A stretch of DNA of 64,000 nt. Source: Thermoplasmata archaeon (GTDB taxonomy: Archaea > Thermoplasmatota > Thermoplasmata > Lutacidiplasmatales > UBA184). Positions 1-64,000 of this stretch are shown here, one piece after another. A program made the position numbers and the translations under genes. How positions within the stretch are numbered: the first letter of the stretch is position 1; each line of letters begins with the position of its first letter. The stretch covers positions 7,264 through 71,263 of the forward strand of contig DASZAJ010000007.1 of NCBI GenBank assembly GCA_035945215.1. Reading direction: 5' to 3'. Below the pieces are notes generated by a model. That model searched no databases and had not been told where the DNA came from. It worked only from the letters and a program-made list of their open reading frames with translations.

Positions 1-680
1 GCGATCGAGATCTCCTGCTGCTCGCGGAAGTAGACCCGATTCTTTTCCACAGCGAGTTCCTTGTACCGTTCGAAGAACGGCTCCCGATCCAGGTTCCTCC
101 AACCCAGCGGTGAAACCTCCGGCCAGAGGTCGTACGGGATCTTCGGTTGAGACTTCCTGTACTTCGCCCCCTTGTGAGCCCGGTGGACGCGGCCCCTTCC
201 GCGGGCCTCGATGAAAATGTAGTGAGGGGCCAGTCCGTTGACGACGATCGAGTCGAGCATGGCTATCTTCGGCACGCAGAGTAGGGTCGCGATGCCGTTC
301 TTCCGCACGATCGAGAGGGCGCCGATCAGGCCGCTGAGCTCGTCGTCGCGCGCGCCCCTTCTCGAGAGCAGACCGAGAACCGATTCGTCGTACAGGGCTG
401 CAGCACCAGGAGGTTTCGTCTCATAGACTCGGTAGAGCTCGGGAGCCGAGAAAATCACATTGTCAAGACCGAACTGAGGGTCGAGGCGACGAGCGATGTT
501 GATCGCGAGTGAGGATTTCCCGACCCCGGTCTCTCTTCCATCGATGATGATGGTTATGGGCTGGGCGCGACGGCGCCGAGCCTCCAGGTGGGCCACGAAC
601 CTCTCAAAGTTCGCCTTGAGGTCCGGCACCCGTTCCGGCGCTACCCCATAAAACCCAAGAGCGTGAGGCTCAGTCTTCAT
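1..680 (-). CDS. P-loop NTPase (Zot / viral-plasmid ATPase-like); start is inside the window and the gene runs off the window start
   Basis: Hand translation of the minus strand from ATG at 680 gives MKTEPHALGFYGVAPERVPDLKANFERFVAHLEARRRRAQPITIIIDGRETGVGKSSLAINIARRL...LYDESVLGL. It has a Walker A (GRETGVGKSS) and a Walker B-like hhhhDE (LYDES). It is missing from the ORF track because it exits the window. GC looks lower than the rest of the window. Confidence 0.6.
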   Translation of the reverse strand, partial: MKTEPHALGFYGVAPERVPDLKANFERFVAHLEARRRRAQPITIIIDGRETGVGKSSLAINIARRLDPQFGLDNVIFSAPELYRVYETKPPGAAALYDESVLGLLSRRGARDDELSGLIGALSIVRKNGIATLLCVPKIAMLDSIVVNGLAPHYIFIEARGRGRVHRAHKGAKYRKSQPKIPYDLWPEVSPLGWRNLDREPFFERYKELAVEKNRVYFREQQEISI

Positions 681-710
681 CACTAACCCGAAGGATTCGG
701 CGTGGAATAA

Positions 711-1829
711 CTACCATCCATCCCAGCTGGGCTCTGCGTCTACAGGTGCGGGGTTGACGCAACGAACTTGTGCTCTGCCCAGATCGGCTTGAATGAATTC
801 GCCTCCAATCCCCATGGTCTCGAGCAAGACTGCCCGCCACGAACTAGCGTCCGACCATGAACCATCGTCGGGAGGAGGCTCGCCGCCCAGCCAATGAAGC
901 TCCCAACACTGGTCGACCGCGAAATGCCGCTCACACTCGGGGCACCACTGGCCCTCCGGTTGCTTCCAGAAGCGCAAGAGGGGCTGGTTGTAGCCGAATG
1001 TCCCGAACCAAGTCAGTACCTCGGTCGAGCGTAGGTCGGCAGAAGGCGAGATACCCCCTACGGACCCCATATCGATCAGCCGATCCTGGACTCGGTGCTT
1101 AGGAGTCAGTCTCGTTGCGTGCGAGAGACAATAGGCCAAAGTGGCGCACAAGGAGCGCCGAAGACCTAAGTTTCGGATTATCCAGTTAGAGCGCTTCCAT
1201 CTCGCGGGCGGAACGATCCATCCGTCCCCTAGGAGATGGAAATGGGGTCCCTCTACGCACAAACCCTCCCCATGCCAGTTGACTCGCAGCCCGTGGTAGA
1301 TCGCGCAACCGCCTCTGAATCCCCACTCCTTGGAGATCTTGTAGGCGCGGCGACGCAGCTGATTGTAACCGCCTCGGGTTTCTGGGAGGTCCCAGAGCTC
1401 TGGCGGAGGAGCGACTACGACGTGAATCAGCCCGACGGGATACGCGGCCCCGTCGAAAATTGGCGCGGAGTCGAACAGTTCCCAGAGCCGCCCCCAGCGT
1501 TTTTGCTTCCCTAGGATCTCGGCGCCTGCCTGTAGCCGTTCTGCCGCGTCAGCTACTGCCCGCGAGAGCCATCCTACCCGCCAGTGAGTCGCACAGTCAA
1601 ACCGGTGACAATCGAGACGGGTCAGTTTGTAATGGATCTCTCTGAACACTCGGTTGCGAGCGTCGTGGGCGATCCGCCGATAAGCGGTCGTGCGGCCGCA
1701 CGACGTTCCGTGGCCTGGAAGCTCAGCCGGGCCAAGCTGGCCGGAATCATCGAACGAGACACCAGAACGTGGACCCGAGGGATCCGCTTGAGAAAACGGC
1801 CGGACTGCCTCGAGCGCAGCGGCGCTCAC
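711..1829 (-). CDS. Replication-initiator / HUH-endonuclease-like protein of a mobile element
   Basis: The 372-aa ORF contains a HUH-like motif (PHFHLLGDGW) preceded by a Y-x3-K motif (RRAYKISKEW), plus a C-terminal Cys pair (CPECERHF). It lies between the zinc-finger and ATPase genes, next to the tRNA 3' end. Confidence 0.5.
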   Translation of the reverse strand: MSAAALEAVRPFSQADPSGPRSGVSFDDSGQLGPAELPGHGTSCGRTTAYRRIAHDARNRVFREIHYKLTRLDCHRFDCATHWRVGWLSRAVADAAERLQAGAEILGKQKRWGRLWELFDSAPIFDGAAYPVGLIHVVVAPPPELWDLPETRGGYNQLRRRAYKISKEWGFRGGCAIYHGLRVNWHGEGLCVEGPHFHLLGDGWIVPPARWKRSNWIIRNLGLRRSLCATLAYCLSHATRLTPKHRVQDRLIDMGSVGGISPSADLRSTEVLTWFGTFGYNQPLLRFWKQPEGQWCPECERHFAVDQCWELHWLGGEPPPDDGSWSDASSWRAVLLETMGIGGEFIQADLGRAQVRCVNPAPVDAEPSWDGW

Positions 1830-2062
1830 TGGCCGACACGGACCCAGCCGGCAGGCGGAGGGACGAGGCGGGCGATTGCCTCGAGGACGCGAAGGTGGTG
1901 AGCGACCTCGATGTGACGAACCAGGCGATCAATTTGCCCGCAGGCAACGAGGAACCTGCACAGAGGGCATCGGATCTTATGGTCCTCATCCTCGAGGATG
2001 TGGATAGTCCTGCCCGAAAGTAGCGATGCGGCGGGATCCCGCCCGTCTGTCACGGGCGCCAC
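1826..2062 (-). CDS. small C2H2-type zinc-finger protein
   Basis: The 78-aa protein has C-x2-C ... H-x4-H (CPLC...HIEVAHH). Its stop overlaps the Rep-like start (ATGA-type overlap), which suggests translational coupling. Confidence 0.5.
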   Translation of the reverse strand: MAPVTDGRDPAASLLSGRTIHILEDEDHKIRCPLCRFLVACGQIDRLVRHIEVAHHLRVLEAIARLVPPPAGWVRVGQ

Positions 2063-2268
2063 CCCGAGCTGAGGCTCTGCCCGCTGGTGGGGCGCGGGGA
2101 AGCCCCCGGTCGCCCGGGGGCCGAATGGGTTGGATCCTTATCGGTGGAGGACCGAGAAGGAGGGCGTTCCGCGAGACGTAGCGCTAGGTCGAGGAACGGC
2201 GGGTCGACTACCGGGTCGAATGGCTCCGGCCCGGATTCGGTCGATTTCGGGCATTCCGGCTGACGAAC

Positions 2269-2343
2269 CGGGCGTGGGGGGATTTGAACCCCCGACCGCC
2301 GGGTTAGGAACCCGGTGCCCTATCCAGACTAGGCTACACGCCC
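2269..2343 (-). tRNA. tRNA-Arg (anticodon CCU)
   Basis: The reverse complement reads GGGCGTGTAGCCTAGTCTGGATAGGGCACCGGGTTCCTAACCCGGCGGTCGGGGGTTCAAATCCCCCCACGCCCG. It has a 7-bp acceptor stem, a GGGGG/CCCCC T-stem with a TTCAAAT loop, and an anticodon stem CCGGG/CCCGG with loop TTCCTAA, giving anticodon CCT. No CCA is encoded. Confidence 0.85.
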
Positions 2344-2458
2344 CGCGGGGACCCGGTGCTGCGATGTAATCTGGTTTGCGCCGAAGTGGGCGCGGGTCCC
2401 CCGTCGGACCGCAACGTTGGCGCCAATGCAGGCCGCGCCGAGGGCGGGGGTGGACCCA

Positions 2459-3517
2459 TCAACTGGGTCCGGCCCGTCGAGGGAGGAGGCGATCGTACCG
2501 ATGGTCCACCCGGATCGGAAGCGAAGGTGCCGGCTCTTGGATGAGCTCAATGCCCGAGATCGCGTCTTGGAGTATCGGCATGACCGCGCGACGCGGCCCC
2601 CCTTCAGGCAGCTCGGGGGGACGCGGCCGGCCGGAAGCCCCCATCGCGCCGATGAGGACTCGCTCCGGGCTGACGGTGTACAGAAACGGGAACACTCCGG
2701 AATCGCGGACCAAGGTCTGAAACAGCTCTTCGGGTCGGAACCCGGCCTTCGGGGTGCCGGATATGAAGACGTACTGGTCGGCGGCATTCCCCCGGTACGA
2801 CGACAGCCGGGATGGATCTAGGAAGACCCGGTGGGTGATCCAGCCCCGCGCCACCAAGCGCTGCTGGGAGAACGGCAGGCCGAGGGGCCCGACCAACCGG
2901 CCCCCATCGCCGGTCGTGACGAACGGTCGGCCCAACAGCTCGCCGGCCGCCCACCGAACGTGTTCCGTGAGAGGGACGGGTGGCGCGGGGACCGCGCCGG
3001 CGGCCCCGCCGCCCCCCAGGCCGCGAGGGTACGCCACGGTGCCCAGGGTGCCGGAAAGGTGGGCCCAGACGCCTTCGAAATCGAAGTAGACGGGCACGCT
3101 CGCCCTTCGGAGATCGGCGACCACGGCCCCGGCGGAGCCCGCCAGATCCCGCCACCCGTCCCCCGACGCCAGGGTCTTCGCCGCCTCCTCGGTCCGGTGG
3201 AGGAACGTCCCGAGGACCGCCGGCGCGCCGCCGAGGAGCATCACGTTTCCCGGGTGGGCCGTCCAGCGACGCAGGAGCTCGTCGACCCGTTCGGCGAACG
3301 GACGGGCGATCAGGAACGTGGCGAACGAAAATCCGAGGCAATCCGGCTCGGGAACGTAGCGGTCCCGCAACCAGCCTTCGTCGTAGGCCCGACGTCGCGC
3401 CGCATGGTACGTGGAGCGGGGAAGACCGCTTCGGGCCAGCCGCTCCCGCTCCGGGGCGGCCGCCGAACCCAGCAGGACCGCGATGGTCTTGGCCTCGGCA
3501 TCGGTGAGGGCCCTCAT
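2459..3517 (-). CDS. hypothetical protein with N-terminal HTH-like region
   Basis: The 352-aa ORF has protein-like composition and consistently high GC at third positions. The N-terminus (AEAKTIAVLLG...GLPRSTYHAARRRAYDEGWL) looks like an HTH. The overlapping 412-aa ORF in another frame is Arg-rich and looks like junk. Confidence 0.5.
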   Translation of the reverse strand: MRALTDAEAKTIAVLLGSAAAPERERLARSGLPRSTYHAARRRAYDEGWLRDRYVPEPDCLGFSFATFLIARPFAERVDELLRRWTAHPGNVMLLGGAPAVLGTFLHRTEEAAKTLASGDGWRDLAGSAGAVVADLRRASVPVYFDFEGVWAHLSGTLGTVAYPRGLGGGGAAGAVPAPPVPLTEHVRWAAGELLGRPFVTTGDGGRLVGPLGLPFSQQRLVARGWITHRVFLDPSRLSSYRGNAADQYVFISGTPKAGFRPEELFQTLVRDSGVFPFLYTVSPERVLIGAMGASGRPRPPELPEGGPRRAVMPILQDAISGIELIQEPAPSLPIRVDHRYDRLLPRRAGPS

Positions 3518-3584
3518 CTCGCGTTGGAACTCCCGGGACGGTGTAGCATGAGGTCCAGTGTCGGATTGCGAGCGATGAACATGG

Positions 3585-3594
3585 CCTTATAGAA
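3585..3594. promoter_or_regulatory. TATA-like element in the divergent intergenic region (ccttatagaa)
   Basis: It is the only AT-rich patch between the divergent genes 2459..3517(-) and 3610..5115(+). It sits about 20 nt upstream of the + gene start, which would fit a leaderless transcript. Confidence 0.3.
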
Positions 3595-3609
3595 CATGGT
3601 GAGCCTCCT

Positions 3610-5115
3610 GTGGGACGGAGGCAACACCAGGCTTCAGCGATGTTCGGGCGGGGACGGTCCCTCCTCGGAGGGCTGGTCGTAGGAATGTTCCTAGCGTACC
3701 TTCTCATCGCTCCGGGCGCGGTGGCAAGCGCCGCGCCGAACGCCGCCGCGAATGCCGGGCCCGCGGCGGGGACGACCCAATGGGCGTACGGCGGCGGGAG
3801 GTCCATCTCCGCGTCCGGGATCGCCGCGGGGGGAAACGCCACCTACAGTCTCTCCGCGACCTACGGTTGGAACACCGTCCTCTCCCAACAGAACGGATCC
3901 CATGGCTCGATCGAGGTCGAGGTCAATCGGACGGTGGGCGCGACCTTGACCGCCGAATACTGTCGGCCCAACTGCACCGCGGCCACCCGTTCGCTGAACA
4001 TCAGCGAGCGAGTGTGGGAGACCGTCGTAGCGTTCGCCAATTTCACTTCCAGCGCGACGGTCTACACCGCCGGCACCGCGGTCCCTGCGATCGGTCTCGA
4101 GAACTCGAGCATTCAGGAGAAGGCGAACCTCACGGAATCGGGGAATGCCGTGGTGAACACCCTCCACGGCAAAGTCACTGCCTCGGAGCAGTTGACCGTC
4201 GCATCGTCCGGCTCGGCGTCGGTCAGTTTCCAGCCGGCCCTCGGGTTGTTTCCCCTCGATCTGAGCCGGTCCCCGTGGAACTCGTCGGCCGCCTATTCGG
4301 CCACCGGTTCCTGGCTGGTGTCGACGTGGTTCGACTCGACCTCCTTCTTGGGGGTCCATCAGGCGGCGGCCCACCAATATCCGGGGGGTTTCGCGGGGAT
4401 CGGGGGCATCGTCACGCTGACCGGGTCCTCGTATGGCGCCGAGGAGTTGAACGGCGGGCTTCCCACGACCCAGGTCGGGATTGCGGTCACCGGACCGTTC
4501 ACCACGTGGGAAGGCTTCCTGCTGGTCCCGAACACCTCCGACCTGCTCGCGTCCAGCCAGGCACCCTGGTCCTCGAACTCGTGCGGGAGCCAGTTGGCGA
4601 GCACCCAGCTGATCGACCTCGACCACGGGCCCTCGTCCGGCCACTTCCCGGTCCGCGCCTCGGCCGCCCTCTACCAGCCCGGCGTTTCGGACACTGGGCC
4701 GGTCTCGCTGAACTCGAGGTTGACCACCGCGCTCGGAAGTTCCCCTCCGATCGGCAACGGCAGCGCGACCCCGACGGACGGCCCGGCCGCCTCGACGATC
4801 CAGGCCCAGCCCGAATCGGTGGCCACGGCCCAACAGAGTTCGCACTGCCTGATCGCGATCTGCGGGTCCGGTGCAGGCTCCTCGGTCCTCGGACGCGGCG
4901 TCTGGATCTTGGCCGGGGCCGCTGTCGCCGCCGTCTTGGTGGCGGCGCTCGTGATCGCCAAGCGACAGCCCCCCCGTCGGGATCCTCCATCCCGTAACGC
5001 CGCACTGTATCCGCCGGTCGGTCTTCGACCGCCCGCCCCGCTGCCGAAGGAAAATGGCAACGGCAAACCCATCGTCGGGCCAGACCCCACCGACCCGCTC
5101 GGCAACCTCTGGTAG
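3610..5115 (+). CDS. secreted surface glycoprotein (signal peptide, many N-x-S/T sequons, C-terminal TM anchor)
   Basis: The N-terminus carries a signal peptide (SLLGGLVVGMFLAYLLIAPGAVASA). The Ser/Thr/Asn/Gly-rich body has more than 15 NxS/T sequons. The C-terminal TM helix is WILAGAAVAAVLVAALVIA, followed by a Pro-rich tail. Confidence 0.7.
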   Translation: MGRRQHQASAMFGRGRSLLGGLVVGMFLAYLLIAPGAVASAAPNAAANAGPAAGTTQWAYGGGRSISASGIAAGGNATYSLSATYGWNTVLSQQNGSHGSIEVEVNRTVGATLTAEYCRPNCTAATRSLNISERVWETVVAFANFTSSATVYTAGTAVPAIGLENSSIQEKANLTESGNAVVNTLHGKVTASEQLTVASSGSASVSFQPALGLFPLDLSRSPWNSSAAYSATGSWLVSTWFDSTSFLGVHQAAAHQYPGGFAGIGGIVTLTGSSYGAEELNGGLPTTQVGIAVTGPFTTWEGFLLVPNTSDLLASSQAPWSSNSCGSQLASTQLIDLDHGPSSGHFPVRASAALYQPGVSDTGPVSLNSRLTTALGSSPPIGNGSATPTDGPAASTIQAQPESVATAQQSSHCLIAICGSGAGSSVLGRGVWILAGAAVAAVLVAALVIAKRQPPRRDPPSRNAALYPPVGLRPPAPLPKENGNGKPIVGPDPTDPLGNLW

Positions 5116-5158
5116 TCGCCGCCCGATCGGGACGGTTCCGGGCATCCCCGACCCGGAT

Positions 5159-5767
5159 TCAGAGGTAGATCATATCCGGATAACAGAACCAGCGGGCGTA
5201 CTGCGGTATCCAAGTCGTCGGGCGGCCGCAGCGGGGGCAGGCCGGAGTGCCCGGTGCCCCCGACGACCCCACGGGCGCGACGCCGGACCGAGCGACCGCG
5301 CTCCCGGACGGCCCCGCCGACAAGGGTGCGGTCGGGTTTCGTGAGGAATCGGGGCGGAACGGGACGGTCGGAGCGGCCATCTTCGCCTGGACTTGAAGAA
5401 GTCCGGCATATCGCCGGTACGCCAGGAACAACAGGACGCCGATGATTAGCCAGGAGAAGATGAACCCGAGGACCATCCAAGACCGGGTCCGCGCCTGGGC
5501 CGCGACGTACTGCCGCGCATCGACGAAGTCCTGGATCGGTCCGATCTCGATGAACAGGAGTAGATTGACGATCGACCCGACCAGGAGGAATCCCCCGAAC
5601 CAGGAGAATCCGAATCCCAGCAGCGCGAACACGACTGCGGCCAGGAATCCGACCAGCTCGAGGATCCCGATGACCAACGCGACGATCTTCGCCGCCGTGA
5701 GATACTCGCTAGCCGACAGGGACTCGGAAGGATCGGGCGGCCCCGTGGGAACGGGGGATCCCATCAT
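5159..5767 (-). CDS. membrane protein with C-terminal Cys-rich (zinc-ribbon-like) tail
   Basis: Starting at MMGSPVP, the protein has 3 predicted TM helices (IVALVIGILELVGFLAAVVFALLGF, GGFLLVGSIVNLLLF, WMVLGFIFSWLIIGVLLFLAY). The C-terminus reads CPRCGRPTTWIPQYARWFCYP. The upstream in-frame extension is Arg/Gly-rich and overlaps aRF1, so I exclude it. Confidence 0.5.
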   Translation of the reverse strand: MMGSPVPTGPPDPSESLSASEYLTAAKIVALVIGILELVGFLAAVVFALLGFGFSWFGGFLLVGSIVNLLLFIEIGPIQDFVDARQYVAAQARTRSWMVLGFIFSWLIIGVLLFLAYRRYAGLLQVQAKMAAPTVPFRPDSSRNPTAPLSAGPSGSAVARSGVAPVGSSGAPGTPACPRCGRPTTWIPQYARWFCYPDMIYL

Positions 5768-5901
5768 ACCGCTGCCGGGGGGATCGGAAGTTCGGGTCGC
5801 CCGTCCCACAGCCGGTCCACCTGGGCCGGGAAGCGCGCGGACCGAATATAACCGAATTCGCCATTGGGGGGTGGTTGGGGGCCCGCCGCCGATGGGTGGA
5901 C

Positions 5902-7167
5902 TCACCCCCTTCGACTGAGCGGGTAGCGAAGTATCGCCGCCACGCCGCCGAACGCCTTGGCGAGCATCTCCCCTTCTTCGCTCTCCGCCGAGACCATGCG
6001 GACCGCGGCGCCCGACCCGGTCGCCTGCCCATAGAGCTTCTCGACGTAGTCTTCGTTCGATGCCGTGCTCAGCGCGACCGCGTGGCAATTCGGACAGGGC
6101 TGTTCTCGCAGCGCATCGACCGCGTCATCGGTGACGATCCGGGTGAACCCCTGTCCGCAGTTCCCGCACGTCAGGCCCACGATGCGCCGCCGCAGCCCTT
6201 CCGACAAAAGGAGGGTCGCGACCGCCCCGGCTTCGAGCGATCGGGTCACGTCCCGCTCGCCATACGCCGCGAGGCCGCTCTCGGCCTTGCGGATCTCGAC
6301 GAGGAGCCGCTGGACGAGCTGTTTTTCCTCCGTCAGTTCGAGGCCGTGCAGCGTCTGGGTCGCCTTCTCGACGAGCTCCTTGAGCCCGTAATCGTCGGTG
6401 TACCCGACGTCGAAGAGGGGCTGGACCACCTTCTGCTGGAGTTCGTAATGCATGTAGGCCTCCTTGTAGAAGTACTCCTTCGTCGCCCCAGGCCCGCCGA
6501 TCAGGATCCCCTTCAGTTCCTCCTTCTTCGGGAGAAACAGCTCGTTGGCCATCTCCCCGCACTTGACGAAGAACTCGTGCGCCGCGTGCTCGATCATCCG
6601 CTCGAAGCGGTGGGCGGATTGCCCGCCGCGCCCGTGCTTGCTCGGCACCAGCGACTGGCGATTCCGAAGGACATCGATCCGCTTGCCCCGGAGGAAGCCG
6701 ATCGTGACCTCGGCGCGGTCCATGACGATAAGGCCCCAGATCTCGGGCTCGTGGACCATGGCGAGCAGCGGGTCGAGGAAGAAGGTCGAATCGCACCGGT
6801 ACAGGTACGTGTTGAGCGGTTCCGGCGGTTCCACGATGAAGGTGACCGACTCGGATTTGTCGGCGCCGACGGCTTTGCTCCCGACGAAGAACGCGACGCC
6901 GGTCGGGGGAGGTTCCTTGAACGCGCGTACCCGCCCCATCAGCGATTCGATCGCCCACATCACGTTCTTGCGGGTCGTCCGGCTCTTGATGTTCGAGCTC
7001 TGCGCGTATTCGTTCCGAAGGTACGACATCGCGTCGGAGATCTGCTTGCCCGGCGGGACGTACAGGGAGATGAGCTCGGTCGCCCGACCCTTCGCGGCGG
7101 CGATCTCCTCGAGCTTACGGCGGAACGAGTACCGTGCGAGCTGCGGGTCGGAGGGGGCGGCGCTCAC
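5902..7167 (-). CDS. prf1: peptide chain release factor aRF1
   Basis: 421 aa. The N-terminus (YSFRRKLEEIAAAKGRATELISLYVPPGKQISD), the NIKS motif (QSSNIKSRTT) and the GGQ motif (HGRGGQSAHRF) match aRF1/eRF1. Confidence 0.9.
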   Translation of the reverse strand: MSAAPSDPQLARYSFRRKLEEIAAAKGRATELISLYVPPGKQISDAMSYLRNEYAQSSNIKSRTTRKNVMWAIESLMGRVRAFKEPPPTGVAFFVGSKAVGADKSESVTFIVEPPEPLNTYLYRCDSTFFLDPLLAMVHEPEIWGLIVMDRAEVTIGFLRGKRIDVLRNRQSLVPSKHGRGGQSAHRFERMIEHAAHEFFVKCGEMANELFLPKKEELKGILIGGPGATKEYFYKEAYMHYELQQKVVQPLFDVGYTDDYGLKELVEKATQTLHGLELTEEKQLVQRLLVEIRKAESGLAAYGERDVTRSLEAGAVATLLLSEGLRRRIVGLTCGNCGQGFTRIVTDDAVDALREQPCPNCHAVALSTASNEDYVEKLYGQATGSGAAVRMVSAESEEGEMLAKAFGGVAAILRYPLSRRG

Positions 7168-7214
7168 AACGAGTCTCGCCGATCGCCCTGGTCAGGACGG
7201 GGGGGTCGGGGCGA

Positions 7215-7235
7215 GGGTCTCCCGAGGCGAGACCC
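7215..7235. other. perfect 7-bp hairpin (GGGTCTC-ccgaggc-GAGACCC) between trx and prf1
   Basis: It is an inverted repeat seen directly. It lies downstream of the thioredoxin gene and upstream of prf1 on the minus strand, so it is a possible terminator or RNA structure. Confidence 0.3.
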
Positions 7236-7253
7236 GTTCCCCGGGCGATACAG

Positions 7254-7568
7254 TCAGAGCAGCTTGCGAACGTGCTCGTCGATGACCTCTTCCGGATAGG
7301 CCCCGACGATGCGATCGACGAGCTTTCCTTCTTTGTAAAAGAGCAAGGTGGGGATGCTCATGATCCCCAATTGTCCGGCCTTTTCCCCGTGGTCGTCACT
7401 GTTGAGCTTGCCGAAGCTCACCTTGCCATGGTACCGTTCGGAGAGCCGCTCGACGATCGGAGAGACCATGCGGCAGGGGCCGCACCAAGGGGCCCAAACG
7501 TCGACCACCGCTGCGGGGCTCTTGGAGAGTCGGTCGAACCCGGCCCCGTCCAACTCCTCTACACCCAT
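7254..7568 (-). CDS. trxA: thioredoxin
   Basis: 104 aa with a WCGPC active site (VVDVWAPWCGPCRMVSP) and a thioredoxin-fold layout. Confidence 0.9.
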   Translation of the reverse strand: MGVEELDGAGFDRLSKSPAAVVDVWAPWCGPCRMVSPIVERLSERYHGKVSFGKLNSDDHGEKAGQLGIMSIPTLLFYKEGKLVDRIVGAYPEEVIDEHVRKLL

Positions 7569-7708
7569 TTTGCGCCCTCGGTACGCTTCGAAGTTTTCGC
7601 CGGTATTAAACGGTCGCGGGCGACGGAGCCGTCGATTCTCCGGATCGCACGGTTCCGGGCCGCGCGCGCGAGAGTCGGGTATTTCTAATCCGACGCCCTA
7701 CCCCGGAC

Positions 7709-8533
7709 GTGGCGCGTTCTTCTGATTTGATGGTCCCACCTGACACCGCCCCGCTTACCCTGCCCGCCGGATCCTCGGTGCCCTCGGCCTCCCGTCCGGG
7801 CCGGACCCCGAACTTGGTCACCCCGGCCGTACGACGGGCGATCCTGCACCGGATGCTGATGTTCCGGCAAGCCTCCCTCGACCGGGTCGCGGCGATGACG
7901 GGAGCCTCGCCAGAGGCGCTGCGAGGCTTCCGTCAGGAGCTCTCGCATAGCGACCTTCCGGAGCGGCTCCTGCAACGGGGCGCGGGTCTCGCGTTCACGC
8001 GAGAGCTCCCGCAGGCGGGACTACTATACCTGCTCCTCCGCACGTTGCGCCCCCGTCGGATCGTCGAGACCGGTGTCCGGCCCGGATACTCGACGGCTTG
8101 GATGCTGGCGGCGCTCGAGCAGAACCGTCAGGGCGAGCTCTTTTCGATCGGTCCGGGCACCGTGGCCGGTCGGGCGGCAGGCGTGCCCATGGGTAGCGTA
8201 GGGGAGCTGGTCCCACCGCCGCTGCGGGCGCGTTGGACCCTGGTCCTCGGGAACTCGCAAGACCGGCTCGAAGAGGTGCTCGCCAAGGCCGGTCCCATCG
8301 ACCTGTTCTTCTCGGACAACGGACCCGACCTCGACCGCGCGCAGTGGGAGCTTCGTCGGGCTTGGAGTGCGATGGCCCCCGGCGGGGTCGTGGTGGCCCA
8401 TCACGTGGACGCGAATCCGGCGTGGGCCGAGTTCTGCCGCTGGCAGGGGTTGCCCACCCAGGTCCTCGATCCCGGCCCGCCCCCGATGGGGGCGCTGTCG
8501 GTCCGGACCGACCCTCGATCGCGATCGATCTAA
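7709..8533 (+). CDS. class I SAM-dependent (O-)methyltransferase
   Basis: It has the motifs IVETGVRPGYSTAWML, LVLGNSQDRL and DLFFSDNGPD. The true start may be downstream, at the internal MLMFRQ. Confidence 0.6.
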   Translation: MARSSDLMVPPDTAPLTLPAGSSVPSASRPGRTPNLVTPAVRRAILHRMLMFRQASLDRVAAMTGASPEALRGFRQELSHSDLPERLLQRGAGLAFTRELPQAGLLYLLLRTLRPRRIVETGVRPGYSTAWMLAALEQNRQGELFSIGPGTVAGRAAGVPMGSVGELVPPPLRARWTLVLGNSQDRLEEVLAKAGPIDLFFSDNGPDLDRAQWELRRAWSAMAPGGVVVAHHVDANPAWAEFCRWQGLPTQVLDPGPPPMGALSVRTDPRSRSI

Positions 8534-9048
8534 CGTTCGAGCTCTTCGACGAGGTGCTGGACCGACGGAAGGATCAACCGTTCGACCGCCATCCGGACCG
8601 CCCGCTCGGAACCGGGCAGCGCGAAGACGGGCTTGAGCTTCACGACGTAGAGTCCGGCCCGACTCAGCGTGGCCAGTGGCCCGACCTCGGCATAGCTGAG
8701 CGCCCGATAGATCTCGCCAAAACCGGGGAGCAGGCGACCGCCCATCCCCTCGAGGGCGTTGATGGTGAGGTCGCGGGAGCTCGCGCCGGTCCCCCCGACC
8801 GTGATGGCGATCTCAGCTTCACGACCCTCGAGCAGGGGTTCGAGCGCCTCGCGCACGTCGGCGACGGAGTTGGCCACGAGATGGTATCGGACGAGGTGGT
8901 GTCCGCTCGCGACGAGCAGGTCGCGCGCCAAGTGCCCCGAAGGGTCGTCCTCCTCGGTGTGGGTATCGGAGACGGATAGGACCACGACGCCGAGCGAACG
9001 GGTACCCCCGAGGTGGTGGCGTCGGGGTGGGGAATCCGCTTCGGTCAC
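8530..9048 (-). CDS. moaB: molybdenum cofactor biosynthesis protein MoaB/MogA family
   Basis: Motifs: LGVVVLSVSDTHTEEDDPSGHL, ITVGGTGASSRD and GMGGRLLPGFGE. I place the start at GTG 9048, overlapping the moaC stop (GTGA). The rest of the long ORF upstream would run into moaC. Confidence 0.7.
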   Translation of the reverse strand: MTEADSPPRRHHLGGTRSLGVVVLSVSDTHTEEDDPSGHLARDLLVASGHHLVRYHLVANSVADVREALEPLLEGREAEIAITVGGTGASSRDLTINALEGMGGRLLPGFGEIYRALSYAEVGPLATLSRAGLYVVKLKPVFALPGSERAVRMAVERLILPSVQHLVEELER

Positions 9049-9494
9049 GCCGGTCCCTCCGCCGCCTTGCGCTTCTCGGTGAGGCGGACGGGGCCCAATC
9101 GCACGTTGGGATACAATCCCCGTTCGTCCTTTTCGAGGTACTTCACCATGTCCCAAACCGTGAGGAGGGCGACGGTAGCTCCGACGAGGGCCTCCATCTC
9201 GACTCCCGTGCGGCCCATCGTCTCCGCTTCCGCCACCACCTCGACGGCGCGCGCGCCCGGCCGCACGTCGACCCGGCTCCCCGTAAGTGGGACGATATGG
9301 CAATGGGGGATCAACTCGGAGGTCCGCTTCATCGCCTGCAGGCCCGCGATCTCGGCCGCCGAGATCGGATCGCCCTTCCCGACCGTGCGGGCGCCGATCG
9401 CGGCCAAGGTCGGGTTCGAAACAGTGAGCTCGCCGACCGCCCGGGCCCTTCGGAACACCGGCGGCTTGGCGTCGACGGAACGCTGTCGGGCCAT
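9045..9494 (-). CDS. moaC: cyclic pyranopterin monophosphate synthase accessory protein MoaC
   Basis: 149 aa. The regions VGELTVSNPTLAAIGARTVGKGD, TSELIPHCHIVPLT and GVEMEALVGATVALLTVWDMVK match MoaC. Confidence 0.85.
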   Translation of the reverse strand: MARQRSVDAKPPVFRRARAVGELTVSNPTLAAIGARTVGKGDPISAAEIAGLQAMKRTSELIPHCHIVPLTGSRVDVRPGARAVEVVAEAETMGRTGVEMEALVGATVALLTVWDMVKYLEKDERGLYPNVRLGPVRLTEKRKAAEGPA

Positions 9495-9497
9495 CGG

Positions 9498-10481
9498 CTA
9501 CGGCCTCGCCGGCCGCAAGGAGCCAAGGTGCGCCAGGACCGTTTCCATTTGGAGCCGTTCGGAAGCGCCCATGGCCAATCGAAAGTCGACCTCGCCGAGG
9601 AGTTCGACGATCCGGATCTTCATGGCGTCGGGCACGCTGGACTCCGGAAGATCGGGCACGTAGGCGTGGATCGACCGGAGGATATCCTCCCCGCTGGCCC
9701 CCCGGTCAGTGAAAAGCCGATAGAGCCGGTCCCGCGCCGCGAGGAAATCGGGGCGTAGCGCCAGTTCGAGCATCTCCTTGATCTCATCGCGCATCGGGAT
9801 CGTCGTGCATCGCCGGACGGTCTCGAGGGTTACGGGGTTCGCGAACGTCGCGGTCAGCTGCAGCGTATTCGTGGCCCGGCGGAGATCGCCCGCGGCGGCG
9901 ACGAGGATCGCCTCGAGCGCATCCGCGTCCAGGCGCACCCCCTCACCCTTGGCGACGCGGTCGAGCTGACCTTTCACCTGCGCGGGCGTGAACGCGCGGA
10001 ACCGGAACACCGCGCATCGGGATTGGATGGGGTCGATGATCCGGGAGGAGTAGTTGCAGGAGAGTACGAACCGACACGCTCCTGAGTATCGTTCCATCAT
10101 CCGGCGCAGCGACGCCTGCGCCTCGGCGGTCAGATTGTCCGCCTCGTCCAGGAAGAGGAGCTTGAATCCCACCCCCCCGATCGGCGCGCTGCGCGCATAC
10201 TCCTTGATCGTCGTCCGTACGGTCTCGATCCCCCGCTCGTCCGAGGCATTGAGCTCGAGGAAATTCTGCCGCCACTCCTCGCCGAACAGGTCCCGTGCCA
10301 AGGCCAGCGCCGCGGTGGTCTTTCCCGTGCCGGGGGGTCCGGCGAACAATAGGTGGGGGAGCGAGTGCTTCTGCGCGTAGGCCTGCAGGAGCGGGACGAT
10401 CCCCTCCTGGCCCACCATCTCCGAGAGGGTCCGAGGGCGGTATTTCTCCACCCAAACAGCGGACGGTCGAGCCTCCCCCAT
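9498..10481 (-). CDS. rfcS: replication factor C small subunit
   Basis: The gene starts at internal ATG 10481 (MGEARPSAVWVEKYRP). The Walker A is PHLLFAGPPGTGKTT. The DEAD-type box (LLFLDEADNLTAEAQ), a SRC-type region and CNYSSRIIDPIQSRC follow. 327 aa is the typical length. Confidence 0.9.
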   Translation of the reverse strand: MGEARPSAVWVEKYRPRTLSEMVGQEGIVPLLQAYAQKHSLPHLLFAGPPGTGKTTAALALARDLFGEEWRQNFLELNASDERGIETVRTTIKEYARSAPIGGVGFKLLFLDEADNLTAEAQASLRRMMERYSGACRFVLSCNYSSRIIDPIQSRCAVFRFRAFTPAQVKGQLDRVAKGEGVRLDADALEAILVAAAGDLRRATNTLQLTATFANPVTLETVRRCTTIPMRDEIKEMLELALRPDFLAARDRLYRLFTDRGASGEDILRSIHAYVPDLPESSVPDAMKIRIVELLGEVDFRLAMGASERLQMETVLAHLGSLRPARP

Positions 10482-10549
10482 GGCGCACCGACTCCGGGGA
10501 CGATGCCCCGCAGAAAAGCGTATTGGAAGCTCGGGGGCAGCGTTTCGGT

Positions 10550-10810
10550 TTACGGACGCCCAAACCCCGAATCCAGCAGGTCCTCTTCCTCTGTGACATG
10601 GCGGGCCAGCGCCTCCCAAACCAACCGCCAGTACTGGCCCAGGGCCTGGCGATTGCCCCCATGGCCGTCCCGGCGTACGATCTCGCGGAGCGCTCGAAGC
10701 TCGAGGATCGATTCGCCGAATTGTTCGTGGTCGGCTAGCAGCCTTTCGGCTCGACGGCGGCTGGCCGGATGGGCGTCCATGGAGGTCGCCAGCCAAAGAT
10801 CGAGCCGCAT
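10550..10810 (-). CDS. hemerythrin/HHE-like small protein, start uncertain
   Basis: The C-terminal 87 aa (MRLDLWLATSMDAHPASRRRAERLLADHEQFGESILELRAL...ARHVTEEEDLL) carry H...HE and HxxxE spacing. The N-terminal 130 aa of the track ORF are Arg/Pro-rich and would overlap the neighbouring gene. Confidence 0.35.
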   Translation of the reverse strand: MRLDLWLATSMDAHPASRRRAERLLADHEQFGESILELRALREIVRRDGHGGNRQALGQYWRLVWEALARHVTEEEDLLDSGFGRP

Positions 10811-11022
10811 CCGGTGCCGTTCGAAGGCCGACGCCAGCTCCCGGGCGGCTCGGTCGAGCTCATCGGCCGGGATGGGCTCCAGGTGAACGAGGTCGTCCGG
10901 CAGCCGGCGCCAGGTGGCGAGGAGTCGGCGGATCCGCTCGATCTCCTCGGGCGCCTCGCGCCGGAGGACCTGAGCGCCGTGAGCTCCGGGTGGTGCCCGG
11001 TCGGGGCGCACCGTGGGGGTGG

Positions 11023-11439
11023 TCACGGATCGAATGCCGGCCGCGCCGGGGTCCGATGGGATCGCAGAGCGCCCCACCCTGCCGTCAGGGTCCCCAAGAT
11101 CAGGTAGACAACAGCGAGCGTGGCGGACGCACCGGGAAGATAGAGCAGGGATCGGTTCGCGGCGAAGAGCACGAAACCCGCGAGGATCATTGAGGCGGGT
11201 ACCAACCACATCCCGATCGCGAAGTAGGCGATGGCTCCCCCGACGATGAACGTCACGGCCAGCAAGAACGCGAGGTCCAACGCCTCGGATCGGTGGCCCT
11301 CGGCCAGGATCAGCAATCCCCCGGCGACGATCGCCGCCGCTCCGACGATCAGCGGGAGGGCGACCGACCGATCGTACAGCACGATCGCCGTCGCCCGATC
11401 ATCCTCCCCACCCGGCGGTGGACCGATCGATTCGCTCAT
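11023..11439 (-). CDS. small membrane protein (4 predicted TM helices)
   Basis: 138 aa with hydrophobic helices LPLIVGAAAIVAGGLLIL, LAFLLAVTFIVGGAIAYFAIGMWLV, ILAGFVLFAA and TLAVVYLILGTLTAGW. Confidence 0.55.
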   Translation of the reverse strand: MSESIGPPPGGEDDRATAIVLYDRSVALPLIVGAAAIVAGGLLILAEGHRSEALDLAFLLAVTFIVGGAIAYFAIGMWLVPASMILAGFVLFAANRSLLYLPGASATLAVVYLILGTLTAGWGALRSHRTPARPAFDP

Positions 11440-11471
11440 TCGGACCGGACCGCACCGTCGGACGATTCTTT

Positions 11472-12296
11472 ATGCTACTCGGGGTTCGCCGCGACGGTAG
11501 GAAAGAGATGCGAGAGCTCCTGGCCCACGTCCAGTTCCGCGGCATCATACGGGAGCGGTCCGTGGAGCCGTTCCTCGCCCTTCTGCGGACCCTCCGGGAA
11601 AGGCGTCGGGTCCGGGGGGTTCTCCTCGACATCTCGAGCGGGGGCGGGGGCGACATTCCGTCGACCGACCTGCACCTGGCGATCAAGCGACTGGACGCGG
11701 TGAAGCCCGTCGTCGCGAGCATCGGCTCGATCGGGGCCTCCGGCGCCTATATGGCGGCCCTGGGCGCCCGGAAGCTGTTTGCCTATCCGGACTCGGCCGT
11801 CGGATCGATCGGTGTCGTGGTCCCACACGTCGCCGTCCAGAAGCTCCTCGACAAGCTCGGCATCCAAGTGGACCTGCTCCACGAGGGCCGCCACAAGGAT
11901 GCCTATCAGGGGCTTCGACCGCTCTCCGAGGAGGAGCGGGCGAAACTGCAGGCGGTGGCCCACGATTCATACGAGTCGTTCGTGGCGATGGTCGCGCGGG
12001 AGCGACATCGGCCGTTGGACGAGATCCGCGCGCTGGCGACCGGGGAGTTTTGGAGTGGCACGCGGGCACTCGAGCTCGGCCTGATCGACGCCCTCGGCGA
12101 TCGCGAAACCGCCCTCGAGGAACTCGCCCGTATGACCTCGGTCCCCGCTCGGAAGACCCTCCGAGTGGCTCCGCCGCGACCGTTCCTCGAGCGCTTCTTC
12201 CAAAGCGGCCTGTCGCTTGCGCCCGGGCTGGTCGTTGGGCTCCGGGACGCCATCGAGGATTCGATACTCGAGCTGAGCGGGCCGGGGCGCCTGTAG
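11472..12296 (+). CDS. sppA: signal peptide peptidase SppA (S49 family)
   Basis: Features: GVLLDISSGGGGDIPSTDL, VVASIGSIGASGAYMAALGARKLFAYPDSAVGSIGVV and a Ser/Lys dyad region. The start is either ATG 11472 or ATG 11508. Confidence 0.8.
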   Translation: MLLGVRRDGRKEMRELLAHVQFRGIIRERSVEPFLALLRTLRERRRVRGVLLDISSGGGGDIPSTDLHLAIKRLDAVKPVVASIGSIGASGAYMAALGARKLFAYPDSAVGSIGVVVPHVAVQKLLDKLGIQVDLLHEGRHKDAYQGLRPLSEEERAKLQAVAHDSYESFVAMVARERHRPLDEIRALATGEFWSGTRALELGLIDALGDRETALEELARMTSVPARKTLRVAPPRPFLERFFQSGLSLAPGLVVGLRDAIEDSILELSGPGRL

Positions 12297-12310
12297 CGCC
12301 CGTCCGCATC

Positions 12311-12319
12311 GATAAATAG
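12311..12319 (+). promoter_or_regulatory. TATA-like box (gataaatag) about 29 nt upstream of the Sec61-beta ATG
   Basis: It is an AT-rich octamer in an otherwise GC-rich spacer. The spacing fits a leaderless archaeal transcript. Confidence 0.4.
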
Positions 12320-12343
12320 CCCGGCGGGGCTGCTGGATCGGCG

Positions 12344-12505
12344 ATGCCCGACAGCAGCAAACGCGGATTCTCCTCCGCGGCCGGACTCATCCAGTATTAC
12401 GACATGGAAGAGTCTCGGGCGCTCAAGATCGACCCGTACATCGTGATCATCCTCGGCCTCGGGGCTGCCGTGGTCGTAGAGATCCTCAGCTGGAAGGTCG
12501 TCTGA
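12344..12505 (+). CDS. preprotein translocase subunit Sec61-beta (SecG-type), unannotated small ORF
   Basis: Hand translation gives MPDSSKRGFSSAAGLIQYYDMEESRALKIDPYIVIILGLGAAVVVEILSWKVV (53 aa). It has the conserved GLIRYY-like motif and a single C-terminal TM. It falls below the 60-aa cutoff of the ORF track. Confidence 0.75.
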   Translation: MPDSSKRGFSSAAGLIQYYDMEESRALKIDPYIVIILGLGAAVVVEILSWKVV

Positions 12506-12509
12506 TCCC

Positions 12510-12920
12510 TCACTCGCCGAGAACCTTCACGATCACCCGCTTCCGGCGCTGGCCGTCGAATTCGGCGTAGAAGACCTGCTCCCACGGCCCGAGGTCCAGC
12601 CGGCCCTGGGTCACCGGGAGGACGACTTGGTGGCCCAGCAGGAGGTTCTTCAGGTGGGCGTCGCCATTCGATTCGCCCGTGCGGTGGTGGGCGTAGTCCA
12701 TTTCCGGGACCAAACGTGCGGCCCAGCGCTCGATGTCCTCGAGGAGACCCGCCTCGTTATCGTTCACGTAGACGGCCGCGGTGATGTGCATCGCCGAGAC
12801 CAGGCAGAGACCCTCCCGGATGCCACTTCTTTCGACGATGTCGGCGACGGCATTCGTGAGGTTGACGAACCCCCGGTGGCCGGGGGTGTGCATCCACAGG
12901 TACTCGGTCGCCGCCTTCAT
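12510..12920 (-). CDS. YjbQ/UPF0047 family (secondary thiamine-phosphate synthase-like) protein
   Basis: 136 aa. The regions [36 protein letters not shown] and [15 protein letters not shown] match the YjbQ family. Confidence 0.8.
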
Positions 12921-12932
12921 CGCGGTCGGCGG

Positions 12933-13898
12933 TCAGGCGATCCCCTCGATCGGGGTGGGACCCAGGCCCGGCAGATACCGGTCCTCGTCCGGCCGGCCGA
13001 GGAGCAGCACTTTCGACTCGGGGGACTCATCGAGCACCGTGAGGCCGGTCTGGCGGGCGAGCGCCCGCGCGAATCCGGCGATCTCGGCATGCTCGGGCAC
13101 GTGGGCCCGACCCAGCCGCTGGCGGGACTTACCCATGTACACGTATCCTTTCGGCTCGATGAAGTTCGGGCGGGCCCGCTCATCCAGCGCGGCATACTGG
13201 TCGACCCAACCAAGGTTCCAGCCCCGCACCAAGGTGTGGCGAACGACCCGACGCGTTCGCAACCCGCGAACGATCTCCAGGGATTCGAGCAGCCGCTCCC
13301 AAGCGTCCGGTTGGGCCGGCATGGTCAATCGCCGAAAGACCTCGGGATTCGGGGCAGTTACCGACACGTAGAGTTGGGTCGGCAGAGGGTCCATATGCCG
13401 GAGGGCGTCCGGATTCGTCCCGTTGGTCACCAGGAAGGTGGTGATCCCCCGCGCCTCGCAAAGGCTGAGGAATCGGTTCATCTTCGGGTACAACGTGGGT
13501 TCCCCCGTCAGGGAGATCGCCACGTGGCGGGGGGACTGGGACGCCTCCCACCGATCGCGCGGGATCGTCGGATCGCCTTTGAAGCCGGAGAGGATCCTCT
13601 GTTGCGCCTCGATCGACCGGTCCAGAAGGGTCTCCGGATCGTCGAATTCCGGCATCAATTCGTCGTTCTCCCAGCCCTGGTTCCGCCAGCAGAACCGGCA
13701 ATGCAAATTGCACGAGTCGATCGCCGGCGACATCTGGAGGCACCGATGGCTTTCGATCCCGTAGAAGCGTCCCTTGTAGCAGTCCCGACCTTTCGTCAAC
13801 GACTGTCGGGTCCAATAGCATAACTTGACGGCGCTGTGCCGACCGACCAGCTGATAGCCTTGGCCGACAAGTTCCCCGGCCAGGTCCTGGTCCCCCAT
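12933..13898 (-). CDS. taw1: tRNA 4-demethylwyosine synthase (Taw1/TYW1), radical SAM
   Basis: The N-terminus reads HSAVKLCYWTRQSL. The radical-SAM Cys motif is CNLHCRFCWR. 321 aa is the archaeal Taw1 length. Confidence 0.85.
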   Translation of the reverse strand: MGDQDLAGELVGQGYQLVGRHSAVKLCYWTRQSLTKGRDCYKGRFYGIESHRCLQMSPAIDSCNLHCRFCWRNQGWENDELMPEFDDPETLLDRSIEAQQRILSGFKGDPTIPRDRWEASQSPRHVAISLTGEPTLYPKMNRFLSLCEARGITTFLVTNGTNPDALRHMDPLPTQLYVSVTAPNPEVFRRLTMPAQPDAWERLLESLEIVRGLRTRRVVRHTLVRGWNLGWVDQYAALDERARPNFIEPKGYVYMGKSRQRLGRAHVPEHAEIAGFARALARQTGLTVLDESPESKVLLLGRPDEDRYLPGLGPTPIEGIA

Positions 13899-14090
13899 GC
13901 CCAGCGGGACCTCTATCGACCGGCCCTTATCCTCCTTTGGACCCCGCCCAATCGGGACCCCGACCCGCCATCCCCTCGACGGCGACCGATGCGGGCCGGA
14001 CTTCGACGGCGACGCGATAGCCGAGCGCGCGGGCCCGGCTCCGGGGGGCGGCCATCGTTATCCCCGTCCGTTCTAGTCGACCGATCCGGC

Positions 14091-14414
14091 ATGGTCGAGC
14101 AACTGCGTCCGGAGGATGTCGCTCGTCGACTCTCCGAGCATCCCGAGGGGATCGTTCTGCTCGACGTGCGCGAGGATTGGGAGAGGACCACGGCGCGGAT
14201 CGAACCCTCCCTGCACATTCCCATGCAACAGGTCCCCGATCGCTTGGGCGAACTGCCCAAGCGGGGGCTGATCGTGGTGTATTGCCATTCCGGCGTCCGT
14301 TCGGCGATGGTGGCGGCGTACCTCGCTGGCCACGGGTTCCGCTCCGTGGCCAACCTCTCGGGGGGAATCGACGCCTGGTCCACGGAGCTGGACGCGACCA
14401 TCCCGCGATACTAG
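14091..14414 (+). CDS. rhodanese-domain sulfurtransferase (single domain)
   Basis: The catalytic loop is VVYCHSGVRSAMVAAYL. There is an ATG at 14091. The upstream in-frame extension is Pro/Arg-rich and unlikely to be coding. Confidence 0.75.
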   Translation: MVEQLRPEDVARRLSEHPEGIVLLDVREDWERTTARIEPSLHIPMQQVPDRLGELPKRGLIVVYCHSGVRSAMVAAYLAGHGFRSVANLSGGIDAWSTELDATIPRY

Positions 14415-14424
14415 GGGCGGCCTC

Positions 14425-15177
14425 GTGTCCGACTCGCTCGAATCCCTCCGTCGAGAAGTGATCGGTTGTGGGCGATGCCCCCGACTCGTCGCATACCGTC
14501 AGCGTGTGGCGATCGAAAAGAAGCGCGAGTTCCGGGGGCAGGAGTACTGGGGGCGGCCGGTCCCCGGGTTCGGGGATCCGCAGGCCGCGCTCGTCCTGGT
14601 CGGCCTCGCCCCGGCCGCGCATGGCTCGAACCGGACCGGCCGCGTATTCACCGGGGACCGTTCGGCCGCCTTCCTCGTGCGCGCCCTGTACGAGGCGGGA
14701 TTTTCCAATCAACCGACATCCGTGGGTCGGGGGGACGGGCTGCGCTACACGGGGGTGTACGTGACGGCGGCCGTGCGATGCGTCCCACCGGACAACCGGC
14801 CCTCGCCGGCGGAGCTCGACCACTGCCTGCCCTACCTCGAGCGCGAGCTGCGCCTGCTTCCGAACGCCCGCGCGGTGCTCGCGCTCGGGGGGTTCGCTTG
14901 GGAGGCCACCCTGAGGGCCCTGGCCGCCGTGTACGGGTCCCCCCTTCGCAAGGTGCCGTTCGCGCACGGGCTGGCCCTGCCCCTCGGGCCGGGGCGGCCG
15001 ATCGCGTGGGCGTCCTATCATCCAAGTCCCCAGAACACGAACACCGGACGGTTGACCGCCCCGATGTTGATCGGACTCCTCCGTCAGATCCGCGGTTCTT
15101 GGACCGGGGGCCCCCGGCTCGGAGGTTCCCCGCCCGCATCCCTCGGTCCCGCGAGGGCGTCGGGCCGCCAAAGGTAA
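14425..15177 (+). CDS. uracil-DNA glycosylase, family 4/5 (UdgB-like, GLAPAAHG motif)
   Basis: The N-terminus has the Fe-S Cys cluster CGRCPRL. Motif A is LVGLAPAAHG (family-5-like). HPSPQN lies near the C-terminus. Confidence 0.8.
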   Translation: MSDSLESLRREVIGCGRCPRLVAYRQRVAIEKKREFRGQEYWGRPVPGFGDPQAALVLVGLAPAAHGSNRTGRVFTGDRSAAFLVRALYEAGFSNQPTSVGRGDGLRYTGVYVTAAVRCVPPDNRPSPAELDHCLPYLERELRLLPNARAVLALGGFAWEATLRALAAVYGSPLRKVPFAHGLALPLGPGRPIAWASYHPSPQNTNTGRLTAPMLIGLLRQIRGSWTGGPRLGGSPPASLGPARASGRQR

Positions 15178-15205
15178 TCCGAGGGCCGTCACCTCCGCGG
15201 CCCGG

Positions 15206-17158
15206 ATGGCCGACTTCGAGCTCGTCGAGCGGGACGGCCTCGCGCGCATCGGTCGACTGCCCACCCCGCATGGGGTCGTCGAGACCCCGGCGCTGCTGCC
15301 GGTGGTCCACCCGGATCCGGCGCGCCAGCCGATCCCCCCAAAGGAGATCCGGACCCGGTTCGGGTTGGGTGCGGTGATCACCAGTGCGTACATCACCTGG
15401 CGGACGCCCCCGCTGCGGGAGGTCGCCGAATCTCGCGGCATTCACGGACTGCTCGATTTCGATGGGCCGGTGATGACCGACTCGGGGGCTTTCCAACAAC
15501 ACGCCTACGGGCACATCGAGGTGTCCGACGAGGCGATCTTTTCGTTCGAACGGCGGATCGGGGCGGACATCGCCACCGTCCTCGACATCTTCACCGAACC
15601 CGACGCGCGCGCCGACGAAGCGCTGCGGGCCCTGGAGGAAACGAGCGCCCGCGCCAAGCGGGCCCGGGAGCTCCACAAGGGGCTGCTGGCCGTCCCAGTC
15701 CAGGGGGGCCTCCACGCAACGCTCCGGTACCGCTCGGCTTGTGAGGCGTCGGAGATCGGGGACGTGCTGGCGGTCGGAGGGGTGGTGCCCCTCATGGAGC
15801 GCTACCGGTTCGCCGACCTGGCGAGGGTTCTGATCGCGGCGCGGCCCGGCTTGGCGCCGGGGGGCGTGGTGCACCTCTTCGGGAGCGGGCACCCGATGGC
15901 CTTTGCCTTCGCCGCTCTCTTCGGGGTCGATCTGTTCGACTCGTCCTCGTACCTAAAGTTCGCCCGGCGGGGGGCGCTCATGTTCCCGGACGGGACGGTC
16001 GCGCTCGAGGAAATCCGGGAACCGATCTGCCGATGCGCCCTGTGTGAGCGGCTCCCGCTCCACGAGGTCGCCCGCCTGGATCGCCCCGAACAACTGGTTC
16101 GGATCGCGGAACACAATCTGCTCCAGTGTGCCCAAGAGCTCAGCCAAGTACGCCAGGCGATCCGGGACGGCACGCTCTGGGAGCTCGCCGAGCGACGGGC
16201 CGCGGGCCACCCGGCGTTGCAAGCCGGCATGCGGACGGTGGTTCGGGGGGTACGGACGTTCCTCCCCACGGAACCCGAGAGTCGCCGCGCGTTCCGGGTG
16301 GTCGGGGCCACGAGCGGCCTTCGACCCTCCGTCATCCGATTCCTCGCCCAGGTCGCCCGTTGGAAGGCCGGCCGCGGCCCGTACCGGGACCATCCCAGGG
16401 TCCCGCTCACCCCGGCCGGGATCGGCCGGACACCCACCCAGACCCGTTCGGGGACGGTCCTCCACTGGGCGGTGAACACGCCGATCGGCGCGGTCCCCCT
16501 CGAGCTGACGGAGATCTATCCGATCGGCTGCTACCTGGGACTCGAGGAATTCGAAAGCGCGGCGGATCAAGCCGCCCCCGCCACGCCGGAGGAGGCGCCG
16601 GACGTCGATCCGGGCCGGGAGTACATCGCCGAGTGGACCCACCGGCAGATCCGGGGCCTCCTGGAGTGGGTCCACGGTTCCGAAGGGGCGGACGCCCTCC
16701 AGCCGGACGGGCTTGTCGGGGAGCGGTCGCGGCGGACCGGCCGGCTGCGCCGTGTGCTGCGCGACGGCGAGCGGCTCTTCACCCTAGGAAACGATGGGAT
16801 CCCCCGGCCGACGTGGAAGGGGGCCGAGCTCGTCCATCGAACCCGCCCGTTTCCCGCGCAGCGGATCATCGCCGACGCCGACGCCGTGCCATTTGTCGAG
16901 GCGGGGCGCAGTCTGTTCTCCCGGTTCGTTCGCGGGGGCGACTCTTCCCTGGTTCCCGGCGCGAGCGCGCTCGTCGTCGACGGAGCCGACCGCCTCCTCG
17001 CGGTGGGGCGCCTCGTCCTGGCGCCGCCCGAGATGGGTCGGGTCCCCCGGGCCGTCGCGGTCCGGATCGTCGCGCATCGGCACCGTCCCGACGGAGAAGC
17101 GGACCCGGAACCCGCCAGGTCGGGCGACCCCGGCTCGTCGGAGGCCGGTGAGCTTTAA
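15206..17158 (+). CDS. tgtA: archaeosine tRNA-guanine transglycosylase (ArcTGT) with C-terminal PUA region
   Basis: The N-terminus matches a TGT TIM barrel (GRLPTPHGVVETPALLPVV...VMTDSGAFQ). The Zn site is CRCALCE. The 650-aa length includes the extra C-terminal domains. Confidence 0.85.
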   Translation: MADFELVERDGLARIGRLPTPHGVVETPALLPVVHPDPARQPIPPKEIRTRFGLGAVITSAYITWRTPPLREVAESRGIHGLLDFDGPVMTDSGAFQQHAYGHIEVSDEAIFSFERRIGADIATVLDIFTEPDARADEALRALEETSARAKRARELHKGLLAVPVQGGLHATLRYRSACEASEIGDVLAVGGVVPLMERYRFADLARVLIAARPGLAPGGVVHLFGSGHPMAFAFAALFGVDLFDSSSYLKFARRGALMFPDGTVALEEIREPICRCALCERLPLHEVARLDRPEQLVRIAEHNLLQCAQELSQVRQAIRDGTLWELAERRAAGHPALQAGMRTVVRGVRTFLPTEPESRRAFRVVGATSGLRPSVIRFLAQVARWKAGRGPYRDHPRVPLTPAGIGRTPTQTRSGTVLHWAVNTPIGAVPLELTEIYPIGCYLGLEEFESAADQAAPATPEEAPDVDPGREYIAEWTHRQIRGLLEWVHGSEGADALQPDGLVGERSRRTGRLRRVLRDGERLFTLGNDGIPRPTWKGAELVHRTRPFPAQRIIADADAVPFVEAGRSLFSRFVRGGDSSLVPGASALVVDGADRLLAVGRLVLAPPEMGRVPRAVAVRIVAHRHRPDGEADPEPARSGDPGSSEAGEL

Positions 17159-17178
17159 TCGCCGTCCGCGACTAGCGG

Positions 17179-17445
17179 GTGGGTCCCGGCGGCCCACGAC
17201 CGGGATCGGAAGCGATGCGGACCTATCTCCTACTGCACCTCGATAGTGAGGGCGGCACGTATTCGGAGATCGCGGAGACCTTGGTCGACCTAGGGTTCCG
17301 CCCCCACACAGACGGCGGATACGATTTCGTGTACGATTGGGGCCGCGAAGCGACGGTCCAGGAATCGCTCGCGTTCGCCGACCGGGTCCAGGCCGCGATG
17401 CAAGGCCAACGGACCTACTTCCGCATCGAATCGATCGAAGACTGA
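17179..17445 (+). CDS. small hypothetical protein
   Basis: The 88-aa ORF lies between tgtA and kae1 and has balanced composition (MRTYLLLHLDSEGGTYSEIAETLVDLGF...). I could not assign a family. Confidence 0.4.
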   Translation: MGPGGPRPGSEAMRTYLLLHLDSEGGTYSEIAETLVDLGFRPHTDGGYDFVYDWGREATVQESLAFADRVQAAMQGQRTYFRIESIED

Positions 17446-17532
17446 GCGCGCGGCGCGCGGGCGGGACCCGGTCTGCTCCGGCGATCTCGGTGGACCCCGC
17501 GGCCTTTTACCGAGGACGCGCAGTACGGCCCG

Positions 17533-18534
17533 ATGGTCGTCCTCGGGGTCGAGTCGACCGCCCACACGGCCTCGGTCGGGATCGTCGGCGAACACGCCGA
17601 GGTGCTGGGCCTGAGCTCCGACATGTACCGTCCCCCGGCCGGCGGGATCCACCCCCGGGAGGCCGCCAACCACCACGTCGAATGGCTGCCCGGCCTGGTG
17701 GCGAAGGCGCTCGCCGAGGCGAACGTATCCCCCCGCGAGGTCGAGGCCGTCGCGTTCGCCCAAGGACCCGGACTCGGCCCATGCCTGCGCGCGGGCGCGA
17801 CCGTCGCCCGGATGCTCGCCCTCGCCTGGGACCGACCGCTCGTCGCGGTGAACCACTGCGTCGCCCACGTTGAGATCGCCCGGGCCCTGAGCGGCCTCGA
17901 CGAGGCGCTCTTGTTGTACGCGAGCGGCGGGAACACCCAGGTCATCGCCTACGGCGCCGGCCGATACCGCGTGCTCGGCGAGACGCTCGACGTGGGGATC
18001 GGCAACTTCCTCGACAAGCTTTGGATCGGCCTCGGCGGGACGTTCCCGGGAGGCCCGGCGATCGAGGCCGCGGCCCGGGGACGCTCGCACCTCCTTCGAC
18101 TTCCATACAGCGTCCACGGGATGGACGTCGCGTTCTCGGGCATCCTCACGGCCGCCCTCGAGCTCGCCCGAAAGGGGGCCAACCGGGCCGACCTCGCCTA
18201 CTCCGTGGAAGCCACCACGTACGCGATGCTGACCGAGGTCACCGAGCGGGCCCTCGCGCATCTCGGCCGCACCGACGTGGTGCTGGGCGGCGGGGTCGCC
18301 TGCAACGGGCGGCTCCAGGCGATGGTGCGCGCGATGGCCGAGGCCCGGGGGGGGACCAGCTTCGCCCCGCCGAAGCGCCTGTGCGTGGACAACGGGGCGA
18401 TGATCGCGTGGACCGGCCTTCTCGCCCTGCGGGCCGGCCGGACCACCGAGATCGAGCGATCGACCGTGCGCCCGCGCCAGCGGACGGACCTGGTGGACGT
18501 CCCCTGGCGATCGCTACCCGAGCAGCCCTCGTAG
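17533..18534 (+). CDS. kae1: tRNA N6-adenosine threonylcarbamoyltransferase Kae1
   Basis: The N-terminus is MVVLGVESTAHTASVGIV (ASKHA fold). The HxxxH-type metal site is NHCVAHVEIA. Kae1/TsaD-type regions follow through the C-terminus. No Bud32 fusion is present. Confidence 0.9.
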   Translation: MVVLGVESTAHTASVGIVGEHAEVLGLSSDMYRPPAGGIHPREAANHHVEWLPGLVAKALAEANVSPREVEAVAFAQGPGLGPCLRAGATVARMLALAWDRPLVAVNHCVAHVEIARALSGLDEALLLYASGGNTQVIAYGAGRYRVLGETLDVGIGNFLDKLWIGLGGTFPGGPAIEAAARGRSHLLRLPYSVHGMDVAFSGILTAALELARKGANRADLAYSVEATTYAMLTEVTERALAHLGRTDVVLGGGVACNGRLQAMVRAMAEARGGTSFAPPKRLCVDNGAMIAWTGLLALRAGRTTEIERSTVRPRQRTDLVDVPWRSLPEQPS

Positions 18535-19494
18535 CGCGAGCCAGGGGCTCGAGAAGTGAGCGACCTTGGCCGACTCCTGAAGGAACGGGGTCAGGAAACC
18601 ATAGTGCGGGAGAGGCCCGAAGAACAGGAGGCCGTCGGCGTAGGGATTCGCCAGACCCGTGGCATCGAGGGATGGGATCGAGGCCGGGCCAAAGGAGGTG
18701 GTCGCCGTGCTCGAGAAGGTGATCGCGATGGTGTGGCCGGTCCCGTAGAGCTTCGCGAGGCAGGAGGGGTACGGCGGGACCGTGTTGTCGAGCGTGCTGA
18801 TCTCGAGCAGGGGTCCCTTCGAGGAGAGCTGGTTGTCCACCCAGAGCCGGACAACGTCGGTGGCGTTCGTCCGAAAGCCGAGGATATCGTCCGGTTGGTA
18901 GATGATCGGTTGGCTGGGATGGGCCGCGGAGACGAACACATTCGAGTACGATCCGGACCAGACGTTGAAGAACGTCGAGAGGTTGTACTGGTAGTTCCAA
19001 TCGGATAGGATATTGATCGTGTTCGGGGTGAACCCGAACGCCGCAGGCTCGGTACGGATGGGGAGATCGCATTCGTAGCCTCCGGGGAAGCTGTTGTTCC
19101 GGCCGATCGCGGGGGGGAGGTTGACGACGGTGCCGTTGATCGTGATCGTCAAAAGCGGCGCCGTCCCGTACACCTCGGTGGCGCTCGGGCACCAGGTCCC
19201 CCCGAAATTCGTTGTGCCCGCGGGCGGGTACGCGGGCACGCCGCTCGAGTTGGGGACTGGGACAAGCGTGATGCATGGAGTGGGCAGATTCGAAACCACG
19301 AGATAGATGGCGACCACGGCGATCACCCCCACGGGGACTCCGACCACGAGCCCGCGACGCCACGGATTCCGGCTCGAGCTTTCTCGGCCCGCCTTCCGGC
19401 GGACGCGGTCGCGCCGCCGCTTGAGCCGCCGGTCCTCGGGGGTGAGCTCCTCGGGCCGGGCCTCCTCGACCTCGCGCCCGCGGCGTTTCGACAC
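18514..19494 (-). CDS. type II membrane glycoprotein (charged cytoplasmic N-terminus, signal-anchor, N-glycan-sequon-rich ectodomain)
   Basis: The N-terminus is KRRGREVEEARPEEL...RRKAGRE, followed by the TM helix LVVGVPVGVIAVVAIYLVV. The ectodomain has sequons NSS, NGT, NLS, NAT and NTV. Confidence 0.55.
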   Translation of the reverse strand: MSKRRGREVEEARPEELTPEDRRLKRRRDRVRRKAGRESSSRNPWRRGLVVGVPVGVIAVVAIYLVVSNLPTPCITLVPVPNSSGVPAYPPAGTTNFGGTWCPSATEVYGTAPLLTITINGTVVNLPPAIGRNNSFPGGYECDLPIRTEPAAFGFTPNTINILSDWNYQYNLSTFFNVWSGSYSNVFVSAAHPSQPIIYQPDDILGFRTNATDVVRLWVDNQLSSKGPLLEISTLDNTVPPYPSCLAKLYGTGHTIAITFSSTATTSFGPASIPSLDATGLANPYADGLLFFGPLPHYGFLTPFLQESAKVAHFSSPWLALRGLLG

Positions 19495-19575
19495 GTCGCG
19501 TCGACAGTGCCCTTGCCCTTAAATTCGACCCTTGGACGGCAGCCGAACTGACTGAAAAGTCGCCCGGGAGGGCGC

Positions 19576-19795
19576 TCAGAAACTGGAGGGCCCGTTCTGT
19601 TCGATGAACGTCGCGAGTTCGGTCCAATTGCGCCGCCGCGCGTATCGGATGAGGTGCCCGGGATGGAAACACAACCCGGCGAGTTCGGGTCGATCGGCCG
19701 GGGGTACCAGATCGCTTTCAAACCGGACCCCCATCGGGTTCCCCTCGAACGACTGGTTGCAACCGAAGCAGATCGCGCCCTTGGGCGCGGTCACC
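19576..19795 (-). CDS. small Cys-containing protein (CxxC ... C-x-H-x-x-H), start uncertain (GTG)
   Basis: The C-terminal 73 aa read VTAPKGAICFGCNQSFEGNPMGVRFESDLVPPADRPELAGLCFHPGHLIRYARRRNWTELATFIEQNGPSSF. The upstream part of the track ORF is Arg-rich. Confidence 0.35.
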
Positions 19796-19972
19796 GGTTT
19801 CTTTGTGAGCGTCAATCGGATCGTCCTAGTAGGCGCGCGACGGGAAATCCAACTCCTGGGGGCTAAAATTCGTATCGTTCGAGTCGGCGCCCAGGCCCCT
19901 TGGGGAACCCGGGCACGGCCCCCCCGAAAGGTCAGGGGACGACGTGCCGGCGAGCGTCCCCGCACGATGAGA

Positions 19973-20113
19973 TCAATCGTACCTGGGATCGGCGTCCATC
20001 CGCGTCGCCGGGTGGCCGCACTTCGGGCACTCGACGACCCTCCAATCCGGCGGGACCGGGACCAGGGCACCGCAGGCCTCGCAGCGGACCTCGGAGGCCT
20101 CCGGCTCGGGCAT
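19973..20113 (-). CDS. small zinc-ribbon protein
   Basis: MPEPEASEVRCEACGALVPVPPDWRVVECPKCGHPATRMDADPRYD has two CxxC pairs. It lies divergently upstream of GGR. The longer 89-aa form carries a Pro/Arg-rich N-terminus of doubtful coding value. Confidence 0.45.
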   Translation of the reverse strand: MPEPEASEVRCEACGALVPVPPDWRVVECPKCGHPATRMDADPRYD

Positions 20114-20318
20114 CGTCTCCTCGGGGATGGACAGGCCCGGCTTCGTAAGACGTTGCCCGGGAGGGGTCTTCCCCACCGAAACGGGGGCGAACCTTCCGGG
20201 GCGGTACCGAGGCGTACGAGGCGAAGCGCCCGTCGGGGGCAAGTACCCGCAGGGTCGACCTTCCCGTCGGGCGCCGTCGGCCCACTCCTAATGAGGTGGT
20301 CACGCCGTCCCCACGCCG

Positions 20319-21569
20319 GTGCGAGAGGTCGAGGCGCTCATCGTCGGTGCGGGCCCGGCCGGCAGCACCGTGGCCCGCCGGCTCGCCGAACGGGCCCACC
20401 ACGTCCTCGTCCTCGAGGAGCATGACCGGATCGGACAGCCGGTCCAGTGCGCAGGACTCGTATCCCAGCGCGTCCTCGACCTGGCCGGCCCGGACGGCTA
20501 CCGGATCGGGCCGGTCCTCGGCGCCACGGTCTTCGGACCGGGGCGTCCCTCGGTCAAGTTCCGGGCCGAAGGGTCGCGGGCGTTCGTCATCGATCGCGCC
20601 GGCCTCGACCGACACCTCGCCGACCGGGCGGCTCGCGCCGGCGCCGAATTCGAGGTCGGTTCGAAGTTCGACCGTCTCGTGGGTTTCGAGGGGGACGCCC
20701 CGGTGGCGGAGATCGTGCGTTCGGACGGGGTCCGAAGCCGCGTCCGAGCGAAGGTGATCATCGGCGCCGATGGGGTCACCAGCGCCGTGGCCCGTGCCTT
20801 CCGATTGCGTCGGCCGGTCGAGATCCTCCCCGCCTTCGAGGCCGAATTCCCTTCCGAAGGAGGGGACCCGCAGGAGGTCGAGGTATACCTGGGACGCACG
20901 ATCGCGCCGGGCCTGTTCGGCTGGTCGATCCCCGATCAGTCGGGCGGGGCGCGGGTCGGCGTGGCGGCGAACGCCGATGGGACGAGCGCCCGAATCTACT
21001 TTGAGCGGCTCGTGGAGCGGATCGGAAAGGTCCGAGGGCGCCGATTGCGTTCGCCGACTTCGTTCATCGTCTCCGGGATCCCCATCGGGAGGCTGCCTCG
21101 AACCTCCGCCCGGGGGGTCATGCTCGTCGGCGACGCGGCGGCGCAGGTCAAGCCACTCTCTGGGGGGGGCATCTACACGGGGATGCGCTGCGCCGAGATC
21201 GCGGCGGAGGTCGCCCACAGCGCCCTCGGCGCGCAGGACCTTGGCGCGTCCTCGCTCGCCCGGTACGATGTCCGATGGCGCGAAGAGCTCGGTGGCGAAT
21301 TCGACCGGGCCATGTACCTGCGGCGCCTGTTCGTTCGTCTGACCGACCGCGAGCTCGACGCGATCGTCGGCTCCCTCGACCGGGCGGAGCTTCGGGGTAC
21401 GATCGTGGCCTTCGGGGATATCGACTTCCCGAGCGGCGTCGCCCGGGCCCTGCTCGTTCAGTCCCCGTCCTTGATGCGGCTTTTCCCGAAGGCCTTGGGG
21501 GCGCTCGTCGGATCGCCGGGCGTCCACTTGCGCGACCTCGATCCCGGGCCCCGCCGATACGAAACGTAG
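20319..21569 (+). CDS. geranylgeranyl reductase (digeranylgeranylglycerophospholipid reductase family, FAD-dependent)
   Basis: A GTG start gives MREVEALIVGAGPAGSTVARRLAERAHHVLVLE (Rossmann GxGxxG). LVGDAAAQVKPLSGGGIYTGMRC matches archaeal GGR. Confidence 0.85.
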   Translation: MREVEALIVGAGPAGSTVARRLAERAHHVLVLEEHDRIGQPVQCAGLVSQRVLDLAGPDGYRIGPVLGATVFGPGRPSVKFRAEGSRAFVIDRAGLDRHLADRAARAGAEFEVGSKFDRLVGFEGDAPVAEIVRSDGVRSRVRAKVIIGADGVTSAVARAFRLRRPVEILPAFEAEFPSEGGDPQEVEVYLGRTIAPGLFGWSIPDQSGGARVGVAANADGTSARIYFERLVERIGKVRGRRLRSPTSFIVSGIPIGRLPRTSARGVMLVGDAAAQVKPLSGGGIYTGMRCAEIAAEVAHSALGAQDLGASSLARYDVRWREELGGEFDRAMYLRRLFVRLTDRELDAIVGSLDRAELRGTIVAFGDIDFPSGVARALLVQSPSLMRLFPKALGALVGSPGVHLRDLDPGPRRYET

Positions 21570-22297
21570 CCGCCGGCCGCGGCCAGGGCCAGGCTCGCGC
21601 CTAGGACCCCGTATAACACCGTCGGGGTCCCGTTCGATCGGATCAGGATCGCGGTCTCCGGGAGTACTCCCGAGACCCCGAGCCGGCTCGCGTTGACGGT
21701 CGGCGTACCGTTGGCGAGTTCGGTCCCGTTCGCCCAGACGGCCGCGGAGAAGTAGCCCCGGGAGGCCAGGTGGAACGACTGGGCGCCTTCCTGGAAGGTG
21801 AGCTCGGCCCGGATGGCGAACGTCCCGGACGGCGCCGACGCGGGGATGGAGAAGGGAAGCGATAGGTTGCCCGGCGCCCCGAACGATCCCGACGCGGCGA
21901 GGCGAGCGATCGGTACCACGACCGCGGATCCGTTCGCCCCCAAACCCGAGAACACCGGCGAACCCCCGGCCGGAAGGCCCGAGGTCGAACCGCCGGGGTA
22001 GGCCGAGAAGGCGTACAACTCGAAGGTGAGTGAGATCGACGTGATCGAGCCGGCCAGGGTGTCGGTCAAGAGGAAGGATAACGCCCCGCTGCCTCCCGGG
22101 GCCAGCGCCGGCGCGGCGAGGCCGGAGAGCAATCCGTCCGAGATCCCGACGGGCAGGACCGGCGGGGCGGCCGCGCCCGCCGTGGCGGGCATGGCGAGGC
22201 CGACCAAGAGTCCGACCAGGAGCAGTACAATGAACGATATGCGGGGTCGCCTACCCACCCCACGCCTCCGGCTCCTGTCGAGCCTCGGCCATCGCAA
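21458..22297 (-). CDS. secreted/membrane-anchored glycoprotein (signal peptide, C-terminal TM)
   Basis: The signal peptide is RRPRISFIVLLLVGLLVGLAMPATAGAAAPP. There are sequons NGS, NLS, NGT and NAS. The C-terminal TM helix is VLYGVLGASLALAAAGGYVSY, followed by a basic tail. The 3' end overlaps the GGR 3' end convergently. Confidence 0.55.
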   Translation of the reverse strand: MRWPRLDRSRRRGVGRRPRISFIVLLLVGLLVGLAMPATAGAAAPPVLPVGISDGLLSGLAAPALAPGGSGALSFLLTDTLAGSITSISLTFELYAFSAYPGGSTSGLPAGGSPVFSGLGANGSAVVVPIARLAASGSFGAPGNLSLPFSIPASAPSGTFAIRAELTFQEGAQSFHLASRGYFSAAVWANGTELANGTPTVNASRLGVSGVLPETAILIRSNGTPTVLYGVLGASLALAAAGGYVSYRRGPGSRSRKWTPGDPTSAPKAFGKSRIKDGD

Positions 22298-23162
22298 CGA
22301 GCCGCCGGATCCGGGCGATCGCCTGGGGGTGGCCGGCCGACCCCCGGGTCCCCAGGAACCCGACGGCCCAGAACCGACGGGGCACCGGCGCCCCGGCGAT
22401 CGCCTTGTAGAGCGCCCGGGCCAGCGCGAGGGGGAGGCCGGTCGCCCGGACCGCGTCGTCGTCGGCTCGGAACTCCTCGCGGTCCGTCAACCGAGCGGCG
22501 ATGAACGCCATGAGCGGGTCCCAGCGCATCATCCTCGACAGGGTCCGAAGGTAGGTCAGATACCGGCCGTCGAGGCCCCGCAGATGGCCTACCTCATGCG
22601 CCACCACCGCGGCGACCTCGGGTTCCGAAAGCAATTCGACCAATCCTCCGGAGAGGATGATCACCTCCAACCGGTGCGGATGCCATCGTCCCCCCGCGAA
22701 GGAGAGCAGGGTGAACGAGAACGCCTCCCGCTCCAGGGACCGGGATTGAAGGAGCTGGACCGGAAAGGCGGGCCAAGCGAGCCCCCGGGGCCACGGCATC
22801 TCCGAAGGGTTGAGCAGACGGAGCGTTCCCCGGCCGACCGCCTGGTTCAGCAGGAAGGCCACCAGCAGGATCGTGAACGCCCCGAGCGCTCCCTCGGCCC
22901 ACATCGATGGATCCGAGAGGATCGTGGCCGCGAGCAGGCTTGGGGGGGTGTGGGAGATCCGAACGAGGCCCATCCATCCGCCGTTTTCGAGGACCCAAAC
23001 GAGAAATGTCGTGGCGAGCAGCGACCATAGCGCGAGGAACGCGGACGCCAAGCGAAGGACCGTCGTGGGCGCGGATTTCCGGAACGCGTAGACGAGGCCG
23101 GCGCCCGAGGCGACCCAGACGACGACCGGGGCGTACAGTACGAGGGCGAGCAGGGCCAACAC
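22251..23162 (-). CDS. M56/M48-family membrane metalloprotease (BlaR1-like peptidase domain, no sensor domain)
   Basis: It has 4 N-terminal TM helices. The HExxH motif is VVAHEVGHLRG, and the downstream Glu is in EEFRADDDAV. This topology and motif spacing match BlaR1/HtpX-type peptidases. Confidence 0.7.
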   Translation of the reverse strand: MLALLALVLYAPVVVWVASGAGLVYAFRKSAPTTVLRLASAFLALWSLLATTFLVWVLENGGWMGLVRISHTPPSLLAATILSDPSMWAEGALGAFTILLVAFLLNQAVGRGTLRLLNPSEMPWPRGLAWPAFPVQLLQSRSLEREAFSFTLLSFAGGRWHPHRLEVIILSGGLVELLSEPEVAAVVAHEVGHLRGLDGRYLTYLRTLSRMMRWDPLMAFIAARLTDREEFRADDDAVRATGLPLALARALYKAIAGAPVPRRFWAVGFLGTRGSAGHPQAIARIRRLVAMAEARQEPEAWGG

Positions 23163-23174
23163 GACGGGTCCCCG

Positions 23175-23531
23175 CTACAACCGGAGCCGACGGCGGAGCT
23201 CGCGCTCCTCCGACGGGTCAAGCTTCGCGAGTTCCTCGTTCAGGTGCACCACGCCGGCCGGACCGAATAGCGACACCACGCCCTTGAGCAGATTCACCAG
23301 GTACTTATGCTCAAAGTCGACGGACTGGTAGACGTATCGTTCCCCGCCGCGGCACGGTTCCCGGTCGCGCCGAACCAGGCCCTTCTCGTGGAGCCGCCCG
23401 AGGACGGTGGCGATGGTGGTGTACGCCAAGTCTTCCCCGCCACGCGCGAGCGCATCGCGCACCCTCCGCGCCGGCGCCTTCTTCAACCGACGGAGGGCGA
23501 GCAGCACCTCCGCCTCGAGGGAACCGATCAA
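23175..23531 (-). CDS. BlaI/MecI/CopY-family transcriptional repressor (winged helix)
   Basis: 118 aa: LEAEVLLALRRLKKAPARRVRDAL...YTTIATVLGRLHEKGLVRRDREPCRGGERYVYQSV, then a C-terminal dimerisation helix. It sits immediately upstream of the M56 protease. Confidence 0.7.
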   Translation of the reverse strand: MIGSLEAEVLLALRRLKKAPARRVRDALARGGEDLAYTTIATVLGRLHEKGLVRRDREPCRGGERYVYQSVDFEHKYLVNLLKGVVSLFGPAGVVHLNEELAKLDPSEERELRRRLRL

Positions 23532-23685
23532 CGGGCACCCATGCCAGCGATTCGATGGGGACGGGGGTTCTTGAACCTGCGGCCTGAACCGTTCGAACGA
23601 GACGGACCGATCGTCACCGGCCCTCGGCGGTTCCCCCCGGTCGCGAAGGGAAGCCCATTAAACGGCCCCCCGATTCCCTCGGCGT

Positions 23686-25086
23686 GTGGTAGAACGGGGC
23701 GGCCCTCCGCAATCGATCCTCGACCTCATCGGGCATACCCCGGCGATCCCGCTGCCCCGGGTGGGACGGGGGGTGCCGTACCGGATCTTGGCCAAGCTCG
23801 AGTTCCTCAACCCGGGGGGTTCCGTGAAGGACCGCATCGGCACCCGGATGATCGAGGAGGCGGAGGCGCGCGGTTGGCTCAAGCCGGGCGGCACGATCGT
23901 GGAAGCGACCAGTGGGAACACCGGGGTCGGGCTCGCCCTGGTGGGCGCGGTCCGCGGGTATCGGACGGTCTTTGTGATCCCCGACAAGATGAGCGCCGAG
24001 AAGATCCGGCTCCTGCGGGCGTACGGAGCTCGGGTGGTCGTCACCCCGAGCCAGCTCCCACCGGACCACCCGATGAGCCACTACTCCGTCGCCCGACGAT
24101 TGGCCCGCGAGATCCCGAATGCCTACTACCCCAATCAGTACGAGAACCAGCAAAACCCCGAGGCGCACTATCGGACCACCGGGCCCGAGATCGAAGCGGA
24201 CGGGGGTCCGGAGCTGGCCGCCGTGGTCGCGACCGTCGGGACCGGCGGGACCCTGAGCGGGGTGGGCCGGTACTTCAAGGAACACCGGCCCTCCGTCCGG
24301 ATCGTGGCGGTCGATCCGCTCGGCTCCGTACTGGGACCCTACTTCCGGACCCGGCAGCCGGCGCAGGCGCACCCGTACCTCGTCGAAGGGATCGGGGAGG
24401 ACATCGTTCCGCGATCGATCCATTTCGAATGGATCGACGAATTCGTCGAGGTCGGGGACCGGGAATCGTTCGACATGGCACGCCGACTCGCCCGCGAGGA
24501 GGGTCTGCTGGCGGGCGGCTCGTCCGGAGCGGCGGTGGCCGGCGCGCTGCGTTGGCTGGCCGGCCGCCCTATCCCGAGCGGCGGCACGGTCCTCGTCGTC
24601 CTTCCGGACTCGGGCGACCGATACCTATCGAAATTCTACTCCGACGAATGGATGCGGGAGAAGGGGCTTCTCGACGACGTCGGGTCGGCCCGGGGTCTAC
24701 TGACCGCCAAATCCGGCGTGCCGGCGCTCGTCAGCGTCGACCCGACCTCCCGGGTCCGCGATGCGCTCGAGCTGCTCCACCGCTACGAGATCTCGAGCAT
24801 CCCGGTGCTGGATGGGGTCGCCAATGTCGGTTGCGCTCAGGAGGACGAGATCCTGCGGCGCGCCCTGGAGGACGGGACCGTCCTCGATCGGACCGTTTCG
24901 GCGGTGCTGGGGCCGCCGTTCCCGGAGATCTCGGCGGACGACCCGGTCGGCGAGGTCATCCACCGCCTTCGGGAGGAGCGGGCGCTGCTCGTCCGCGAGC
25001 GCGAGGGAGGTCCGGCGGTGGGGGTCTTGACCCGGCACGACCTAATGGCCTTCCTGTCCTCCCAGGGGGAACCCCATGCGATTTAG
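23686..25086 (+). CDS. cystathionine beta-synthase (PLP domain plus tandem CBS domains)
   Basis: The start is GTG. The PLP-fold motifs are LNPGGSVKDRIG and EATSGNTGVGLA. The C-terminus carries a CBS pair (ISSIPVLDG...VGVLTRHDLM). Confidence 0.85.
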   Translation: MVERGGPPQSILDLIGHTPAIPLPRVGRGVPYRILAKLEFLNPGGSVKDRIGTRMIEEAEARGWLKPGGTIVEATSGNTGVGLALVGAVRGYRTVFVIPDKMSAEKIRLLRAYGARVVVTPSQLPPDHPMSHYSVARRLAREIPNAYYPNQYENQQNPEAHYRTTGPEIEADGGPELAAVVATVGTGGTLSGVGRYFKEHRPSVRIVAVDPLGSVLGPYFRTRQPAQAHPYLVEGIGEDIVPRSIHFEWIDEFVEVGDRESFDMARRLAREEGLLAGGSSGAAVAGALRWLAGRPIPSGGTVLVVLPDSGDRYLSKFYSDEWMREKGLLDDVGSARGLLTAKSGVPALVSVDPTSRVRDALELLHRYEISSIPVLDGVANVGCAQEDEILRRALEDGTVLDRTVSAVLGPPFPEISADDPVGEVIHRLREERALLVREREGGPAVGVLTRHDLMAFLSSQGEPHAI

Positions 25087-26218
25087 CACCAAGGCGATCC
25101 ACGCCGGGCAGCCCCCGGATCCGTCGACCGGCGCGGTGAACGTCCCGGTCTACCTTTCGAGCACCTTCGCCCAGTCCGCGCCGAACCGCTCTCGCGGCTA
25201 CGTCTACAGTCGATCGGCGAACCCGACCCGGACGGTTCTCGAGCGGGCCCTCGCCCAGGTGGAGGAGGGACGGACGGGCCTCGCTTTCGCCTCCGGCCTG
25301 GGCGCCCTGACGACGCTGCTCGGACGGCTGCGATCCGGGAGCCGGATCGTGGCCATCGACGACCTGTACGGGGGGAGCTGGCGGCTGTTCGAGCATTGCC
25401 GTCGACAGTACGACATCACCACTTCCTATGTCGACATGACCCGTCTGGACCGGTTGCGCACGGCCCTCGAGGAGCCGACCGATCTCGTCTTCGTCGAATC
25501 CCCCACGAATCCGCTGATGCGCCTCGCGGACCTCTCCTCGATCGCCCGCATCGCGCACCGGGCCGGCGCGCTCGTGGCGGTCGACAACACCTTCGCGACC
25601 CCGGCGCTCCAGCGCCCTCTCGAACGGGGGGCCGACGTGGTCTTGCACTCGACCACCAAGTACCTGGGTGGGCATTCCGATGTGGTGGGGGGGGCGCTCG
25701 TGGTGAAGGATGCCCCCTTGGGCGAGGAGCTTCGGTGGCTGCAGAACGCGGTGGGGGCCGTCCCGAGCCCGTTCGATTCGTTCCTCGTACTTCGGGGACT
25801 CCATACGCTCGCCCTGCGGATGCGCGCCCACGAGGAGAGCGCGCGCGCCGTCGCGGAGGTCCTCGTCAAGAGTCCGGCCGTGCGATCCGTGCACTATCCG
25901 GGGCTTCGCTCCCACCCTCAGCATGCCCTCGCCCGCCGGCAGATGGATGGATTCGGCGGGATGCTCAGCGCCGAGCTGGAGGGGGGGCTGCCCGCGGCCC
26001 GGCGATTCCTCAAGCGACTGAGGATCTTCACGCTCGCCGAGAGCCTCGGCGGGGTCGAATCGCTCATCGACCACCCCGCGCTGATGACCCATTCGTCGGT
26101 TCCGCGGGCCGAGCGAGAGTCCCGCGGCATCACCGGCGGGTTGCTGCGGTTCTCCTGCGGGGTCGAGGATCCGACGGACCTGGCCGACGACGTCCGGTCG
26201 GCGCTCGCCGGGCGGTAA
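25076..26218 (+). CDS. cystathionine gamma-lyase / gamma-synthase family (Cys/Met metabolism PLP enzyme)
   Basis: Matching regions: STKAIHAGQPPDPSTGAVNVPVYLSSTF, DNTFATP and STTKYLGGHSDVVGG (PLP Lys region). The gene overlaps CBS by 11 nt. Confidence 0.85.
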   Translation: MRFSTKAIHAGQPPDPSTGAVNVPVYLSSTFAQSAPNRSRGYVYSRSANPTRTVLERALAQVEEGRTGLAFASGLGALTTLLGRLRSGSRIVAIDDLYGGSWRLFEHCRRQYDITTSYVDMTRLDRLRTALEEPTDLVFVESPTNPLMRLADLSSIARIAHRAGALVAVDNTFATPALQRPLERGADVVLHSTTKYLGGHSDVVGGALVVKDAPLGEELRWLQNAVGAVPSPFDSFLVLRGLHTLALRMRAHEESARAVAEVLVKSPAVRSVHYPGLRSHPQHALARRQMDGFGGMLSAELEGGLPAARRFLKRLRIFTLAESLGGVESLIDHPALMTHSSVPRAERESRGITGGLLRFSCGVEDPTDLADDVRSALAGR

Positions 26219-26222
26219 GAGG

Positions 26223-27671
26223 ATGCGGCGGTTCACGGTCTACGATTCGTTGAGCCGGGAGACCCGGCTGTTCGTGCCGATCACGCCCCCCAAGGTGGGC
26301 CTGTTCGTCTGCGGCCTCACCCCGTACGACGATGCGCACATCGGCCACGGTCGGACGGCCGTCGTCTTCGACGTCGTCGCGCGGGCCCTCACCCGCTGGG
26401 GGTACCGGGTGTTCTACATCCAGAACGTGACCAACCTCGACGACCGCTTGATCGCCCGCGGCGCCGAGTCGGGGATCGACCCGATGCGGCTCGCCGACCG
26501 GCACTTCCTCGCCTGGCGGATCGCGATGGAGGCGCTGGCGGTGCGCTCGGTGAACTTCTACCCCCACGCGACCGACTACCTGCCCGAGATCATCGAACAG
26601 ATCCGCGCCTTGGTCGACAAGGGGTTCGCCTACGCCTCCGCGGGCTCGGTGTACTACGAGGCGGCCCGGTTCCCCGAGTACGGGAAGCTGTCGGGCCAAC
26701 GGCTCGATCAGACCAAGCCGGGGACCCGGGTCGAGGCCGAGCCGGGCAAACGCGCCCCCGAGGACTTCGTGCTCTGGAAGGCCGCTCGGCCGGGGGAGCC
26801 CACGTGGGACTCCCCGTGGGGTCCGGGCCGCCCGGGCTGGCACATCGAAGATACGGCGATCACGGGTCGCATCCTCGGCCCTCGCTACGACCTGCATGGG
26901 GGCGGGGTCGACCTGAAGTTCCCGCACCACGAGGCGGAGATCGCGCAGGCCGAGGCCGCGTCGGGGGAGGCCCCCCTCGTCCGGGCCTGGATGCACGCCG
27001 GGATGCTGCAGATGCGCGGCGAGAAGATGTCGAAATCCCTTGGGAACGTGATCCCGCTCCAGACGGCGCTCGAGCAGTTCGGCGCGATGGTGCTGAGATT
27101 CTACTACCTTAATGCCCAATACCGCAGCCCGCTGAACTTCGTGGACGGGGAGAGCCTACCGGAAGCTCGGGAGGCCTACGAGCGTCTCGTGGGCCCTTTC
27201 CTGCGGTTGAGCCGGGTGTTCGACCGAGTCGGCCCGGACGGTCCGGGTCGAGAGCTGCCGGCCGATATCCTCGCCGCATCGAGCACCCTGGTCGACCAGT
27301 TGGATACTACACTGGCCGAGGATTTCGCGACGCGCGAGGTGCTCGCGGCGCTGTTCGGATGGTCGCGAACGGTGCAGGAGTGGGCCCCCCATTTCGAGTC
27401 GCTCACCGGCAGCTCCCTCGCCGCTCTCGGCGCCCCGTACCGGTGGGGCCGCGAGGTGCTCGGCCTGTTCGAGACCCCGACCGATTCGAACGATGCGCAG
27501 ACGTTGGGTCCGGTGGTCGCGGTCGCCTTGGAGGCGCGTCGGCGGGCGCGGGATCGAGGGGACTACGAGGAGGCCGATCGGATCCGCGACGCGCTCAAGT
27601 CGGCCGGGATCGTCGTGGAGGACGACGGGACCCGGACGCGCTGGGAACGGGCCCCGGGGGCGCTTCCCTGA
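26223..27671 (+). CDS. cysS: cysteinyl-tRNA synthetase
   Basis: The HIGH motif is [20 protein letters not shown] is present, and FPHHE and a Zn-binding Cys are also seen. 482 aa. Confidence 0.9.
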
Positions 27672-28708
27672 ACGGATTCGGCTTTCAGGAGCACGGAGGG
27701 CTCGAAGGGACGGGCTTCGTCTCCATCCCGGAGCCGGTCCCCGGGCCGGGCGAGATCCGCGTTCGGATCCGTGCGGCCGCGTTCAACCACCTCGATCAGT
27801 TCACCCTTCAAGGAATTCCCGGCGTGTCGATCGAACGGCCCCACGTTCTGGGGTCCGATGGGGCCGGGGTGATCGATCGCCTCGGGCCCGGGCTCGACGG
27901 CCCCCCCGTGGGGACCGCCGTCCTGCTGAACCCCGGGATCTGGGACGGGACGTGCGAGGCTTGCCGAAGGGGCCAGGAGTCGTACTGCCGCGCCTATCGG
28001 ATCCTCGGGGAGCATACGCAAGGCACTGCCACTGAGCTCGTGGTCGTGCCCGCCCGCAACGTCCACCCCATCCCGGCGGGACTTTCCTTCGAACAGGCGG
28101 CCTCGGTGCCCTTGGTCTTCCAGACGGCTTGGCGGGCGCTTTGTACCGTGGGCCAGCTTTCGGCCGGTGAGACCTGCGCGATCATCGGGGCGGGGGGAGG
28201 GGTGGCGACCGCGGCGGTTCAGATCGCCCAGCGTTCCGGGGCCCGGGTGGTCGTGGCGGCCCGTTCGGATCGCCATGCCGAACGGGTTCGGGCCCTCGGC
28301 GCGGAAGAACTGCTCGTCTTCAGCCCCGAAGTTCCTCTCGACCGCCTCCTTTGGCAGTGGAGCGGCAAGCGAGGGGTCGACGTGATCTTCGACTCGGTCG
28401 GCCAGCCCACCGTCCCGCGATCGGTTCAAGCCCTTGCCCGGGGGGGCCGGCTGGTGGTCATCGGGGCAACCGCCGGCCCCAAGGTCGAGATCGATCTTCG
28501 CACCCTGTTCTGGCGCCAAGCCTCCATCCGGGGCAGCACGATGGCCGATCCCCGGGAGTTCGCTCAGGTGCTCGAGCAGATCGCCCTGGGCTCGCTCCAT
28601 CCCGTCATCGATTCGACGTACCCGTTCGAGCGCGCCCGGGAGGCGTTCGAGCGGTCCTGCGCGCCGGGCCTGTTCGGAAAGGTCGTGGTCAGCGCCCCGG
28701 TCCCGTGA
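27668..28708 (+). CDS. zinc-type alcohol dehydrogenase / quinone oxidoreductase (MDR superfamily); start uncertain (no ATG)
   Basis: Motifs: GPGEIRVRIRAAAFNHLD, the GSDGAGV catalytic region, GETCAIIGAGGGVATAAVQIA (Rossmann) and C-x2-C-x2-C (CEACRRGQESYC). It follows the cysS stop directly. CTG 27668 is only a guess for the start. Confidence 0.7.
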   Translation: MNGFGFQEHGGLEGTGFVSIPEPVPGPGEIRVRIRAAAFNHLDQFTLQGIPGVSIERPHVLGSDGAGVIDRLGPGLDGPPVGTAVLLNPGIWDGTCEACRRGQESYCRAYRILGEHTQGTATELVVVPARNVHPIPAGLSFEQAASVPLVFQTAWRALCTVGQLSAGETCAIIGAGGGVATAAVQIAQRSGARVVVAARSDRHAERVRALGAEELLVFSPEVPLDRLLWQWSGKRGVDVIFDSVGQPTVPRSVQALARGGRLVVIGATAGPKVEIDLRTLFWRQASIRGSTMADPREFAQVLEQIALGSLHPVIDSTYPFERAREAFERSCAPGLFGKVVVSAPVP

Positions 28709-28763
28709 GGGGAACTCGGCGCACCCGGAACGGTACGAACTCTCGAGATTGGCGCGGCCATCA

Positions 28764-28772
28764 TTTTTATAC
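28764..28772 (+). promoter_or_regulatory. TATA box (TTTTTATAC) about 27 nt upstream of the GTG start of the giant surface-protein gene
   Basis: It is a clear AT-rich box in a GC-rich spacer, and the spacing suits a leaderless transcript. Confidence 0.5.
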
Positions 28773-28794
28773 CGGGACCACACCATTTGCGAAC

Positions 28795-31700
28795 GTGAAC
28801 CGCTCTCATGGCAACCCTTGGGCCCCCCAAGGCGATGGGAACCGCCGCGAACGATCCCCCCATGTGTTTCTGCTCGGTCTGCTCCTCCTGATCACCGTAC
28901 TCGGGGCCCTCACGGTCCTGGGGGCGGGCCGGACCATCGCGATCGCCCCCTCCCACCTGGCCGCGCCTTCGTCCCCCGCCCATCCGACGCCCATGGCGAC
29001 GACCCAGTACGGGGGGGACCTCACCGTGCCCTCCGGGGTCAACCTGACCTTGGGACCGGCGACCGGTCGGCTGACGTACTACGAGGGGGGCAACCTCACC
29101 GTCGCCGCCGGCGGGACCCTGAATGTCCGCAATACCACGATCGTCTTCGTCGAATTCATCGGCAACGGAGGCTCCGTGGCGAGCCAGCTCTCCCACATCT
29201 ACCACCTCCTCGACGCCGGCACGATGGTCCTGACCAACTCGTCGATCACCACCCTCGTGACCCAGATCGATCCCTATCCGATCCTCACCGTGACCATCAC
29301 CGGATCGTTCCAGATGACCAACGGAGCGCTCGCCTTCCCCGGGTCGATCACCGTCAACGGGAGCTCGGCGAGCCTCTGGCTTTCCCATAGCACGGTCGGA
29401 CGCAATCCCGCGACGAGCGCCCTCGTGGGCAACGCGAGTTCGAACTCGTCCACGCCCGCCTCGAAGGCGTTCGGGGCCGACGTCGCGTACGCGCCGGTCC
29501 TCAGCGTGATCGGGGGGGGCCAGGCCACCTTCCTCGCCTCGTTGCTGAACAACTCCTTCCGAGACCCGCTGAACGGGTCGACTCTGCCCGGGGTCCCCCC
29601 GAGCACCGCCAGTCCAACGCCCGGTAACGCTGTACTGGGGGGCACCGCGCCCGCCCCGCTCGTCCTGCCGCCCCCGGGTAACTCCTCGGACGCGCTCGCG
29701 CTCGCGGCGGCCTACCCTACGGTCGCCTCCGGTAGCCTGAGCATCTCGTACAACTCCACCGCGGCTTCCACCACGTCCAACTCCCGGATCGTGATCGGCC
29801 CGAACTCCTGGACTTTCAGCCCGATCCACTTCGCGGCCTCGACCGGCACCACCAGCGTGGATGCGCCGGTCCCGGCGGCGGCGATCGCGTCGATCGACCA
29901 GGGGGGGGTCCCCGCCTTCCTCGCCGCCCTGGGATCGGGCCAGGTCGCGATCGCCTTCGGAACCGCGTCGACCCCCACCACGATCCACTCCGTGACCCTG
30001 AGCTTCGTCGCCCCGTGGAGCTTCAACCTGACCGTCTCGGGTTCGGGGAGCACCCTGACCGCCGCGGACACCACGTTCGATGAGAACTGGAACGCGACCC
30101 CGGGGCTGCCCGGCACCCTCCCCTACGTACCCTGGCATTCGAACAAAATCGTGCTCACGGGCGGCGCCCGGGCGTTCCTCGCCAACGTTTCGGTACCCCC
30201 CGCCGCGCCCGTCAACTTCGCCCACCAGTCCTTCGTCGTCCCCGACGCCACGAGCTCGGCGGCGTTCTACCGGTGGCTCAACGTTCCGGTCCGCGGCGCC
30301 CAGGGGATCATCGTCCAGGGGGCGACGGTCCAGGCCCCCTACGCTTATTCGGGCGCCACGAGCGAGAATGCGACCGTCTCCGCGCTCAACGGGCTCTCCA
30401 CGGCCGACCCGAGCCTCGCCGCCTACGTGGCGGCCTGGGACCGGGCCGCGGGCGTGGCGAACTACGGCGAGGTCGATGCCTCGGGGAACGCGAGCCTCCT
30501 GCTCGCCTCCGACCAGCTTACGAATGCCTCCTTGCCCGACGGGAACTTCCTGGGCAGCTACCACGTCGGCGTCACGGCCAACCCGGGGAGCCAGGGGATC
30601 ACCCAATGGTTCTACGCGTCGCTCCCGGCGTACCCTTCCGAGATGCAGCCGACGGGGCCGAACGCCACGGGGCCAATTCCCACGTCCTACGTGATCTTCC
30701 CGCAGTACCGCGTGTCGGTAATCGCGGGTTCCCCGACGTTCGCCATCGGCGCCACGCCCGTCACGAACGGATCGACCGCCATCGGCGAGAACCTGAGCGT
30801 GATCGAGAACGTCCAGAGCACCGGCACCGGGACCGTGTCGAGCTTCACGGCGACGCTCTTGCTCTCGGCGGCGGGCAAGCCCCCCGTGCAGATCGGCCGC
30901 CCACAGGTCTACGGTCCCCTGGCGCCCGGGGCGAGCCACCCGGTCCGCTTCGACTGGATCGTCAACGGGAGCCTTGTTGGGTACGCGACCGGCGGGGTCC
31001 TGAGCACTTTCACCGTCGTCATCAATTGGAGCCCCGGGGCCGGCGCGGCGAGCGCCGCGCAGAGTCTGACGATCTATCCCCCGTACATCGCCTTCAGCAC
31101 GACGGGCCCCTCGGGGACGCTTACGATCGGCAATAGCTACCTATTGCACGCCTTTGTGAGCTACGCCGGGAACGGCTCGGCGCAGCTCAACATCACGGCG
31201 CGTTCCTCGACGGGCGGATTCCTGCAGATCGCCAGCGGTCGGGTCATTTCGGGCGGGGAGACGAACGTCAGCGTCCTCATCGAGAGCTCCGCCGTGCCGG
31301 GGACGTATACCCTCTACGCGAGCGTCTTCCACGACGGTCGGACCGTTCACTACAACGTCACGAACGCCTTCATCATCCCGTCGACGGCGCCCCCGACCAC
31401 GACGCCCTGGTACGACCAATCGTTCCTCGGCCTTGCGCTGTGGCTGTGGCTCGTGATCGCCGCCGCCATCGCCGCGGGGATCGTCTTGTTCCTGTTCGTG
31501 TCGGTCCAGAAGGCCAAGGGCAAGGTCGTCGAGTGCGGCGAGTGCGGGGCGATGATCCCGGAGACCGCCGTCGCCTGCCCCGAGTGCGGCGCCGAGTTCG
31601 AGTCGGACCGAGTCCGCTGCAGCCGATGCGGATCGACGATCCCGGGCAACTCGGCGGTCTGCCCGGAGTGCGCCGCAACGCTGTTGGGCCGCGCCGGCGA

Positions 31701-32145
31701 GGAGAAGGACGATCCGGAGCGGCAGGGCTACGCTGACTTCGTCGAGCGGTTCCGGGCCGAGGGCCGCAAGGCGCTGGGCGACAGCTATTCCGAGAGCGCC
31801 TTCTGGGACTGGTGGAAGCGCCAGTCGACGTACGTTCCGTTCGGCCAGTGGAAGATGCAGCAGGCCCAAGGCTCCCGGGCCGGCATGAGCGCGCCCCGGG
31901 AGACCGCTACGAAGGAGGAGACCCCGCCGCCGGGTCGGGGCACCCCGCCCCGTCGTCCTCCCGCGGCGCGCCCGCCGCCCGCCGCAGCCCCCGCGCGCCC
32001 GGCGACCCCGCCGCCCGCGGCCGTCGAGCCGGCGGCCCCGGCGGCGGCCCCCGCCGATAGCGGGATGATCACCTGTTCGAACTGTCACAAGGAGATCCCC
32101 GCGACCTATCTGGTCTGTCCGTTCTGCGGGGCGGTCACCCAATAG
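28795..32145 (+). CDS. giant membrane-anchored surface glycoprotein with beta-helix-like repeats and three cytoplasmic zinc ribbons
   Basis: I place the start at in-frame GTG 28795, which gives a signal peptide (VNRSHGNPWAPQGDGNRRERSPH-VFLLGLLLLITVLGALTVLGAGRTIAIA). About 900 aa are Thr/Ser/Asn/Gly-rich, with tens of NxS/T sequons and repeated G-N-LT-V motifs. A single TM helix follows (LALWLWLVIAAAIAAGIVLFLFV). The cytoplasmic tail has three zinc ribbons (CGECG...CPECG; CSRCG...CPEC; CSNCH...CPFCG) and a Pro/Ala-rich linker. The track ORF start at 28351 would overlap the upstream ADH. Confidence 0.7.
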   Translation: MNRSHGNPWAPQGDGNRRERSPHVFLLGLLLLITVLGALTVLGAGRTIAIAPSHLAAPSSPAHPTPMATTQYGGDLTVPSGVNLTLGPATGRLTYYEGGNLTVAAGGTLNVRNTTIVFVEFIGNGGSVASQLSHIYHLLDAGTMVLTNSSITTLVTQIDPYPILTVTITGSFQMTNGALAFPGSITVNGSSASLWLSHSTVGRNPATSALVGNASSNSSTPASKAFGADVAYAPVLSVIGGGQATFLASLLNNSFRDPLNGSTLPGVPPSTASPTPGNAVLGGTAPAPLVLPPPGNSSDALALAAAYPTVASGSLSISYNSTAASTTSNSRIVIGPNSWTFSPIHFAASTGTTSVDAPVPAAAIASIDQGGVPAFLAALGSGQVAIAFGTASTPTTIHSVTLSFVAPWSFNLTVSGSGSTLTAADTTFDENWNATPGLPGTLPYVPWHSNKIVLTGGARAFLANVSVPPAAPVNFAHQSFVVPDATSSAAFYRWLNVPVRGAQGIIVQGATVQAPYAYSGATSENATVSALNGLSTADPSLAAYVAAWDRAAGVANYGEVDASGNASLLLASDQLTNASLPDGNFLGSYHVGVTANPGSQGITQWFYASLPAYPSEMQPTGPNATGPIPTSYVIFPQYRVSVIAGSPTFAIGATPVTNGSTAIGENLSVIENVQSTGTGTVSSFTATLLLSAAGKPPVQIGRPQVYGPLAPGASHPVRFDWIVNGSLVGYATGGVLSTFTVVINWSPGAGAASAAQSLTIYPPYIAFSTTGPSGTLTIGNSYLLHAFVSYAGNGSAQLNITARSSTGGFLQIASGRVISGGETNVSVLIESSAVPGTYTLYASVFHDGRTVHYNVTNAFIIPSTAPPTTTPWYDQSFLGLALWLWLVIAAAIAAGIVLFLFVSVQKAKGKVVECGECGAMIPETAVACPECGAEFESDRVRCSRCGSTIPGNSAVCPECAATLLGRAGEEKDDPERQGYADFVERFRAEGRKALGDSYSESAFWDWWKRQSTYVPFGQWKMQQAQGSRAGMSAPRETATKEETPPPGRGTPPRRPPAARPPPAAAPARPATPPPAAVEPAAPAAAPADSGMITCSNCHKEIPATYLVCPFCGAVTQ

Positions 32146-32214
32146 GCCGCGCCGGTCCGCCGGGCGCCCCAACCGATTTATCCCCGGCCGGGCCCTCGAG
32201 GGGCCGGGCGCAGG

Positions 32215-33447
32215 ATGGTAGGGGACGGGACCGTCGGGCGACTCAAGGTCGATTGGGCCCGTGCCCACATGCCGGTCCTCGAAGGGATCCGGGCCCGGTT
32301 CCAGTCCGAACGGCCGTTCGCCGGCCTGACCTTATCGCTCGTCCTTCATGTCGAGGCGAAGACCGCGGCGCTCGCGCTGGCGCTCCAGGCCGGCGGGGGC
32401 GAGGTCCACGTGGCCGCCGGGAACCCGCTGTCCACCGATGACGACGCCGTCGCGGCCCTCATCGCCGAAGGCGTGGATGCCCACGCCCGCAAGGGCGAGA
32501 CGGTCGCCGAGTACCGGACCGGGGTCCGCGCGATGCTCGAGGCGGACCCGGACGTGATCGTCGACGACGGCGCCGACCTCGTCGCGCTCGCCCATACGGA
32601 GCGGCCCGACCGCGGGTCGATCCGGGGTTCGACGGAGGAGACGACGACGGGGGTCACCCGGTTACGGGCCCTCGAGAAGGCCGGCCGTCTGAGATTCCCG
32701 GCGATCGATGTGAACGACGCGCGGATGAAACACCTGTTCGACAACCGCTACGGCTGCGGCCAGTCGGTCCTCGACGGGCTCTTCGGCGCAACGAACCTGC
32801 TCATCGCCGGTCGAGTGGCCGTGGTCGCCGGCTACGGCTGGTCGGGCCAGGGGATCGCGACCCGGCTCCGGGGCCTGGGGGCCGAGGTCATCGTGACCGA
32901 GGTCGATCCCGTCCGCGCCCTCGAGGCCCGCCTCGAAGGGTTCCAGGTCCGGTCGATGCTCGATGCGGCCCCGGTCGCCGACCTCATCGTCACGGCGACC
33001 GGGAACCGCGACGTGGTCCGGACCGAGCATTTGCGCGTGCTCAAGGACGGCTGCCTGCTCGCCAATGCCGGCCACTTCGACGTGGAGGTCTCCCGGCCCG
33101 ATCTCGAGGGCCTCGCGGTGGAGCATCGACGGGTTCGGCCGCTGGTCGAGGAGTACCGGTTCGCCGATGGCCGCCGCGCCTACCTCATCGCCGAGGGGCG
33201 GCTCGTCAACCTGGCGGCCGGGCAAGGCCATCCCGTCGAGATCATGGACCTGAGCTTCGCGCTCCAGGCGCTGTGCGCCGAGCGGATCGCACAGCACGGG
33301 CTGCGCCTACCGGCCCAGGTCCTGCCCGTCCCGGAGGAGATCGATCTCGCGGTGGCCCGCGCCGCCCTCGCCCCGATGGGCGCCACGGTCGACGACCTCA
33401 CCGAGGGGCAACGTAAGTACGCCGAGAGCTGGGAGGGGGGGACATGA
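32215..33447 (+). CDS. ahcY: S-adenosyl-L-homocysteine hydrolase
   Basis: Motifs: NRYGCGQS, GYGWSGQGIA (NAD Rossmann) and HFDVE. 410 aa. A TATA-like gatttatc lies about 35 nt upstream. Confidence 0.9.
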   Translation: MVGDGTVGRLKVDWARAHMPVLEGIRARFQSERPFAGLTLSLVLHVEAKTAALALALQAGGGEVHVAAGNPLSTDDDAVAALIAEGVDAHARKGETVAEYRTGVRAMLEADPDVIVDDGADLVALAHTERPDRGSIRGSTEETTTGVTRLRALEKAGRLRFPAIDVNDARMKHLFDNRYGCGQSVLDGLFGATNLLIAGRVAVVAGYGWSGQGIATRLRGLGAEVIVTEVDPVRALEARLEGFQVRSMLDAAPVADLIVTATGNRDVVRTEHLRVLKDGCLLANAGHFDVEVSRPDLEGLAVEHRRVRPLVEEYRFADGRRAYLIAEGRLVNLAAGQGHPVEIMDLSFALQALCAERIAQHGLRLPAQVLPVPEEIDLAVARAALAPMGATVDDLTEGQRKYAESWEGGT

Positions 33448-33842
33448 GCGCGACGCCGACGGATCGACGGTACACCTCGAGCCACGAATGGGTCCGGGTC
33501 GACGGCCCGGATCTCGTCGTGGGGATCACCGACCATGCCCAGTCGGAGCTGACGGACATCGTGTTCGTCGACCTCCCGAAGCCCGGGCGAACGGTCCGCC
33601 GCGGGGAGTCGGTTTTGGTCCTCGAATCCGTGAAGACCGTGGCGGACGTCTACGCACCGGCCGACGGGACGATCGGGGCCGTGAACGAATCGCTCAAGAC
33701 GACGCCGGGCCAGGTGAACCAGGACCCGTTCGGCGCCGGCTGGATCTACCGATTGACGCCGGCGGGCCCGTTCGACCCGCAGGCCCTGCTCTCGGCCGAG
33801 CAGTACGACGCCCTGGTCGCCGGCGGCCCGCCGCCGCACTAG
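33444..33842 (+). CDS. gcvH: glycine cleavage system H protein (lipoyl carrier)
   Basis: It has YTSSHEWVRVDG and the lipoyl-Lys region ESVKTVADVYAPADG. It shares an ATGA start/stop overlap with ahcY. Confidence 0.85.
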   Translation: MSATPTDRRYTSSHEWVRVDGPDLVVGITDHAQSELTDIVFVDLPKPGRTVRRGESVLVLESVKTVADVYAPADGTIGAVNESLKTTPGQVNQDPFGAGWIYRLTPAGPFDPQALLSAEQYDALVAGGPPPH

Positions 33843-33856
33843 CGGGCCCGCCCCGC

Positions 33857-35812
33857 CTAGCGCCCCTCGAACTTCGGGGGGCGTCGCTCTCGGAACGCTC
33901 GCATCCCCTCGGTGCGGTCCGCGGTCGCGAAGGTGTGGGCCGCCGACTCCCCCTCGAGCCGCAGCGCGGTCTCCAGGGGCGCGTCGGCGCCGCGGTTGAT
34001 GACCGATTTCACCCAGGCGAGGGCGAGCGGCGCCCGAGCGGCGATCTGGGTGGCCAGGGCTTGCACTTCCTGCCGACCGGTCTCGGGGGCGACGGTCCGC
34101 GCGACCAGGCCGATCTCGAGGGCCTCGGTCGCCGGGATCGGCTCGGCGGAGAAGATCAGGAGCTTCGCGCGCCCCGCCCCGATGAGGCGCGTCAGGCGGC
34201 TCGCGCCCCCGAAGCCCGGATGAATGCCTACCGTGGCCTCGGGCAGGCCCAAGCGGGCGGAGTTCGCCGCGATGATGAAGTCGGCGGCGAGCGCGAGCTC
34301 CAGGCCGCCGCCGAGGGCATAGCCCTCGACGAAGGCGAGGACCGGCGCCTTGAACTCCTCGATGCGTCGGCACACCGCCTGGCCGGCGAACCCGAATCGG
34401 CGGCCCTCGGCGAGGTCCTTGCCCTCCATCTCGCCGATATCCGCCCCCGCGGCGAACACCGGGGAGGAACCGCTGAGGACCACGCACCGCACGGTCGGAT
34501 CCGCCTCGAGCGTGCGGAACGACCGATCGAGATCGGACAGGAGGTCGGAGTTCAGCGAGTTCAGCACCTCGGGGCGATCGAGCAGGACCCAGTCGACCGG
34601 ACCCCGACGCTCCACCCGGACGAAGGTGAGCGGCCACTTCGCCTCGCCGCGCGCGGCCCGTTCGATCAGGGTGGGGGCGATCGGGAAGGCGCCCGCCCAT
34701 CGTCCGGCGTACGCTTCGACGAGACGGCGACCCTCGGCGAGTCCGATCTCGTTGAGGAGGGTGAACGGCCCCTTCGCCCAGCGCAGCCCGACGGTCGCGC
34801 CCCGGTCGGTCGCCTCAGCGGAGGCGACCCCCTCTTCCACGAGCTGGGTGGCGATCCCGAAGACCAAGCCGAGCAGACGCGCCCGCACGCTCTCCTCCTT
34901 GGCCGGCTCCACCGAGCTGTCCCGCCAGGGCCACGGTTGGCCGGAGCGGAACTGGGCTTCGAGGGATCCAGCGGGGGCATACGACGCCCCGAAGGCGCCC
35001 GCCAGGGACGTCTCGGAATGGAAGGCGATGGGGATCCCCGTGACGTTCATGAGCTCGAACGGACCCAGCGTCGCCCCAAAGGTCCGCCGACCGACCTCCT
35101 CGATCGTCGCGAGGCTGGCCACGTTCTCTTCCGAGAGCCGCGCCGCCTCGTTCAGGTAGGGCACGAAGAACCGATTGACGGCGAATCCCGCGGAATCCCG
35201 GACCCGGATGGGCACCTTCCTCAGCCGATAGCCGAACCGCTCGAGCTCCTCGAGGGTGGCCGCATCGGTCCGCGCCCCACCGATGACCTCGAGCAGCTTG
35301 TTGATCGCCGCCGGAAAGAAAAAATGCAGGCCGGCGAACCGCCCGGGGTCCGGGAACCCCTCGGCCAGTCGAGTGACCGAAAGGCTCGACGTATTCGTCG
35401 CCACGATCGCCTCGGGCGACGCCCGCTCGCCGACCTCGCGGAACAGGGGCCGCTTGACGGCCTCCTCCTCGAAGACGGCCTCAATGACGAGGGCGGCGTC
35501 GTGCACGGCCTCCCCGACGTCCCGGGTCCAGACGATGCGCGACAGGATATCGTCGCGCCGGGACTCCGTGAGTTTCTTGCGCTGGATCCCCCCGGCCAGC
35601 GTCTTCTCGACGAGACCCCGCCCGCGGGCGAGCATTGCATCATCGACGTCCCGAACCCGTACGGCGAAACCCGCTTGGGCGCAGGCTTGGGCGATCCCGC
35701 TGCCCATGTTGCCGGCCCCCAAGACCGCCACCGGACCGGCGGCCCCGATCGTTCGCGAAGGCACCGTTCGTCCCCGTCCGGCGGGCGCGAACCCGGACCG
35801 GGATAAAGTCAT
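33857..35812 (-). CDS. bifunctional 3-hydroxyacyl-CoA dehydrogenase / enoyl-CoA hydratase (FadB-like)
   Basis: The gene starts at ATG 35812 (MTLSRSG). The N-terminal NAD-binding motif is VAVLGAGNMGSGIAQ. The C-terminal crotonase-fold region is VLSGSSPVFAAGADIGEM. The upstream extension in the track ORF is Arg-rich. Confidence 0.8.
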   Translation of the reverse strand: MTLSRSGFAPAGRGRTVPSRTIGAAGPVAVLGAGNMGSGIAQACAQAGFAVRVRDVDDAMLARGRGLVEKTLAGGIQRKKLTESRRDDILSRIVWTRDVGEAVHDAALVIEAVFEEEAVKRPLFREVGERASPEAIVATNTSSLSVTRLAEGFPDPGRFAGLHFFFPAAINKLLEVIGGARTDAATLEELERFGYRLRKVPIRVRDSAGFAVNRFFVPYLNEAARLSEENVASLATIEEVGRRTFGATLGPFELMNVTGIPIAFHSETSLAGAFGASYAPAGSLEAQFRSGQPWPWRDSSVEPAKEESVRARLLGLVFGIATQLVEEGVASAEATDRGATVGLRWAKGPFTLLNEIGLAEGRRLVEAYAGRWAGAFPIAPTLIERAARGEAKWPLTFVRVERRGPVDWVLLDRPEVLNSLNSDLLSDLDRSFRTLEADPTVRCVVLSGSSPVFAAGADIGEMEGKDLAEGRRFGFAGQAVCRRIEEFKAPVLAFVEGYALGGGLELALAADFIIAANSARLGLPEATVGIHPGFGGASRLTRLIGAGRAKLLIFSAEPIPATEALEIGLVARTVAPETGRQEVQALATQIAARAPLALAWVKSVINRGADAPLETALRLEGESAAHTFATADRTEGMRAFRERRPPKFEGR

Positions 35813-35915
35813 GTCGACAGGGTCAGGCCGGGGCGGACGGCGATCGCCGCGGGACCGCGCCACCCGGCTATCCGGTGGCCGAACGCGAGATAAGCCGCAG
35901 CGGGTCCTGCGCCGC

Positions 35916-36767
35916 GTGGACGCTTCCGCTCCCCTCGATCGCTCCGAGCGTGTGCTCTCGGCCGAGCGGGCGTTCATCCTCGCTCTTGGGGGCTTCTCGT
36001 TGGGGATCTCGGGGGCGGAGCTGGTCACCCACGAGCGGATTCCGGCGCCTCGGTTCAACTACGCGGTCGTCGGAACGGTCGGGCCCGAGCGGCAGGCCGC
36101 GTTCTTCGAGCGGACGCTCGACCACTACTTCCAAAGGGCGTTGCGGCCGGTGATCCTCACCCGCCGGCCGCCTCCGCCCCATATCGACGCGGGTCTGCGG
36201 CGGTTCGGCTTCACGCTCGCGCCCGATCCGGTCGTCCTTCTGGAGGCGGCCCGGCCCCCGGGGGGCATCGAGGATTCCGGGGCGTTCCAAGTCCAGGAAG
36301 TGCCGCCCGAGGAGCTCGACCGGATCGGCGCCTTCTGGGGCCGACCGGAGGAGCGCGCGGAGCTAGTGCGGTCCCTCGAGGTCCTCGCCCACCATCCGAA
36401 TCCGGGGGAGTCGTTCGTCCCATTGGCCGCGCAGCGCGCGGGTCGGGACGTCGCCTCCGGGATCGTATACTCGGACGGGAAGACGGCCGGCGTGCACGCC
36501 GTCGGCACGGCGGCCACCGATCGAGGTCTCGGCGCGGCGAGCGCGATCGTGCGCCATGCCCTCCTCCACGCGTTCCCCGACCGGGTGGCGACCGTCGGGA
36601 TGCTGGTCCGGGGCCCCCGGCCCGTTGTACGTCTAGCGAGCCTCGGGTTCGAGCCAGTCGGCGAGCGGGCCGAATTCGTACTGCCCCCCGAGGTGGACCT
36701 ACGGCTTCCGGCCGCCGGACCCCCGGCGCCGCCCCGGTGGCGACCCCCCCGGCACCGGCCGCAGTGA
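35916..36767 (+). CDS. GNAT-family N-acetyltransferase (start uncertain, GTG)
   Basis: The GNAT motif A-like region is GVHAVGTAATDRGLGAASAIV, and the downstream composition is consistent. The start is placed downstream of the divergent fadB start. Confidence 0.45.
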   Translation: MDASAPLDRSERVLSAERAFILALGGFSLGISGAELVTHERIPAPRFNYAVVGTVGPERQAAFFERTLDHYFQRALRPVILTRRPPPPHIDAGLRRFGFTLAPDPVVLLEAARPPGGIEDSGAFQVQEVPPEELDRIGAFWGRPEERAELVRSLEVLAHHPNPGESFVPLAAQRAGRDVASGIVYSDGKTAGVHAVGTAATDRGLGAASAIVRHALLHAFPDRVATVGMLVRGPRPVVRLASLGFEPVGERAEFVLPPEVDLRLPAAGPPAPPRWRPPRHRPQ

Positions 36768-36775
36768 GCCTTCGT

Positions 36776-39127
36776 TCAGGCGTCCGTGCGGCGCAGACCG
36801 TCGAGCTTCATCCGCTGCTCGAGGGCGGCGATCGAGCGGATCGTCGGGACGACGGTGTCCGCGTTGAGCGAGATCGAATCGATCCCCTTGCGGACCAGGA
36901 ACTCGGCGAACTCGGGGTAGACGCTCGGTCCTTGACCGCAGATCCCGACGGTGCGGCCCGCCGAATGCGCCCCCTCGATCAGCATCTCGACCGCCCGCAG
37001 CACGGCGGGGTCCCGCTCGTCGAAGTAGCCCATGCGACCGAGGATCTCCGAGTCGCGGTCGGCGCCGAGGACCAACTGGGTGAGATCGTTCGAACCGATG
37101 GAAAACCCGTCGCAATGCCGGGAGAAGTCCCGCGCCAGCAGGACGGTGGACGGGACCTCGGCCATCAGGTACAGCTGGAAATCCCGGGAGCGTTTCAGGC
37201 CGGCCGCCCGCATCATCTCGGTGATCTCCTCGAGCTCCCAGGTGTTGCGGACGAACGGGAGCATCACCATCGCGTTCTTGAGCCCCCGATCGACGCGCAC
37301 CTTCTGGATCGCCTCGAGCTCGGCCAGGAAGGCGGGCCGGTACACGGGCGAGACGTAGCGCGAGCACCCGCGCCATCCGATCATCGGGTTCTCCTCGCCG
37401 GGTTCGAACGGCTCCCCGCCGGGCATCCCGCGATATTCGTTCGTCTTGAAATCCGAGGTTCGGATGATCACGGGGCGCGGATGGAACGCCTGACAGACCA
37501 TCGCGATCCCCTCTGACAGTCGGGCGACGAGCTCGTCCTTGCGGCCCTTCTGAAGGAGGGAGAGCGGGTGCTCCCGGACATGGGCCGTGAAGATGAACTC
37601 GATGCGCATCAACCCCACCCCCTGGACCGGGAGGCGGGCGTACTCGGCGGCCTTCTCGGGGACGCCCACGTTCACGTAGATCTTTGTCGCAGTGACCGGC
37701 ACGTGGCCATGTGAGGGATCCGCCGAGCCTCCCTGGGCGGTCGGGCGAGCGGCCTTCGCCTGCTCGGCCCTCGCCAATCCCGCGTAGACCGCGCCGGCCT
37801 TCCCGTCGACGCTCACCGCCGCACCCTCGGCGATCATCTTCGTGGCCTGGCGGGTCCCGACGACACACGGCACGCCGAGTTCCCGCGACACGATCGCGGC
37901 GTGGCAGGTCATCCCGCCCTCATCGGTGACGATCGCCCCGGCCTGCGCCATCGCCGGTACCATATCCGGGGTCGTCATCGTCGTGACGAGGATCTCCCCG
38001 GCGCGCAACCGCCCCATCTCGGAGGCGGTCCGCAGGAGCCGGGCCGTGCCCCCCGCGATCCCCGGACTCGCCCCGAACCCGCGCACCAGCGCGCTGCCCG
38101 CTCCAGCTTCTTCCGGTTCGGGGGCGGTGCGCCCCTGGGGGCGATCGGCCACGAACGTGCCGGAGGGGATCGTCGTGATCGGCCGCGCCTGGACGATGTA
38201 GAGGGAGTGGGCGTCGGCGCACCATTCGACGTCCATCGGTCGGCGGTAATGCGATTCGATCACCCGCGCGAGGGATGCGAGCCGCTGGATCCGCTCATCG
38301 GACAGCTTCTGCCGATTGCGCTCGGCGGCCGGGACCTCTTCGCGTAGGTTCCCGCCATCGGGAGCCCGGACCAGCCGGAACGCCTGCTCGCTCACCTGCT
38401 TCTGGACGATGCGCTGCGACGCCCCATCCACCACATAGTGGTCGGGGGTCACCTCGCCGCCGACGATCGCCTCGCCCAGTCCCCAGCCGGCCTCGATGAT
38501 CATGTGGTTCTCGCCGGTGTTCGGGTCCCGGGTGAAGAGGATCCCGCTCGTGGACGCATCGACCATCTTCTGGACCAGGACCGCCAACTCGACCTCCGAG
38601 TGGTCGAACCCCTTCTTCGCCCGGTAGACGAGCACGCGGGGCGTGAACAGGGAACCCCAGCAACGGCGGATGGCGGCGAGGATCGCGTCGGTGCCGATCA
38701 CGTTCAGGTACGTCTCCTGGAGGCCGGCGAACGAGGCCCCTTCGAGGTCCTCCGCCGTGGCCGAGGAGCGGACGGCGCAGGCGTGCGCCTCGTGCTCCTG
38801 AACGAACGTGTCCACCGCGCCGACGAGCGCGCGGCGCAGTTCCGCGGGGAATTCGGTCTGTTCAAACAGGTCGCGGATCCTCCGGGACGCCGGTTCCACG
38901 CTCTCCGGCCGGGCCGGATCGATCTGCCCCAGCGCGGCGGTGATGGTGGGACCGATCCCCGTCCCCTCCACGAAGGCCACGAAGGCGCGGGTCGTGACGA
39001 CCATCCCCGGCGGCACCGGGAGTCCCTGCCGAACGACCTCCCCGAGCTGGCTCGCTTTGCCCCCGACCAGCGCATGGTCCCCCCGGGAGACCTCGGCTAG
39101 GCCCACGGTCAAGGGGGTGGCGTTCAC
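36776..39127 (-). CDS. ppsA: phosphoenolpyruvate synthase (pyruvate, water dikinase)
   Basis: 783 aa. The N-terminus matches PEP-utilisers (VGGKASQLGE). The phospho-His region is GGMTCHAAIVSRELGVPCVVG. The C-terminus is a PEP-binding TIM barrel. Confidence 0.9.
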   Translation of the reverse strand: MNATPLTVGLAEVSRGDHALVGGKASQLGEVVRQGLPVPPGMVVTTRAFVAFVEGTGIGPTITAALGQIDPARPESVEPASRRIRDLFEQTEFPAELRRALVGAVDTFVQEHEAHACAVRSSATAEDLEGASFAGLQETYLNVIGTDAILAAIRRCWGSLFTPRVLVYRAKKGFDHSEVELAVLVQKMVDASTSGILFTRDPNTGENHMIIEAGWGLGEAIVGGEVTPDHYVVDGASQRIVQKQVSEQAFRLVRAPDGGNLREEVPAAERNRQKLSDERIQRLASLARVIESHYRRPMDVEWCADAHSLYIVQARPITTIPSGTFVADRPQGRTAPEPEEAGAGSALVRGFGASPGIAGGTARLLRTASEMGRLRAGEILVTTMTTPDMVPAMAQAGAIVTDEGGMTCHAAIVSRELGVPCVVGTRQATKMIAEGAAVSVDGKAGAVYAGLARAEQAKAARPTAQGGSADPSHGHVPVTATKIYVNVGVPEKAAEYARLPVQGVGLMRIEFIFTAHVREHPLSLLQKGRKDELVARLSEGIAMVCQAFHPRPVIIRTSDFKTNEYRGMPGGEPFEPGEENPMIGWRGCSRYVSPVYRPAFLAELEAIQKVRVDRGLKNAMVMLPFVRNTWELEEITEMMRAAGLKRSRDFQLYLMAEVPSTVLLARDFSRHCDGFSIGSNDLTQLVLGADRDSEILGRMGYFDERDPAVLRAVEMLIEGAHSAGRTVGICGQGPSVYPEFAEFLVRKGIDSISLNADTVVPTIRSIAALEQRMKLDGLRRTDA

Positions 39128-40149
39128 GGGGACCGCCGGAGGGCGTAGGCGATGAGTTCCTGGGAGGGCGAATAGGCGTGCACCCGTCGGCCCTGGGCCG
39201 GCTCCCAGGTACCACCGGAACCTTCCCGAAGCACGCGGGCCAACTCCTCCGGGCGACGGTCCTTCGCCACCGATTCCGTCACCTCGTAATAGTGCAGCCA
39301 GCCGCCGGGCCCGACGGAGTTTCCCACCTCGGCGAGATACTTAATCCCTTCGCGGGGAAGATTGAAGATCACCCGATCGGCCGTCCCCGCGACGGGAATG
39401 AACTCGTCCAAAGAGGCATGCCGGAACTCCACGCGCCCGGCCAATCCGAGTCGCTTCGCATTCCCGAGTCCCAAGGCGACGGCCGCGCCGTTCAGGTCGA
39501 TGCCGACCACCTTGGAAGCTCGCCCGTCCCGGGCGATCTGGAGCGAGAAGGGGCCGATGCCGCAGCAGAGGTCGAACACCGTCTCCCCGTACTGCACCAG
39601 CCGGGCGATGCGCGCATGTTCCCGGGCCAGTCGGGGCGAGAAGTACGCGGCTTCCAGGTCCACGTCCATCGTCAGGCCGTTCTCCGAGTGCCGGGTGTGC
39701 CAGTCCCCCGTCCCTGCGATGCGTAGGAGCGATCGCCGGCGTTCGGTCCCGTGGACGCCGCGATCGACGCCCACGATGCGCGCACCGGGCACGAACTGCA
39801 GGAGCGCTGATCCGATCTCGGCGTGACGTTCGGACAATCCGGGCGGCAGTCGGATCAGCACCACGTCCCCGATGACGTCGAATGCCCGTGGCAGCGCCGA
39901 AGCCCCCGCCCCCCCGGGGGCGAGGAGATCCCGATACGAGCGCGGCCCCGGCGGCGCCACCGGATCGAACTCCCATTCGCCCACCCGTCCGCCGGGGACC
40001 CCGGGGTTCGGAACCGCCGTCAGCGGGAGCGCGAGGGAGTCGGAATCGGTGGCGATCCGAAGGTCCTTCCTCAGCCAATCCCCTTCGGATAGGAGGCGGC
40101 GGATCCGCTCCCCCTCGGCTCGCGGAACGATGAGTGCGAGGCTTCTCAC
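39124..40149 (-). CDS. tRNA (guanine37-N1)-methyltransferase Trm5 / Taw2-family (Met-10+ like)
   Basis: The class I MTase core is VFDLCCGIGPFSLQIA...VVGIDLN...FNLP. 341 aa. The family includes Trm5a/b and the wyosine-pathway Taw2. Confidence 0.75.
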   Translation of the reverse strand: MRSLALIVPRAEGERIRRLLSEGDWLRKDLRIATDSDSLALPLTAVPNPGVPGGRVGEWEFDPVAPPGPRSYRDLLAPGGAGASALPRAFDVIGDVVLIRLPPGLSERHAEIGSALLQFVPGARIVGVDRGVHGTERRRSLLRIAGTGDWHTRHSENGLTMDVDLEAAYFSPRLAREHARIARLVQYGETVFDLCCGIGPFSLQIARDGRASKVVGIDLNGAAVALGLGNAKRLGLAGRVEFRHASLDEFIPVAGTADRVIFNLPREGIKYLAEVGNSVGPGGWLHYYEVTESVAKDRRPEELARVLREGSGGTWEPAQGRRVHAYSPSQELIAYALRRSP

Positions 40150-41441
40150 GAGTGATCCCTAAGGAGGAGGGGCAAGACCGCATTCCCTCGGACCGTGCCC
40201 AAAGCTCCCCTCGCACATTGGGTCTCCCCGAATTTCGGGGCGGGCTCCTCCGTCGCCGCGGCGGCGGCCGCGACACCGGCTCCGGATATCAAGAGGGGAA
40301 CCGGGTCGTCGGAGTGCGCCCGCAGGGCGCACGGGGTGGCGTGATCGGCCGTGACGGCGACCCGGTGCTCGTCCAGGTCGAGGGCCGCCAGGAACGGTCC
40401 GAAAAAGGCCCGATCGATCTCCTCGATGATCGCCGTCTTCAGCGCGACGTTTCCATCGTGGCCCGGCTCGTCGGGTCCCTTGAGATGGACGTAGACGAAC
40501 TCATGGGCCCGCATCGCCTCCGCCGTGATGCGAGCCCGCGTTTCGAGCGCGGCCCCCCGGTCCGGCCCCATCGGACCGACGAATAGGTCGGCCATCCCGA
40601 GCCACCGCGCGATCCCGCGTTCGACCGGCATCTCGGTGACCGCCGCTGCCCCGATCCCCCATCGCTCGCGAAACGTCGGGGTCGGGGAGGCGGGGAGGGC
40701 GCCGGCGCTGCGAACCAGCAGGGAGTTGGCGACGAGCTTTCCGCTCATAGCGCGTCGCGCGTTGGTCGATTGTCCCGACAGCTGGGCGGCGGCCTCCGCC
40801 AAGAATCGATCGAGGAGCTGGGCGGTTCGGGCGGCCTCCAGCGAGTCATCGAGCGGCTCGACCGGTAGCCGTCGAGGGCGTTCGACCCGGCGGGCCTGTC
40901 CGGTGCCGCCGACCTTCACGTAGAACGGATCGGAGTTCGAGACCTCCGGGGAGAGCCGACGTCCGTCCTCCGGGTGCATCCAAAGCACCCCACGGTGGCC
41001 GACGGTCGCGCGAACTTCGGCCCGAACCCCCTCGGAGGCGAGCAGATCGGCCTCGGTGAGGGAGCGGGCGAGCTCGACCGCCTCGTGGCTCGTAAGCGAT
41101 CGGCCGACGCGCGCGTCCCGGATGACACCCTCGCCGTCGGACGTGGCGAAGTTGAGCCTCCAGGCGACATCCCCGGGCGCCAACGGGACCCCCGCTCCGA
41201 GGGCCTCGAGCACCCCCCGCCCCGGGGATTGTAGCCGCGGGTCGATGCCGAGCAGGGCGAGGACCCCGGCGTCCGACTCGGGGGCGATGCCGCGCCCGAG
41301 CAGATCGACCTGACCCGTCCGACCCGCCCGGGCGATCCGGTCGAGCTGCGGCGTCGCCGCGGCCTCCAGCGGAGTCCGTCCGTCCAGGTGCGGGTCGGGC
41401 CGGTCGCCAAGGCCGTCGAGGACAATCAGCGCGTGCGGCAT
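40146..41441 (-). CDS. apgM: 2,3-bisphosphoglycerate-independent phosphoglycerate mutase, archaeal type
   Basis: The gene starts at internal ATG 41441 (MPHALIVLDGLGDRP). The sequence resembles the alkaline-phosphatase-superfamily aPGM throughout. The C-terminus has TADHATP. Confidence 0.85.
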   Translation of the reverse strand: MPHALIVLDGLGDRPDPHLDGRTPLEAAATPQLDRIARAGRTGQVDLLGRGIAPESDAGVLALLGIDPRLQSPGRGVLEALGAGVPLAPGDVAWRLNFATSDGEGVIRDARVGRSLTSHEAVELARSLTEADLLASEGVRAEVRATVGHRGVLWMHPEDGRRLSPEVSNSDPFYVKVGGTGQARRVERPRRLPVEPLDDSLEAARTAQLLDRFLAEAAAQLSGQSTNARRAMSGKLVANSLLVRSAGALPASPTPTFRERWGIGAAAVTEMPVERGIARWLGMADLFVGPMGPDRGAALETRARITAEAMRAHEFVYVHLKGPDEPGHDGNVALKTAIIEEIDRAFFGPFLAALDLDEHRVAVTADHATPCALRAHSDDPVPLLISGAGVAAAAAATEEPAPKFGETQCARGALGTVRGNAVLPLLLRDHS

Positions 41442-41481
41442 CTCCGTCGTCGAACTCGCCTCATGCCTTATATGCCGTACC

Positions 41482-42546
41482 ATGCTCGCGGCCCCGTCGA
41501 TGGCCCCGGGAGGGTGGAAACAGTTCGGAACCCGCCGGATCGGGCGAGCGGTCCTGATGGCTGTGGCCATCTTGACCCTGGTCGGGAGCCTCGTCTACCT
41601 CGGCCCGTATGTGGCGATCGCGGTCCTGTTGCTGTTCGGGGCCGCCGTACCGATCTATCTCGGCTGGAAGCGGCCCCGCCAGCTCGCCATCGCCGGCCTG
41701 GCGGTTCTCCTGATCAGTGCCCCGATCTTTTCGGTCATCTACGCGAATGAACTGCGCCTTCCGAGCCCGTCGGCGAGTTCGAACCCGGCGAGCCCGTACG
41801 GCAACGGCGGGGCCGTCATCCAGGACGCGAAGGTGACCCCGTTCGACGGGGCCCAGGGGGGGACCTACAATTTCAGCGCCTCGATCGACCCGCAGTACCT
41901 GCCCCAAAGAGAGCAGGCCCGCTTCTTGACGCTGTACATCTCCGACTGCCCCGGGGCCACCGGGAATCGATCGCCCAATTGTCCGTCGGGGTATGCCTTC
42001 TTCGAGCTCAATCACACCTTCGCGTCGAATCTCTCCACCGCGTCGACGGTAACCTTCGCCCGATCGCTGCCCGGGGCCGACATCTGGTGGTGGAACCTCG
42101 CGCTCGCGATATCGAACAGCTCGTCACCGAAGAACCTCACGTGGGTCTGGCTCTACACCAACGGGAGCTACTCGGGGGTGGAAGGGCCGGTCTCCGGCGA
42201 TTTCCTATCGACCACGGAGCTCATCCTGCCCGCGGCGTACGAGGTGATCTTCATCTATCCGGGCCTCGTCTTTTTCATCGGCATTCTCGTCTACGTCCTG
42301 CTGAAGAACCGCGAGAGCGCTCGGAGGGCCCGAGCCCCGGGCTCCCTACCGCCTTCCGGGGGGACGGCCGAGCCACCTTCCGGGACCACCGAGAAGACGA
42401 TGCCGACCCCGGCAGGAAAGCAGGAGAGCGCCTGCCCGAACTGCGGCGCCGTCGTCTACCCAAATGAGCGAGCGTGCTGGAAGTGTGGCAAGAGCCTGGT
42501 CGTTCCGGTGGCCGCCGCCAACGAGCCGCTTGCGTCGACGAAGTGA
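41482..42546 (+). CDS. polytopic membrane glycoprotein with C-terminal cytoplasmic zinc ribbon
   Basis: It has N-terminal TM helices, an extracellular segment with sequons NFS, NRS, NHT, NLS, NSS, NLT and NGS, a further TM helix (VIFIYPGLVFFIGILVYVLL), and then CPNCGAVVYPNERACWKCG. Confidence 0.6.
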   Translation: MLAAPSMAPGGWKQFGTRRIGRAVLMAVAILTLVGSLVYLGPYVAIAVLLLFGAAVPIYLGWKRPRQLAIAGLAVLLISAPIFSVIYANELRLPSPSASSNPASPYGNGGAVIQDAKVTPFDGAQGGTYNFSASIDPQYLPQREQARFLTLYISDCPGATGNRSPNCPSGYAFFELNHTFASNLSTASTVTFARSLPGADIWWWNLALAISNSSSPKNLTWVWLYTNGSYSGVEGPVSGDFLSTTELILPAAYEVIFIYPGLVFFIGILVYVLLKNRESARRARAPGSLPPSGGTAEPPSGTTEKTMPTPAGKQESACPNCGAVVYPNERACWKCGKSLVVPVAAANEPLASTK

Positions 42547-42784
42547 TCGGTCGAGAGGCGCCCGCTCTCCCGCACGTGTCGTATCGTCCGACGGAGCTTT
42601 TGCCTCACGGGGCAGGGATCCGGACCGAAGCGCCGAAGAGCGCGGGAAAGCGACCTCGCGCGGCAAGTTATACTGCGGGTTCCGCCCGGGGCGGACGAAT
42701 TCGCGACCTTCGGGTTTGTTCGACACGACGATTCACCTCGTGTTCCAACCTGAGCGATGGCTCCGACGCCATCGGACGCCTTGG

Positions 42785-42792
42785 TTTAAGTA
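42785..42792 (+). promoter_or_regulatory. TATA-like box (tttaagta) about 30 nt upstream of the RHH gene start
   Basis: It is an AT-rich patch (ggtttaagtagaggaaatttccatag) in the 274-nt spacer. Confidence 0.35.
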
Positions 42793-42820
42793 GAGGAAAT
42801 TTCCATAGTTCGGACCCGTC

Positions 42821-43324
42821 GTGTTCGACAAACAGCTCCGACCGAAGAACTCGGGGGTTGCGCCCCGGGCTCTGAAGGTCGGCCCCGAGGACGAGCGGAT
42901 CGCACTACGGTGCAACCGCCGGGAGCTCCAGCTGGTGGACTCGTTCGTTGCCACGGGCGAGTTCCGAAACCGCTCTGAGCTCGTCCGGCAGGCGCTCCGC
43001 GCGTTCCTTCGAGGCCGAGCCCAATCGGCCGTCGAGCCGCCCGCTCCCGTCGCCAACGAACCGGAACTCGTCGAGGTCCGGGTCCGACTGCGATCGGGGG
43101 AAGTGGAGACCTATCGGGCCTACGGGGAACTCGTCGCGAACGGCCAGCAGCTCGAGGATCTCCTCGCCCTGCTCGTTCGACGGGGGGAACTCGAGCTCAA
43201 GGTCTCGGAAACGGTCGCCCGGTCTCGCGCCGCGATCCGCGACGCCACCGAAGCGAAACACCGTATCCGCGAGCTCGAACGGAGTGCGGAGGAGCTGGAG
43301 CGTCGGGGGGTCGTCGGGCGGTAG
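42821..43324 (+). CDS. ribbon-helix-helix (CopG/Arc-like) DNA-binding protein with C-terminal coiled-coil
   Basis: A GTG start is assumed. IALRCNRRELQLVDSFVATGEFRNRSELVRQALRAFL has the RHH beta-strand plus two helices. The C-terminus is heptad-like and charged (EAKHRIRELERSAEELERRG). Confidence 0.55.
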   Translation: MFDKQLRPKNSGVAPRALKVGPEDERIALRCNRRELQLVDSFVATGEFRNRSELVRQALRAFLRGRAQSAVEPPAPVANEPELVEVRVRLRSGEVETYRAYGELVANGQQLEDLLALLVRRGELELKVSETVARSRAAIRDATEAKHRIRELERSAEELERRGVVGR

Positions 43325-43357
43325 CCTCCGACGTGCGTCGAATCGGACGAAAAAGGG

Positions 43358-44272
43358 GTGGGTGCGGTGTACGAGGGAGAGGGACGAACGGGAGAGCGCG
43401 TCGAGGAATTCGGCACCGGCGAGGGGTACGAATCGGTGGGTGTCGAGTCCGTCCGGCTCGGCCAGGACATCCGCTTCGTGCTCGCCGCGGTGGGCGGCGG
43501 TGGGATCCGTGTAGCCCGAGCCGTGGCCCGACAGCACCTGCCCTACCTCGAAACCGTCGCGATCAATTGTGACCCGAGGGTCCAGGAGCTGGAGGAGTTC
43601 GACCGGCGGATCTGCCTAGGACCCGAGAACGGCGACCCCCCGGAGACCGGCGGGTCGGCGTCGGTCGGCGGACGACTCGCCCGTTCCGCCGAACCGGTCC
43701 TGCAGCGTCTCTTCGAAGGGGCCCATTTCATCACCATCGTTGCCAGCCTGGGGGGCGGCACCGGGAGCGGGGCGCTGCCGTTCGTCGTCGAGGCCGCCGC
43801 CCGCAACGCCTCCGTCCTCAAGGTCTTCGCGATCCGTCCGTTCGAATGCGAGGCCGAGCGACGCGCGCTCGCGGACCGGACCTTGGCGCGATTGCACTTC
43901 CTGGACGCGTTCGTCGAGCGACAACAGCGCGGCCACGCGACGCTCCAGGTCCTCGACAACGAGACCCTCGCCCGCCAGGATCGGAAGCTTCCGATCGCGC
44001 AGGTCGACCGGTACTGGGCCGGGATCGTGGCCCGGTTGATCGAGCGCGAGCTCATCCAGCCGGCCGAAGCGGTCCTCCACGCCGAGCGAATGCGCGCCTA
44101 CACCCCCGAGGCGGCGCTGATCCGACCGGCGCCGGTCGATCTGGGGATCACGGAGCGCGAACCATTGCTGCCCGCCGGGCCTCGACTCGCCCCCGCGGTC
44201 GCCGCGGAATCGCCGATCACCGGCGTCGAACTGACCTTGGAGATACTGCCCCCGGGAAGCGGTCCGGCCTGA
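43358..44272 (+). CDS. divergent FtsZ/tubulin-superfamily GTPase
   Basis: All N-domain GTP-binding loops are visible with FtsZ-like spacing: T1 AAVGGGGIRVA, T3 AINCDPRVQ, T2-like GGSAS, T4 signature SLGGGTGSGALP and T5 IRPFECEAERR. The N-terminus has an acidic 35-aa extension. No canonical NxDxxD T7 loop was recognised by eye. The alternative start GTG 43367 lies 10 nt after an aaaaagggg purine tract. Confidence 0.65.
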   Translation: MGAVYEGEGRTGERVEEFGTGEGYESVGVESVRLGQDIRFVLAAVGGGGIRVARAVARQHLPYLETVAINCDPRVQELEEFDRRICLGPENGDPPETGGSASVGGRLARSAEPVLQRLFEGAHFITIVASLGGGTGSGALPFVVEAAARNASVLKVFAIRPFECEAERRALADRTLARLHFLDAFVERQQRGHATLQVLDNETLARQDRKLPIAQVDRYWAGIVARLIERELIQPAEAVLHAERMRAYTPEAALIRPAPVDLGITEREPLLPAGPRLAPAVAAESPITGVELTLEILPPGSGPA

Positions 44273-44293
44273 TCGGACCCCCGCGAGCGGGGG
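44261..44293 (+). other. two adjacent hairpins spanning and following the stop of the FtsZ-like gene
   Basis: The hairpins are GGTCCG-gcctgat-CGGACC and CCCCCGC-ga-GCGGGGG, both perfect inverted repeats. No T-tract follows. Confidence 0.3.
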
Positions 44294-44464
44294 ATGGCGG
44301 CCCTCTTGGGATAGGGAGGCATTGTCGAGCGAGCGGCCCCCCGAAGTGTCCGATAGGATCATTCCGAGGCCACGGGTTCCCGACTCCGGTCGAACGGGCT
44401 AACGGCGGCACCCCGCGGCCGACCCCCAATCAAACGTTATCTGGTCGACGGCGTCGGGCCGGCG

Positions 44465-44635
44465 ATGGACGGGCGCTTGGTGACCGCGCTGACGACGCTG
44501 CTCGTCCCGGCGGTCCTCATCGGCATCACGGTATGGAAGTTCGCGGCGAACCCGCTCGCGATGCTGATCTTGATCTCCACGATGGTCGCCGGCACGCTGT
44601 ACCTGCTGACGTATCGGGAAACGTTCGGCGCGTAG
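44465..44635 (+). CDS. small 2-TM membrane protein (56 aa)
   Basis: Hand translation gives MDGRLVTALTTLLVPAVLIGITVWKFAANPLAMLILISTMVAGTLYLLTYRETFGA. It falls below the ORF-track cutoff. Confidence 0.35.
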   Translation: MDGRLVTALTTLLVPAVLIGITVWKFAANPLAMLILISTMVAGTLYLLTYRETFGA

Positions 44636-44644
44636 GGGAGGGCT

Positions 44645-45424
44645 TCACCCGTAGATCGTCGGTTCCGAGGGGGGAGCGGGGGTCTCGGCGGGACCGGCCG
44701 CCTTGCGGTCCCGACCCTTGAGCGCCGCTCGAAGCGCCCGCTCGATGGCCTCGGCCTGGGAGCGTAGAGGACCGGTATCGATCTTTAGGGACGGGAGCAT
44801 TCGATCCAGCGCTTCGATGAGCGCGGCCCCGGCCCGATGGTCCGGGAAACCCTCCTCCGAAGGATGCGCGCTGACGAGCAAAACCGCCACCGGTACGGTC
44901 TTCCGGATGCCCTCGACGAGCAGGGCCCCGGAGACCCCGCCGATCACCCCGTCCTCGAGCAGGCGGGCCTTGGACGATCGCAGCTGGTCGGCCAGCCGTT
45001 CGTCCGGTCGCGATAGCGCGGCCCACACGTACTCCTCGTTCGCGTCCTCGCTCGGGGCGCTCGTGGGGTGGGGAACGACCCCCTCGAGGCCGATCACCAA
45101 CTTCGCTTGCCGCGCCTCCGCCCCGTTTAGGATCATCCGCGCGATCTCCGGCCCGGCGGACGGAGCCACCGGCAGTTCGGACAGGACGACGCCGAGGTCG
45201 GGTCGGCCGTGGATGCGGACCGCCGGCTGGACTCGGCCCGATTGCACGATCGCGATGGAGGAGCCGTCGGGGCTGTCGACGAGGCCGATGCGCGGGAGCG
45301 CGAGGGTCTGAACGATGTAGTGGGCGGCGACCGTCGCCGCGAGGCCGGCGCTCGGGAAGCTCGTCAGGACGATGGCCCCGGCCTGTAGGACCGGACGCTC
45401 CTCATCGATCCAGCGGGCGGCCAT
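44645..45424 (-). CDS. PAC2-family protein (proteasome assembly chaperone-like)
   Basis: 259 aa. The N-terminus AIVLTSFPSAGLAATVAAHYIVQTLAL...IGLVDSPD, the length and the layout fit archaeal PAC2/COG1938. Confidence 0.65.
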   Translation of the reverse strand: MAARWIDEERPVLQAGAIVLTSFPSAGLAATVAAHYIVQTLALPRIGLVDSPDGSSIAIVQSGRVQPAVRIHGRPDLGVVLSELPVAPSAGPEIARMILNGAEARQAKLVIGLEGVVPHPTSAPSEDANEEYVWAALSRPDERLADQLRSSKARLLEDGVIGGVSGALLVEGIRKTVPVAVLLVSAHPSEEGFPDHRAGAALIEALDRMLPSLKIDTGPLRSQAEAIERALRAALKGRDRKAAGPAETPAPPSEPTIYG

Positions 45425-45543
45425 CGGAACCTTGGGGACGCCTATCGTCGCCCCTACTTATCGAAGGAGAGGGGCCGGCGGCGCCGCAGGGTTCGGCGCG
45501 GCTCCTTGCCCCCGACAACCGACAAGTACTGCCCCCCGTTCCG

Positions 45544-46572
45544 ATGCCCGTGGGGCTCCCGTTCGGCGACATCGTCCATCCCCGGGAGATTCCGTGGTCG
45601 ACGCTCGCCGGTCGACTTCTAGCCGTGGACGGCAACAATGCCGTCTACCAATTCCTCGCCACGATCCGTCAGCACGATGGTCAGCCGTTCTCCGATCCCA
45701 ATGGCCACGTCACAAGCCACCTCATCGGCGTGTTGTATCGAACGACCTCCCTGCTCGGGCAGGGGATCCGCCCGATCTGGGTCTTCGACGGCAAGCCACC
45801 GGACCTGAAGGCGGGGACCCTGAGCGCCCGATTCCGGGCCAAGGAACGGGCGGAGACGCAATGGAAAGAGGCCGTCGAGCGGCAGGATTGGGAGACCGCG
45901 AAGAGGAAGGCCGCCGCTACCTCCCGATTCACGCGGCCGATGGCCGCCGAAGCGATGGAGCTGCTGCGCGCTCTCGGGGTTCCGACCGTCCAGGCCCCGT
46001 CCGAGGGGGAGGCCCAGGCGGCCCGCATGGCCTCCGACGGCGCGGTGTGGGCGGCCGCTTCCGAGGATTACGATGGATTGCTCTTCGGCGCCCCGCGCCT
46101 GGTGCGCGGTCTGGCGGCCCGGGCCCGATCCGGCAACGATCCCGCCGCCCAGTTGCTGGAGCGGGACGCCGTGCTAGCCGACCTGGGGATCAGCTCGGAG
46201 GAGCTCTTGCTCCTCGGGTTGATCGTCGGGACGGATTTTAACGACGGCGCGCGCGGGTTCGGCCCCAAGAAGGGTCTTCAGCTCGTCCGCAAGCACCTCG
46301 GCTGGGAGGCCACCCTGAACGCCGCGAAGCTCGAGGCGGCGGACGTCGAAGCGGCCGCGGCGATCTTTCGAACGCCGGAGGTCGCCGAACCCGGGCCGAT
46401 CAACTTCCAGCCGATCGATCGGGACGCGGTGGATCGGATCCTCGTCGACGGAAGGGGCTTTTCGGCCGATCGCGTCCATGCCGCGCTGCAGCGCGCCGAG
46501 CGCGCGCCCGTGGTCCTCATGCCCTCCGATGGACGGCGGCAGAGCCGGCTCGACGGGTTCGGGGGAACGTGA
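45544..46572 (+). CDS. fen: flap endonuclease 1
   Basis: The N domain is LAVDGNNAVYQFL and the I domain is GVPTVQAPSEGEAQAARMA. GTDFN is present. 342 aa. Confidence 0.9.
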   Translation: MPVGLPFGDIVHPREIPWSTLAGRLLAVDGNNAVYQFLATIRQHDGQPFSDPNGHVTSHLIGVLYRTTSLLGQGIRPIWVFDGKPPDLKAGTLSARFRAKERAETQWKEAVERQDWETAKRKAAATSRFTRPMAAEAMELLRALGVPTVQAPSEGEAQAARMASDGAVWAAASEDYDGLLFGAPRLVRGLAARARSGNDPAAQLLERDAVLADLGISSEELLLLGLIVGTDFNDGARGFGPKKGLQLVRKHLGWEATLNAAKLEAADVEAAAAIFRTPEVAEPGPINFQPIDRDAVDRILVDGRGFSADRVHAALQRAERAPVVLMPSDGRRQSRLDGFGGT

Positions 46573-48077
46573 AGCTCTTCGAAGCGGTCCCGAACTTCTC
46601 GGAAGGCCGCGATGGAGCGAAGGTCGACCGTATCGCCCAAGCGGGACGCTCCGTTTCGGGGGTCGCTCTGCTCGACGTCGAATCCGATCCCGCCCACCAC
46701 CGCTCCGTCCTGAGCCTTGCCGGCGCGGGCCCTCCGCTCGTCGAGGCCCTCGTTCGCATGTCGCGGGTCGCCCTCGAGGTCATCGACCTCAATCACCACG
46801 TCGGGGAGCACCCTCGAATGGGGGCGGTCGATGTGGTCCCGATCGTCCCGCTCGGGGAGGCGACCATGGCCGAAGCGGTGGCCCTCTCCGAGCAGCTCGC
46901 GCAGCGGGTATGGACCGAGCTGGGGATCCCCGTGTACCTTTACGCCGCTTCGGCCCGGCGGCCGGAGCGCTCCGATCTCGCAAAGCTGCGCCGGGGGGAG
47001 TTCGAGGGCATCCGGGCCGAGATCGCAACGAACCCGGACCGCGCCCCGGACTTCGGATCGGCGCAGGTGCACCCCACGGCGGGCATCGTGGCGATCGGGG
47101 CGCGTCCGATCCTCATCGCCTTCAACGCCTACCTCGCCACGCCGGACGTCGGGATCGCGAAACAGATCGCCCATTCGGTTCGGGAGCGCGACGGGGGATT
47201 GCCGGCCGTGAAGGCCCTCGGATTCACGATCGAGGGCCGCGGGCAGGCGCAAGTTTCGATGAACCTGGTCGACTATCATATGACCCCGATCCACGCCGCA
47301 CTCGAGGCGGTCCGGGCCGAGGCGGGTCGGCGAGGCACGAAGGTCGTGGCATCGGAGGTCGTCGGCCTGGTCCCGACGGACGCCCTCGTGGATGCCGCCG
47401 AGCACTACCTTGAGCTCGAGAAGTTCGACCGGACCGCCCTCCTGGAACGGCGGCTCGAGCGGCTCGAGCGGCTCGACCAGGGCACTCCCTCCGGCGCCGA
47501 CGCGCCCTTGCGCGAAAACTCTCTCTCCGAGTTCTCCGACCGCGTGGCCGCCCGCACGCCGACGCCCGGCGGCGGCAGCGTTTCGGCCGCAGCCGGGGCG
47601 TTCGGGGCGGCCCTCGGGGTGATGGTGCTACGGTACTCGCGCCCGGCCGAGGGACCGGATCCGGAGCTCGACGAGGGGATCGCCGAGCTCGATCGGGCCC
47701 GGAGTCGATTGCTCGAACTGGTGGACGCGGACGCGGCCTCGTACGAGGCGGTGCGTTCCGCGCGCAAGGCCCGGAAGGCCCGACCCGAAGACGTGGAGGC
47801 CCGCCAGGCCCATCGCGCCGCGCTGCGGACCGCGACGGAGGTGCCGTTGGAGACCGCGCGGGTCGCACGCGGGGCCGCGGACCTGCTCGACCGGGTACGC
47901 GGCCGGGTCAAGCCGGCGATCCTCAGCGACCTGGTGACCGGCTCCGCGCTGCTGCGAGCCTCCGTGGTGGGAGCGGCAGCGAACGTGCGGGTGAACCTCA
48001 AGGACCTCGCGCTTGAGGGGATCGACCCCCGGGGGTTAGAGCAGGAGCTCGCGAGCGTGACCGAAGGGCTGCCGTGA
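46569..48077 (+). CDS. glutamate formimidoyltransferase fused to formiminotetrahydrofolate cyclodeaminase (FTCD-like)
   Basis: The N-terminus MKLFEAVPNFSEGRD is the hallmark start of formiminotransferase. The C-terminal domain PTPGGGSVSAAAGAFGAALGVMV is cyclodeaminase-like. Confidence 0.75.
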   Translation: MKLFEAVPNFSEGRDGAKVDRIAQAGRSVSGVALLDVESDPAHHRSVLSLAGAGPPLVEALVRMSRVALEVIDLNHHVGEHPRMGAVDVVPIVPLGEATMAEAVALSEQLAQRVWTELGIPVYLYAASARRPERSDLAKLRRGEFEGIRAEIATNPDRAPDFGSAQVHPTAGIVAIGARPILIAFNAYLATPDVGIAKQIAHSVRERDGGLPAVKALGFTIEGRGQAQVSMNLVDYHMTPIHAALEAVRAEAGRRGTKVVASEVVGLVPTDALVDAAEHYLELEKFDRTALLERRLERLERLDQGTPSGADAPLRENSLSEFSDRVAARTPTPGGGSVSAAAGAFGAALGVMVLRYSRPAEGPDPELDEGIAELDRARSRLLELVDADAASYEAVRSARKARKARPEDVEARQAHRAALRTATEVPLETARVARGAADLLDRVRGRVKPAILSDLVTGSALLRASVVGAAANVRVNLKDLALEGIDPRGLEQELASVTEGLP

Positions 48078-48742
48078 ACGCCGACCGCCCCGAGATCCTC
48101 GTCAACTGCGCCGTCTCCCTCGACGGTCGACTGGCGTGCGCGGGGGGCCGCCGCGCGCTCCTGTCCGGTCCCGAAGACCTGGTCCGCGTCCAACGGATGC
48201 GTGCCTCCGCCTCGGCGATCGTCGTGGGCGCCGGCACGGTGATCTCGGACGACCCGTCCCTGCGGGTCCACTGGGACATGCTAGGCGAGGCGGAACGCGC
48301 CGGACCGGTGCGGGTCGTGCTCGATTCGATGGGGCGGATCCCCGACGGCGCCCGGGTTCTTGATGGGACGCAGCCGACCCTCATCGTCACGGCCGAGCGG
48401 TGCCGCCGTCGGTTCCCCCCGACGGTCGAGACGGTCGTCGGGGGCGCGGATCGCGTCGAGCTCCCCCAGCTATGGACCCTTCTCAGCGCCCGGGGGATGC
48501 GTTCGGTGATGGTCGAGGGGGGCGGCAATGTCATCGCGAGCGTGCTGCGTTCGGGGGAGTTCGACCGGATGACCGTGTACGTCGCCCCGGTCGTCATCGG
48601 CGGTCGGACGGCCCCGAGCCTGGCGATCGGTCCGGAGTGTGCCGACGAGTCCGGGCTCCAGCCCGTGGTCTTCCTCGAAGCGCGGCCGTTGGGGACCGGC
48701 GTGCTGCTTACGTACGGCCCGCCCCGGGCAGGGCCGAGCTAG
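48074..48742 (+). CDS. 2,5-diamino-6-ribosylamino-4(3H)-pyrimidinone 5'-phosphate reductase (RibD C-terminal-type reductase)
   Basis: ILVNCAVSLDGRLA, VVGAGTVISDDPSL and MVEGGGNVIASVL are DHFR-like reductase-fold motifs. Confidence 0.75.
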   Translation: MNADRPEILVNCAVSLDGRLACAGGRRALLSGPEDLVRVQRMRASASAIVVGAGTVISDDPSLRVHWDMLGEAERAGPVRVVLDSMGRIPDGARVLDGTQPTLIVTAERCRRRFPPTVETVVGGADRVELPQLWTLLSARGMRSVMVEGGGNVIASVLRSGEFDRMTVYVAPVVIGGRTAPSLAIGPECADESGLQPVVFLEARPLGTGVLLTYGPPRAGPS

Positions 48743-48787
48743 CCGAGGGCTTATCTTTCGGGCCGCGTCGCCCCACGGAGGTCTGCC

Positions 48788-49771
48788 GTGCGGCTCGTGC
48801 ATTTCGTCCTGTCCGATCAGTTCCACTTCGGCATGATCACCGACCAGAACGAGTTCATCGACCTCGACACCGCCTGCCGCGATTACTTCGGCGTGAATCC
48901 GATCAAAGGGGCCGATCCGAGCCGGTTCCGCGACATGCGGGCGTTCTTCCAGGGCGGCCCCGAGTCGGTCGAGATCACCCGGAAGATCCTCGAGTACATC
49001 GAGCGGCGTCGGAAGGCCGGCTGGACCCCGAGGGCGGCGACGGGGGCCCGCTTCCTTTTCAAACCCGAAGAGGGGGTCCGGCTCCTCGCGCCCATCGTCG
49101 CCGGCTCGAAGATCTACTGCCTGGCGGCGAACTCCCGCTCGCACGTGGCGGAGCAGGCGAAGCCCGCCCCGAGCCAGCCGTTCGCCTTCACGCGCTTCTT
49201 CAACAGCCTGGTCGGCCCGAGCGAGCCCCTCGTGCTCCACGCCGCCGGGAGCTTCCCCGACGTCGAACTCGAGCTCGCGGCCGTCGTCGGACTGCGCGGC
49301 AAGCATGTCAGCGCAGCGAAGGCGATGGACCACGTGGCCGGCTACACGATCGCCCTCGACATGGGCTACCGGGACCTCCAGTATCCGGCCGCGGGCTCGG
49401 TCGACTGGGTCATGGGCAAGGGGTTCGACGCGACGATGGCCGTCGGGCCCTGGGTGGTCCCGAAGGAGGAGGTCGGGGAACCGTACCCGCTACGGATGGA
49501 GCTGAAGGTCGGGGGCGTCCTGCGGCAGGCCGGGGACACCTCCGACTACATCTTCCGGATCCCGCAGGTGATCGAGCATCTGACGAAGGGGATCACGCTC
49601 GAGCCCGGGGACTTGATCTCGCTCGGGAGCCTGGGTGGAACGAAGGGATTCGAGTTCGGCCAGGAGTCCCGCAAGCTCAAGGCCGGGGACAGCATCGAGG
49701 GTTCCATCGAGAAGATCGGTCGCCTCGTCGTCCCCGTCACACCGGAAGCTCCGCCTCCCCCCGCAGGATAA
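48788..49771 (+). CDS. fumarylacetoacetate hydrolase (FAH) family protein
   Basis: The C-terminal domain carries FAH-fold motifs (GDLISLGSLGGTKGFEFG...LKAGDSIEGSIEKIGRL). 327 aa. Confidence 0.75.
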   Translation: MRLVHFVLSDQFHFGMITDQNEFIDLDTACRDYFGVNPIKGADPSRFRDMRAFFQGGPESVEITRKILEYIERRRKAGWTPRAATGARFLFKPEEGVRLLAPIVAGSKIYCLAANSRSHVAEQAKPAPSQPFAFTRFFNSLVGPSEPLVLHAAGSFPDVELELAAVVGLRGKHVSAAKAMDHVAGYTIALDMGYRDLQYPAAGSVDWVMGKGFDATMAVGPWVVPKEEVGEPYPLRMELKVGGVLRQAGDTSDYIFRIPQVIEHLTKGITLEPGDLISLGSLGGTKGFEFGQESRKLKAGDSIEGSIEKIGRLVVPVTPEAPPPPAG

Positions 49772-50942
49772 GGAACAGGCCGACCGGCTCGGGGACCCCG
49801 AGCGTCTCCCCCGCGGAGCCGCGCACGATCGGATCGAACGGGTAATCCACCGCTTCGGTCAGTCGGACCGAGACGTCCCCCCCTCCAGGGGAAGCGGTCA
49901 GGGCGTCGCGCATCGGGTCGAACGCGTCGAGCTCGTCCCGGTTGAGCGGGAGAACGCGGAATCCCGTCCCCCCGTGCAGCGACCCGGGCAACCGGATGAG
50001 CCGGTGGATGTCGGTGGTGACGGGCGCGTCGGTCTCCCCTTGGACCTCGACGGCCGCGCTGCGCAGGACGGCGGCGAGCAGGTCGGTCGGGACCTTGATC
50101 GGGAACGCCTCCAGGCTCAGCCCGTCGCGCACCCGCGCGGCCCCGTGCTGCTCGACGAGGTAGCGGGCGAGCCGACGGGCCGTCGCCGGGTCGGCCCCGG
50201 CGCGGCGGAGGTCGGCGTCGGCCACCTCGAGCCCCTCCGATTCCCATCGGTGGAGTAGCTCGAGCCAGCCCCGGGTCGTCCGCCCGCGCCAACCGGGGGC
50301 GTCCGGTCGGGCGAGGCTGCGGAACGGCCGGGTCCTCTGCGTCGCCTCGTCGCGGTGGCGTTCCTCTCGGATGAACGCCGTGACATCGACCTCCGCTCCG
50401 GACAGGTAGTCGACGAGTTCGCGTCGCTCCCCGCTCGAAAGCTCGCGGAACCGCTCGTCGCGCACGTGGACGTGGTAGCCGCGTCCGCCGGAGAACACGA
50501 TCTGCATTCGGGCCGGGTCGACACCGAAATCCTGCTCGAGGAAGTCATCGTACAGTCGTTTGAGCTGCTGCTTGACGAGCGCGAGCTGGACGGCGTAGCT
50601 GAGGGCCCCGGCGCCGCGGAGGTGATCCGCGTCCAGGTCGAAGATGAGGTCGGCCCCCCGCCACGCCTTGGCCGCCATCGTCGGATGGGCCGGATGGGTG
50701 TAGTACGCCGAGGAATAGTAGATGTGCCGGGGAACGGTCGTTCCGAGGTACTCTCGCAGCGCCGCCGGGGTCGGGAGGGCGGCGTGCCGCCGCATCATCG
50801 TCTCTTGGGCGAACGGGAACGCCGCGAATTCCCGCTGCGCCATCTCCGGGGGCGGGTCGATCGGCGGGTCCCGGTAGTAGGTGGCGAACCTTGCGCGCGC
50901 CCATCCGAGCGCCGGTTCGTGCAACGCGACGATCTTCGCCAT
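49737..50942 (-). CDS. priS: DNA primase small (catalytic) subunit
   Basis: The catalytic Asp motif is DLIFDLDADH and SGGRGYHVHV is present. 401 aa. This is the archaeo-eukaryotic primase fold. Confidence 0.85.
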   Translation of the reverse strand: MAKIVALHEPALGWARARFATYYRDPPIDPPPEMAQREFAAFPFAQETMMRRHAALPTPAALREYLGTTVPRHIYYSSAYYTHPAHPTMAAKAWRGADLIFDLDADHLRGAGALSYAVQLALVKQQLKRLYDDFLEQDFGVDPARMQIVFSGGRGYHVHVRDERFRELSSGERRELVDYLSGAEVDVTAFIREERHRDEATQRTRPFRSLARPDAPGWRGRTTRGWLELLHRWESEGLEVADADLRRAGADPATARRLARYLVEQHGAARVRDGLSLEAFPIKVPTDLLAAVLRSAAVEVQGETDAPVTTDIHRLIRLPGSLHGGTGFRVLPLNRDELDAFDPMRDALTASPGGGDVSVRLTEAVDYPFDPIVRGSAGETLGVPEPVGLFLILRGEAELPV

Positions 50943-50951
50943 CGGTCCCCG

Positions 50952-51527
50952 CTACTCCGGGAACTCCTCCACGGGAGCCGATTCCGAGGCCGCGTCTCGT
51001 GCGTCGTCGCGCCGCTGGCGCGCGAGCAGGTGGAAGACGGTGGAGTGTTCGCTGCCGCGCAGGAGAAGTTCGACCGCATGCGTCGCGCGCTCCAGCTCCC
51101 GCTCGCGGCCGATGATCGCCACGGTCGATCCGTACACGCTCAGGGAGCAGCCCGAGAGCTCCTCGATCCGCGTGCGCGCCATTCCCTGGCTCCCGATCAG
51201 GCGCGACCGGATCCGCCACAGCTGCGATTTCCCCCGCTTGCCGCTGACGAGCTTGATGTCGATCACCGCGAGGTAGGTGTCGTCCCGGAGCAGACGGCGA
51301 GCGCGTTCGGGGGAGAAGCCCCGGCCGATCGCGAGCAGGACGTCCCGCGCCTTCAGCACGGCGAGCGGATCCCCGTCGTCCGGTCCGGCGATCCGGAACT
51401 CCCCTTCATCCGGACCCGACTCGATCTGCGTCCGGGTGCTGGCGGCCAGGGCCCGTTTCACCGAGCCACCGGGGCCGATCGCCGCGCCGATGCGGTCCTC
51501 CGGGATGCGAACGTGGAGTACCGGCAT
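50952..51527 (-). CDS. KH-domain RNA-binding protein (Dim2/Pno1-like)
   Basis: The gene starts at internal ATG 51527 (MPVLHVRIPEDRIGAAIGPGGSVKRAL, with a GxxG KH loop) and carries a second KH-like segment. The start shares one base with the RIO kinase stop (TGATG). Confidence 0.7.
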   Translation of the reverse strand: MPVLHVRIPEDRIGAAIGPGGSVKRALAASTRTQIESGPDEGEFRIAGPDDGDPLAVLKARDVLLAIGRGFSPERARRLLRDDTYLAVIDIKLVSGKRGKSQLWRIRSRLIGSQGMARTRIEELSGCSLSVYGSTVAIIGRERELERATHAVELLLRGSEHSTVFHLLARQRRDDARDAASESAPVEEFPE

Positions 51528-52339
51528 CAGGCGGCTCCGTCCGGCCAGATCTCCGGGACCCCGATCGCCTCGAGCATCGCTTGGGGCGTCGTCGCCACCC
51601 CCAGTCGGGCGAAGTACCGGGCGAAATTCTTGACGTCTCGCTCGAGGAGAGACCGGGCTTGCGGATGATCGGAGGAGATCGATTGCGCGACGTCGATGAG
51701 CACCGGGCGGCCCTCGTGCAGAAGGACATTGTACGGGGAAAGGTCCCCATGCACGAAACGGGCATCGCGAACCATGCGTCCGATCTCTCCGACCAGGTCT
51801 CGGTAGAGGCGCTCGGGGTCCTCCACCGCCGATTCCTGTAGCGTCGGCGCGGGTAGCCCCTCCGTCCCGATTAGGTCCATGACGAGAACGTTGCGAAGGT
51901 AACCGTACGGTTGGGGGCAACGTACCTTCGCGGCCGCCATCTTTCGGAGGATCGTGTGCTCGCGGCGGGTCCAGGCGAAAATGAGCTGGGACCGGTTCCG
52001 GGCGCTCGCCTCCTTCAGGAGCTCCTCGAGGACGTAGGCGGGTAGATGTCGGAACATCGTATTGCCGACCCGATAGACCTTGACGGCCCGGTACCCCCCG
52101 GCGATCGTCGCTCGGAAGACCCCTCCCTCCTTGCCCGTGGAGATCGGATAGTCGAGCGAATCGAACTGGCCCTGCGTAACTAGGCGAGATACCGCCAGCA
52201 GGGTGGGGTGGTCGAAGAACTCATCGAGTAACTTGCGGTGCCGGGCATCCTTCCGCCGGTCCTCGACGCGCTCCTTCTTGGTGGGGTAGAGCAACTCCAT
52301 CGGGTCGGGCATGCGACGGTCGGCGTACGCCGCTTCCAC
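51527..52339 (-). CDS. RIO-type serine/threonine protein kinase
   Basis: The catalytic loop is FVHGDLSPYNVLL, the VAIK-like motif is YRAVKVYR, and DVAQS is the DFG-equivalent. 270 aa. Confidence 0.85.
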   Translation of the reverse strand: MEAAYADRRMPDPMELLYPTKKERVEDRRKDARHRKLLDEFFDHPTLLAVSRLVTQGQFDSLDYPISTGKEGGVFRATIAGGYRAVKVYRVGNTMFRHLPAYVLEELLKEASARNRSQLIFAWTRREHTILRKMAAAKVRCPQPYGYLRNVLVMDLIGTEGLPAPTLQESAVEDPERLYRDLVGEIGRMVRDARFVHGDLSPYNVLLHEGRPVLIDVAQSISSDHPQARSLLERDVKNFARYFARLGVATTPQAMLEAIGVPEIWPDGAA

Positions 52340-52458
52340 CTAAAGGCGCCGCCCGTCCGAATCCGGCGGTGGAGGAAGGTCCCTCCGTCCAGCGTCGGGT
52401 TACGGAGCCGTAACCAACCCCTCATAAGGCGCTCGAAACATGTACTCCGGGGAGAACC

Positions 52459-53028
52459 ATGCTCACGGCGACGATAGGTCCGGGCGGTCGGCCGCGTTTG
52501 TCGGCGAACCCGGCGCCCGGCGCGATATCGGGCTCGCCCCACCCGCCGTTTGAATCTGCCCTCGACGAGGCGATGGACTACGATCAGATCTTCCGAGTCG
52601 TCCGCGCCACCACCCGGTCCGCCCTTGGGCTGGAACGAACCGGTTTGGGACTCGCCTTGTCCGATCTGCCCCCCTCCCTGGGAGCGTATTGGCCGGTGAC
52701 GGGGAACCTCATCGTGCTGAACGAAGGCCTAGTGCAGACGATGCGATCGAACGCCCGCACCCAGCAGGAGTTCAACTCGTTCGTATTCGTCGTTCTGGCC
52801 CATGAGTACCTCCACGCCCTTGGGTACCTATCGGAGCGTGAGGTTCGGCCGGTCACCGCCCGGGTCTCCCGATTTGCCTTCGGCCCGCACCACCCGGCGA
52901 CCCGGATGGCGGAAGGCGACATGTGGAGGATGTATCCGTTCCTCCAATCGGCACCCCCCGGTCGGGGTCAGCGCCTCAAGATCGTCTCCGGCTTCGACCG
53001 GGCGGCCACGTCGCAATACATCCGCTAG
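52459..53028 (+). CDS. putative HExxH zinc metallopeptidase-like protein
   Basis: FVFVVLAHEYLHALG has HExxH in a hydrophobic context. The start is either 52459 or internal ATG 52573 (MDYDQIF). I could not place it in a family. Confidence 0.4.
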   Translation: MLTATIGPGGRPRLSANPAPGAISGSPHPPFESALDEAMDYDQIFRVVRATTRSALGLERTGLGLALSDLPPSLGAYWPVTGNLIVLNEGLVQTMRSNARTQQEFNSFVFVVLAHEYLHALGYLSEREVRPVTARVSRFAFGPHHPATRMAEGDMWRMYPFLQSAPPGRGQRLKIVSGFDRAATSQYIR

Positions 53029-53099
53029 GCCCGAGGGCCCGCGGCGCGGCGCGTCCCGACTAGGCTTTATCGGGCACGCGGCCTGTCCTGACCCGATCG

Positions 53100-53570
53100 A
53101 TGGTCGTCGTGGACGTCTTTGTGGGGGCCGCCCTCATCGTCGTGGGGCTCATCCTGTTCGCGCTGGAATTCGCCCACCCAGGGGTGTTACTCTTCATCCC
53201 CGGCTCGGTGCTATTGGTGGGCGGCTTCCTGTACCTGTACCTTCCCTCGGTGCTCTTGGACAGCCCCGCCGGTCCGCTCGCTGTTCTGCTGGCCGCGGTA
53301 GCGGCCGGCCTCCTCGAGATCCCGTACTATCGATGGGTCGCGCCAACGCACAAGCCGATGACGACGACGTCGGCGGGTCTCCAGGGTGAGCTCGCCATCG
53401 TTACGAGCCCCATCGTGCCAAACACCCTGAAGGGAAAGATCCGGGTACGGTCGGAGATCTGGTCGGCCTCAGCGGATCGACCGATCGCAATCGGGACCCG
53501 GGTTCGGGTCGTTCGCGGAGAGGGCGTGTCGGTGTGGGTCGAGCCGGCGGATCCTCCCGCCGAAGCCTAA
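53100..53570 (+). CDS. NfeD-family membrane protein (stomatin operon partner, C-terminal OB-fold)
   Basis: It has 3 TM helices followed by LQGELAIVTSPIVPNTLKGKIRVRSEIWSASADRPIAIGTRVRVVRGEGVSVWVEP (NfeD beta-barrel). Confidence 0.8.
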   Translation: MVVVDVFVGAALIVVGLILFALEFAHPGVLLFIPGSVLLVGGFLYLYLPSVLLDSPAGPLAVLLAAVAAGLLEIPYYRWVAPTHKPMTTTSAGLQGELAIVTSPIVPNTLKGKIRVRSEIWSASADRPIAIGTRVRVVRGEGVSVWVEPADPPAEA

Positions 53571-53642
53571 CCTCGGGCGAGGCCGCGCCGTACCTCGACT
53601 CCGAGGAAACCTCTTATCCTAAGGTCGCAGTCGAACCCTTGG

Positions 53643-54326
53643 ATGCGGCGGTCCCGGGGTGTGTTCCTCGCGGCTTCGACGCTCCTTGTCCTGTCCGGGC
53701 TCCTGGCGGGCGGCGTGGCCCCCGCGGTCGGTCTCTCTCACGCCCCCGCTCGAGTCGGGACGATCACGCTCGCGTCGGCCGCCCCACCGGGCCCGGTGCA
53801 CGCCTTTGTAACCTGGGACGGGACGAATGTCTCCACCGCCACGAGCGATAGCTCGGCCCGCTCGGTCAATCTAGCCTCCACCATCACCCTGAGGTACATC
53901 TGGTCGAGTGCCGGGCTCCATACTATCAGCGACGCGCGGTTGCAGATGTTCTACTTCGGCTTCGCACTCTCGACGCGCGATGTCCTCGATGAGAACCCCC
54001 AGCCGGCCAACAATGGCTCGTTCACCATGACCTGGCAGGCCGGCACGATCGCCTACCTTCTCGAAGGGACGTTCCGGCTCACTGCGAGTCTTCTGGACCC
54101 GGCGGGCAATACCATGTGGTCGGAAGATTTCTTCATCCACGCAAATGCCCCGTTCAGCCTCCTCGCGGCCATCCCCATCGTCCTGGTGCTGATCGCGGTA
54201 TACGAGGTATACGGCCTCCTTACCTCGGGTCGCGAACCACCGCTGTCCAAGCCCGCGAGCCGGCCCCCCAAGTCGCCCCCATCGGGCGGCAAGGGCGCCG
54301 AACCGACCCCGGAGGAACCCAAATGA
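53643..54326 (+). CDS. secreted glycoprotein with C-terminal TM anchor, inserted in the NfeD-stomatin operon
   Basis: The signal peptide is GVFLAASTLLVLSGLLAGGVAPAVG. Sequons NVS and NGS are present. The TM helix is LLAAIPIVLVLIAVYEVYGLL, followed by a Pro/Lys-rich tail. Confidence 0.55.
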   Translation: MRRSRGVFLAASTLLVLSGLLAGGVAPAVGLSHAPARVGTITLASAAPPGPVHAFVTWDGTNVSTATSDSSARSVNLASTITLRYIWSSAGLHTISDARLQMFYFGFALSTRDVLDENPQPANNGSFTMTWQAGTIAYLLEGTFRLTASLLDPAGNTMWSEDFFIHANAPFSLLAAIPIVLVLIAVYEVYGLLTSGREPPLSKPASRPPKSPPSGGKGAEPTPEEPK

Positions 54327-54550
54327 GCGCCACGACGCGGGGGCTCAGCTCGGGGGTCATCCTTGGCGTCGTGCTGGTGCTGCTCGGTCAGCAGTTCGGG
54401 CTTTTCGACATGAGCGAGCTCTCCAATGCCCTGATCTACTTGATTGTCGGAGCGGTGGCATTCGGCGTTCTCGGGGGCCTGGTCGGGGCCCGCCTCGGCC
54501 GCCGGAACATCGCGCGCGTGCCGCCAAAGACGCCCGACCCGTCCGGCTGA
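54323..54550 (+). CDS. small 2-TM membrane protein
   Basis: The ATG overlaps the upstream stop (ATGA). The sequence is MSATTRGLSSGVILGVVLVLLGQQFGLFDMSELSNALIYLIVGAVAFGVLGGLVGARLG... Confidence 0.5.
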   Translation: MSATTRGLSSGVILGVVLVLLGQQFGLFDMSELSNALIYLIVGAVAFGVLGGLVGARLGRRNIARVPPKTPDPSG

Positions 54551-54712
54551 ATTCGCCGGGCCGGCGGGGCCGCTCCGCGGCGTTCGATCCGAGTCGATGG
54601 ACCGAGCAAACCGGACCTCCGCCTGGACCGAATGCAGTCCAGAAACAGTAAGTAGGGTCGCAAGCCTGCCGACGCCGGCTCGCCGTCGGGCGGGCAGGAC
54701 CCTTGAATCAAC

Positions 54713-55984
54713 ATGGCGGACTACACCTGGGTGATCCTCGGCGCGATCGTAGCCATCCTTTTCGTTTTCATCCTCCTGAGCCGCGTTTTCTACCAGATCC
54801 TGCCCTACCAGCAGGGGATCGTCACGGTCCTCGGCTCGTACAAGCGCCTGTTGAATCCGGGGCTGAACCTGGTCAGCCCGATCGCGGCCGTCGTCAAGCT
54901 CGACCTCCGGACCCAGGTTCTCGAAGTCCCCCGGCAGGAGGTCATCACGAAGGATAACTCGCCGACCAATGTCGACGCGATCATCTACATCAAGGTCGTC
55001 GACGCGCCGAAGTCGTTGTTCCAAGTTCAGGACTACCATGTGGCGACGGTGGCTCTTGCCCAAACCACCCTGCGTTCGGTCATCGGCGACATGGAACTCG
55101 ACGAGGTGCTGTACAACCGCGAGCGGATCAATACGCGACTCCGGGACATCCTCGATGAATCGACCGACCGGTGGGGGGTGCGCGTCGAAGCGGTCGAGAT
55201 CAAGGAAGTCGACCCGGTCGGGCCGGTCAAAGCCGCAATGGAAGAGCAGACCTCCGCCGAGCGGCAACGGCGGGCCGCCGTCCTGCGCGCCGACGGCGAG
55301 AAGCGCTCCGCCATCCTCGTCGCGGAGGGGAACAAGCGCTCCCGGATCCTGCAGGCGGAAGGGGTCCGTCAGTCCAAGATCCTCGAGGCGGAAGGTGGGC
55401 GGGTGGCCACCATCCTGGAGGCGCAGGGCGAGGCCCAGCGGCTGCGCATCCTCTCGCTCGGCGCGGGCACCCTCGACGCCAAGGCGCTCACGGTGATCTC
55501 CCTGGACACGATCGCGACGCTCGGGGACGGCCAGGCGACCAAGATCCTGTTCCCCTTCGAATTCTCCCGGCTCATGGAGGGCGCCTCGGAGTATCTCGGG
55601 ACCTCGAGAACGGTACCCGATCGGAGCCTGAACACCCTCGATGAGCTTCAGAAACAGGTCGGGACGATGGACGACATCCTCGGGCCGATCCCGCGGCAGG
55701 AGGAGCTGATGACCGAGATCAAGACGATCGAGGAGGAGATCAAGGCGGAGTCGGATGCCTCCACGGCGATGATCGACCGGACCGGCGCGAGCGCGGTCGC
55801 GTCCCCGTCGATCCCCGAACTCGACGACTCGATCCCGACCCGGCGACCCTCAACGACCCCGGCGCTCGGTGGGGTCCCCCCACCCGCGTCTCCCTCGCCC
55901 AGCGCCGGCACTCCACCGCCCGGTTCCGCTCCGCCGAGCACCGCCCCGGACCCTCCCTCGAAACGCAAGGCGGACTCAGCGTGA
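54713..55984 (+). CDS. SPFH/band-7 protein (stomatin/prohibitin family) with long C-terminal low-complexity tail
   Basis: An N-terminal TM helix is followed by an SPFH core (QGIVTVLGSYKRLLNPGLNLVSP...VEIKEVD) and a coiled-coil (AEGNKRSRILQAEGVRQSKILEAEG). The C-terminus is Pro/Ser/Ala-rich. Confidence 0.85.
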   Translation: MADYTWVILGAIVAILFVFILLSRVFYQILPYQQGIVTVLGSYKRLLNPGLNLVSPIAAVVKLDLRTQVLEVPRQEVITKDNSPTNVDAIIYIKVVDAPKSLFQVQDYHVATVALAQTTLRSVIGDMELDEVLYNRERINTRLRDILDESTDRWGVRVEAVEIKEVDPVGPVKAAMEEQTSAERQRRAAVLRADGEKRSAILVAEGNKRSRILQAEGVRQSKILEAEGGRVATILEAQGEAQRLRILSLGAGTLDAKALTVISLDTIATLGDGQATKILFPFEFSRLMEGASEYLGTSRTVPDRSLNTLDELQKQVGTMDDILGPIPRQEELMTEIKTIEEEIKAESDASTAMIDRTGASAVASPSIPELDDSIPTRRPSTTPALGGVPPPASPSPSAGTPPPGSAPPSTAPDPPSKRKADSA

Positions 55985-55999
55985 GCCGCCGATAGTCCG

Positions 56000-56827
56000 A
56001 TGCGACGGCGGGGTCCCAGCGAAATGGACACCCCGGAGCACGACGCAGTGCGCGTCCGCACCGTAGCATCCGTCCGGGAGATCCGAATCAACCGGCCGGA
56101 TCGTCGCAACGCCCTCGACGTCCCGACGTTCCGGATGCTCCGTTCGCACTTGCAGGACGCGGGGCTCGACCCATCCATACGCGCGGTAATCCTCACGGGA
56201 ACCGGTCCGGCCTTCTGCGCGGGCGGCGACATCTCGGCGATGGACCGCGCCCGCGAGGCGGGGACGCTCGCCCAGCTATTCCACGAGCTCACCGGCGAGC
56301 AGGAGCTCGCCGTTCGGGAGATCATCGGCATGCGCAAACCGGTCCTCGCCGCCCTCCCCGGCGTGGCGGCCGGCGGCGGCCTCTCCCTCGCGCTCGCCGC
56401 GGACTGGAGGATCGCCTCCGAGTCCGCGACCCTCGTCCCGGCGTTCCCGGCGCTCGGCGCGGTCCCGGATGGCGGCCTGACGTATTTCCTGCCGCATTAC
56501 CTCGGAATCGGGCTAGCCCAGGAGCTCCTATACACGCCGGCGAAGGTCTCCGCGGTCCGCGGCCAGGCGCTCGGCCTCCTCCATGAGGTCGTGCCCCCGG
56601 CCCGGTTGGAGGCCCGAAGTTGGGAACGGGCCCGGGAACTCGCAGAGGGACCTATCGCCGCTTACGGATGGATGAAGCGATTGCTGGCGAGCGCGTTCTC
56701 CGAAAGCCTCGAGGGTCAGCTCGCCTGGGAGCGACGCGGGGCGGTGGAAGCGACGCATGGCGCCGAGCTTCCCGAAGGGATCCGGGCGTTCCGGGAAAAG
56801 CGCACCCCGAGATTCGCCCCGGATTGA
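56000..56827 (+). CDS. enoyl-CoA hydratase/isomerase (crotonase) family
   Basis: IRINRPDRRNAL and ILTGTGPAFCAGGDISAM (oxyanion hole) match the family. The start may be ATG 56024. Confidence 0.8.
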   Translation: MRRRGPSEMDTPEHDAVRVRTVASVREIRINRPDRRNALDVPTFRMLRSHLQDAGLDPSIRAVILTGTGPAFCAGGDISAMDRAREAGTLAQLFHELTGEQELAVREIIGMRKPVLAALPGVAAGGGLSLALAADWRIASESATLVPAFPALGAVPDGGLTYFLPHYLGIGLAQELLYTPAKVSAVRGQALGLLHEVVPPARLEARSWERARELAEGPIAAYGWMKRLLASAFSESLEGQLAWERRGAVEATHGAELPEGIRAFREKRTPRFAPD

Positions 56828-57050
56828 GGCTTCTCCGGAGATCGGGCGCCCCCCGGCCAAGTTTCTGACCTACCCCCGCGTCGGTCCGTTCGAGGCGGCG
56901 AGCCCCGCGTGCTTCCGACGCGCTCCCACGGTTCGAACTGCGTGCCGGAAAGTCAATTTCCCTGTGCTGTGGTGCGACACGGATGCGCTCGCCGAGCGAG
57001 CGTTAAATACGCTCCGAGGGTCGCAGAGTCGACGGTTGTACGGTCAGCCG

Positions 57051-57060
57051 TAGGAGGGAG
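57051..57060 (+). promoter_or_regulatory. Shine-Dalgarno-like purine tract (aggagggagg) 5-14 nt upstream of the nuoA TTG start; a TATA-like ttaaata lies at 57002..57008
   Basis: GGAGG is seen directly. It supports the TTG 57065 start. The operon promoter lies in the 237-nt spacer. Confidence 0.45.
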
Positions 57061-57064
57061 GGAA

Positions 57065-57430
57065 TTGGCCGCGGACACCCTTACTTTTCTCGTATTTGTG
57101 GCGATCGCGGGCGCGTTCGGAGTCGGGTCGCTGATCGCCAACCGGCTCCTCGGCGCCAAGGCCCGCCGCTCCTACCTTCGCCTGACGACCTACGAATGCG
57201 GAGAGGAGGCCGAGGGAGAGGCCCAGATCGACTTCCCGACCCAACATTACACGTTCGCGATCGTCTTCGTCGCGGTCGACATCCTCGGTTTTGTCCTCGC
57301 GTTGTGGGCGCTGACGTTCCGGGGCGGGAACTCTTCCTTCTACCCGGTCGTCGTCGCGTTCGGATTTACGGCGCTCGCCCTCGCGGGGATCTACTACGCG
57401 CTCTCGGGCGAGAAACGCTGGGTGGTATGA
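57065..57430 (+). CDS. nuoA: NADH-quinone oxidoreductase subunit A
   Basis: A TTG start gives 121 aa with 3 TM helices and the conserved TYECGEE motif. Confidence 0.8.
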
Positions 57431-58032
57431 GCGCCCCCAAGCCGACCGGGATGCCGAGCAACTCGGCCACCGAGGTCGTCGAGTTCCCCATGGTCACCGA
57501 GGCAGCGGTCCCGTTCGTGGAGATCGAGGGCCTTCGCACGGAGCAGTTCATTCCTGCGGCCAAGGAGGCCCTTTCTTCACTCCTCGCGGAGCAAGCGCAG
57601 GGCAAGCTCATTCGACCCGTCTTCAATTGGGCGGGTCGGAACTCCCTGTTCCCGCTCCATTGGGGGCTGGCTTGCTGTGCCATCGAATTCGCCAGCGCGT
57701 TCGGCGCGCGGTTCGATGCCGAGCGGTTCGGGGTCGTGCCCCGCTCCTCGCCGCGACAGTGCGATCTACTGATCGTCAATGGCACCGTCACGTGGAAGGT
57801 CGCGCACAAGCTCATCACGCTCTACGAGCAAATGCCCGAGCCGAAGTGGGTGATCGCCATGGGCAATTGCGCGACGGGGGGCGGGCCGTTCCGGACCGCC
57901 TATTCCGTGGTGCCCGGGGTCGACAAGCTCGTTCCGGTGGACATCTATATCGCGGGATGCCCCCCCCGTCCCGAGGCCCTTCTCGACGGGATCCTGAAAC
58001 TCGAAGAATTGATCCGGGAGCGCGGCGAGTAG
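57427..58032 (+). CDS. nuoB: NADH-quinone oxidoreductase subunit B
   Basis: The start has an ATGA overlap with nuoA. The sequence has [18 protein letters not shown] and CPPRPE, the N2 cluster ligands. Confidence 0.9.
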
Positions 58033-58070
58033 CCAGGGCGTTGGGCCCCGCCGGCATCCGAGGAGATCGA

Positions 58071-58547
58071 ATGGCGACCGAGGAGCTCGCGGCACGGCTC
58101 AAGGAACGATTCCCCGACGGATCGGTCGGGTGGGAGCCGTTCGAGGGGATCGCGGGTCGCGTCGTATTCCCCGCGGCGCTCGCCCTCGACCTGTTCCGGT
58201 ACCTCCGCGACGAGCTCGGGTTCCGCCACCTGTCGCTCGTCGGGGGCGTCGACTGGGAGAAGGAGCGAGAGGTCGTCTACCTGCTCTGGTCCGATGCGGA
58301 ACGCGCCTACCTGTTGCTCAGCACGCGCGTGGACGCGATCGATCCCCACCTCGAAAGTGCCACCGCGGTATGGCCTTCCGCGAACTGGCATGAGCGCGAG
58401 ACCTGGGAGATGGTCGGGATCCGCTTCGATCACCATCCGGACCTGCGGCATCTGCTGATGCCCGATGGCTACGAATTTCACCCGCTCCTCCGATCGTTCA
58501 AGCTGCACGAGCCCGAAGATCTCGAGGTGAAGGTCCGCCATGTCTGA
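58071..58547 (+). CDS. nuoC: NADH-quinone oxidoreductase subunit C
   Basis: 158 aa. ERETWEMVGIRFDHHPDLR is the NuoC signature. A GAGGAG tract lies upstream. Confidence 0.85.
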   Translation: MATEELAARLKERFPDGSVGWEPFEGIAGRVVFPAALALDLFRYLRDELGFRHLSLVGGVDWEKEREVVYLLWSDAERAYLLLSTRVDAIDPHLESATAVWPSANWHERETWEMVGIRFDHHPDLRHLLMPDGYEFHPLLRSFKLHEPEDLEVKVRHV

Positions 58548-59685
58548 GATGTGGATCAACATGGGGCCACAACACCCCATGACCCATGGGCTGTGGAATC
58601 TGCGCGTCCGTATCGAGGGAGAGATCATCCTCGACGCGGACCCGGAGATGGGCTATCTCCACCGGGGGATCGAGAAGATCAGCGAGGACCGCCACTACAA
58701 CGAGGTGATCACGCTGATGGACCGGACCTGCTACGTCGCGGGGATCGCCTGGGAGCATCTGTACATCCAGGCGGCGGAACAGGCGCTCCATGTCGAGCCC
58801 CCGGAACGGGCCGAGTACCTGCGCGTCCTCGTCGAGGAGATGCAGCGGCTCGCCTCGCATATCATGTGGTACGCCGCGTTCGTCCAGGACCTCGGTCTGA
58901 TGAGCCCGTTCCTGTACGGGATGCGAGACCGGGACCTGCTCCTCGACCTCTTCCAGAGTTTCACCGGGGGACGGTTGACGTACGAGTACCTTCGGGTCGG
59001 CGGAGTTCGTAGCGACCTCCCCCCCGGCACGACGACCCAGGTGCGGCGCACGCTCGATTGGTTGATGGACCGATTCGTCGAATACGACCGTCTGTGCCTT
59101 GGATCGGACATCTTCCGTCGCCGCTGCGACGGTATCGGGGTCCTGAAGGCCAACGACTGCGTGGACTATGGGGTCACCGGCCCGATGCTGCGGGCGGCCG
59201 GCGTCAAGCGCGATCTCCGCAAGGATCGCCCCTACGCCGCGTACGACCGTGTGGAGTTCGATGTGGCTTCGGCCGACACCGCGGATGTCACCGGACGCTA
59301 CCTCGTGCGGCTCGAGGAGATGCGCCAATCGGTGCGGATCCTCCGGCAGGTCGTCGACTGGCTCGATGCCCACCCGGGGCCGGTGATGGCCGAACGGGTG
59401 CCGCGCTGGCTCGGTGCGCCCTACGCGCCGATCGGTCGGGAGGGCTACCTGCTCAAGCGGAGCTATCCGAAGGGGCTCGGACTCGCCGCGATCGAAGAGC
59501 CCCATGGCGAAGCGGTGGCCTACGTCGTGAACGAAGGGGGCGAGCATCCCTACCGCGTCAAGTTCCGATCCCCGGTGTTCGCGAACCTGAGCGCCGCCCG
59601 GAAGTACCTCATCGGGTACCGGGTGGCCGACATTCCGCCGATCCTGGGCAGCGTGGACGTCTGCGTCGGCGAGGTCGATCGCTAG
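58540..59685 (+). CDS. nuoD: NADH-quinone oxidoreductase subunit D
   Basis: MSEMWINMGPQHPMTHG and RVGGVR match a 49-kDa/NiFe-hydrogenase-large-subunit-like fold. The gene overlaps nuoC by 8 nt. Confidence 0.9.
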   Translation: MSEMWINMGPQHPMTHGLWNLRVRIEGEIILDADPEMGYLHRGIEKISEDRHYNEVITLMDRTCYVAGIAWEHLYIQAAEQALHVEPPERAEYLRVLVEEMQRLASHIMWYAAFVQDLGLMSPFLYGMRDRDLLLDLFQSFTGGRLTYEYLRVGGVRSDLPPGTTTQVRRTLDWLMDRFVEYDRLCLGSDIFRRRCDGIGVLKANDCVDYGVTGPMLRAAGVKRDLRKDRPYAAYDRVEFDVASADTADVTGRYLVRLEEMRQSVRILRQVVDWLDAHPGPVMAERVPRWLGAPYAPIGREGYLLKRSYPKGLGLAAIEEPHGEAVAYVVNEGGEHPYRVKFRSPVFANLSAARKYLIGYRVADIPPILGSVDVCVGEVDR

Positions 59686-59703
59686 AGGGGACCTGATCGA
59701 CCG

Positions 59704-60798
59704 ATGGCGCTCCAGAGCCTCTATGGCGTGGCCCAATTGCTCGCCTCCACCCTCGTGGGCCCAATCGCGCCTGGCTGGCCCGTCCTCCTCGTAGCGGACC
59801 TGATCTTCGGCGCGATCCTGCTCGCCGCGAGCATGCTCAACACCATCCTGCTGATCTGGTACGAACGCAAACTGCTAGGACGTTTCATGGACCGCCGGGG
59901 CGCGATGCACGTCGGCTACGCGGGCCTCTTGCAGAACTTCGCCGACGGCCTCAAGCTGTTCCGGAAGAACACCTACCCGCCTCGAGAGGCCGATCTTCTC
60001 GGGTTCTACGCCGGTCCAACGGCGTACATGGTCAGCTCGCTCGTCATCTTCGGGATCCTCCCGATCTCCACGGGTTGGGACAACGGATCCCTTCCCCTAT
60101 CCCTCCTCCTCGCGCTTGTCATCTTCTCCTTCGCGCCGCTGTTCATCTTCGTCAGTGCCTGGTCCTCGAACAACAAGTACTCGCTGATGGGCGGGATGCG
60201 CTCCGCGGCCCAGATGATCGCCTATGAGGTTCCGATCCTCATCGCCGTCGTCGCGGTGGTCGTCCTCTCCGGAAGCTTTGACCTGACGACGATCGTCGCC
60301 GAGCAGCGGAATTACTGGTTCGGACTCCCCCTCTTCCTCGCCCTCATCGTCTTCGTGGCCGGGATGCTCGCCGAGATGGAGCGGATCCCCTTCGATCTAC
60401 CCGAGGCGGAGGCCGAGCTCGTCGAAGGCTGGAACACCGAGTACGGCGGGATGCTGTTCGCCTTCTTCATGCTCGCCGACTACCTGCGGGCGCTTATCGG
60501 CAGTATTCTCATCGTGCTGCTGTTCCTCGGGGGGTGGACCCTGCCCGGGTACGTCCCGGCGGCGCTCACGGGTTTCCCGCTTGCCGGGATCTTCTGGTTC
60601 ATGGTGAAGACCTATCTGGTCTTCGGGCTCTTCGTCTGGGTGCGGGCATCGCTCCCCCGGGTCCGGACGGATCAGCTCCTGCGGATCGGCTGGATGCGAA
60701 TGGTCCCCCTCTCCCTTTTCGCGGTCTTCCTGGCCGCGCTGCTCGTCGTTCAGAACTGCCTGCCCGTGATCGGGTGCGTCCCGGGGATGGGAGGGTAA
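59704..60798 (+). CDS. nuoH: NADH-quinone oxidoreductase subunit H
   Basis: 364 aa, polytopic. YERKLLGRFMDRRG and the NuoH/ND1 pattern are present. Confidence 0.9.
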   Translation: MALQSLYGVAQLLASTLVGPIAPGWPVLLVADLIFGAILLAASMLNTILLIWYERKLLGRFMDRRGAMHVGYAGLLQNFADGLKLFRKNTYPPREADLLGFYAGPTAYMVSSLVIFGILPISTGWDNGSLPLSLLLALVIFSFAPLFIFVSAWSSNNKYSLMGGMRSAAQMIAYEVPILIAVVAVVVLSGSFDLTTIVAEQRNYWFGLPLFLALIVFVAGMLAEMERIPFDLPEAEAELVEGWNTEYGGMLFAFFMLADYLRALIGSILIVLLFLGGWTLPGYVPAALTGFPLAGIFWFMVKTYLVFGLFVWVRASLPRVRTDQLLRIGWMRMVPLSLFAVFLAALLVVQNCLPVIGCVPGMGG

Positions 60799-60805
60799 GC
60801 CGGAG

Positions 60806-61585
60806 ATGGCGGCCGAATCGAAGGGTGCGAACCCCGAGGGTCCGAACGCCGCACTGTGGATCGCGAAGCCCCTCGCCACCGCCGCCCGCCAGTTCCTGAA
60901 GAGCCTCGTCCGGCCCTCGACGATCGTCTATCCGTTCGAACGGCTCGAGGACCCAGCGTTCCGCGACCGCGTCCAGGTGGCGGCGGGGGCCCCGATCGGG
61001 ATCGGCCACGTCTGGGACAACTATCGGGGCGTTCACGCGCTCAACATCGCCACCTGCATCTCCTGCAATCTGTGCGCCTTCAGTTGCCCGGACCTGTGCA
61101 TCGAGATGGTCACCGTGCCCGGCGGCGACCCCAAGCACCCGAAGAAATGCCCGGAGATCGACTACGGGAAGTGCAGCTACTGCGGGTTCTGCTCCGACGC
61201 GTGCCCCGAAGGTTGTCTGACGATGACCACCCGCTACGAGCTCGCCACGTCGAAGCGGGCGGAGATGGTCTACTCCCCGCAGAAGCTCTACGAGGTGTTC
61301 GAGCGGAAGCTCCCGATGAATCCCATCCGGGTCGAGCGGCCCGTGAACGAGGACGCCATCCTCCTCGATGGGCCCTTGTGCATCGGCTGCAACGCGTGCG
61401 CCCGCGATTGCCCCACGCAATGCATCACCATGCTCGACATCCCGAAACCCGGCGCCAAGCCCGGCGAGAAGCTGCCGAAGCGGATCTGGAAGGAACCCGT
61501 GGTCAACGACTCCGACTGCGTCCGCTGCGGCACCTGCATCTCCGTCTGTCCGAAGGAGTGCCTGTTCTGGGGGACCCACCCGTGA
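60806..61585 (+). CDS. nuoI: NADH-quinone oxidoreductase subunit I, extended form with four CxxCxxCxxxCP motifs
   Basis: The four motifs are CISCNLCAFSCP, CSYCGFCSDACP, CIGCNACARDCP and CVRCGTCISVCP. This implies two 2x[4Fe-4S] ferredoxin modules. 259 aa. Confidence 0.8.
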   Translation: MAAESKGANPEGPNAALWIAKPLATAARQFLKSLVRPSTIVYPFERLEDPAFRDRVQVAAGAPIGIGHVWDNYRGVHALNIATCISCNLCAFSCPDLCIEMVTVPGGDPKHPKKCPEIDYGKCSYCGFCSDACPEGCLTMTTRYELATSKRAEMVYSPQKLYEVFERKLPMNPIRVERPVNEDAILLDGPLCIGCNACARDCPTQCITMLDIPKPGAKPGEKLPKRIWKEPVVNDSDCVRCGTCISVCPKECLFWGTHP

Positions 61586-62070
61586 TCCTCGAGGAACTCG
61601 CGTTCCTCGCGATCGCGCTCGTGGCGGTCGGGACCGCGCTCCTCGCCCTGCTCACCCGAGAGCTCGTCCACACGATCATGTGGATCGCCCTGTTCTTCAT
61701 CGATCTCGCCGTCCTGTACTTCCTCCTCCAGGCCCCCTTCCTCGGCGTCCTCCAGCTCGGCGTCTACGCCGGAGCCGTGACGATCCTTCTGATGTTCGGC
61801 GTCATGGTCACGCGCAAGCGGATCTTCTCCAGGGAGGCGGCCACGGGGATCGGCCCAGCGCCGATCGTCCTGGCCGGGCTGACCCTCGCCTTCCTTGCGC
61901 TCGGCACCGAGGAGCTCCCCGCGACCGGAACGACCGTCCACGCCTACGACCCGGCGCTGCTGTCCGGGCTGCTCTTCTCGACGGACGGGGCCTGGCTTCT
62001 CCTCCTCGGGCTCGTCATGCTGAGCGCGCTGGCGGGGGCGATCTACCTCGTCCGGGAGGGCCGGGAGTGA
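61582..62070 (+). CDS. nuoJ: NADH-quinone oxidoreductase subunit J
   Basis: The GTG start overlaps the nuoI stop (GTGA). It has 5 TM helices in an ND6-like layout. Confidence 0.75.
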   Translation: MILEELAFLAIALVAVGTALLALLTRELVHTIMWIALFFIDLAVLYFLLQAPFLGVLQLGVYAGAVTILLMFGVMVTRKRIFSREAATGIGPAPIVLAGLTLAFLALGTEELPATGTTVHAYDPALLSGLLFSTDGAWLLLLGLVMLSALAGAIYLVREGRE

Positions 62071-62384
62071 GCGCATTCTCCCCCGAGGGCCTGCTCGCGC
62101 TCTCCGGAACCCTGCTCGCCATCGGCCTGTTCGGCATCCTGACCCGGCGCAATTTCATCCTGCTGTTGATCTCCATCGAGATCGCGATCAATGCGGCGGT
62201 CCTCAACTTCGTCTACTTCGCCGCCTTCGCCGGGGCCCAAGGGGGTCTGAGCGGACAGGCGATCGCCGTGGTCGTCATCGGCCTGGCGGCGACGGAGGTC
62301 GCCGTGGGCCTCGCGATCGTCCTCGCCCTCAATCGACTCCGGGGCTCGATCAACGTCGCGGAGGCCGCGACGTTGAAGCTGTAG
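62067..62384 (+). CDS. nuoK: NADH-quinone oxidoreductase subunit K
   Basis: The GTG start overlaps the nuoJ stop (GTGA). 105 aa with 3 TM helices. ISIEIAINAAVLNFV and LAATEVAVGLAIVLAL are ND4L-like. Confidence 0.8.
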   Translation: MSAFSPEGLLALSGTLLAIGLFGILTRRNFILLLISIEIAINAAVLNFVYFAAFAGAQGGLSGQAIAVVVIGLAATEVAVGLAIVLALNRLRGSINVAEAATLKL

Positions 62385-62394
62385 GGGGAAACCG

Positions 62395-64000
62395 GTGGGA
62401 TCGCTCGATTTCGCGTTCGGATGGGCCTGGCTGGTCCCGGCCCTGACCGCCGCCGCCTTCGTGATCGTCGGGGGGGCCGGTCGTCGGATGCCGAAGCTCG
62501 AGTGGGGCGGCTGGGTCGCCGTCGCGTTCGCCTTCGCGGCGATGGTCGTCGGCGCGCTCGTCGCCGCCGCGGAGATGTTAGCGCCGGGATCGTACTCGGA
62601 CGCCTCGTTCACGTGGCTATCCATCCCGGGTTCGCCGGGCACCTTCCCGAACGGTTTCCAGCTGACGATCGGGATCCTCGTCGATCCGATCTCGGCGTTG
62701 ATGCTGCTCGTGGTGACGAGCGTCGGATTCCTCGTGCTCCTCTATTCGATCGAGTACATGCACCGCGACGCCGGTCTCGCGCGCTACTACGCCGAGCTCT
62801 CCCTGTTCCTGACGGCGATGACCGGATTGGTCCTCTCCGACAACCTGCTGGAGTTCTTCCTCTTCTGGGAGCTCGTGGGGGTCTGCTCCTACTTCCTCAT
62901 CGGGTTCTACTACGAGAAACCGAGCGCGGCGAGCGCCGCCAAGGAGGCGTTCCTGGTCACCCGGGTCGGTGACGTCCTGTTCCTGCTCGGGATCTTCATT
63001 TATTTCGCGGTCTACGCAACGAGCGGCCCCGGGCCCGGGTGGGCCGCCGGGGGATTCAAGTTCGCCCAAGGAAGCAGCCCGTTCCTCGCCGGCGCGATGG
63101 GCGGGAACACCCCCCTGCTCACGGCGGCCGGCCTGCTGATGCTCGGGGGCGCGGCGGGCAAGTCGGCCCAGTTCCCCCTGCACGTCTGGCTGCCCGACGC
63201 GATGGAGGGCCCGACGACCGTGAGCGCGCTCATCCACGCGGCGACGATGGTGGCGGCCGGCGTCTACCTGCTCGCCGTCGTTTCCGTCTTCCTTGGCTTC
63301 ACGCCAACCGACCAGTTGGCGATCGTCGGTGTCGGCGGCTTTACGACGTTCTTCGCGGCGTCGATGGCGGTGGTGAACCCGGACATCAAGCGGGTGATCG
63401 CCTACTCGACGATCTCCCAGCTCGGCTACATGGTCCTCGCCGTCGGGGCGGGGTTCACGATGGTGGGGCTGTTCCACCTGTTCACGCATGCGTTCTTCAA
63501 GGCCCTCCTGTTCCTCGCCGCCGGCTCGGTCATCCATGCCGTCGGGACGCAGGATCTGTTCAAGATGGGCGGTCTGCGACGGTCGATGCCGCTGACCGCT
63601 ACCGCGTTCGCGGTCGGGGCCCTATCGCTCTCCGGTTTCCCCGGCTTCGCCGGCTTCTTTTCGAAGGACGACGTGCTCGGCTCGGTGTACAGCGCCTTGG
63701 GCGCGAATCCCGCGTACTGGCCGTTCTTCCTGCTCGCGCTCGTCACGGTCTTCTTGACCGCCTACTACATCTTCCGGGCCTGGTTCCTCGCCTTCGGCGG
63801 CGACCACCCTCGCGACGACACCTTGCCCCATGCCCACGAGCCCGGGTGGACGATGCGCGTGCCGATGATCGTGCTGTCGGCGCTCGCCGTCGGGGGCGGG
63901 GCGTTCGTCTTCCTGCCCCCGTTCGCCCATCTGCTACCGGGCACGGGGGTCCCGCCGGTCTTCGGCGCCACCGACCTCGCCCTGTCGGCCGTGTCGGTCG
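62395..64000 (+). CDS. nuoL: NADH-quinone oxidoreductase subunit L (start inside the window, 3' end beyond the window)
   Basis: Hand translation from GTG 62395 gives VGSLDFAFGWAWLVPALTAAAF...LFWELVGVCSYFLIGFYYEK...AGKSAQFPLHVWLPDAMEGPTTVSALIHAATMV (ND5/NuoL antiporter-like motifs) with no stop to 64000. It is missing from the ORF track. Confidence 0.85.
   Translation, partial: MGSLDFAFGWAWLVPALTAAAFVIVGGAGRRMPKLEWGGWVAVAFAFAAMVVGALVAAAEMLAPGSYSDASFTWLSIPGSPGTFPNGFQLTIGILVDPISALMLLVVTSVGFLVLLYSIEYMHRDAGLARYYAELSLFLTAMTGLVLSDNLLEFFLFWELVGVCSYFLIGFYYEKPSAASAAKEAFLVTRVGDVLFLLGIFIYFAVYATSGPGPGWAAGGFKFAQGSSPFLAGAMGGNTPLLTAAGLLMLGGAAGKSAQFPLHVWLPDAMEGPTTVSALIHAATMVAAGVYLLAVVSVFLGFTPTDQLAIVGVGGFTTFFAASMAVVNPDIKRVIAYSTISQLGYMVLAVGAGFTMVGLFHLFTHAFFKALLFLAAGSVIHAVGTQDLFKMGGLRRSMPLTATAFAVGALSLSGFPGFAGFFSKDDVLGSVYSALGANPAYWPFFLLALVTVFLTAYYIFRAWFLAFGGDHPRDDTLPHAHEPGWTMRVPMIVLSALAVGGGAFVFLPPFAHLLPGTGVPPVFGATDLALSAVSV

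Follow-up and report, generated by a model that had tools for sequence, protein, structure and literature searches.

The window analysed in this study, a stretch of 64,000 nucleotides of genomic DNA from a Thermoplasmata archaeon whose archaeal character is marked by genes for aRF1, archaeosine TGT, Kae1 and Tyw1, begins with a block of three minus-strand ORFs that follow directly on the 3' end of a tRNA-Arg(CCT) gene. According to ARAGORN, the tRNA gene occupies positions 2269 to 2343 of the minus strand and turns its 3' end (2269) towards the block; it adjoins the block and is itself intact. Beyond a non-coding leader (2063 to 2254, minus strand) come a 78-aa ORF (1826 to 2062), the gene of a 372-aa Rep protein (711 to 1829) and an ATPase gene that reaches from position 680 to the window start. 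This arrangement was confirmed as the first-pass annotation had described it. The three genes had also been regarded as translationally coupled. This holds for the first pair, where the stop codon of the 78-aa ORF shares bases with the Rep start (GTGA), but not for the Rep and ATPase genes, which are separated by 30 nt.

By its predicted activity, the 372-aa protein (minus strand) is an HUH-type rolling-circle replication initiator, an assignment that draws on motifs, structure searches and a family alignment and that bears out its initial description as an HUH-like Rep. Both histidines of the HUH motif (GPHFHLLGDGW, His196 and His198) are invariant in 49 family members. Also invariant is Tyr233 (TLAYCLSHA; TAxYxLSHA in the family), the only conserved tyrosine, which lies within a predicted helix (residues 227 to 236) C-terminal to the HUH motif. 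The protein further carries His136 within the motif IHVVVAPP, an invariant His179, and a split zinc ribbon composed of C74/C79/C82 and C296/C299. The start at the GTG of position 1829, which gives 372 aa, was preferred to a shorter call of 312 aa because the shorter protein would lack His55 and a family-conserved LPGHG motif, both of which are encoded ahead of its start codon.

Structure searches with Rep retrieved the SIRV1 Rep, Helraiser, and CRESS and microvirus Reps. The top structural matches were SIRV1 ORF119, pMV158 RepB, the CRESS-DNA, geminivirus and nanovirus Reps and microvirus Rep/VP4, with which Rep shares the placement of its HUH motif on a beta strand, a tyrosine in the next helix and, putatively, an RRM-like core; at the sequence level, none of these solved HUH initiators is significantly similar to it. 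Unlike them, Rep has the extra invariant His179 and a zinc ribbon built from N- and C-terminal cysteine pairs, and it carries no fused S3H helicase.

Apart from sporadic zinc-ribbon matches, Rep and its 49 relatives had no match in Pfam, NCBIfam or the PHROGs, and the curated Rep models covered by this comparison included Pfam Rep_1, Rep_2, Rep_trans, Viral_Rep, RepSA and Y2_Tnp in addition to those of NCBIfam and the PHROGs. No tblastn match to Rep was obtained in INPHARED (phages) or PLSDB (plasmids), a profile scan of IMG/VR returned no relative of it, and searches of PDB sequences with the three block proteins gave only spurious zinc-finger or P-loop matches. A profile of the Rep family recovers 709 or more sequence clusters (50% identity), and E is 1e-10 or lower for 310 of these; the broad alignment (A2) is too divergent for deriving search patterns. 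In a scan of genome contigs, L004 was the sole relative found, and a distant one. Ten of the 35 metagenome loci that carry the family are circular contigs of 1.6 to 5.3 kb. The circles of 1.6 to 2.1 kb, one of which reaches 254x coverage, carry hardly any gene besides Rep, and among the ten circles there are five in which Rep stands nearly alone. The ATPase gene is absent from all other Rep-bearing loci, and a k-mer comparison of the regions upstream of the Rep genes revealed nothing interpretable as a shared origin motif. Proteins of this family would drive circular replicons of 1.6 to 5.3 kb as well as small elements that integrate at tRNA genes, both in Thermoplasmata and in organisms of low GC content, and a family profile would annotate many mobile elements whose genes are now called hypothetical.

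The 78-aa ORF (minus strand), defined from the ORF list and its sequence, had been described as a C2H2 zinc-finger protein. The pattern is indeed present, as C32-x2-C35-x14-H50-x4-H55, with a spacer of 14 residues compared to 12 in C-x2-4-C-x12-H-x3-5-H. The ORF had no match in Pfam (zf-C2H2 included), the PHROGs or NCBIfam and no homologue among 5.8 billion proteins. In two independent contigs that cover this region (L002 and L003), gene callers picked an ORF on the opposite strand, at 1769 to 2023. Considering both the lack of homologues and these opposite-strand calls, the ORF is unproven as a gene.

The third gene (1 to 680, minus strand) encodes a P-loop ATPase (AAA+/ASCE) of the type that spindle-shaped viruses use for morphogenesis. 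The window contains the N-terminal 226 codons of a protein of about 300 aa, and the ORF runs past the window start, with a C-terminal C2H2 finger located off-window. Its Walker A (GRETGVGKSS) and Walker B (LYDES) motifs are invariant in the family. The Zot-like identity proposed by the first-pass annotation found no support, because no match to Pfam Zot (PF05707) was found even at E<=1 and the fold is that of a generic AAA+/RecA-like P-loop protein. Judged by sequence comparison, the window ATPase shares homology with the ATPases that serve virion morphogenesis in spindle-shaped viruses of the BLv25/His1 type. A tblastn alignment with ORF1 of BLv25, the reference ATPase of the spindle-virus group, shows 34% identity over 140 aa (E = 2e-10), and hhalign comparison of the ATPase family with the same protein gives a probability of 98.6% (E = 5.6e-16, 155 columns). 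Pfam, the PHROGs and NCBIfam offered no informative match for the window ATPase itself; the PHROG matches of its relatives are to "DnaA-like" AAA+ families. A profile scan of IMG/VR found no relative of the ATPase, and PLSDB contained a single weak match, in a Natrinema plasmid. In Thermoplasmata proviruses (L005, L006, L043, L045, L046 and L047), the ATPase family normally closes a virus-like module that runs from large C-terminally anchored glycoproteins through a hydrophobic protein of about 100 aa and proteins of about 520 and 240 aa to the ATPase. The hydrophobic protein showed no similarity to the major capsid protein of BLv25.

The block also differs from its surroundings in composition. 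Its GC content (positions 1 to 2268) is 62.1%, compared to 68.8% in the remaining window, so that the lower GC noticed by eye at first pass is real but amounts to 6.6 points rather than about 10. This value is below that of all 594 host windows of equal size (2268 nt; z = -3.5), and the tetranucleotide distance deviates as well (z = +5.9). GC3 is 0.66 to 0.76 in the block compared to 0.83 to 0.88 in host genes. Within the leader, a hairpin at 2102 to 2121 is formed by a perfect 8-bp GC stem, GCCCCCGG-TCGC-CCGGGGGC. A promoter and an origin are candidate roles for this region; no functional claim is made because the DNA fold z-score is only -1.65, and a promoter and terminator scan, like the leader fold, was uninformative. 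A repeat search of the window found the tRNA 3' segment only once in the 64 kb, and no integrase gene is visible in the block, which the window start cuts off inside the ATPase gene. The lack of a second copy is expected if the far end of an element lies off-window.

Contig ends of other assemblies draw attention to a 30-nt junction at 2255 to 2284, which comprises the last 16 nt of the tRNA and 14 nt of trailer. A host contig of 52.8 kb (L048) stops at window position 2255, and the first base of the element contigs, L002 and L003, is at 2284. Host and element contigs overlap by exactly 30 nt, which equals k-1 for these independent k=31 assemblies and therefore points to a de Bruijn graph branch at 2255 to 2284. 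A second host contig (L049) stops at 2301, within the tRNA. These assembly breaks could also stem from differences among strains around the tRNA gene instead of presence and absence of the element. The outer edge of an att core would fall between positions 2254 and 2255.

Among the integrated relatives, L010 is a complete element of 4.7 kb, with attL in a tRNA-Ile gene followed by Rep, two ORFs, a Phage_integrase gene (31 bits) and attR, in which the repeated tRNA 3' half carries a compensatory T-stem change. On the P0002 contig, six small ORFs separate Rep from a Phage_integrase gene, after which host genes follow. Complete elements with Rep and a tyrosine integrase are also found in L019 and L034/L035 (the Phage_integrase match of L034 scores 23.7 bits), here in the 5' half of tRNA-Arg(CCT) and with a displaced tRNA fragment. 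Targeting of the 5' half of a tRNA gene is less usual than targeting of the 3' half. In L019, L034 and L035, the tRNA-Arg(CCT) gene has the same host neighbor as in the window, and L019 is colinear with window positions 10741 to 2480, up to the gene beside the tRNA. On the 3' flank of the tRNA, L019 and L035 carry a YVTN-repeat surface protein and not the genes of the window block, which are hence not conserved in synteny in these relatives. Elements and proviruses that insert into tRNA genes by means of a tyrosine recombinase are among those catalogued in Thaumarchaeota (PMC6563490). The window element resembles small tRNA-integrating archaeal elements in adjoining the 3' end of a tRNA, and its relatives L010, L019 and L034 resemble them in having a direct repeat of a tRNA half at the far end, a distal integrase and a proximal Rep. 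A difference lies in the sisters in L019 and L034/L035, which use the 5' half of their target.

The composition of the block, its absence from syntenic relatives, the layout of integrated relatives and the assembly breaks all indicate foreign DNA at the tRNA 3' end. Positions 1 to 2254 thus probably belong to a plasmid-like mobile element that has integrated into the chromosome of a Thermoplasmata archaeon, and form the end of it that lies next to the tRNA, in agreement with the integrated element that the first-pass annotation had placed at the 3' end of tRNA-Arg. The basic finding is ordinary, since plasmids and proviruses routinely integrate at tRNA genes. When free, the element would be a small circular replicon that replicates by the rolling-circle mechanism from a nick introduced by the HUH Rep. 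The metal would be held by His196 and His198, probably together with His136 or His179, and the covalent link to DNA would be made through Tyr233. Entry into the chromosome would occur by site-specific recombination between attP and the 3' part of tRNA-Arg(CCT), catalyzed, by analogy with the relatives, by a tyrosine integrase whose gene would lie at the other end of the element. The junction would lie somewhere within 2255 to about 2300. The tRNA gene would stay intact because its 3' end was rebuilt by the element. We infer that the window element has an integrase of its own and a far att site, and that rolling-circle activity and current mobility belong to its properties. The gene after Rep, of the spindle-shaped-virus morphogenesis type, would have recombined with its near-identical counterpart in a provirus of the same population.

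This last step refers to a mosaic structure of the ATPase gene. From position 625 to 2284, the window is the same as the Rep-element contigs L002 and L003. From 1 to 603, it corresponds with one mismatch to L047, a contig reached through cluster member P0183 and showing a provirus context instead of a Rep element (alignment A6). The switch falls in a stretch of 21 nt (604 to 624) that is common to both versions of the ATPase gene. Another contig of the same MAG encodes an ATPase paralogue of 90% identity (P0004, locus tag VGX00_01415), which is the reciprocal mosaic, and L002, an independent assembly, continues with P0004-type sequence. If L047 is taken as a proxy for the DNA to the left of the window, genes for a serine recombinase, a ParB-like protein and a P-loop protein would lie there; within 4.4 kb, L047 shows neither a tyrosine integrase gene nor a copy of the att site. 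The mosaic ATPase and its reciprocal partner in one MAG provide a testable case of gene exchange, or of chromosome rearrangement, between two mobile elements.

Several other explanations deserve consideration. That the block consists of ordinary host genes in a region of locally lower GC is so improbable as to be almost negligible: other 1-kb windows do fall to 0.647 GC, but none of 2268 nt in the host is as low, the block genes are missing from syntenic relatives, and members of the Rep and ATPase families are found on circular contigs and in proviruses. It is very unlikely that the block is a transposon and the 372-aa protein its HUH transposase, of a kind with those of IS91, ISCR or Helitron elements. 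A zinc-binding motif accompanies the HUH domain in IS91-family transposases, and the same combination is seen in Rep. However, Rep matches neither Pfam Y2_Tnp nor Zn_Tnp_IS91 and has a single conserved tyrosine, and genes of its family are the main or only ones of the circular contigs of 1.6 to 2.1 kb, including the one with 254x coverage. The tRNA-half repeats and tyrosine integrases of the integrated relatives are, moreover, marks of site-specific integration and not of transposition. That the MAG was wrongly assembled at a short repeat has more in its favor, although we consider it unlikely. In that case, the sequence to the left of about 604 would be a provirus from elsewhere in the genome and the true Rep element would continue with the P0004-type ATPase. 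The change from L002-type to L047-type sequence across only 21 common nucleotides, the exact reciprocity of P0004, which is the pattern of a wrongly resolved repeat, and the continuation of L002 all fit this explanation. On the other hand, 21 nt is shorter than the k-mers of the usual assemblers, and L003 halts on the last base of the shared stretch, which implies more than one continuation after the Rep-type N-terminus in the SRR12347823 reads. A mis-assembly would alter only what lies to the left of 604, as the order of Rep and then ATPase beside the tRNA is confirmed by both L002 and L003.

A further possibility, which we put forward tentatively, refines the integrated plasmid-like element and does not exclude it. 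The element may be an integrated virus satellite of the pSSVx/SRCE kind, that is, a rolling-circle plasmid that has kept only the morphogenesis ATPase of its helper and is packaged by a co-resident Thermoplasmata provirus. The near-identity of the ATPase segment with L047 would then reflect recent recombination between satellite and helper. In favor of this, genes of the ATPase family elsewhere close a conserved virus-like module, but in the window the ATPase gene comes after a plasmid Rep; the protein is homologous to the BLv25 morphogenesis ATPase; a 90% identical paralogue is encoded on another contig of the MAG; and positions 1 to 603 match a provirus contig with a single mismatch. Elements with a rolling-circle Rep and a spindle-virus AAA+ ATPase have been proposed as satellites (bioRxiv 10.1101/2025.02.15.638363). 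Against it, the remaining element, where structural genes might lie, is off-window, the contig may simply run into provirus DNA past the switch point, and the other elements of the Rep family carry no ATPase.

The archaeal satellites described previously are only pSSVi and pSSVx, with the SRCE satellites as a proposal (bioRxiv 10.1101/2025.02.15.638363). Similar to SRCEs and pSSVx, the window element combines a plasmid-type Rep, which is a rolling-circle HUH protein in many SRCEs, with a homologue of the spindle-virus AAA+ morphogenesis ATPase, and its community also contains a related virus. It differs from them in its host, which belongs to the Thermoplasmata and not to Halobacteria or Sulfolobales, in being integrated at a tRNA gene rather than a free circle, and in its Rep, which had no match among the models of Pfam, NCBIfam and the PHROGs or in INPHARED and PLSDB. 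By combining a plasmid Rep with a spindle-virus-type ATPase, the element extends the pSSVx/SRCE pattern to another archaeal phylum and to the integrated state. Whether this is the first integrated virus satellite to be recognized in Thermoplasmata, an HUH-Rep plasmid in tRNA-Arg(CCT) that keeps the ATPase of its helper provirus and exchanges it by homologous recombination, seems to us doubtful but worth stating. If the satellite reading is true, the reciprocal ATPase mosaic would record a crossover between satellite and helper that rearranges the host chromosome.

A relationship to pleolipoviruses, suggested at first pass as a lead for both Rep and ATPase (ORF8), was not upheld. In hhalign comparisons with HRPV-1, Rep aligned with the ORF1 Rep at the HUH motif only (probability 0.4%), and no relationship between the ATPase family and the VP8 ATPase emerged (probability 0.7%); both candidates were rejected. 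The proteins of the provirus module had no tblastn match to any pleolipovirus. The likeness to Pleolipoviridae such as HRPV-1 lies in general logic, with an HUH Rep and a morphogenesis NTPase, and in the gene order of the L005 provirus, which runs from a small membrane protein through an anchored protein of about 550 aa and further ORFs to the ATPase.

The best-supported reading of the block at the window start, and a probable one, is a rolling-circle plasmid-like element integrated next to the 3' end of tRNA-Arg(CCT). The first-pass annotation had proposed an integrated mobile element here, an interpretation that is supported, while its observations are confirmed in part. The source chromosome (~69% GC) is archaeal; NCBI lists it as a Thermoplasmata archaeon MAG (locus tags VGX00_*), and the window encodes the archaeal markers aRF1, archaeosine tRNA-guanine transglycosylase, Kae1 and Tyw1. 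ARAGORN found a single tRNA, the tRNA-Arg(CCT) already noted beside the block, at 2269-2343 (-) with its 3' end facing the window start. Downstream of it lie the three expected minus-strand ORFs: one of 78 aa (1826-2062), one of 372 aa with a GTG start (Rep, 711-1829), and an ATPase ORF extending from 680 past the window start. Translational coupling had been ascribed to all three; only the first pair overlaps, the 78-aa ORF stop sharing bases with the GTG start of the 372-aa ORF (GTGA), and the 372-aa and ATPase ORFs are 30 nt apart. The genes adjoining the tRNA on its other side encode a 352-aa protein (2459-3517, -) and a 501-aa secreted protein with a C-terminal anchor (3610-5115, +). Neither protein has a match in Pfam. 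Their synteny is kept in the related contig L019 (51% and 34% identity), the 352-aa gene also occurs in L034, and both are lineage-specific host genes outside the element.

The 372-aa protein had no match in Pfam, PHROG or NCBIfam, and no tblastn match in phage or plasmid collections. A word-indexed search returned only two proteins: P0002, which is 32% identical, and a 312-aa version predicted on Logan contigs with 100% identity. When 1.84 billion cluster representatives were searched with a profile, 709 members passed E<=0.001, of which 310 also passed E<=1e-10. Across 49 aligned members, C74, C79, H136, H179, H196, H198, Y233, C296 and C299 are invariant and fall in the motifs HVVVSPP, FHxxR, GPHFHxxGxGW and TAxYxLSHA, which together indicate an HUH motif followed by a Tyr, along with N- and C-terminal Cys pairs that close a zinc ribbon. 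Ten of 35 metagenomic loci encoding a relative are circular contigs, five in the 1.6-2.1 kb class (L017, L025, L028, L033 and L014) and five in the 2.7-5.3 kb class (L031, L021, L022, L023 and L008). The replicons they represent measure 1578, 1864, 1963, 2033, 2147, 2684, 3950, 4383, 4440 and 5295 bp. Circularity is based on terminal overlaps of 41, 55, 77, 99 or 127 nt, or on a full second copy, for nine of them, and for L014 on an imperfect end repeat only (168/188 positions). In the smallest circles Rep is essentially the sole gene, and one circle reaches 254x coverage. Taken together, the searches, the conserved residues and the occurrence on circles identify the 372-aa protein as the initiator that replicates small circular replicons, in all likelihood by the rolling-circle mode. 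Its family is widespread, and none of the curated libraries or reference collections searched contains it. The ten circles span low-GC (37-45%) and high-GC (67-68%) backgrounds. Those of 4-5 kb, which additionally code for several small proteins that are membrane-like or rich in Ser/Thr, might represent tiny viruses instead of plasmids.

Integrated relatives show the same association with tRNA genes. L010 holds a complete 4.7-kb element: tRNA-Ile(GAT) is followed by Rep, ORFs of 184 and 268 aa, a Phage_integrase protein and a second tRNA copy, which runs from the anticodon stem through the 3' end into the trailer and has a compensatory T-stem change. As far as the window reaches, the layout at its tRNA is the same. 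On the contig of P0002, Rep is followed by six small ORFs and a Phage_integrase gene, beyond which lie host genes. L019, a 252-kb contig, is colinear with window 10741-2480 (aRF1, the secreted protein and the 352-aa gene adjoining the tRNA), and tRNA-Arg(CCT) is struck there on its other side, a 4-kb Rep-to-integrase element (9719-13808) lying in its 5' half with a displaced 32-nt 5' fragment at 9719-9750. At the same place, L034 (1-11139) and L035 (5284-5359) document an 11-kb element with Rep and a tyrosine integrase, with 23 nt of the tRNA 5' end repeated at its borders. Members of this Rep family are thus carried time and again by elements that integrate into tRNA genes. The 5'-half elements leave displaced 5' fragments of 23-32 nt and run, relative to the tRNA, in the opposite orientation to the window element. 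In L010, a protein just upstream of tRNA-Ile (8100-9467) is tyrosine recombinase-like by motif reading only, with no Pfam match, and immediately past attR (14228-15561) come a resolvase-like fragment and an incomplete protein paralogous to the element's integrase. The locus looks like an integration hot spot.

That the block might instead consist of host genes is poorly supported. Its GC content (window 1-2268) is 0.621 versus 0.688 for the remainder of the window, below all 594 equal-length host windows (z = -3.5), and its tetranucleotide distance to the host lies 5.9 sd beyond the host's own spread. Both measures proposed for checking the block thus deviate; the drop in GC judged by eye has the right direction, but amounts to 6.6 points, not ~10. 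GC3 is 0.66-0.76 in the three ORFs versus 0.83-0.88 in host genes. In L019 and L035 the 3' flank of tRNA-Arg(CCT) is a YVTN-repeat surface protein, with no counterparts of the three window ORFs. A transposase-bearing block, with the HUH protein as the transposase, is likewise poorly supported, and its relatives are the circles and tRNA-borne elements just described. For the integrated element, the junction is placed by contig ends, not reads, in independent Logan assemblies (k = 31) from runs of the same study. In SRR12347823, the host contig L048 (52.8 kb) stops at window 2255 and the element contig L003 starts at 2284, an overlap of exactly 30 nt (k-1), as for two unitigs meeting at a branching node. 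In SRR12347822, L002 begins at the same base (2284) and the host contig L049 stops at 2301, within the tRNA. Since the assemblies break at the tRNA, sequence below 2255 has at least one alternative in these populations, for which an empty site and the far att copy are candidates. From these ends we infer that the att core has its outer limit at 2254|2255, 14 nt past the tRNA.

The ATPase (226 of ~300 codons inside the window) has a different usual context. It matches nothing in Pfam, including Zot, the likeness first suggested, and the pleolipovirus lead yielded no detectable relation to HRPV-1 VP8. Its predicted structure (pLDDT 86) is about as close to AAA+ as to RecA-like ATPases. In full-length relatives the C-terminus, which is off-window here, forms a C2H2-like finger (C-x2-C-x12-H-x3-C/H; P0003 residues ~245-270), with weak PDB matches to designed and consensus zinc-finger proteins (E = 1.6e-4). 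In six other contigs (L005, L006, L043, L045, L046 and L047) the ATPase gene closes a conserved, virus-like same-strand module with no Pfam annotation, preceded by large glycoprotein-like proteins (700-980 aa, C-terminal anchors), a ~100-aa hydrophobic protein and ~520- and ~240-aa proteins, and followed by a serine recombinase. In L045 the module sits within a >20-kb region with a DUF87 ATPase and a tyrosine integrase. These regions look like Thermoplasmata proviruses, probably of an undescribed group that may be either spindle-shaped or pleomorphic. Only in the window and L002/L003 is the ATPase placed after a plasmid Rep.

Alignment of the ATPase-region versions reveals a mosaic. Window 625-2284 is the same as L002/L003, window 1-603 agrees with the provirus contig L047 at all but 1 position, and the two versions share the 21 nt at 604-624. 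Past this stretch L002 instead encodes the version of P0004, an ATPase on another contig of the same MAG, which is the reciprocal mosaic (first 20 residues L047-type, then L002-type). L003 ends on the last shared base, which argues that both continuations exist in the SRR12347823 reads. The mosaic is either a real crossover between two elements, polymorphic in the population, or two paralogues swapped in the MAG; the Rep-ATPase adjacency stands whichever applies. To the left of the window the sequence probably continues as L047 does past its ATPase gene, with a 73-aa ORF followed by a resolvase, a ParB-like protein and a P-loop protein of 650-713 aa. The virus-type ATPase is 90-100% identical to that of the co-resident provirus, and its pairing, as a virus morphogenesis ATPase, with a plasmid Rep matches the pattern of pSSVx, SRCE and pL6, plasmids for which packaging by a helper spindle-shaped virus has been proposed and, for pSSVx, shown (bioRxiv 10.1101/2025.02.15.638363). 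By this likeness the element, known here from the window's part of it, may conceivably be a helper-packaged satellite of that kind, a suggestion we make tentatively and hold to be rather doubtful.

The 78-aa ORF, annotated as a C2H2 zinc-finger gene, does carry the pattern C-x2-C-x14-H-x4-H, but it has no profile match and no homologue, and gene prediction in L002/L003 chose the opposite strand, an 84-aa ORF at window 1769-2023 (+) that has no homologue either. The 78-aa ORF is a candidate gene only. Other lower-GC patches (0.647-0.668) occur at window 42000-43000, 52000-55000 and 57000-64000 and may mark further foreign DNA or stretches with strand bias; only at 60-64 kb is the AT skew strongly negative (-0.26 to -0.31). 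Finally, the non-coding stretch between the tRNA and the element's first ORF contains a perfect 8-bp GC hairpin (GCCCCCGG TCGC CCGGGGGC) at 2102-2121, a candidate for a putative origin or regulatory site.

Follow-up and report, generated by a model that had tools for sequence, protein, structure and literature searches.

The window analysed here, a 64,000-nucleotide stretch of DNA from a Thermoplasmata genome, carries at 711..1829 on the minus strand a listed open reading frame of 372 amino acids with a GTG start. A preliminary description considered its product to be a Rep-like HUH protein of an archaeal mobile element in which a Y-x3-K motif, taken as catalytic, precedes the HUH motif, a reversed order that would mark either a relaxase/Mob-like topology or an uncharacterised class of initiator. 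The locus therefore raises two questions, namely which tyrosine would cut DNA and to which family of HUH proteins the product belongs. In archaea, the virus SNJ1 replicates by a rolling-circle mode dependent on RepA, a member of the HUH superfamily (ICTV profile, PMC12642351), and an SNJ1-like Rep has been reported from an element integrated in a thaumarchaeon (PMC6563490). Judged from its sequence, the product of 711..1829 belongs to the SNJ1 RepA-like family, a group of rolling-circle replication initiators within the HUH superfamily. In this paper we argue that it is a single-tyrosine HUH endonuclease that starts rolling-circle replication of a small integrative plasmid or provirus adjacent to a tRNA-Arg(CCT) gene, a reading to which we assign a probability of roughly 0.85.

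The gene, here called Rep, occurs once within the window as a full-length ORF, and two independent sequencing runs yielded exactly this sequence. Reading of the DNA confirmed the ORF and the motifs AYKISK, PHFHLLG and CPEC quoted in the preliminary description; Y163, within AYKISK, lies 33 residues upstream of H196, which agrees with the distance of about 30 amino acids given there. The sequence LPGHG (residues 37-41) is conserved in the homologue P0002 and is located upstream of the later Met chosen by the automatic call P0001, and so the long form of Rep is the real one and the true start lies upstream. The protein contains 8 Tyr and 8 Lys in total, with a single YxxxK in its whole length.

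The first ~1.65 kb of the window, which belong to the element, have a GC content of ~0.60 compared with ~0.69 in the rest. The gene order on the minus strand is a tRNA-Arg(CCT) gene (2269..2343, identified by ARAGORN and Rfam), a 200-nt spacer, ORF78, Rep and a P-loop ATPase. ORF78 (1826..2062, minus strand), the first gene of the operon, encodes a small C2H2-like zinc-finger protein (C32-x2-C35-x13-H49-x4-H54) with weak Pfam matches to Zn_SUZ12 and HTH_20, and a weak homologue is found at the equivalent position of locus L004 (6884-7120). The GTG start of Rep overlaps the ORF78 stop codon (GTGA, 1826-1829), and ORF78 is predicted to be translationally coupled to Rep. The ATPase gene (1..680, minus strand; Walker A GRETGVGKS) begins 30 nt downstream of Rep and has its 3' part beyond the window edge. 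Its product shares 100% identity with P0156, a protein from a Thermoplasmata MAG, but matched no Pfam or PHROG family and showed no similarity to pleolipovirus VP8; homologues at L013 and L014 sit in different elements that lack Rep. The window also encodes aRF1, which together with the ATPase match identifies the host as a Thermoplasmata archaeon.

The tRNA-Arg(CCT) gene is the probable integration target and element boundary, and related elements at L003, L004, L049 and L112 also adjoin tRNA-Arg(CCT). Two Logan contigs with an identical Rep (L007 and L008) both end at window position 2284, within the tRNA gene and 15 nt from its 3' end, as would be expected if assembly had broken off at an att repeat; no att direct repeat was found within the window or L003. 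In L001 and in the contig of P0002, Rep is followed at a distance of 2-2.5 kb downstream by a Phage_integrase gene. The lower GC content, the adjacent tRNA-Arg gene and the integrases at related loci together indicate that Rep belongs to an integrative plasmid or provirus, in keeping with the mobile-element origin first proposed. The integrase-bearing part and the far att site lie beyond the window edge, where the element is cut.

Conservation was assessed with an 81-sequence family alignment, also used as a profile, and with a 155-sequence hmmalign alignment from which residues were counted; the 155 homologues are divergent, at about 25-40% identity. The only invariant columns of the 81-sequence alignment are C74, C79, H179, H196, H198 and Y233. 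All core motifs described below are on the minus strand. The first core beta-strand, IHVVVAPP (residues 135-142; 1404..1427), bears H136 at the motif-I position, which is kept in 147/150 homologues and aligns with HHSVISPPEELY of SNJ1 RepA. On the strand formed by residues 171-183, H179 (codon 1293..1295) is conserved in 154/154, aligns by hhalign with the His of 'ALYHSW' in SNJ1 RepA, and is likely to serve as a third metal ligand. The HUH motif itself, H196-F-H198, lies within PHFHLLG (residues 195-201; 1227..1247) on the strand formed by residues 191-203; each of its two histidines was present in all 155 sequences, and the segment aligns with 'RPHVHLIG' of SNJ1 RepA. The predicted catalytic-tyrosine motif, T230-x2-Y233-x-L235-S-H237-A238 (1116..1142), comes after the HUH motif, on a helix, and is matched by 'VVYALSHCA' in SNJ1 RepA. 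Y233, found in 155/155 sequences, lies 35 residues past the HUH motif and on the first predicted helix after it; L235 and H237 are each kept in 152/155.

The motif order is thus the canonical one, in which the strand with H136 is followed by H179, the HUH motif and Y233-x-L-S-H237, and Rep reveals no new enzyme topology. The apparent reversal arose because the wrong tyrosine was picked. AYKISK (residues 162-167; 1329..1346, minus strand) lies on a helix spanning residues 152-168 and is non-catalytic: Y163 is present in 103/153 homologues, the others having L, V, R, E or I in its place. Of the two parts of the alignment check that had been proposed for this protein, the HFH histidines proved invariant and the YxxxK tyrosine did not. 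A relaxase/Mob-like enzyme, or a new class of initiator, with Y163 as the catalytic residue N-terminal to the His motif could appeal to the moderate conservation of Y163 (67%) and of a basic residue at position 167 (K in 82/153 and R in 43/153, together 82%), and to three conserved histidines (H179, H196 and H198) that recall the 3-His cluster of relaxases. Y163 is, however, swapped in one third of the members, and SNJ1 RepA carries Q at this position and E at that of K167, while Y233, downstream of the HUH motif, is invariant. Furthermore, no MOB or relaxase family of Pfam was matched, and there are no conjugation genes nearby. We regard a relaxase-type enzyme or a new topology as extremely improbable.

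The predicted structure is consistent with Y233 as the catalytic residue. An AF2 model built on the family alignment (pLDDT 78, pTM 0.74) has the order beta (135-140), alpha (152-168), beta (171-183, with H179), beta (191-203, with the HUH motif), beta (217-223) and alpha (227-236, with Y233), and a domain-only model agrees with the full one. In the model this is the secondary-structure order of the HUH fold, with the tyrosine on the helix after the HUH strand. In the structural check suggested for the Y-x3-K assignment, the tyrosine on that helix is Y233, and Y163 falls on the first helix of the predicted fold. Foldseek searches of the PDB with the full model and with a trimmed HUH core gave a best E of 0.2, which is non-significant; the list contains known HUH domains (IS608/ISDra2 TnpA, Vientovirus Rep, pMV158 RepB, SIRV1 ORF119 and nanovirus Rep) scattered among ferredoxin-like folds of a generic kind, S6 and CutA1 for example. 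Against BFVD, the top matches (E 2e-4, prob 1.0) were proteins from ssDNA-phage metagenomes, and those with a name were Microviridae replication initiators; E values ranged from 2e-4 to 4e-2, and TM-scores were low (0.25-0.39). Initiators of Microviridae and other ssDNA phages (phiX174 gpA-like, REP_ORF2-G2P) are thus the best BFVD structural matches and share with Rep the order of HUH followed by Tyr. They differ from it in that they lack Cys/His modules, that gpA uses two tyrosines, and that hhalign shows no profile relationship to Rep (1.6% for phiX174 gpA).

Rep has Cys/His modules on both sides of this core. The N-terminal module (residues 37-87; 1569..1721, minus strand) comprises LPGHG, C44, H55, C74-x4-C79-x2-(C/H)82 and W87, and is a putative zinc-binding, DNA-binding domain. 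In the hmmalign counts C74 and C79 are each conserved in 143/144, C44 in 129/134 and H55 in 109/131, and position 82 is C in 134/144. By hhalign the module aligns with the SNJ1 RepA segment 'IPGFGSERETCG..H..C..CPRC..KW', and within it the conserved C74-x4-C79-(P/A)-x-(C/H)82...W87 aligns with 'CGQSMCPRCAPKW'. In the C-terminal region, CPEC (C296 and C299; 933..944, minus strand) lies at a beta-hairpin knuckle flanked by predicted strands 293-296 and 301-304. The preliminary description had proposed a C-terminal zinc cluster of the form CPEC...H...C. Its cysteine pair is conserved (C296 in 153/153, C299 in 150/151), but H312 and C308 are not, position 312 being mostly E or D; zinc binding nevertheless appears plausible. 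The conserved residues, five Cys or His in the N-terminal module plus the pair C296/C299, point to one or two zinc sites.

Two conserved modules of this kind would also suit an inactivated or exapted HUH-like DNA-binding protein, for example a regulator, that no longer cleaves DNA, and the element, which is integrated and only partly visible in the window, may be decaying. The predicted catalytic residues, however, are all intact in Rep and do not vary in any of the 155 divergent homologues, a pattern indicative of selection on catalysis, and the gene retains a full-length ORF with the same sequence in both sequencing runs. Loss of DNA cleavage is accordingly a very unlikely explanation.

The family to which Rep belongs was recognised through its Cys/His residues. 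The pattern 'C-x-R-x-x-C-P-x-C...W', which we took to resemble an IS91-type zinc-binding domain, led to RepA of SNJ1. SNJ1 is a Natrinema virus of the Simuloviridae (GenBank AY048850.2), in whose record gp11-12 is annotated as 'rolling-circle replication initiation protein RepA' (protein WBE14015.1). Alignment of the 81-sequence profile to SNJ1 RepA by hhalign gave a probability of 98.3% and an E of 1.3e-14 over 231 columns, and hmmsearch with the family HMM (A2) gave 68 bits. Two controls aligned to the same family profile, phiX174 gpA (1.6%) and the Rep of the alphapleolipovirus HRPV-1 (0.5%), both remained below 2%, and the match to SNJ1 RepA is therefore specific.

Rep and SNJ1 RepA have in common an N-terminal part of the form PG(H/F)G...CG...H...C-x4-CP-x-C...W and a core in which H-x3-SPP, an invariant His, PH-U-H-L-(I/L)-G and Y-x-LSH follow one another, and both are encoded on archaeal mobile elements. 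Where their columns align, they share ~21% identity. At 481 aa, SNJ1 RepA is the longer protein: an acidic stretch is inserted between its third His and the HUH motif, its C-terminus is different and likewise acidic, and it has no clear counterpart of CPxC, C296 alone being aligned. In addition, SNJ1 is an episomal haloarchaeal virus, whereas the present element has inserted into a Thermoplasmata genome at a tRNA gene. The catalytic tyrosine of SNJ1 RepA would be the residue aligned with Y233. On these alignments, Rep is a divergent, database-unannotated member of the known SNJ1 RepA-like (IS91-related) Rep family. The Rep-like character of the protein is thereby upheld, while its proposed status as an uncharacterised class of initiator is not, given its homology to a protein with a described rolling-circle role (PMC12642351).

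The same relationship brings in the possibility that Rep is an IS91-type rolling-circle transposase that mobilises its own DNA by one-ended transposition, instead of a plasmid or virus initiator. IS91 transposases have two catalytic tyrosines of the Y-x3-Y type. Like Rep, the IS91 family (Zn_Tnp_IS91, PF14319, and Y2_Tnp, PF04986) has an N-terminal Cys-rich zinc-binding domain followed by a HUH core, and Zn_Tnp_IS91 was the commonest sub-threshold Pfam match of the Rep family, in 10/81 members with a best E of 0.038 (cutoff 26.3 bits). SNJ1 RepA itself matches Zn_Tnp_IS91 at E 0.25, and it is described as homologous to IS91-family transposases in the title of Wang et al. 2018. The sub-threshold matches link the Rep family weakly to IS91. 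None of the members reached the Pfam thresholds for Zn_Tnp_IS91 or Y2_Tnp, and Y2_Tnp gave no match at all in the scans of the 81 members. In contrast to the two tyrosines of IS91, Rep has a single catalytic Tyr followed by a His (Y-x3-H). Its context is also that of an integrase-bearing type of element and not of an insertion sequence: the single copy in the window shares its operon with further genes of the element and has a tRNA gene as a neighbour, and related loci have a separate tyrosine integrase, which an IS91-type transposon would not need. We consider a transposase unlikely.

Scans of Pfam, PHROGs and NCBIfam with the query, P0002 and the 81 homologues found no family at threshold; the profile searches that had been suggested thus gave neither Rep_1 nor a MOB family at threshold in the query or the 81 homologues. 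The pC194/pUB110 family Rep_1 (PF01446) was matched weakly by 2/81 members, with a best E of 0.021, below the gathering threshold, and not by the query. A word-indexed protein search with Rep returned only the identical sequence and one protein of 32% identity; tblastn of Rep against phage and plasmid collections found no relative, and blastn of the element against phages found no match. Sequence searches of the PDB with the family profiles returned nothing relevant. The sole recurring match, to the fingers region of SARS-CoV-2 PLpro (E ~5e-4), spans 'YxLxHA' and a zinc-ribbon-like stretch, and was judged to be chance or convergent because the catalytic residues of PLpro lie outside the aligned part.

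One further family of archaeal initiators was compared. Rep-Arvir (DUF7845, PF25227) comprises recently described initiators of betapleolipoviruses and archaeal plasmids; they lack a HUH motif, have a fold that is TBP-like (Rep_trans-related) and bind metal through acidic ligands, and the family is present in Thermoplasmatota too (PMC13107129). Like the family studied here, it is a newly recognised group of Reps from integrative viruses and plasmids of archaea. An identity of the two was rejected, as the fold is different and lacks a HUH motif, and PF25227 was matched by 0/81 members of the Rep family.

For a single-tyrosine initiator of the SNJ1 RepA type, we infer the following course of events from the conserved residues. 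Once the element is excised, the HUH core of Rep, together with its N-terminal Cys/His (zinc) module, would recognise the double-strand origin. A divalent metal (Mg2+ or Mn2+) held by H196 and H198, and probably by H179 too, would polarise the scissile phosphate, and Y233, on the helix facing the HUH strand, would cut one strand to give a 5'-phosphotyrosyl link. The free 3'-OH could then prime displacement synthesis by a host polymerase, and Rep would reseal the displaced strand after a single round. H237 is located one helical turn past Y233, a position that is occupied by the second Tyr in Y2-type Reps and by Glu in pC194 RepA. By analogy, H237 may have a role in termination or in metal binding.

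A possible site of action lies upstream of the ORF78-Rep operon, where a conserved non-coding block (2060..2170, minus strand) consists of CAACCCATTC followed by a GC hairpin (2102-2121) with an 8-bp stem and a GCGA loop. In double-strand origins, a conserved sequence resembling a nick site typically adjoins a hairpin that co-varies. The block is present in one copy in the window, and L001, L002, L003, L004, L006 and L049 have the same architecture at 50-250 nt upstream of their Rep operons. Across the loci AAC-C-TTC is invariant, whereas the hairpin varies in sequence and often carries a GNRA loop; a tail rich in T completes the block. These features make the block a candidate ori or regulatory element. 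In a metagenome scan for AACCCnTTC with a hairpin, which was dominated by an unrelated low-GC repeat, similar blocks were also found in contigs of high GC content that lack a Rep gene for at least 2 kb around. The assignment as an origin is speculative for this reason, and the block is best described as an element-associated feature.

A broader proposal can be put forward tentatively, and we hold it to be rather doubtful. The Thermoplasmata/Bathyarchaeia clade may be a distinct, abundant and hitherto unannotated subfamily of SNJ1-RepA/IS91-like HUH initiators, characterised by dual Cys/His modules and by a Y-x3-H helix at the active site, that drives widespread small archaeal replicons integrating at tRNA-Arg genes and uses the 'AACCCnTTC + GNRA hairpin' block as origin. 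If this were true, the clade would be the missing plasmid-side link between archaeal rolling-circle replicons and IS91-type transposons.

An exhaustive HMMER search with a two-sequence profile found at least 709 cluster representatives (50% identity) at E<=1e-3, and 310 at E<=1e-10. Where the source gives names, the homologues are called 'hypothetical' and come from Thermoplasmata and Bathyarchaeota MAGs. For at least 709 clusters of such proteins, a reading as rolling-circle initiators of the SNJ1 RepA type is now available, and a Rep family of haloarchaeal viruses and plasmids is extended to non-halophilic, high-GC Thermoplasmata. Naming the family flags small integrated replicons in poorly studied archaea, which are candidate replicons for vector building. 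The sources of the 709 clusters are Thermoplasmata, Bathyarchaeota and metagenomes.

A conserved non-coding block (the cis block; window 2060-2170, minus strand) lies 5' of the Rep operon, and an equivalent block was found 50-250 nt upstream of each Rep operon in all of the Thermoplasmata-clade operons examined. It is composed of the motif [CT]AAC[CT]CnTTC, a GC-rich hairpin whose loop is often of the GNRA type, and a T-rich tail; the 64-kb window contains one copy. In the loci fetched for comparison, the block is located at approximately 9745 (L001), 5684 (L002), 9847 (L003), 6799 (L004), 455 (L006) and 7167-7197 (L049), and similar blocks are also held by high-GC contigs that lack Rep (L060, L085, L105 and L112). 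The block may be an origin, a promoter/5' UTR or a terminator. A highly conserved sequence of about 48 nt, ATCAACCCATTCGACTCCCCGGTCTGAAGCCCGGGGTATGCTCAGGGT, was retrieved from metagenome loci L015-L134 (e.g. L024, 3010-3042) only because it fits the search pattern; dozens of low-GC contigs from sediment metagenomes contain a single copy each. This sequence matches no Rfam family and appears to be unrelated to the Rep element.

At five independent loci a tRNA-Arg(CCT) gene adjoins either the Rep element or the cis block, and three distinct arrangements of relative orientation are seen among them: window 2269-2343 (minus strand), L003 13734-13808, L004 6641-6716, L049 7281-7355 and L112 2676-2752. 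Two Logan contigs that carry a Rep identical to that of the window both end at window position 2284, within the 3' end of the tRNA, which suggests that this position is an att boundary; a search for a pair of att repeats in the window and in L003 identified none.

Between the cis block and Rep lies ORF78 (window 1826-2062, minus strand), which encodes a small C2H2-like zinc-finger protein (CPLC...H-x4-H) and is translationally coupled to Rep through a GTGA overlap. A weak homologue occupies the equivalent position in L004 (6884-7120). Just past the cis block in L001, L003 and L006 is the sequence TGCCCGxTCTGC, which would encode C-P-x-C if read in frame, and no such ORF was confirmed at those three loci.

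The P-loop ATPase gene (window 1-680, minus strand, cut by the window edge; Walker A GRETGVGKS) matched no Pfam or PHROG family. Its 32 close homologues are mostly from Thermoplasmata and include a 90%-identical paralogue, VGX00_01415, encoded by the same MAG. In two comparison loci without a Rep gene, L013 and L014, the ATPase forms the end of a cluster of large unannotated proteins beside a serine recombinase, which suggests that it is a module common to different elements, possibly proviruses.

Searches of PDB with the Rep family profile A2 gave matches of nominal significance (E about 5e-4), in which query residues ~219-320 align with the thumb/fingers part of the SARS-CoV-1/2 papain-like protease (ETMSYLFQHANL... 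and the zinc-ribbon region); this resemblance, of YxLxHA and a Cys-rich ribbon, is probably due to chance or convergence. In some homologues the loop that leads from the H179 strand to the HUH strand contains an additional zinc ribbon of the form CxxC...CxxC (one example reads HPSRLHCEKCG...CVCGC...SPHFH), indicating that this loop tolerates insertions. In RepA of the haloarchaeal virus SNJ1, a long acidic stretch is inserted at this position.

Follow-up and report, generated by a model that had tools for sequence, protein, structure and literature searches.

A three-gene operon of a Lutacidiplasmatales-like Thermoplasmata archaeon from acidic soil can be read, by analogy with bacteria and with somewhat more confidence than doubt, as an autoregulated proteolytic switch of the BlaI/BlaR1 type that lacks a beta-lactam sensor. 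Lutacidiplasmatales are archaea abundant in acidic soils. The bacterial BlaI/BlaR1 system is a well-studied case in which a membrane protease releases a transcription regulator by proteolysis, and in Staphylococcus aureus the protease, BlaR1, cuts BlaI directly. Bacteria are already known to have BlaR1 homologues without a sensor, and the operon would be an archaeal variant of this known bacterial proteolytic switch. The sensor domain is absent, as it is here, from the BlaR1 homologue of Mycobacterium tuberculosis, and what such sensor-less homologues sense is an open question (PMC9834060). A literature search found no functional study of such a pair in archaea.

The operon lies on the minus strand of the window – the whole 64-kb stretch of DNA analysed – as three same-direction open reading frames, all coding-like (GC3 0.86-0.87) and all already named in public annotation. 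The preliminary description of this DNA was right on the parts, on how the operon is laid out and on the missing sensor domain. It had also looked to co-occurrence of the three genes elsewhere, and the trio is found in every one of the 80 related species genomes retrieved, with the regulator directly upstream of the protease in 79; in the 80th the retrieved stretch ends within the locus. In the window 12 nt separate the regulator stop codon from the protease start; in the relatives the gap is 3-28 nt. The operon belongs to the core gene set of small genomes (~2 Mb) and sits in a housekeeping neighbourhood.

The comparisons establish what the three proteins are and how they are built, their linkage across the order, the coupling of the second gene to the third and the conserved operator locked to its promoter. 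In the mechanism that we infer for DNA binding, direction of regulation, cleavage, signal and third-protein role, a regulator dimer would bind GTwCGwAC-N2-GTTCGwwC in its own promoter, immediately upstream of the BRE (transcription factor B recognition element) and TATA box, and probably a half-site near the transcription start as well, and its binding would set the amount of all three products. The second product is a predicted membrane protease with three transmembrane (TM) helices and a cytoplasmic zinc (gluzincin) domain which, on a membrane or extracytoplasmic cue, would cut the regulator in its invariant C-terminal region, whereupon the dimer would separate and come off the DNA. The third gene, translationally coupled to that of the protease, gives a clade-specific single-pass surface protein with a predicted Ig-like ectodomain, which may work with the protease as an accessory or sensor partner or may be an output under the same regulation.

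The regulator and its promoter-locked candidate operator

The first gene (23175-23531, minus strand, TTG start) encodes a 118-aa winged-helix regulator of the BlaI/MecI/CopY family, which matches Pfam Penicillinase_R from end to end (58 bits, cutoff 22.6, 1.4e-15; residues 2-116 cover model positions 1-113 of 115). Among solved structures M. tuberculosis BlaI (2g9w) is the nearest, and the N-terminal domain can be aligned to it as well as to S. aureus BlaI and MecI. The C-terminal half aligns to neither solved BlaI nor MecI of S. aureus, and a cleavage site cannot be mapped onto it. In S. aureus BlaI-type regulators the Asn-Phe cleavage site is N101-F102, within the C-terminal dimerisation domain. 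The 79 orthologues are 118-121 aa long and share an invariant AYTT, C60 and the block F89-G90-P91-x-G93-V94-V95-H96-L97, inside which there is no Asn-Phe pair.

Metal sensing of the CopY kind, in which the regulator or the protease responds to copper or zinc, is very improbable here. CopY/TcrY proteins belong to the same regulator family, have the same DNA-binding domain fold, and return a weak NCBIfam CopY_TcrY match; that match reaches only 23 bits against a cutoff of 122. CopY differs in carrying a C-terminal Cys-rich metal site and in that copper, rather than proteolysis, releases it; at its C-terminus the window regulator lacks a CxCxxxxCxC motif, and its sole Cys is C60, in the wing. CopY binds TACAnnTGTA (PMC7253601), and the spacer at 23532-23685 contains no such sequence with up to one mismatch.

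The operator dyad that had been expected in this spacer is thus not of the TACA-N-TGTA type, but a conserved dyad or repeat does lie upstream of the regulator gene. With the trio co-occurring as well, neither of the two refuting conditions set in the preliminary description applies. The dyad motif is GTwCGwAC-N2-GTTCGTTC. Strong matches to the position weight matrix (PWM) number 71 in 860 kb of related loci, 68 of them at the regulator promoter, and 17 of the matches are the same site read on the opposite strand, which points to dyad symmetry. The 22-mer ends exactly 13 nt before a TATA-like box in 55 of 79 sequences. At the orthologous position in the window is the candidate operator O1, GGTCCGTCTCGTTCGAAC (23591-23608, minus strand), with the palindrome CGTTCGAACG at 23590-23599; this copy is degenerate (12.5 bits) and on its own does not score above shuffled sequence. 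There are no further copies in the 64-kb window, so that no regulon is known beyond the operon itself.

The TATA-like box, TTCAAGAA (23568-23575, minus strand; TTAAGG in most relatives), lies ~43 nt upstream of the start codon and would serve the regulator promoter. An A/T-rich box is conserved in position in 75 of 79 upstream regions. Between it and the start codon is a half-site-like hexamer O2 (TCGAAT, 23550-23555, minus strand), at +19 from the TATA box in the window; such hexamers are present in 22 of 75 promoters (3.5 +/- 1.8 expected), 16 of the 22 at TATA +18 or +19. In archaea, an operator upstream of the TATA box often signifies activation rather than repression, as with TrmBL1, SurR and Ptr2.

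The spacer of 154 nt separates the regulator start from a divergent gene for a PLP-dependent (PALP) enzyme with CBS domains (start 23686), the first gene of a CBS-CGL-CysS block of cysteine metabolism, and in size it is as first described. The further suggestion that it forms a shared control region fared less well. The operator is fixed relative to the TATA-like box of the regulator alone, its distance to the CBS-domain gene varies, and in several genomes that keep the trio the CBS block lies elsewhere or is missing from the retrieved locus, so the arrangement reflects synteny and is not demonstrated co-regulation. The PALP/CBS-domain gene, a neighbour outside the system, has a TATA-like box of its own (ATTAAA, 23657-23662, plus strand) 24 nt ahead of its GTG start, with equivalent CCATTAAC or CCATAAAC boxes in relatives at variable distance from the operator.

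A membrane protease with a BlaR1-like core

The second gene (22251-23162, minus strand) encodes a membrane zinc metalloprotease of 303 aa, in which Pfam, fold and alignment identify a BlaR1-like (M56/M48) core but no sensor domain. At its N-terminus are three TM helices, after which comes a soluble gluzincin domain with a beta-sheet and an HExxH helix. The zinc-binding and catalytic motif H189-E190-V-G-H193 (22584-22598, minus strand) is invariant in 30 homologues, as are E229/E230 and D234. The chain stops at residue 303, once the last helix of the protease domain is complete, and therefore has no penicillin-binding domain; there is no further domain or TM segment past the protease domain.

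Pfam Peptidase_M48 is the sole protease model above threshold (36.9 bits, cutoff 20.3); M56 scores 17.9 bits, under its cutoff of 31. Many close homologues do have precomputed M56 matches. By Pfam thresholds the preliminary assignment to M56 thus gives way to M48, although the core aligns over 71 residues without a gap to BlaR1 residues 177-247, a span that runs from HExxH to the ExxAD motif. In fold, the protein is most like BlaR1 8exq, the top match (probability 0.99), and ZMPSTE24.

These data bear on an alternative that we regard as unlikely, in which the enzyme is an HtpX-like housekeeping protease for quality control of misfolded membrane proteins, the BlaI-like protein merely sets expression and is never cleaved, and the third protein is a co-expressed surface protein or a substrate. 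The best Pfam and NCBIfam matches are indeed to M48/HtpX, the top PDB sequence match is an HtpX fragment, and the operon is core in ~2 Mb genomes with housekeeping surroundings. HtpX/Ste24 (M48) enzymes are likewise membrane gluzincins with HExxH. However, the HtpX equivalog scores are at most 28 bits against cutoffs of 245-422 (the best model, 28 against 422), and in HtpX/Ste24 proteins TM segments separate HExxH from the third zinc ligand and there is no BlaI-family partner gene. The window protease has no TM hairpin after HExxH and no hydrophobic segment past residue 110; its spacing between HExxH and the Glu ligand is BlaR1-like, and alignment to Ste24, unlike that to BlaR1, needs an insertion of ~50 residues. 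Strict pairing with a BlaI-family gene in two clades and in different contexts is moreover the hallmark of BlaR-type switches.

Under the proteolytic switch that we favour, a loop between the last two helices (residues 257-276; 22335-22394, minus strand) is a candidate for autoinhibition or autocleavage, by analogy of its position to the BlaR1 autocleavage loop 271-289 (PMC9834060). Confidence in the predicted structure is low here (pLDDT <50 at residues 263-273). The loop contains a conserved G-F-L-G, with L270 and G271 invariant among homologues and FLG also in the sister-clade consensus. Weighing against the switch are the C-terminal half of the regulator, with no BlaI/MecI alignment, the weak operator in the window, the place of the operator upstream of the TATA box, the absence of further operator copies from the 64-kb window, and a Pfam threshold reached for M48 but not for M56.

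A coupled gene for a predicted Ig-like surface protein

The third gene (21458-22258, minus strand) encodes 266 aa with an N-terminal signal-like helix taken as a signal peptide, an ectodomain predicted from its AF2 model and from Pfam matches of homologues to have a NEW3-like Ig fold, a single C-terminal TM helix and a basic tail. Its start is likely the GTG at 22258, which gives an 8-nt overlap with the protease stop and stands 6 nt past GGAGG, and a separate gene call in a 94%-identical relative is also 266 aa; the name G279 comes from a 279-aa reading from an alternative TTG start at 22297 (21458-22297). The translational-coupling junction (22251-22269, minus strand) consists of GGAGG at 22265-22269, GTG at 22256-22258 and the protease stop TAG at 22251-22253. 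Of 77 loci, 58 have a start codon at exactly -8, and in none does the last possible start lie more than 29 nt past the protease stop.

The AF2 model (pLDDT 85) is an Ig-like beta-sandwich with a terminal helix, and its fold matches are generic Ig-like only, with no ligand-binding signature. The window copy has no Pfam match, including to NEW3 (NPCBM-associated, PF10633), which is matched by 8 of 38 homologues (best E-value 6.9e-7). There are six N-X-S/T sequons, one shared by all 38 homologues and another by 31 of them, and it is on these sequons that the label 'glycoprotein' would rest. A conserved RLGVSGVLPET motif is also present. The pattern of LPET, TM segment and RR is confined to third-gene orthologues in the window and the 860 kb of related loci, and NCBIfam sorting-signal models (LPXTG, PGF-CTERM and relatives) give no match at E <=0.1. 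The 3′ end of the gene overlaps convergently by 112 nt (21458-21569) with a geranylgeranyl reductase gene (20319-21569, plus strand), codon position 3 opposite position 3, so that conservation of the cytoplasmic tail cannot count as separate evidence for a function.

A second, doubtful alternative is a split receptor of the BlaR1 type in a wall-less archaeon, in which the third protein would be the missing sensor, its Ig-like ectodomain docking on the outside loop of the protease (25 residues, 60-84), gating the cytoplasmic active site and so supplying the extracellular sensing for which BlaR1 has a fused domain, with the regulator removed by proteolysis at an archaeal TATA-type promoter. The 8-nt overlap and GGAGG motif kept in 58 of 77 species favour this, and in BlaR1 itself the signal passes through an outside loop to which the sensor domain is bound (PMC9834060). 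Against it are the generic Ig-like character of the ectodomain, and the conserved tail, which is antisense to the reductase gene and is missing distally in 11 of 38 homologues.

Sister-clade pairs and related systems

The third gene is present in 80 of 80 loci, but clade-wide synteny of the neighbourhood means that its co-occurrence within the clade is not independent evidence. In sister-clade Thermoplasmatota (loci L081-L089), the regulator and protease genes are adjacent with a 4-nt overlap, the flanks are wholly different and the third gene is absent; adjacent pairs recur in more distant relatives too. The regulator–protease pair is therefore the core, and the third gene a clade-specific addition rather than part of the core switch. 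A role of the whole in envelope stress or surface remodelling is speculation.

The sister-clade regulator is 118 aa with FGxRGVVHL, and the protease is ~295 aa with the same topology as that of the window, but the outside loop is His/Cys-rich (invariant H59, H61, H71, C83 and C89) and the operators differ, with GTACTAC-N5/6-TAGTAC dyads at the regulator promoters. In a split receptor, the third protein would take the place of this loop, which would bind metal and do the sensing in the sister clade, and the pattern is complementary: a His/Cys loop and no third gene in the sister clade, against a plain loop and always a third gene in the window clade. The His/Cys-rich loop, together with one sister locus that has two cupredoxin-like genes beside the regulator gene, would also favour metal sensing; in the window clade the loop has no conserved His or Cys, and there are no metal-transport genes near the operon.

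Compared with BlaI-BlaR1 and MecI-MecR1 (S. aureus, Bacillus licheniformis), the operon likewise has a Penicillinase_R regulator gene beside a gene for a multi-pass membrane zinc protease, a gapless core from HExxH to Glu, and a dyad operator in the regulator's own promoter. It differs in that its protease has neither the penicillin-binding sensor domain nor a TM helix past the protease domain, its operator has another sequence, there is no beta-lactamase or PBP target, and the host is an archaeon, with a TATA-type promoter and the regulator gene first and a third gene after. M. tuberculosis BlaI (Rv1846c) is bacterial and controls beta-lactamase and other genes, and we know of no translationally coupled Ig-like third gene in that system.

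The locus is thus a compact three-gene version, conserved throughout the order Lutacidiplasmatales, with a defined candidate operator and promoter, and the two clades offer a natural comparison of a His/Cys outside loop with an extra surface protein. It could be used to learn what triggers a sensor-less BlaR-type protease and in what way a regulator of bacterial type works at an archaeal promoter. A split receptor, if true, would be the first proteolytic transcription switch of its kind described in archaea and a new type of sensor subunit; a plain repressor with a housekeeping protease would make the locus ordinary. The neighbours of the sister-clade pairs include a Tat-signal protein and an AbrB-like gene.

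Gene layout and the regulator-protease core

The minus strand between 21458 and 23531 holds three consecutive ORFs with GC3 values of 0.86-0.87, as in real genes, in a window of ~69% G+C. The first encodes a 118-residue regulator (23175-23531) with a match to Pfam Penicillinase_R (the BlaI/MecI/CopY family) that covers the whole model (E = 1.4e-15), and its stop codon lies 12 nt from the start of a 303-residue protease gene (22251-23162). The third gene, G279 – labelled from its longer reading – can start at TTG 22297 (279 aa) or at GTG 22258 (266 aa); a GGAGG precedes the GTG by 6 nt, and a gene beginning there shares its first 8 nt with the end of the protease gene, stop codon included. In a relative with 94% identity, independent automatic annotation also calls genes of 303 and 266 aa that overlap by 8 nt. 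The ORFs, domain matches and spacing bear out the preliminary description of a minus-strand trio. None of the three proteins matches an anti-phage defence library, and Rfam and tRNA scans returned nothing but a distant tRNA-Arg.

The closest solved relative of the regulator is Mycobacterium tuberculosis BlaI (2g9w). Its 79 orthologues are 118-121 aa long and share an invariant recognition-helix region (AYTTVAT-L-RL--KG) and an invariant C-terminal block (F89-G-P-x-G-V-V-H-L97), which regulators of a sister clade of Thermoplasmatota keep as FGxRGVVHL. The sole cysteine, C60 (codon 23352-23354), lies in the wing sequence E-T-C-R-G-G-E-R and is invariant in 20 aligned orthologues and present in at least 90% of the 79. 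The gene adjoins cysteine and transsulfuration genes, and a thiol or redox role for C60 is conceivable. No counterpart of the BlaI cleavage site (Asn101-Phe102) emerged from profile-to-PDB and hhalign comparisons, which aligned the DNA-binding domain only and not the C-terminal half; the Staphylococcus aureus BlaI query used for hhalign was approximate in its C-terminal part.

The protease has a 100% identical counterpart in a 'Thermoplasmata archaeon' MAG, named 'M56 family metallopeptidase' at NCBI. It passes the Pfam threshold for Peptidase_M48, matches Peptidase_M56 below threshold, and scores far under the cutoffs of the HtpX equivalog models. H189-E190-x-x-H193, E229/E230 and D234 are invariant in 30 homologues. 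Its AlphaFold model (pLDDT 80) has three long N-terminal helices, a beta-sheet, the HExxH helix and four more helices, with two short helices in the 25-residue loop joining helices 2 and 3. No hydrophobic segment follows residue 110, and the catalytic domain is predicted by the positive-inside rule to be cytoplasmic, because conserved basic residues follow helices 1 and 3. The protease core is BlaR1-like despite the sub-threshold M56 match, because its profile aligns without gaps to residues 177-247 of S. aureus BlaR1, from before HExxH to the E-x-E-A-D motif, and because BlaR1 (8exq) shares first place with ZMPSTE24 in the fold search; alignment to Ste24 needs an insertion of ~50 residues at the equivalent place. 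Nothing follows the protease domain, so there is no penicillin-binding sensor. A low-confidence loop (residues 257-276) separates the last two helices, with a conserved G-F-L-G ~40 residues past the Glu ligand and an FLG conserved at the equivalent place in sister-clade proteases. The position of this loop recalls that of the BlaR1 autocleavage loop (271-289), in which the scissile bond is Ser283-Phe284 (PMC9834060).

Conservation of the pair and the added third gene

A one-genome-per-species scan recovered 142 relatives, and gene content was read in the best 80 of these, all Thermoplasmata MAGs including 'Candidatus Lutacidiplasma silvani' and the AcS/SubAcS genomes of the Lutacidiplasmatales, an acidic-soil order with genomes of ~2 Mb and 65-71% G+C (PMC9287336). 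The third gene is present in all 80 loci and the regulator in 79; in the one other locus the fetched stretch runs out 86 nt ahead of the protease. Compared with the window proteins, the regulators are 61-86% identical, the proteases 45-66% and the third proteins 35-51%. Most of the flanking genes are kept as well, with Kae1 and a geranylgeranyl reductase on one side and the CBS-CGL-CysS block on the other, so co-occurrence inside this clade is partly plain synteny.

An exhaustive profile search of cluster representatives gave 25 matches at E<=1e-30, 230 at 1e-10 and 8,891 at 1e-3. The nearest out-group proteins are from Thermoplasmata/Thermoplasmatota, ~300 aa long and named M56 at NCBI, and alignment of these was used to fetch the sister-clade loci. 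There, a 118-aa BlaI-family gene lies immediately upstream of the protease gene with a 4-nt overlap, in different surroundings (upstream a Tat-signal protein and downstream an AbrB-like gene), and these loci contain no homologue of the third gene. Adjacent regulator-protease pairs recur in more distant relatives. Because the pair is kept in foreign contexts without the third gene, gene neighbourhoods identify it as a conserved functional unit and the core of the system, and the third gene as an addition specific to the window's clade. The co-occurrence of all three genes across genomes, as originally put forward, thus holds within the clade of the window and does not extend to the sister clade. 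The alternative account of the pair, an ordinary repressor controlling a quality-control protease, is less likely, because the protease core is BlaR1-like and its pairing with a regulator gene is strict.

The loop between TM2 and TM3, on the outside of the membrane, carries three invariant histidines and two invariant cysteines (H59/H61/H71/C83/C89) in the sister-clade proteases (loci L081-L089). At 3449-4458 of one sister-clade locus, L086, two cupredoxin-like genes (C..C-G-x-x-H..M) are divergent from the regulator gene, and together with the His/Cys loop they hint at metal sensing in the sister clade. Copper sensing in the window's clade is unsupported; no CopY-type cysteine cluster is present in the regulator.

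The third protein has no Pfam or NCBIfam match in its window copy, and 8 of 38 homologues match the NEW3 domain. Its model (pLDDT 85) consists of an N-terminal helix, a beta-sandwich and a long C-terminal helix, for which the fold search found only generic beta-sandwiches or Ig-like folds (cohesin, TRAP subunits, PapD-like domains). It has six N-X-S/T sequons, one kept in all 38 homologues and another in 31. Just before the membrane anchor is a conserved motif, LN-x-(S/T)-R-L-G-V-S-G-V-L-P-E-T; the resulting order of LPET, TM helix and RR resembles a sorting signal, matches no curated signal model, and is confined to third-gene orthologues in the window and 860 kb of related loci. In 58 of 77 loci the third gene has a start codon precisely 8 nt before the protease gene ends, and the last possible start is no more than 29 nt beyond that stop in all 77. 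This arrangement points to co-translation and, probably, a fixed stoichiometry.

At its other end the third gene overlaps the convergent geranylgeranyl reductase gene by 112 nt (21458-21569), with codon position 3 facing position 3, such that the entire cytoplasmic tail is antisense to the final 37 reductase codons. The overlap is at least 103 nt in every related locus checked and is also present in a close relative's independent gene calls. The reductase ORF extends ~30 aa beyond the end of the Thermoplasma enzyme 3oz2, and the distal tail is missing from 11 of 38 third-protein homologues. We dropped conservation of the tail as a sign of function because, with the two genes antisense in a 3:3 codon phase, it is inseparable from conservation of the reductase.

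The candidate operator and promoter of the regulator gene

A 154-nt spacer parts the regulator gene from the divergent genes for a PLP-dependent (PALP) enzyme with CBS domains (start 23686), a protein like cystathionine gamma-lyase (CGL) and cysteinyl-tRNA synthetase (CysS). The TACA-N-TGTA-type operator proposed for 23532-23685 is absent – TACAnnTGTA occurs twice in the 64 kb, at about chance level and neither time within the spacer – and a different conserved motif is found upstream of the regulator. Repeat searches of the spacer alone yielded short pairs only, unjudgeable without relatives, and scans for sigma-70 promoters and intrinsic terminators were set aside as uninformative for an archaeal host.

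Across 79 upstream regions there is a strong motif, G-T-(A/T)-C-G-(T/A)-A-C-(T/C)-(C/G)-G-T-T-C-G-T-T-C, or in short form GTwCGwAC-N2-GTTCGTTC. In 55 of the 79 sequences exactly 13 nt separate the end of the 22-mer motif from a TTAAGG box, and this box, presumably the archaeal TATA box, is 37-46 nt upstream of the regulator start codon. Scanning both strands of 860 kb of related loci with the motif PWM gave 71 sites of at least 17 bits, of which 68 are at the regulator promoter (51 in sense orientation, plus 17 that are the same site on the opposite strand). Because the same site also scores on the opposite strand, it is a true dyad, TACGAAC-NN-GTTCGTA, in many species. In 22 of 75 promoters (3.5 +/- 1.8 expected) the stretch from TATA box to start codon contains a half-site-like hexamer, at TATA +18 or +19 in 16 of these 22.

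In the window, the candidate operator is GGTCCGTCTCGTTCGAAC (23591-23608), with a weak left half and containing the palindrome CGTTCGAACG; the TATA-like box of the regulator promoter is TTCAAGAA (23568-23575) and the half-site-like hexamer is TCGAAT (23550-23555). The expected site is the best PWM match in the window, at a score (12.5 bits) within the range of shuffled sequence, and its identification as the putative operator rests on orthology, from its position equivalent to that of the conserved motif. No further operator site stands out in the 64-kb window, so no regulon can be claimed. The 154-nt length given for the region shared with the CBS-CGL-CysS block is right, but the sharing is one of synteny, with no sign of co-regulation of the cysteine-metabolism genes. 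The distance between operator and CBS-domain gene varies among relatives: the spacer is 95-182 nt in 68 of 75 loci and up to 2.7 kb in others, and at least two genomes that keep the trio show no such block inside the locus fetched.

Sister-clade regulator promoters (the 130 nt upstream of the regulator genes in L081-L092) have GTACTAC-N5/6-TAGTAC dyads, sometimes in two copies, and that of locus L092 contains a perfect palindrome, GCTACTAC-CATT-GTAGTAGC.

A putative proteolytic switch and its genomic setting

The three parts, their linkage and the operator motif are established here, and by analogy the best-supported reading of them is a BlaI/BlaR-type proteolytic switch regulating its own operon. 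The regulator would bind the operator at its own promoter, a cue in the membrane or outside would activate the cytoplasmic zinc domain of the protease, and the protease would cut the regulator and so change expression of the operon. Archaeal regulators whose main site lies upstream of the TATA box are often activators (TrmBL1, SurR, Ptr2); in this promoter, repression is what two features point to, the half-site near the start and the placement of the operator 7 nt from the TATA box in one sub-lineage, where it would overlap the BRE (transcription factor B recognition element). In the window's clade, which lacks the invariant H59/H61/H71/C83/C89 loop, the extra third protein could serve as the sensor, or just as well be a co-regulated output.

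The proposed mode of action is like that of BlaI/BlaR1, but the canonical system has a sensor domain, a TACA/TGTA operator and a resistance-gene target, and the window system is without all three. BlaR1 cleaves BlaI directly, and sensor-less homologues are present in M. tuberculosis (PMC9834060). The window system belongs with such sensor-less BlaR-like pairs, which are common and automatically annotated, and a count of the regulator family in archaeal genomes exists already (PMC8253408). A literature search found no functional study of an archaeal BlaI/BlaR1-type pair, and these genes go unmentioned in the Lutacidiplasmatales genome paper. New here are the conservation across the order, within small genomes and a housekeeping neighbourhood, a defined operator and promoter geometry, and a clade-specific, translationally coupled surface protein.

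The operon does not sit on an island: its surroundings at 9498-17158 and 32215-39127 are housekeeping genes, namely replication factor C, signal peptide peptidase S49, a TYW1-like radical SAM enzyme, uracil-DNA glycosylase, archaeosine tRNA-guanine transglycosylase, SAH hydrolase, a fused 3-hydroxyacyl-CoA dehydrogenase/enoyl-CoA hydratase and PEP synthase. A 1264-aa ORF on the plus strand (28351-32145) has zinc-ribbon domains near its C-terminus as its sole Pfam matches. At 18514-19494 the minus strand encodes a 326-aa protein that lacks a Pfam match and has a basic N-terminus and a single membrane segment near that end; its gene adjoins Kae1 in about one-third of related loci. Between this gene and the reductase gene is a small zinc-ribbon ORF (CxxC...CxxC; 19973-20242, minus strand), for which a close relative has a gene call of 46 aa.
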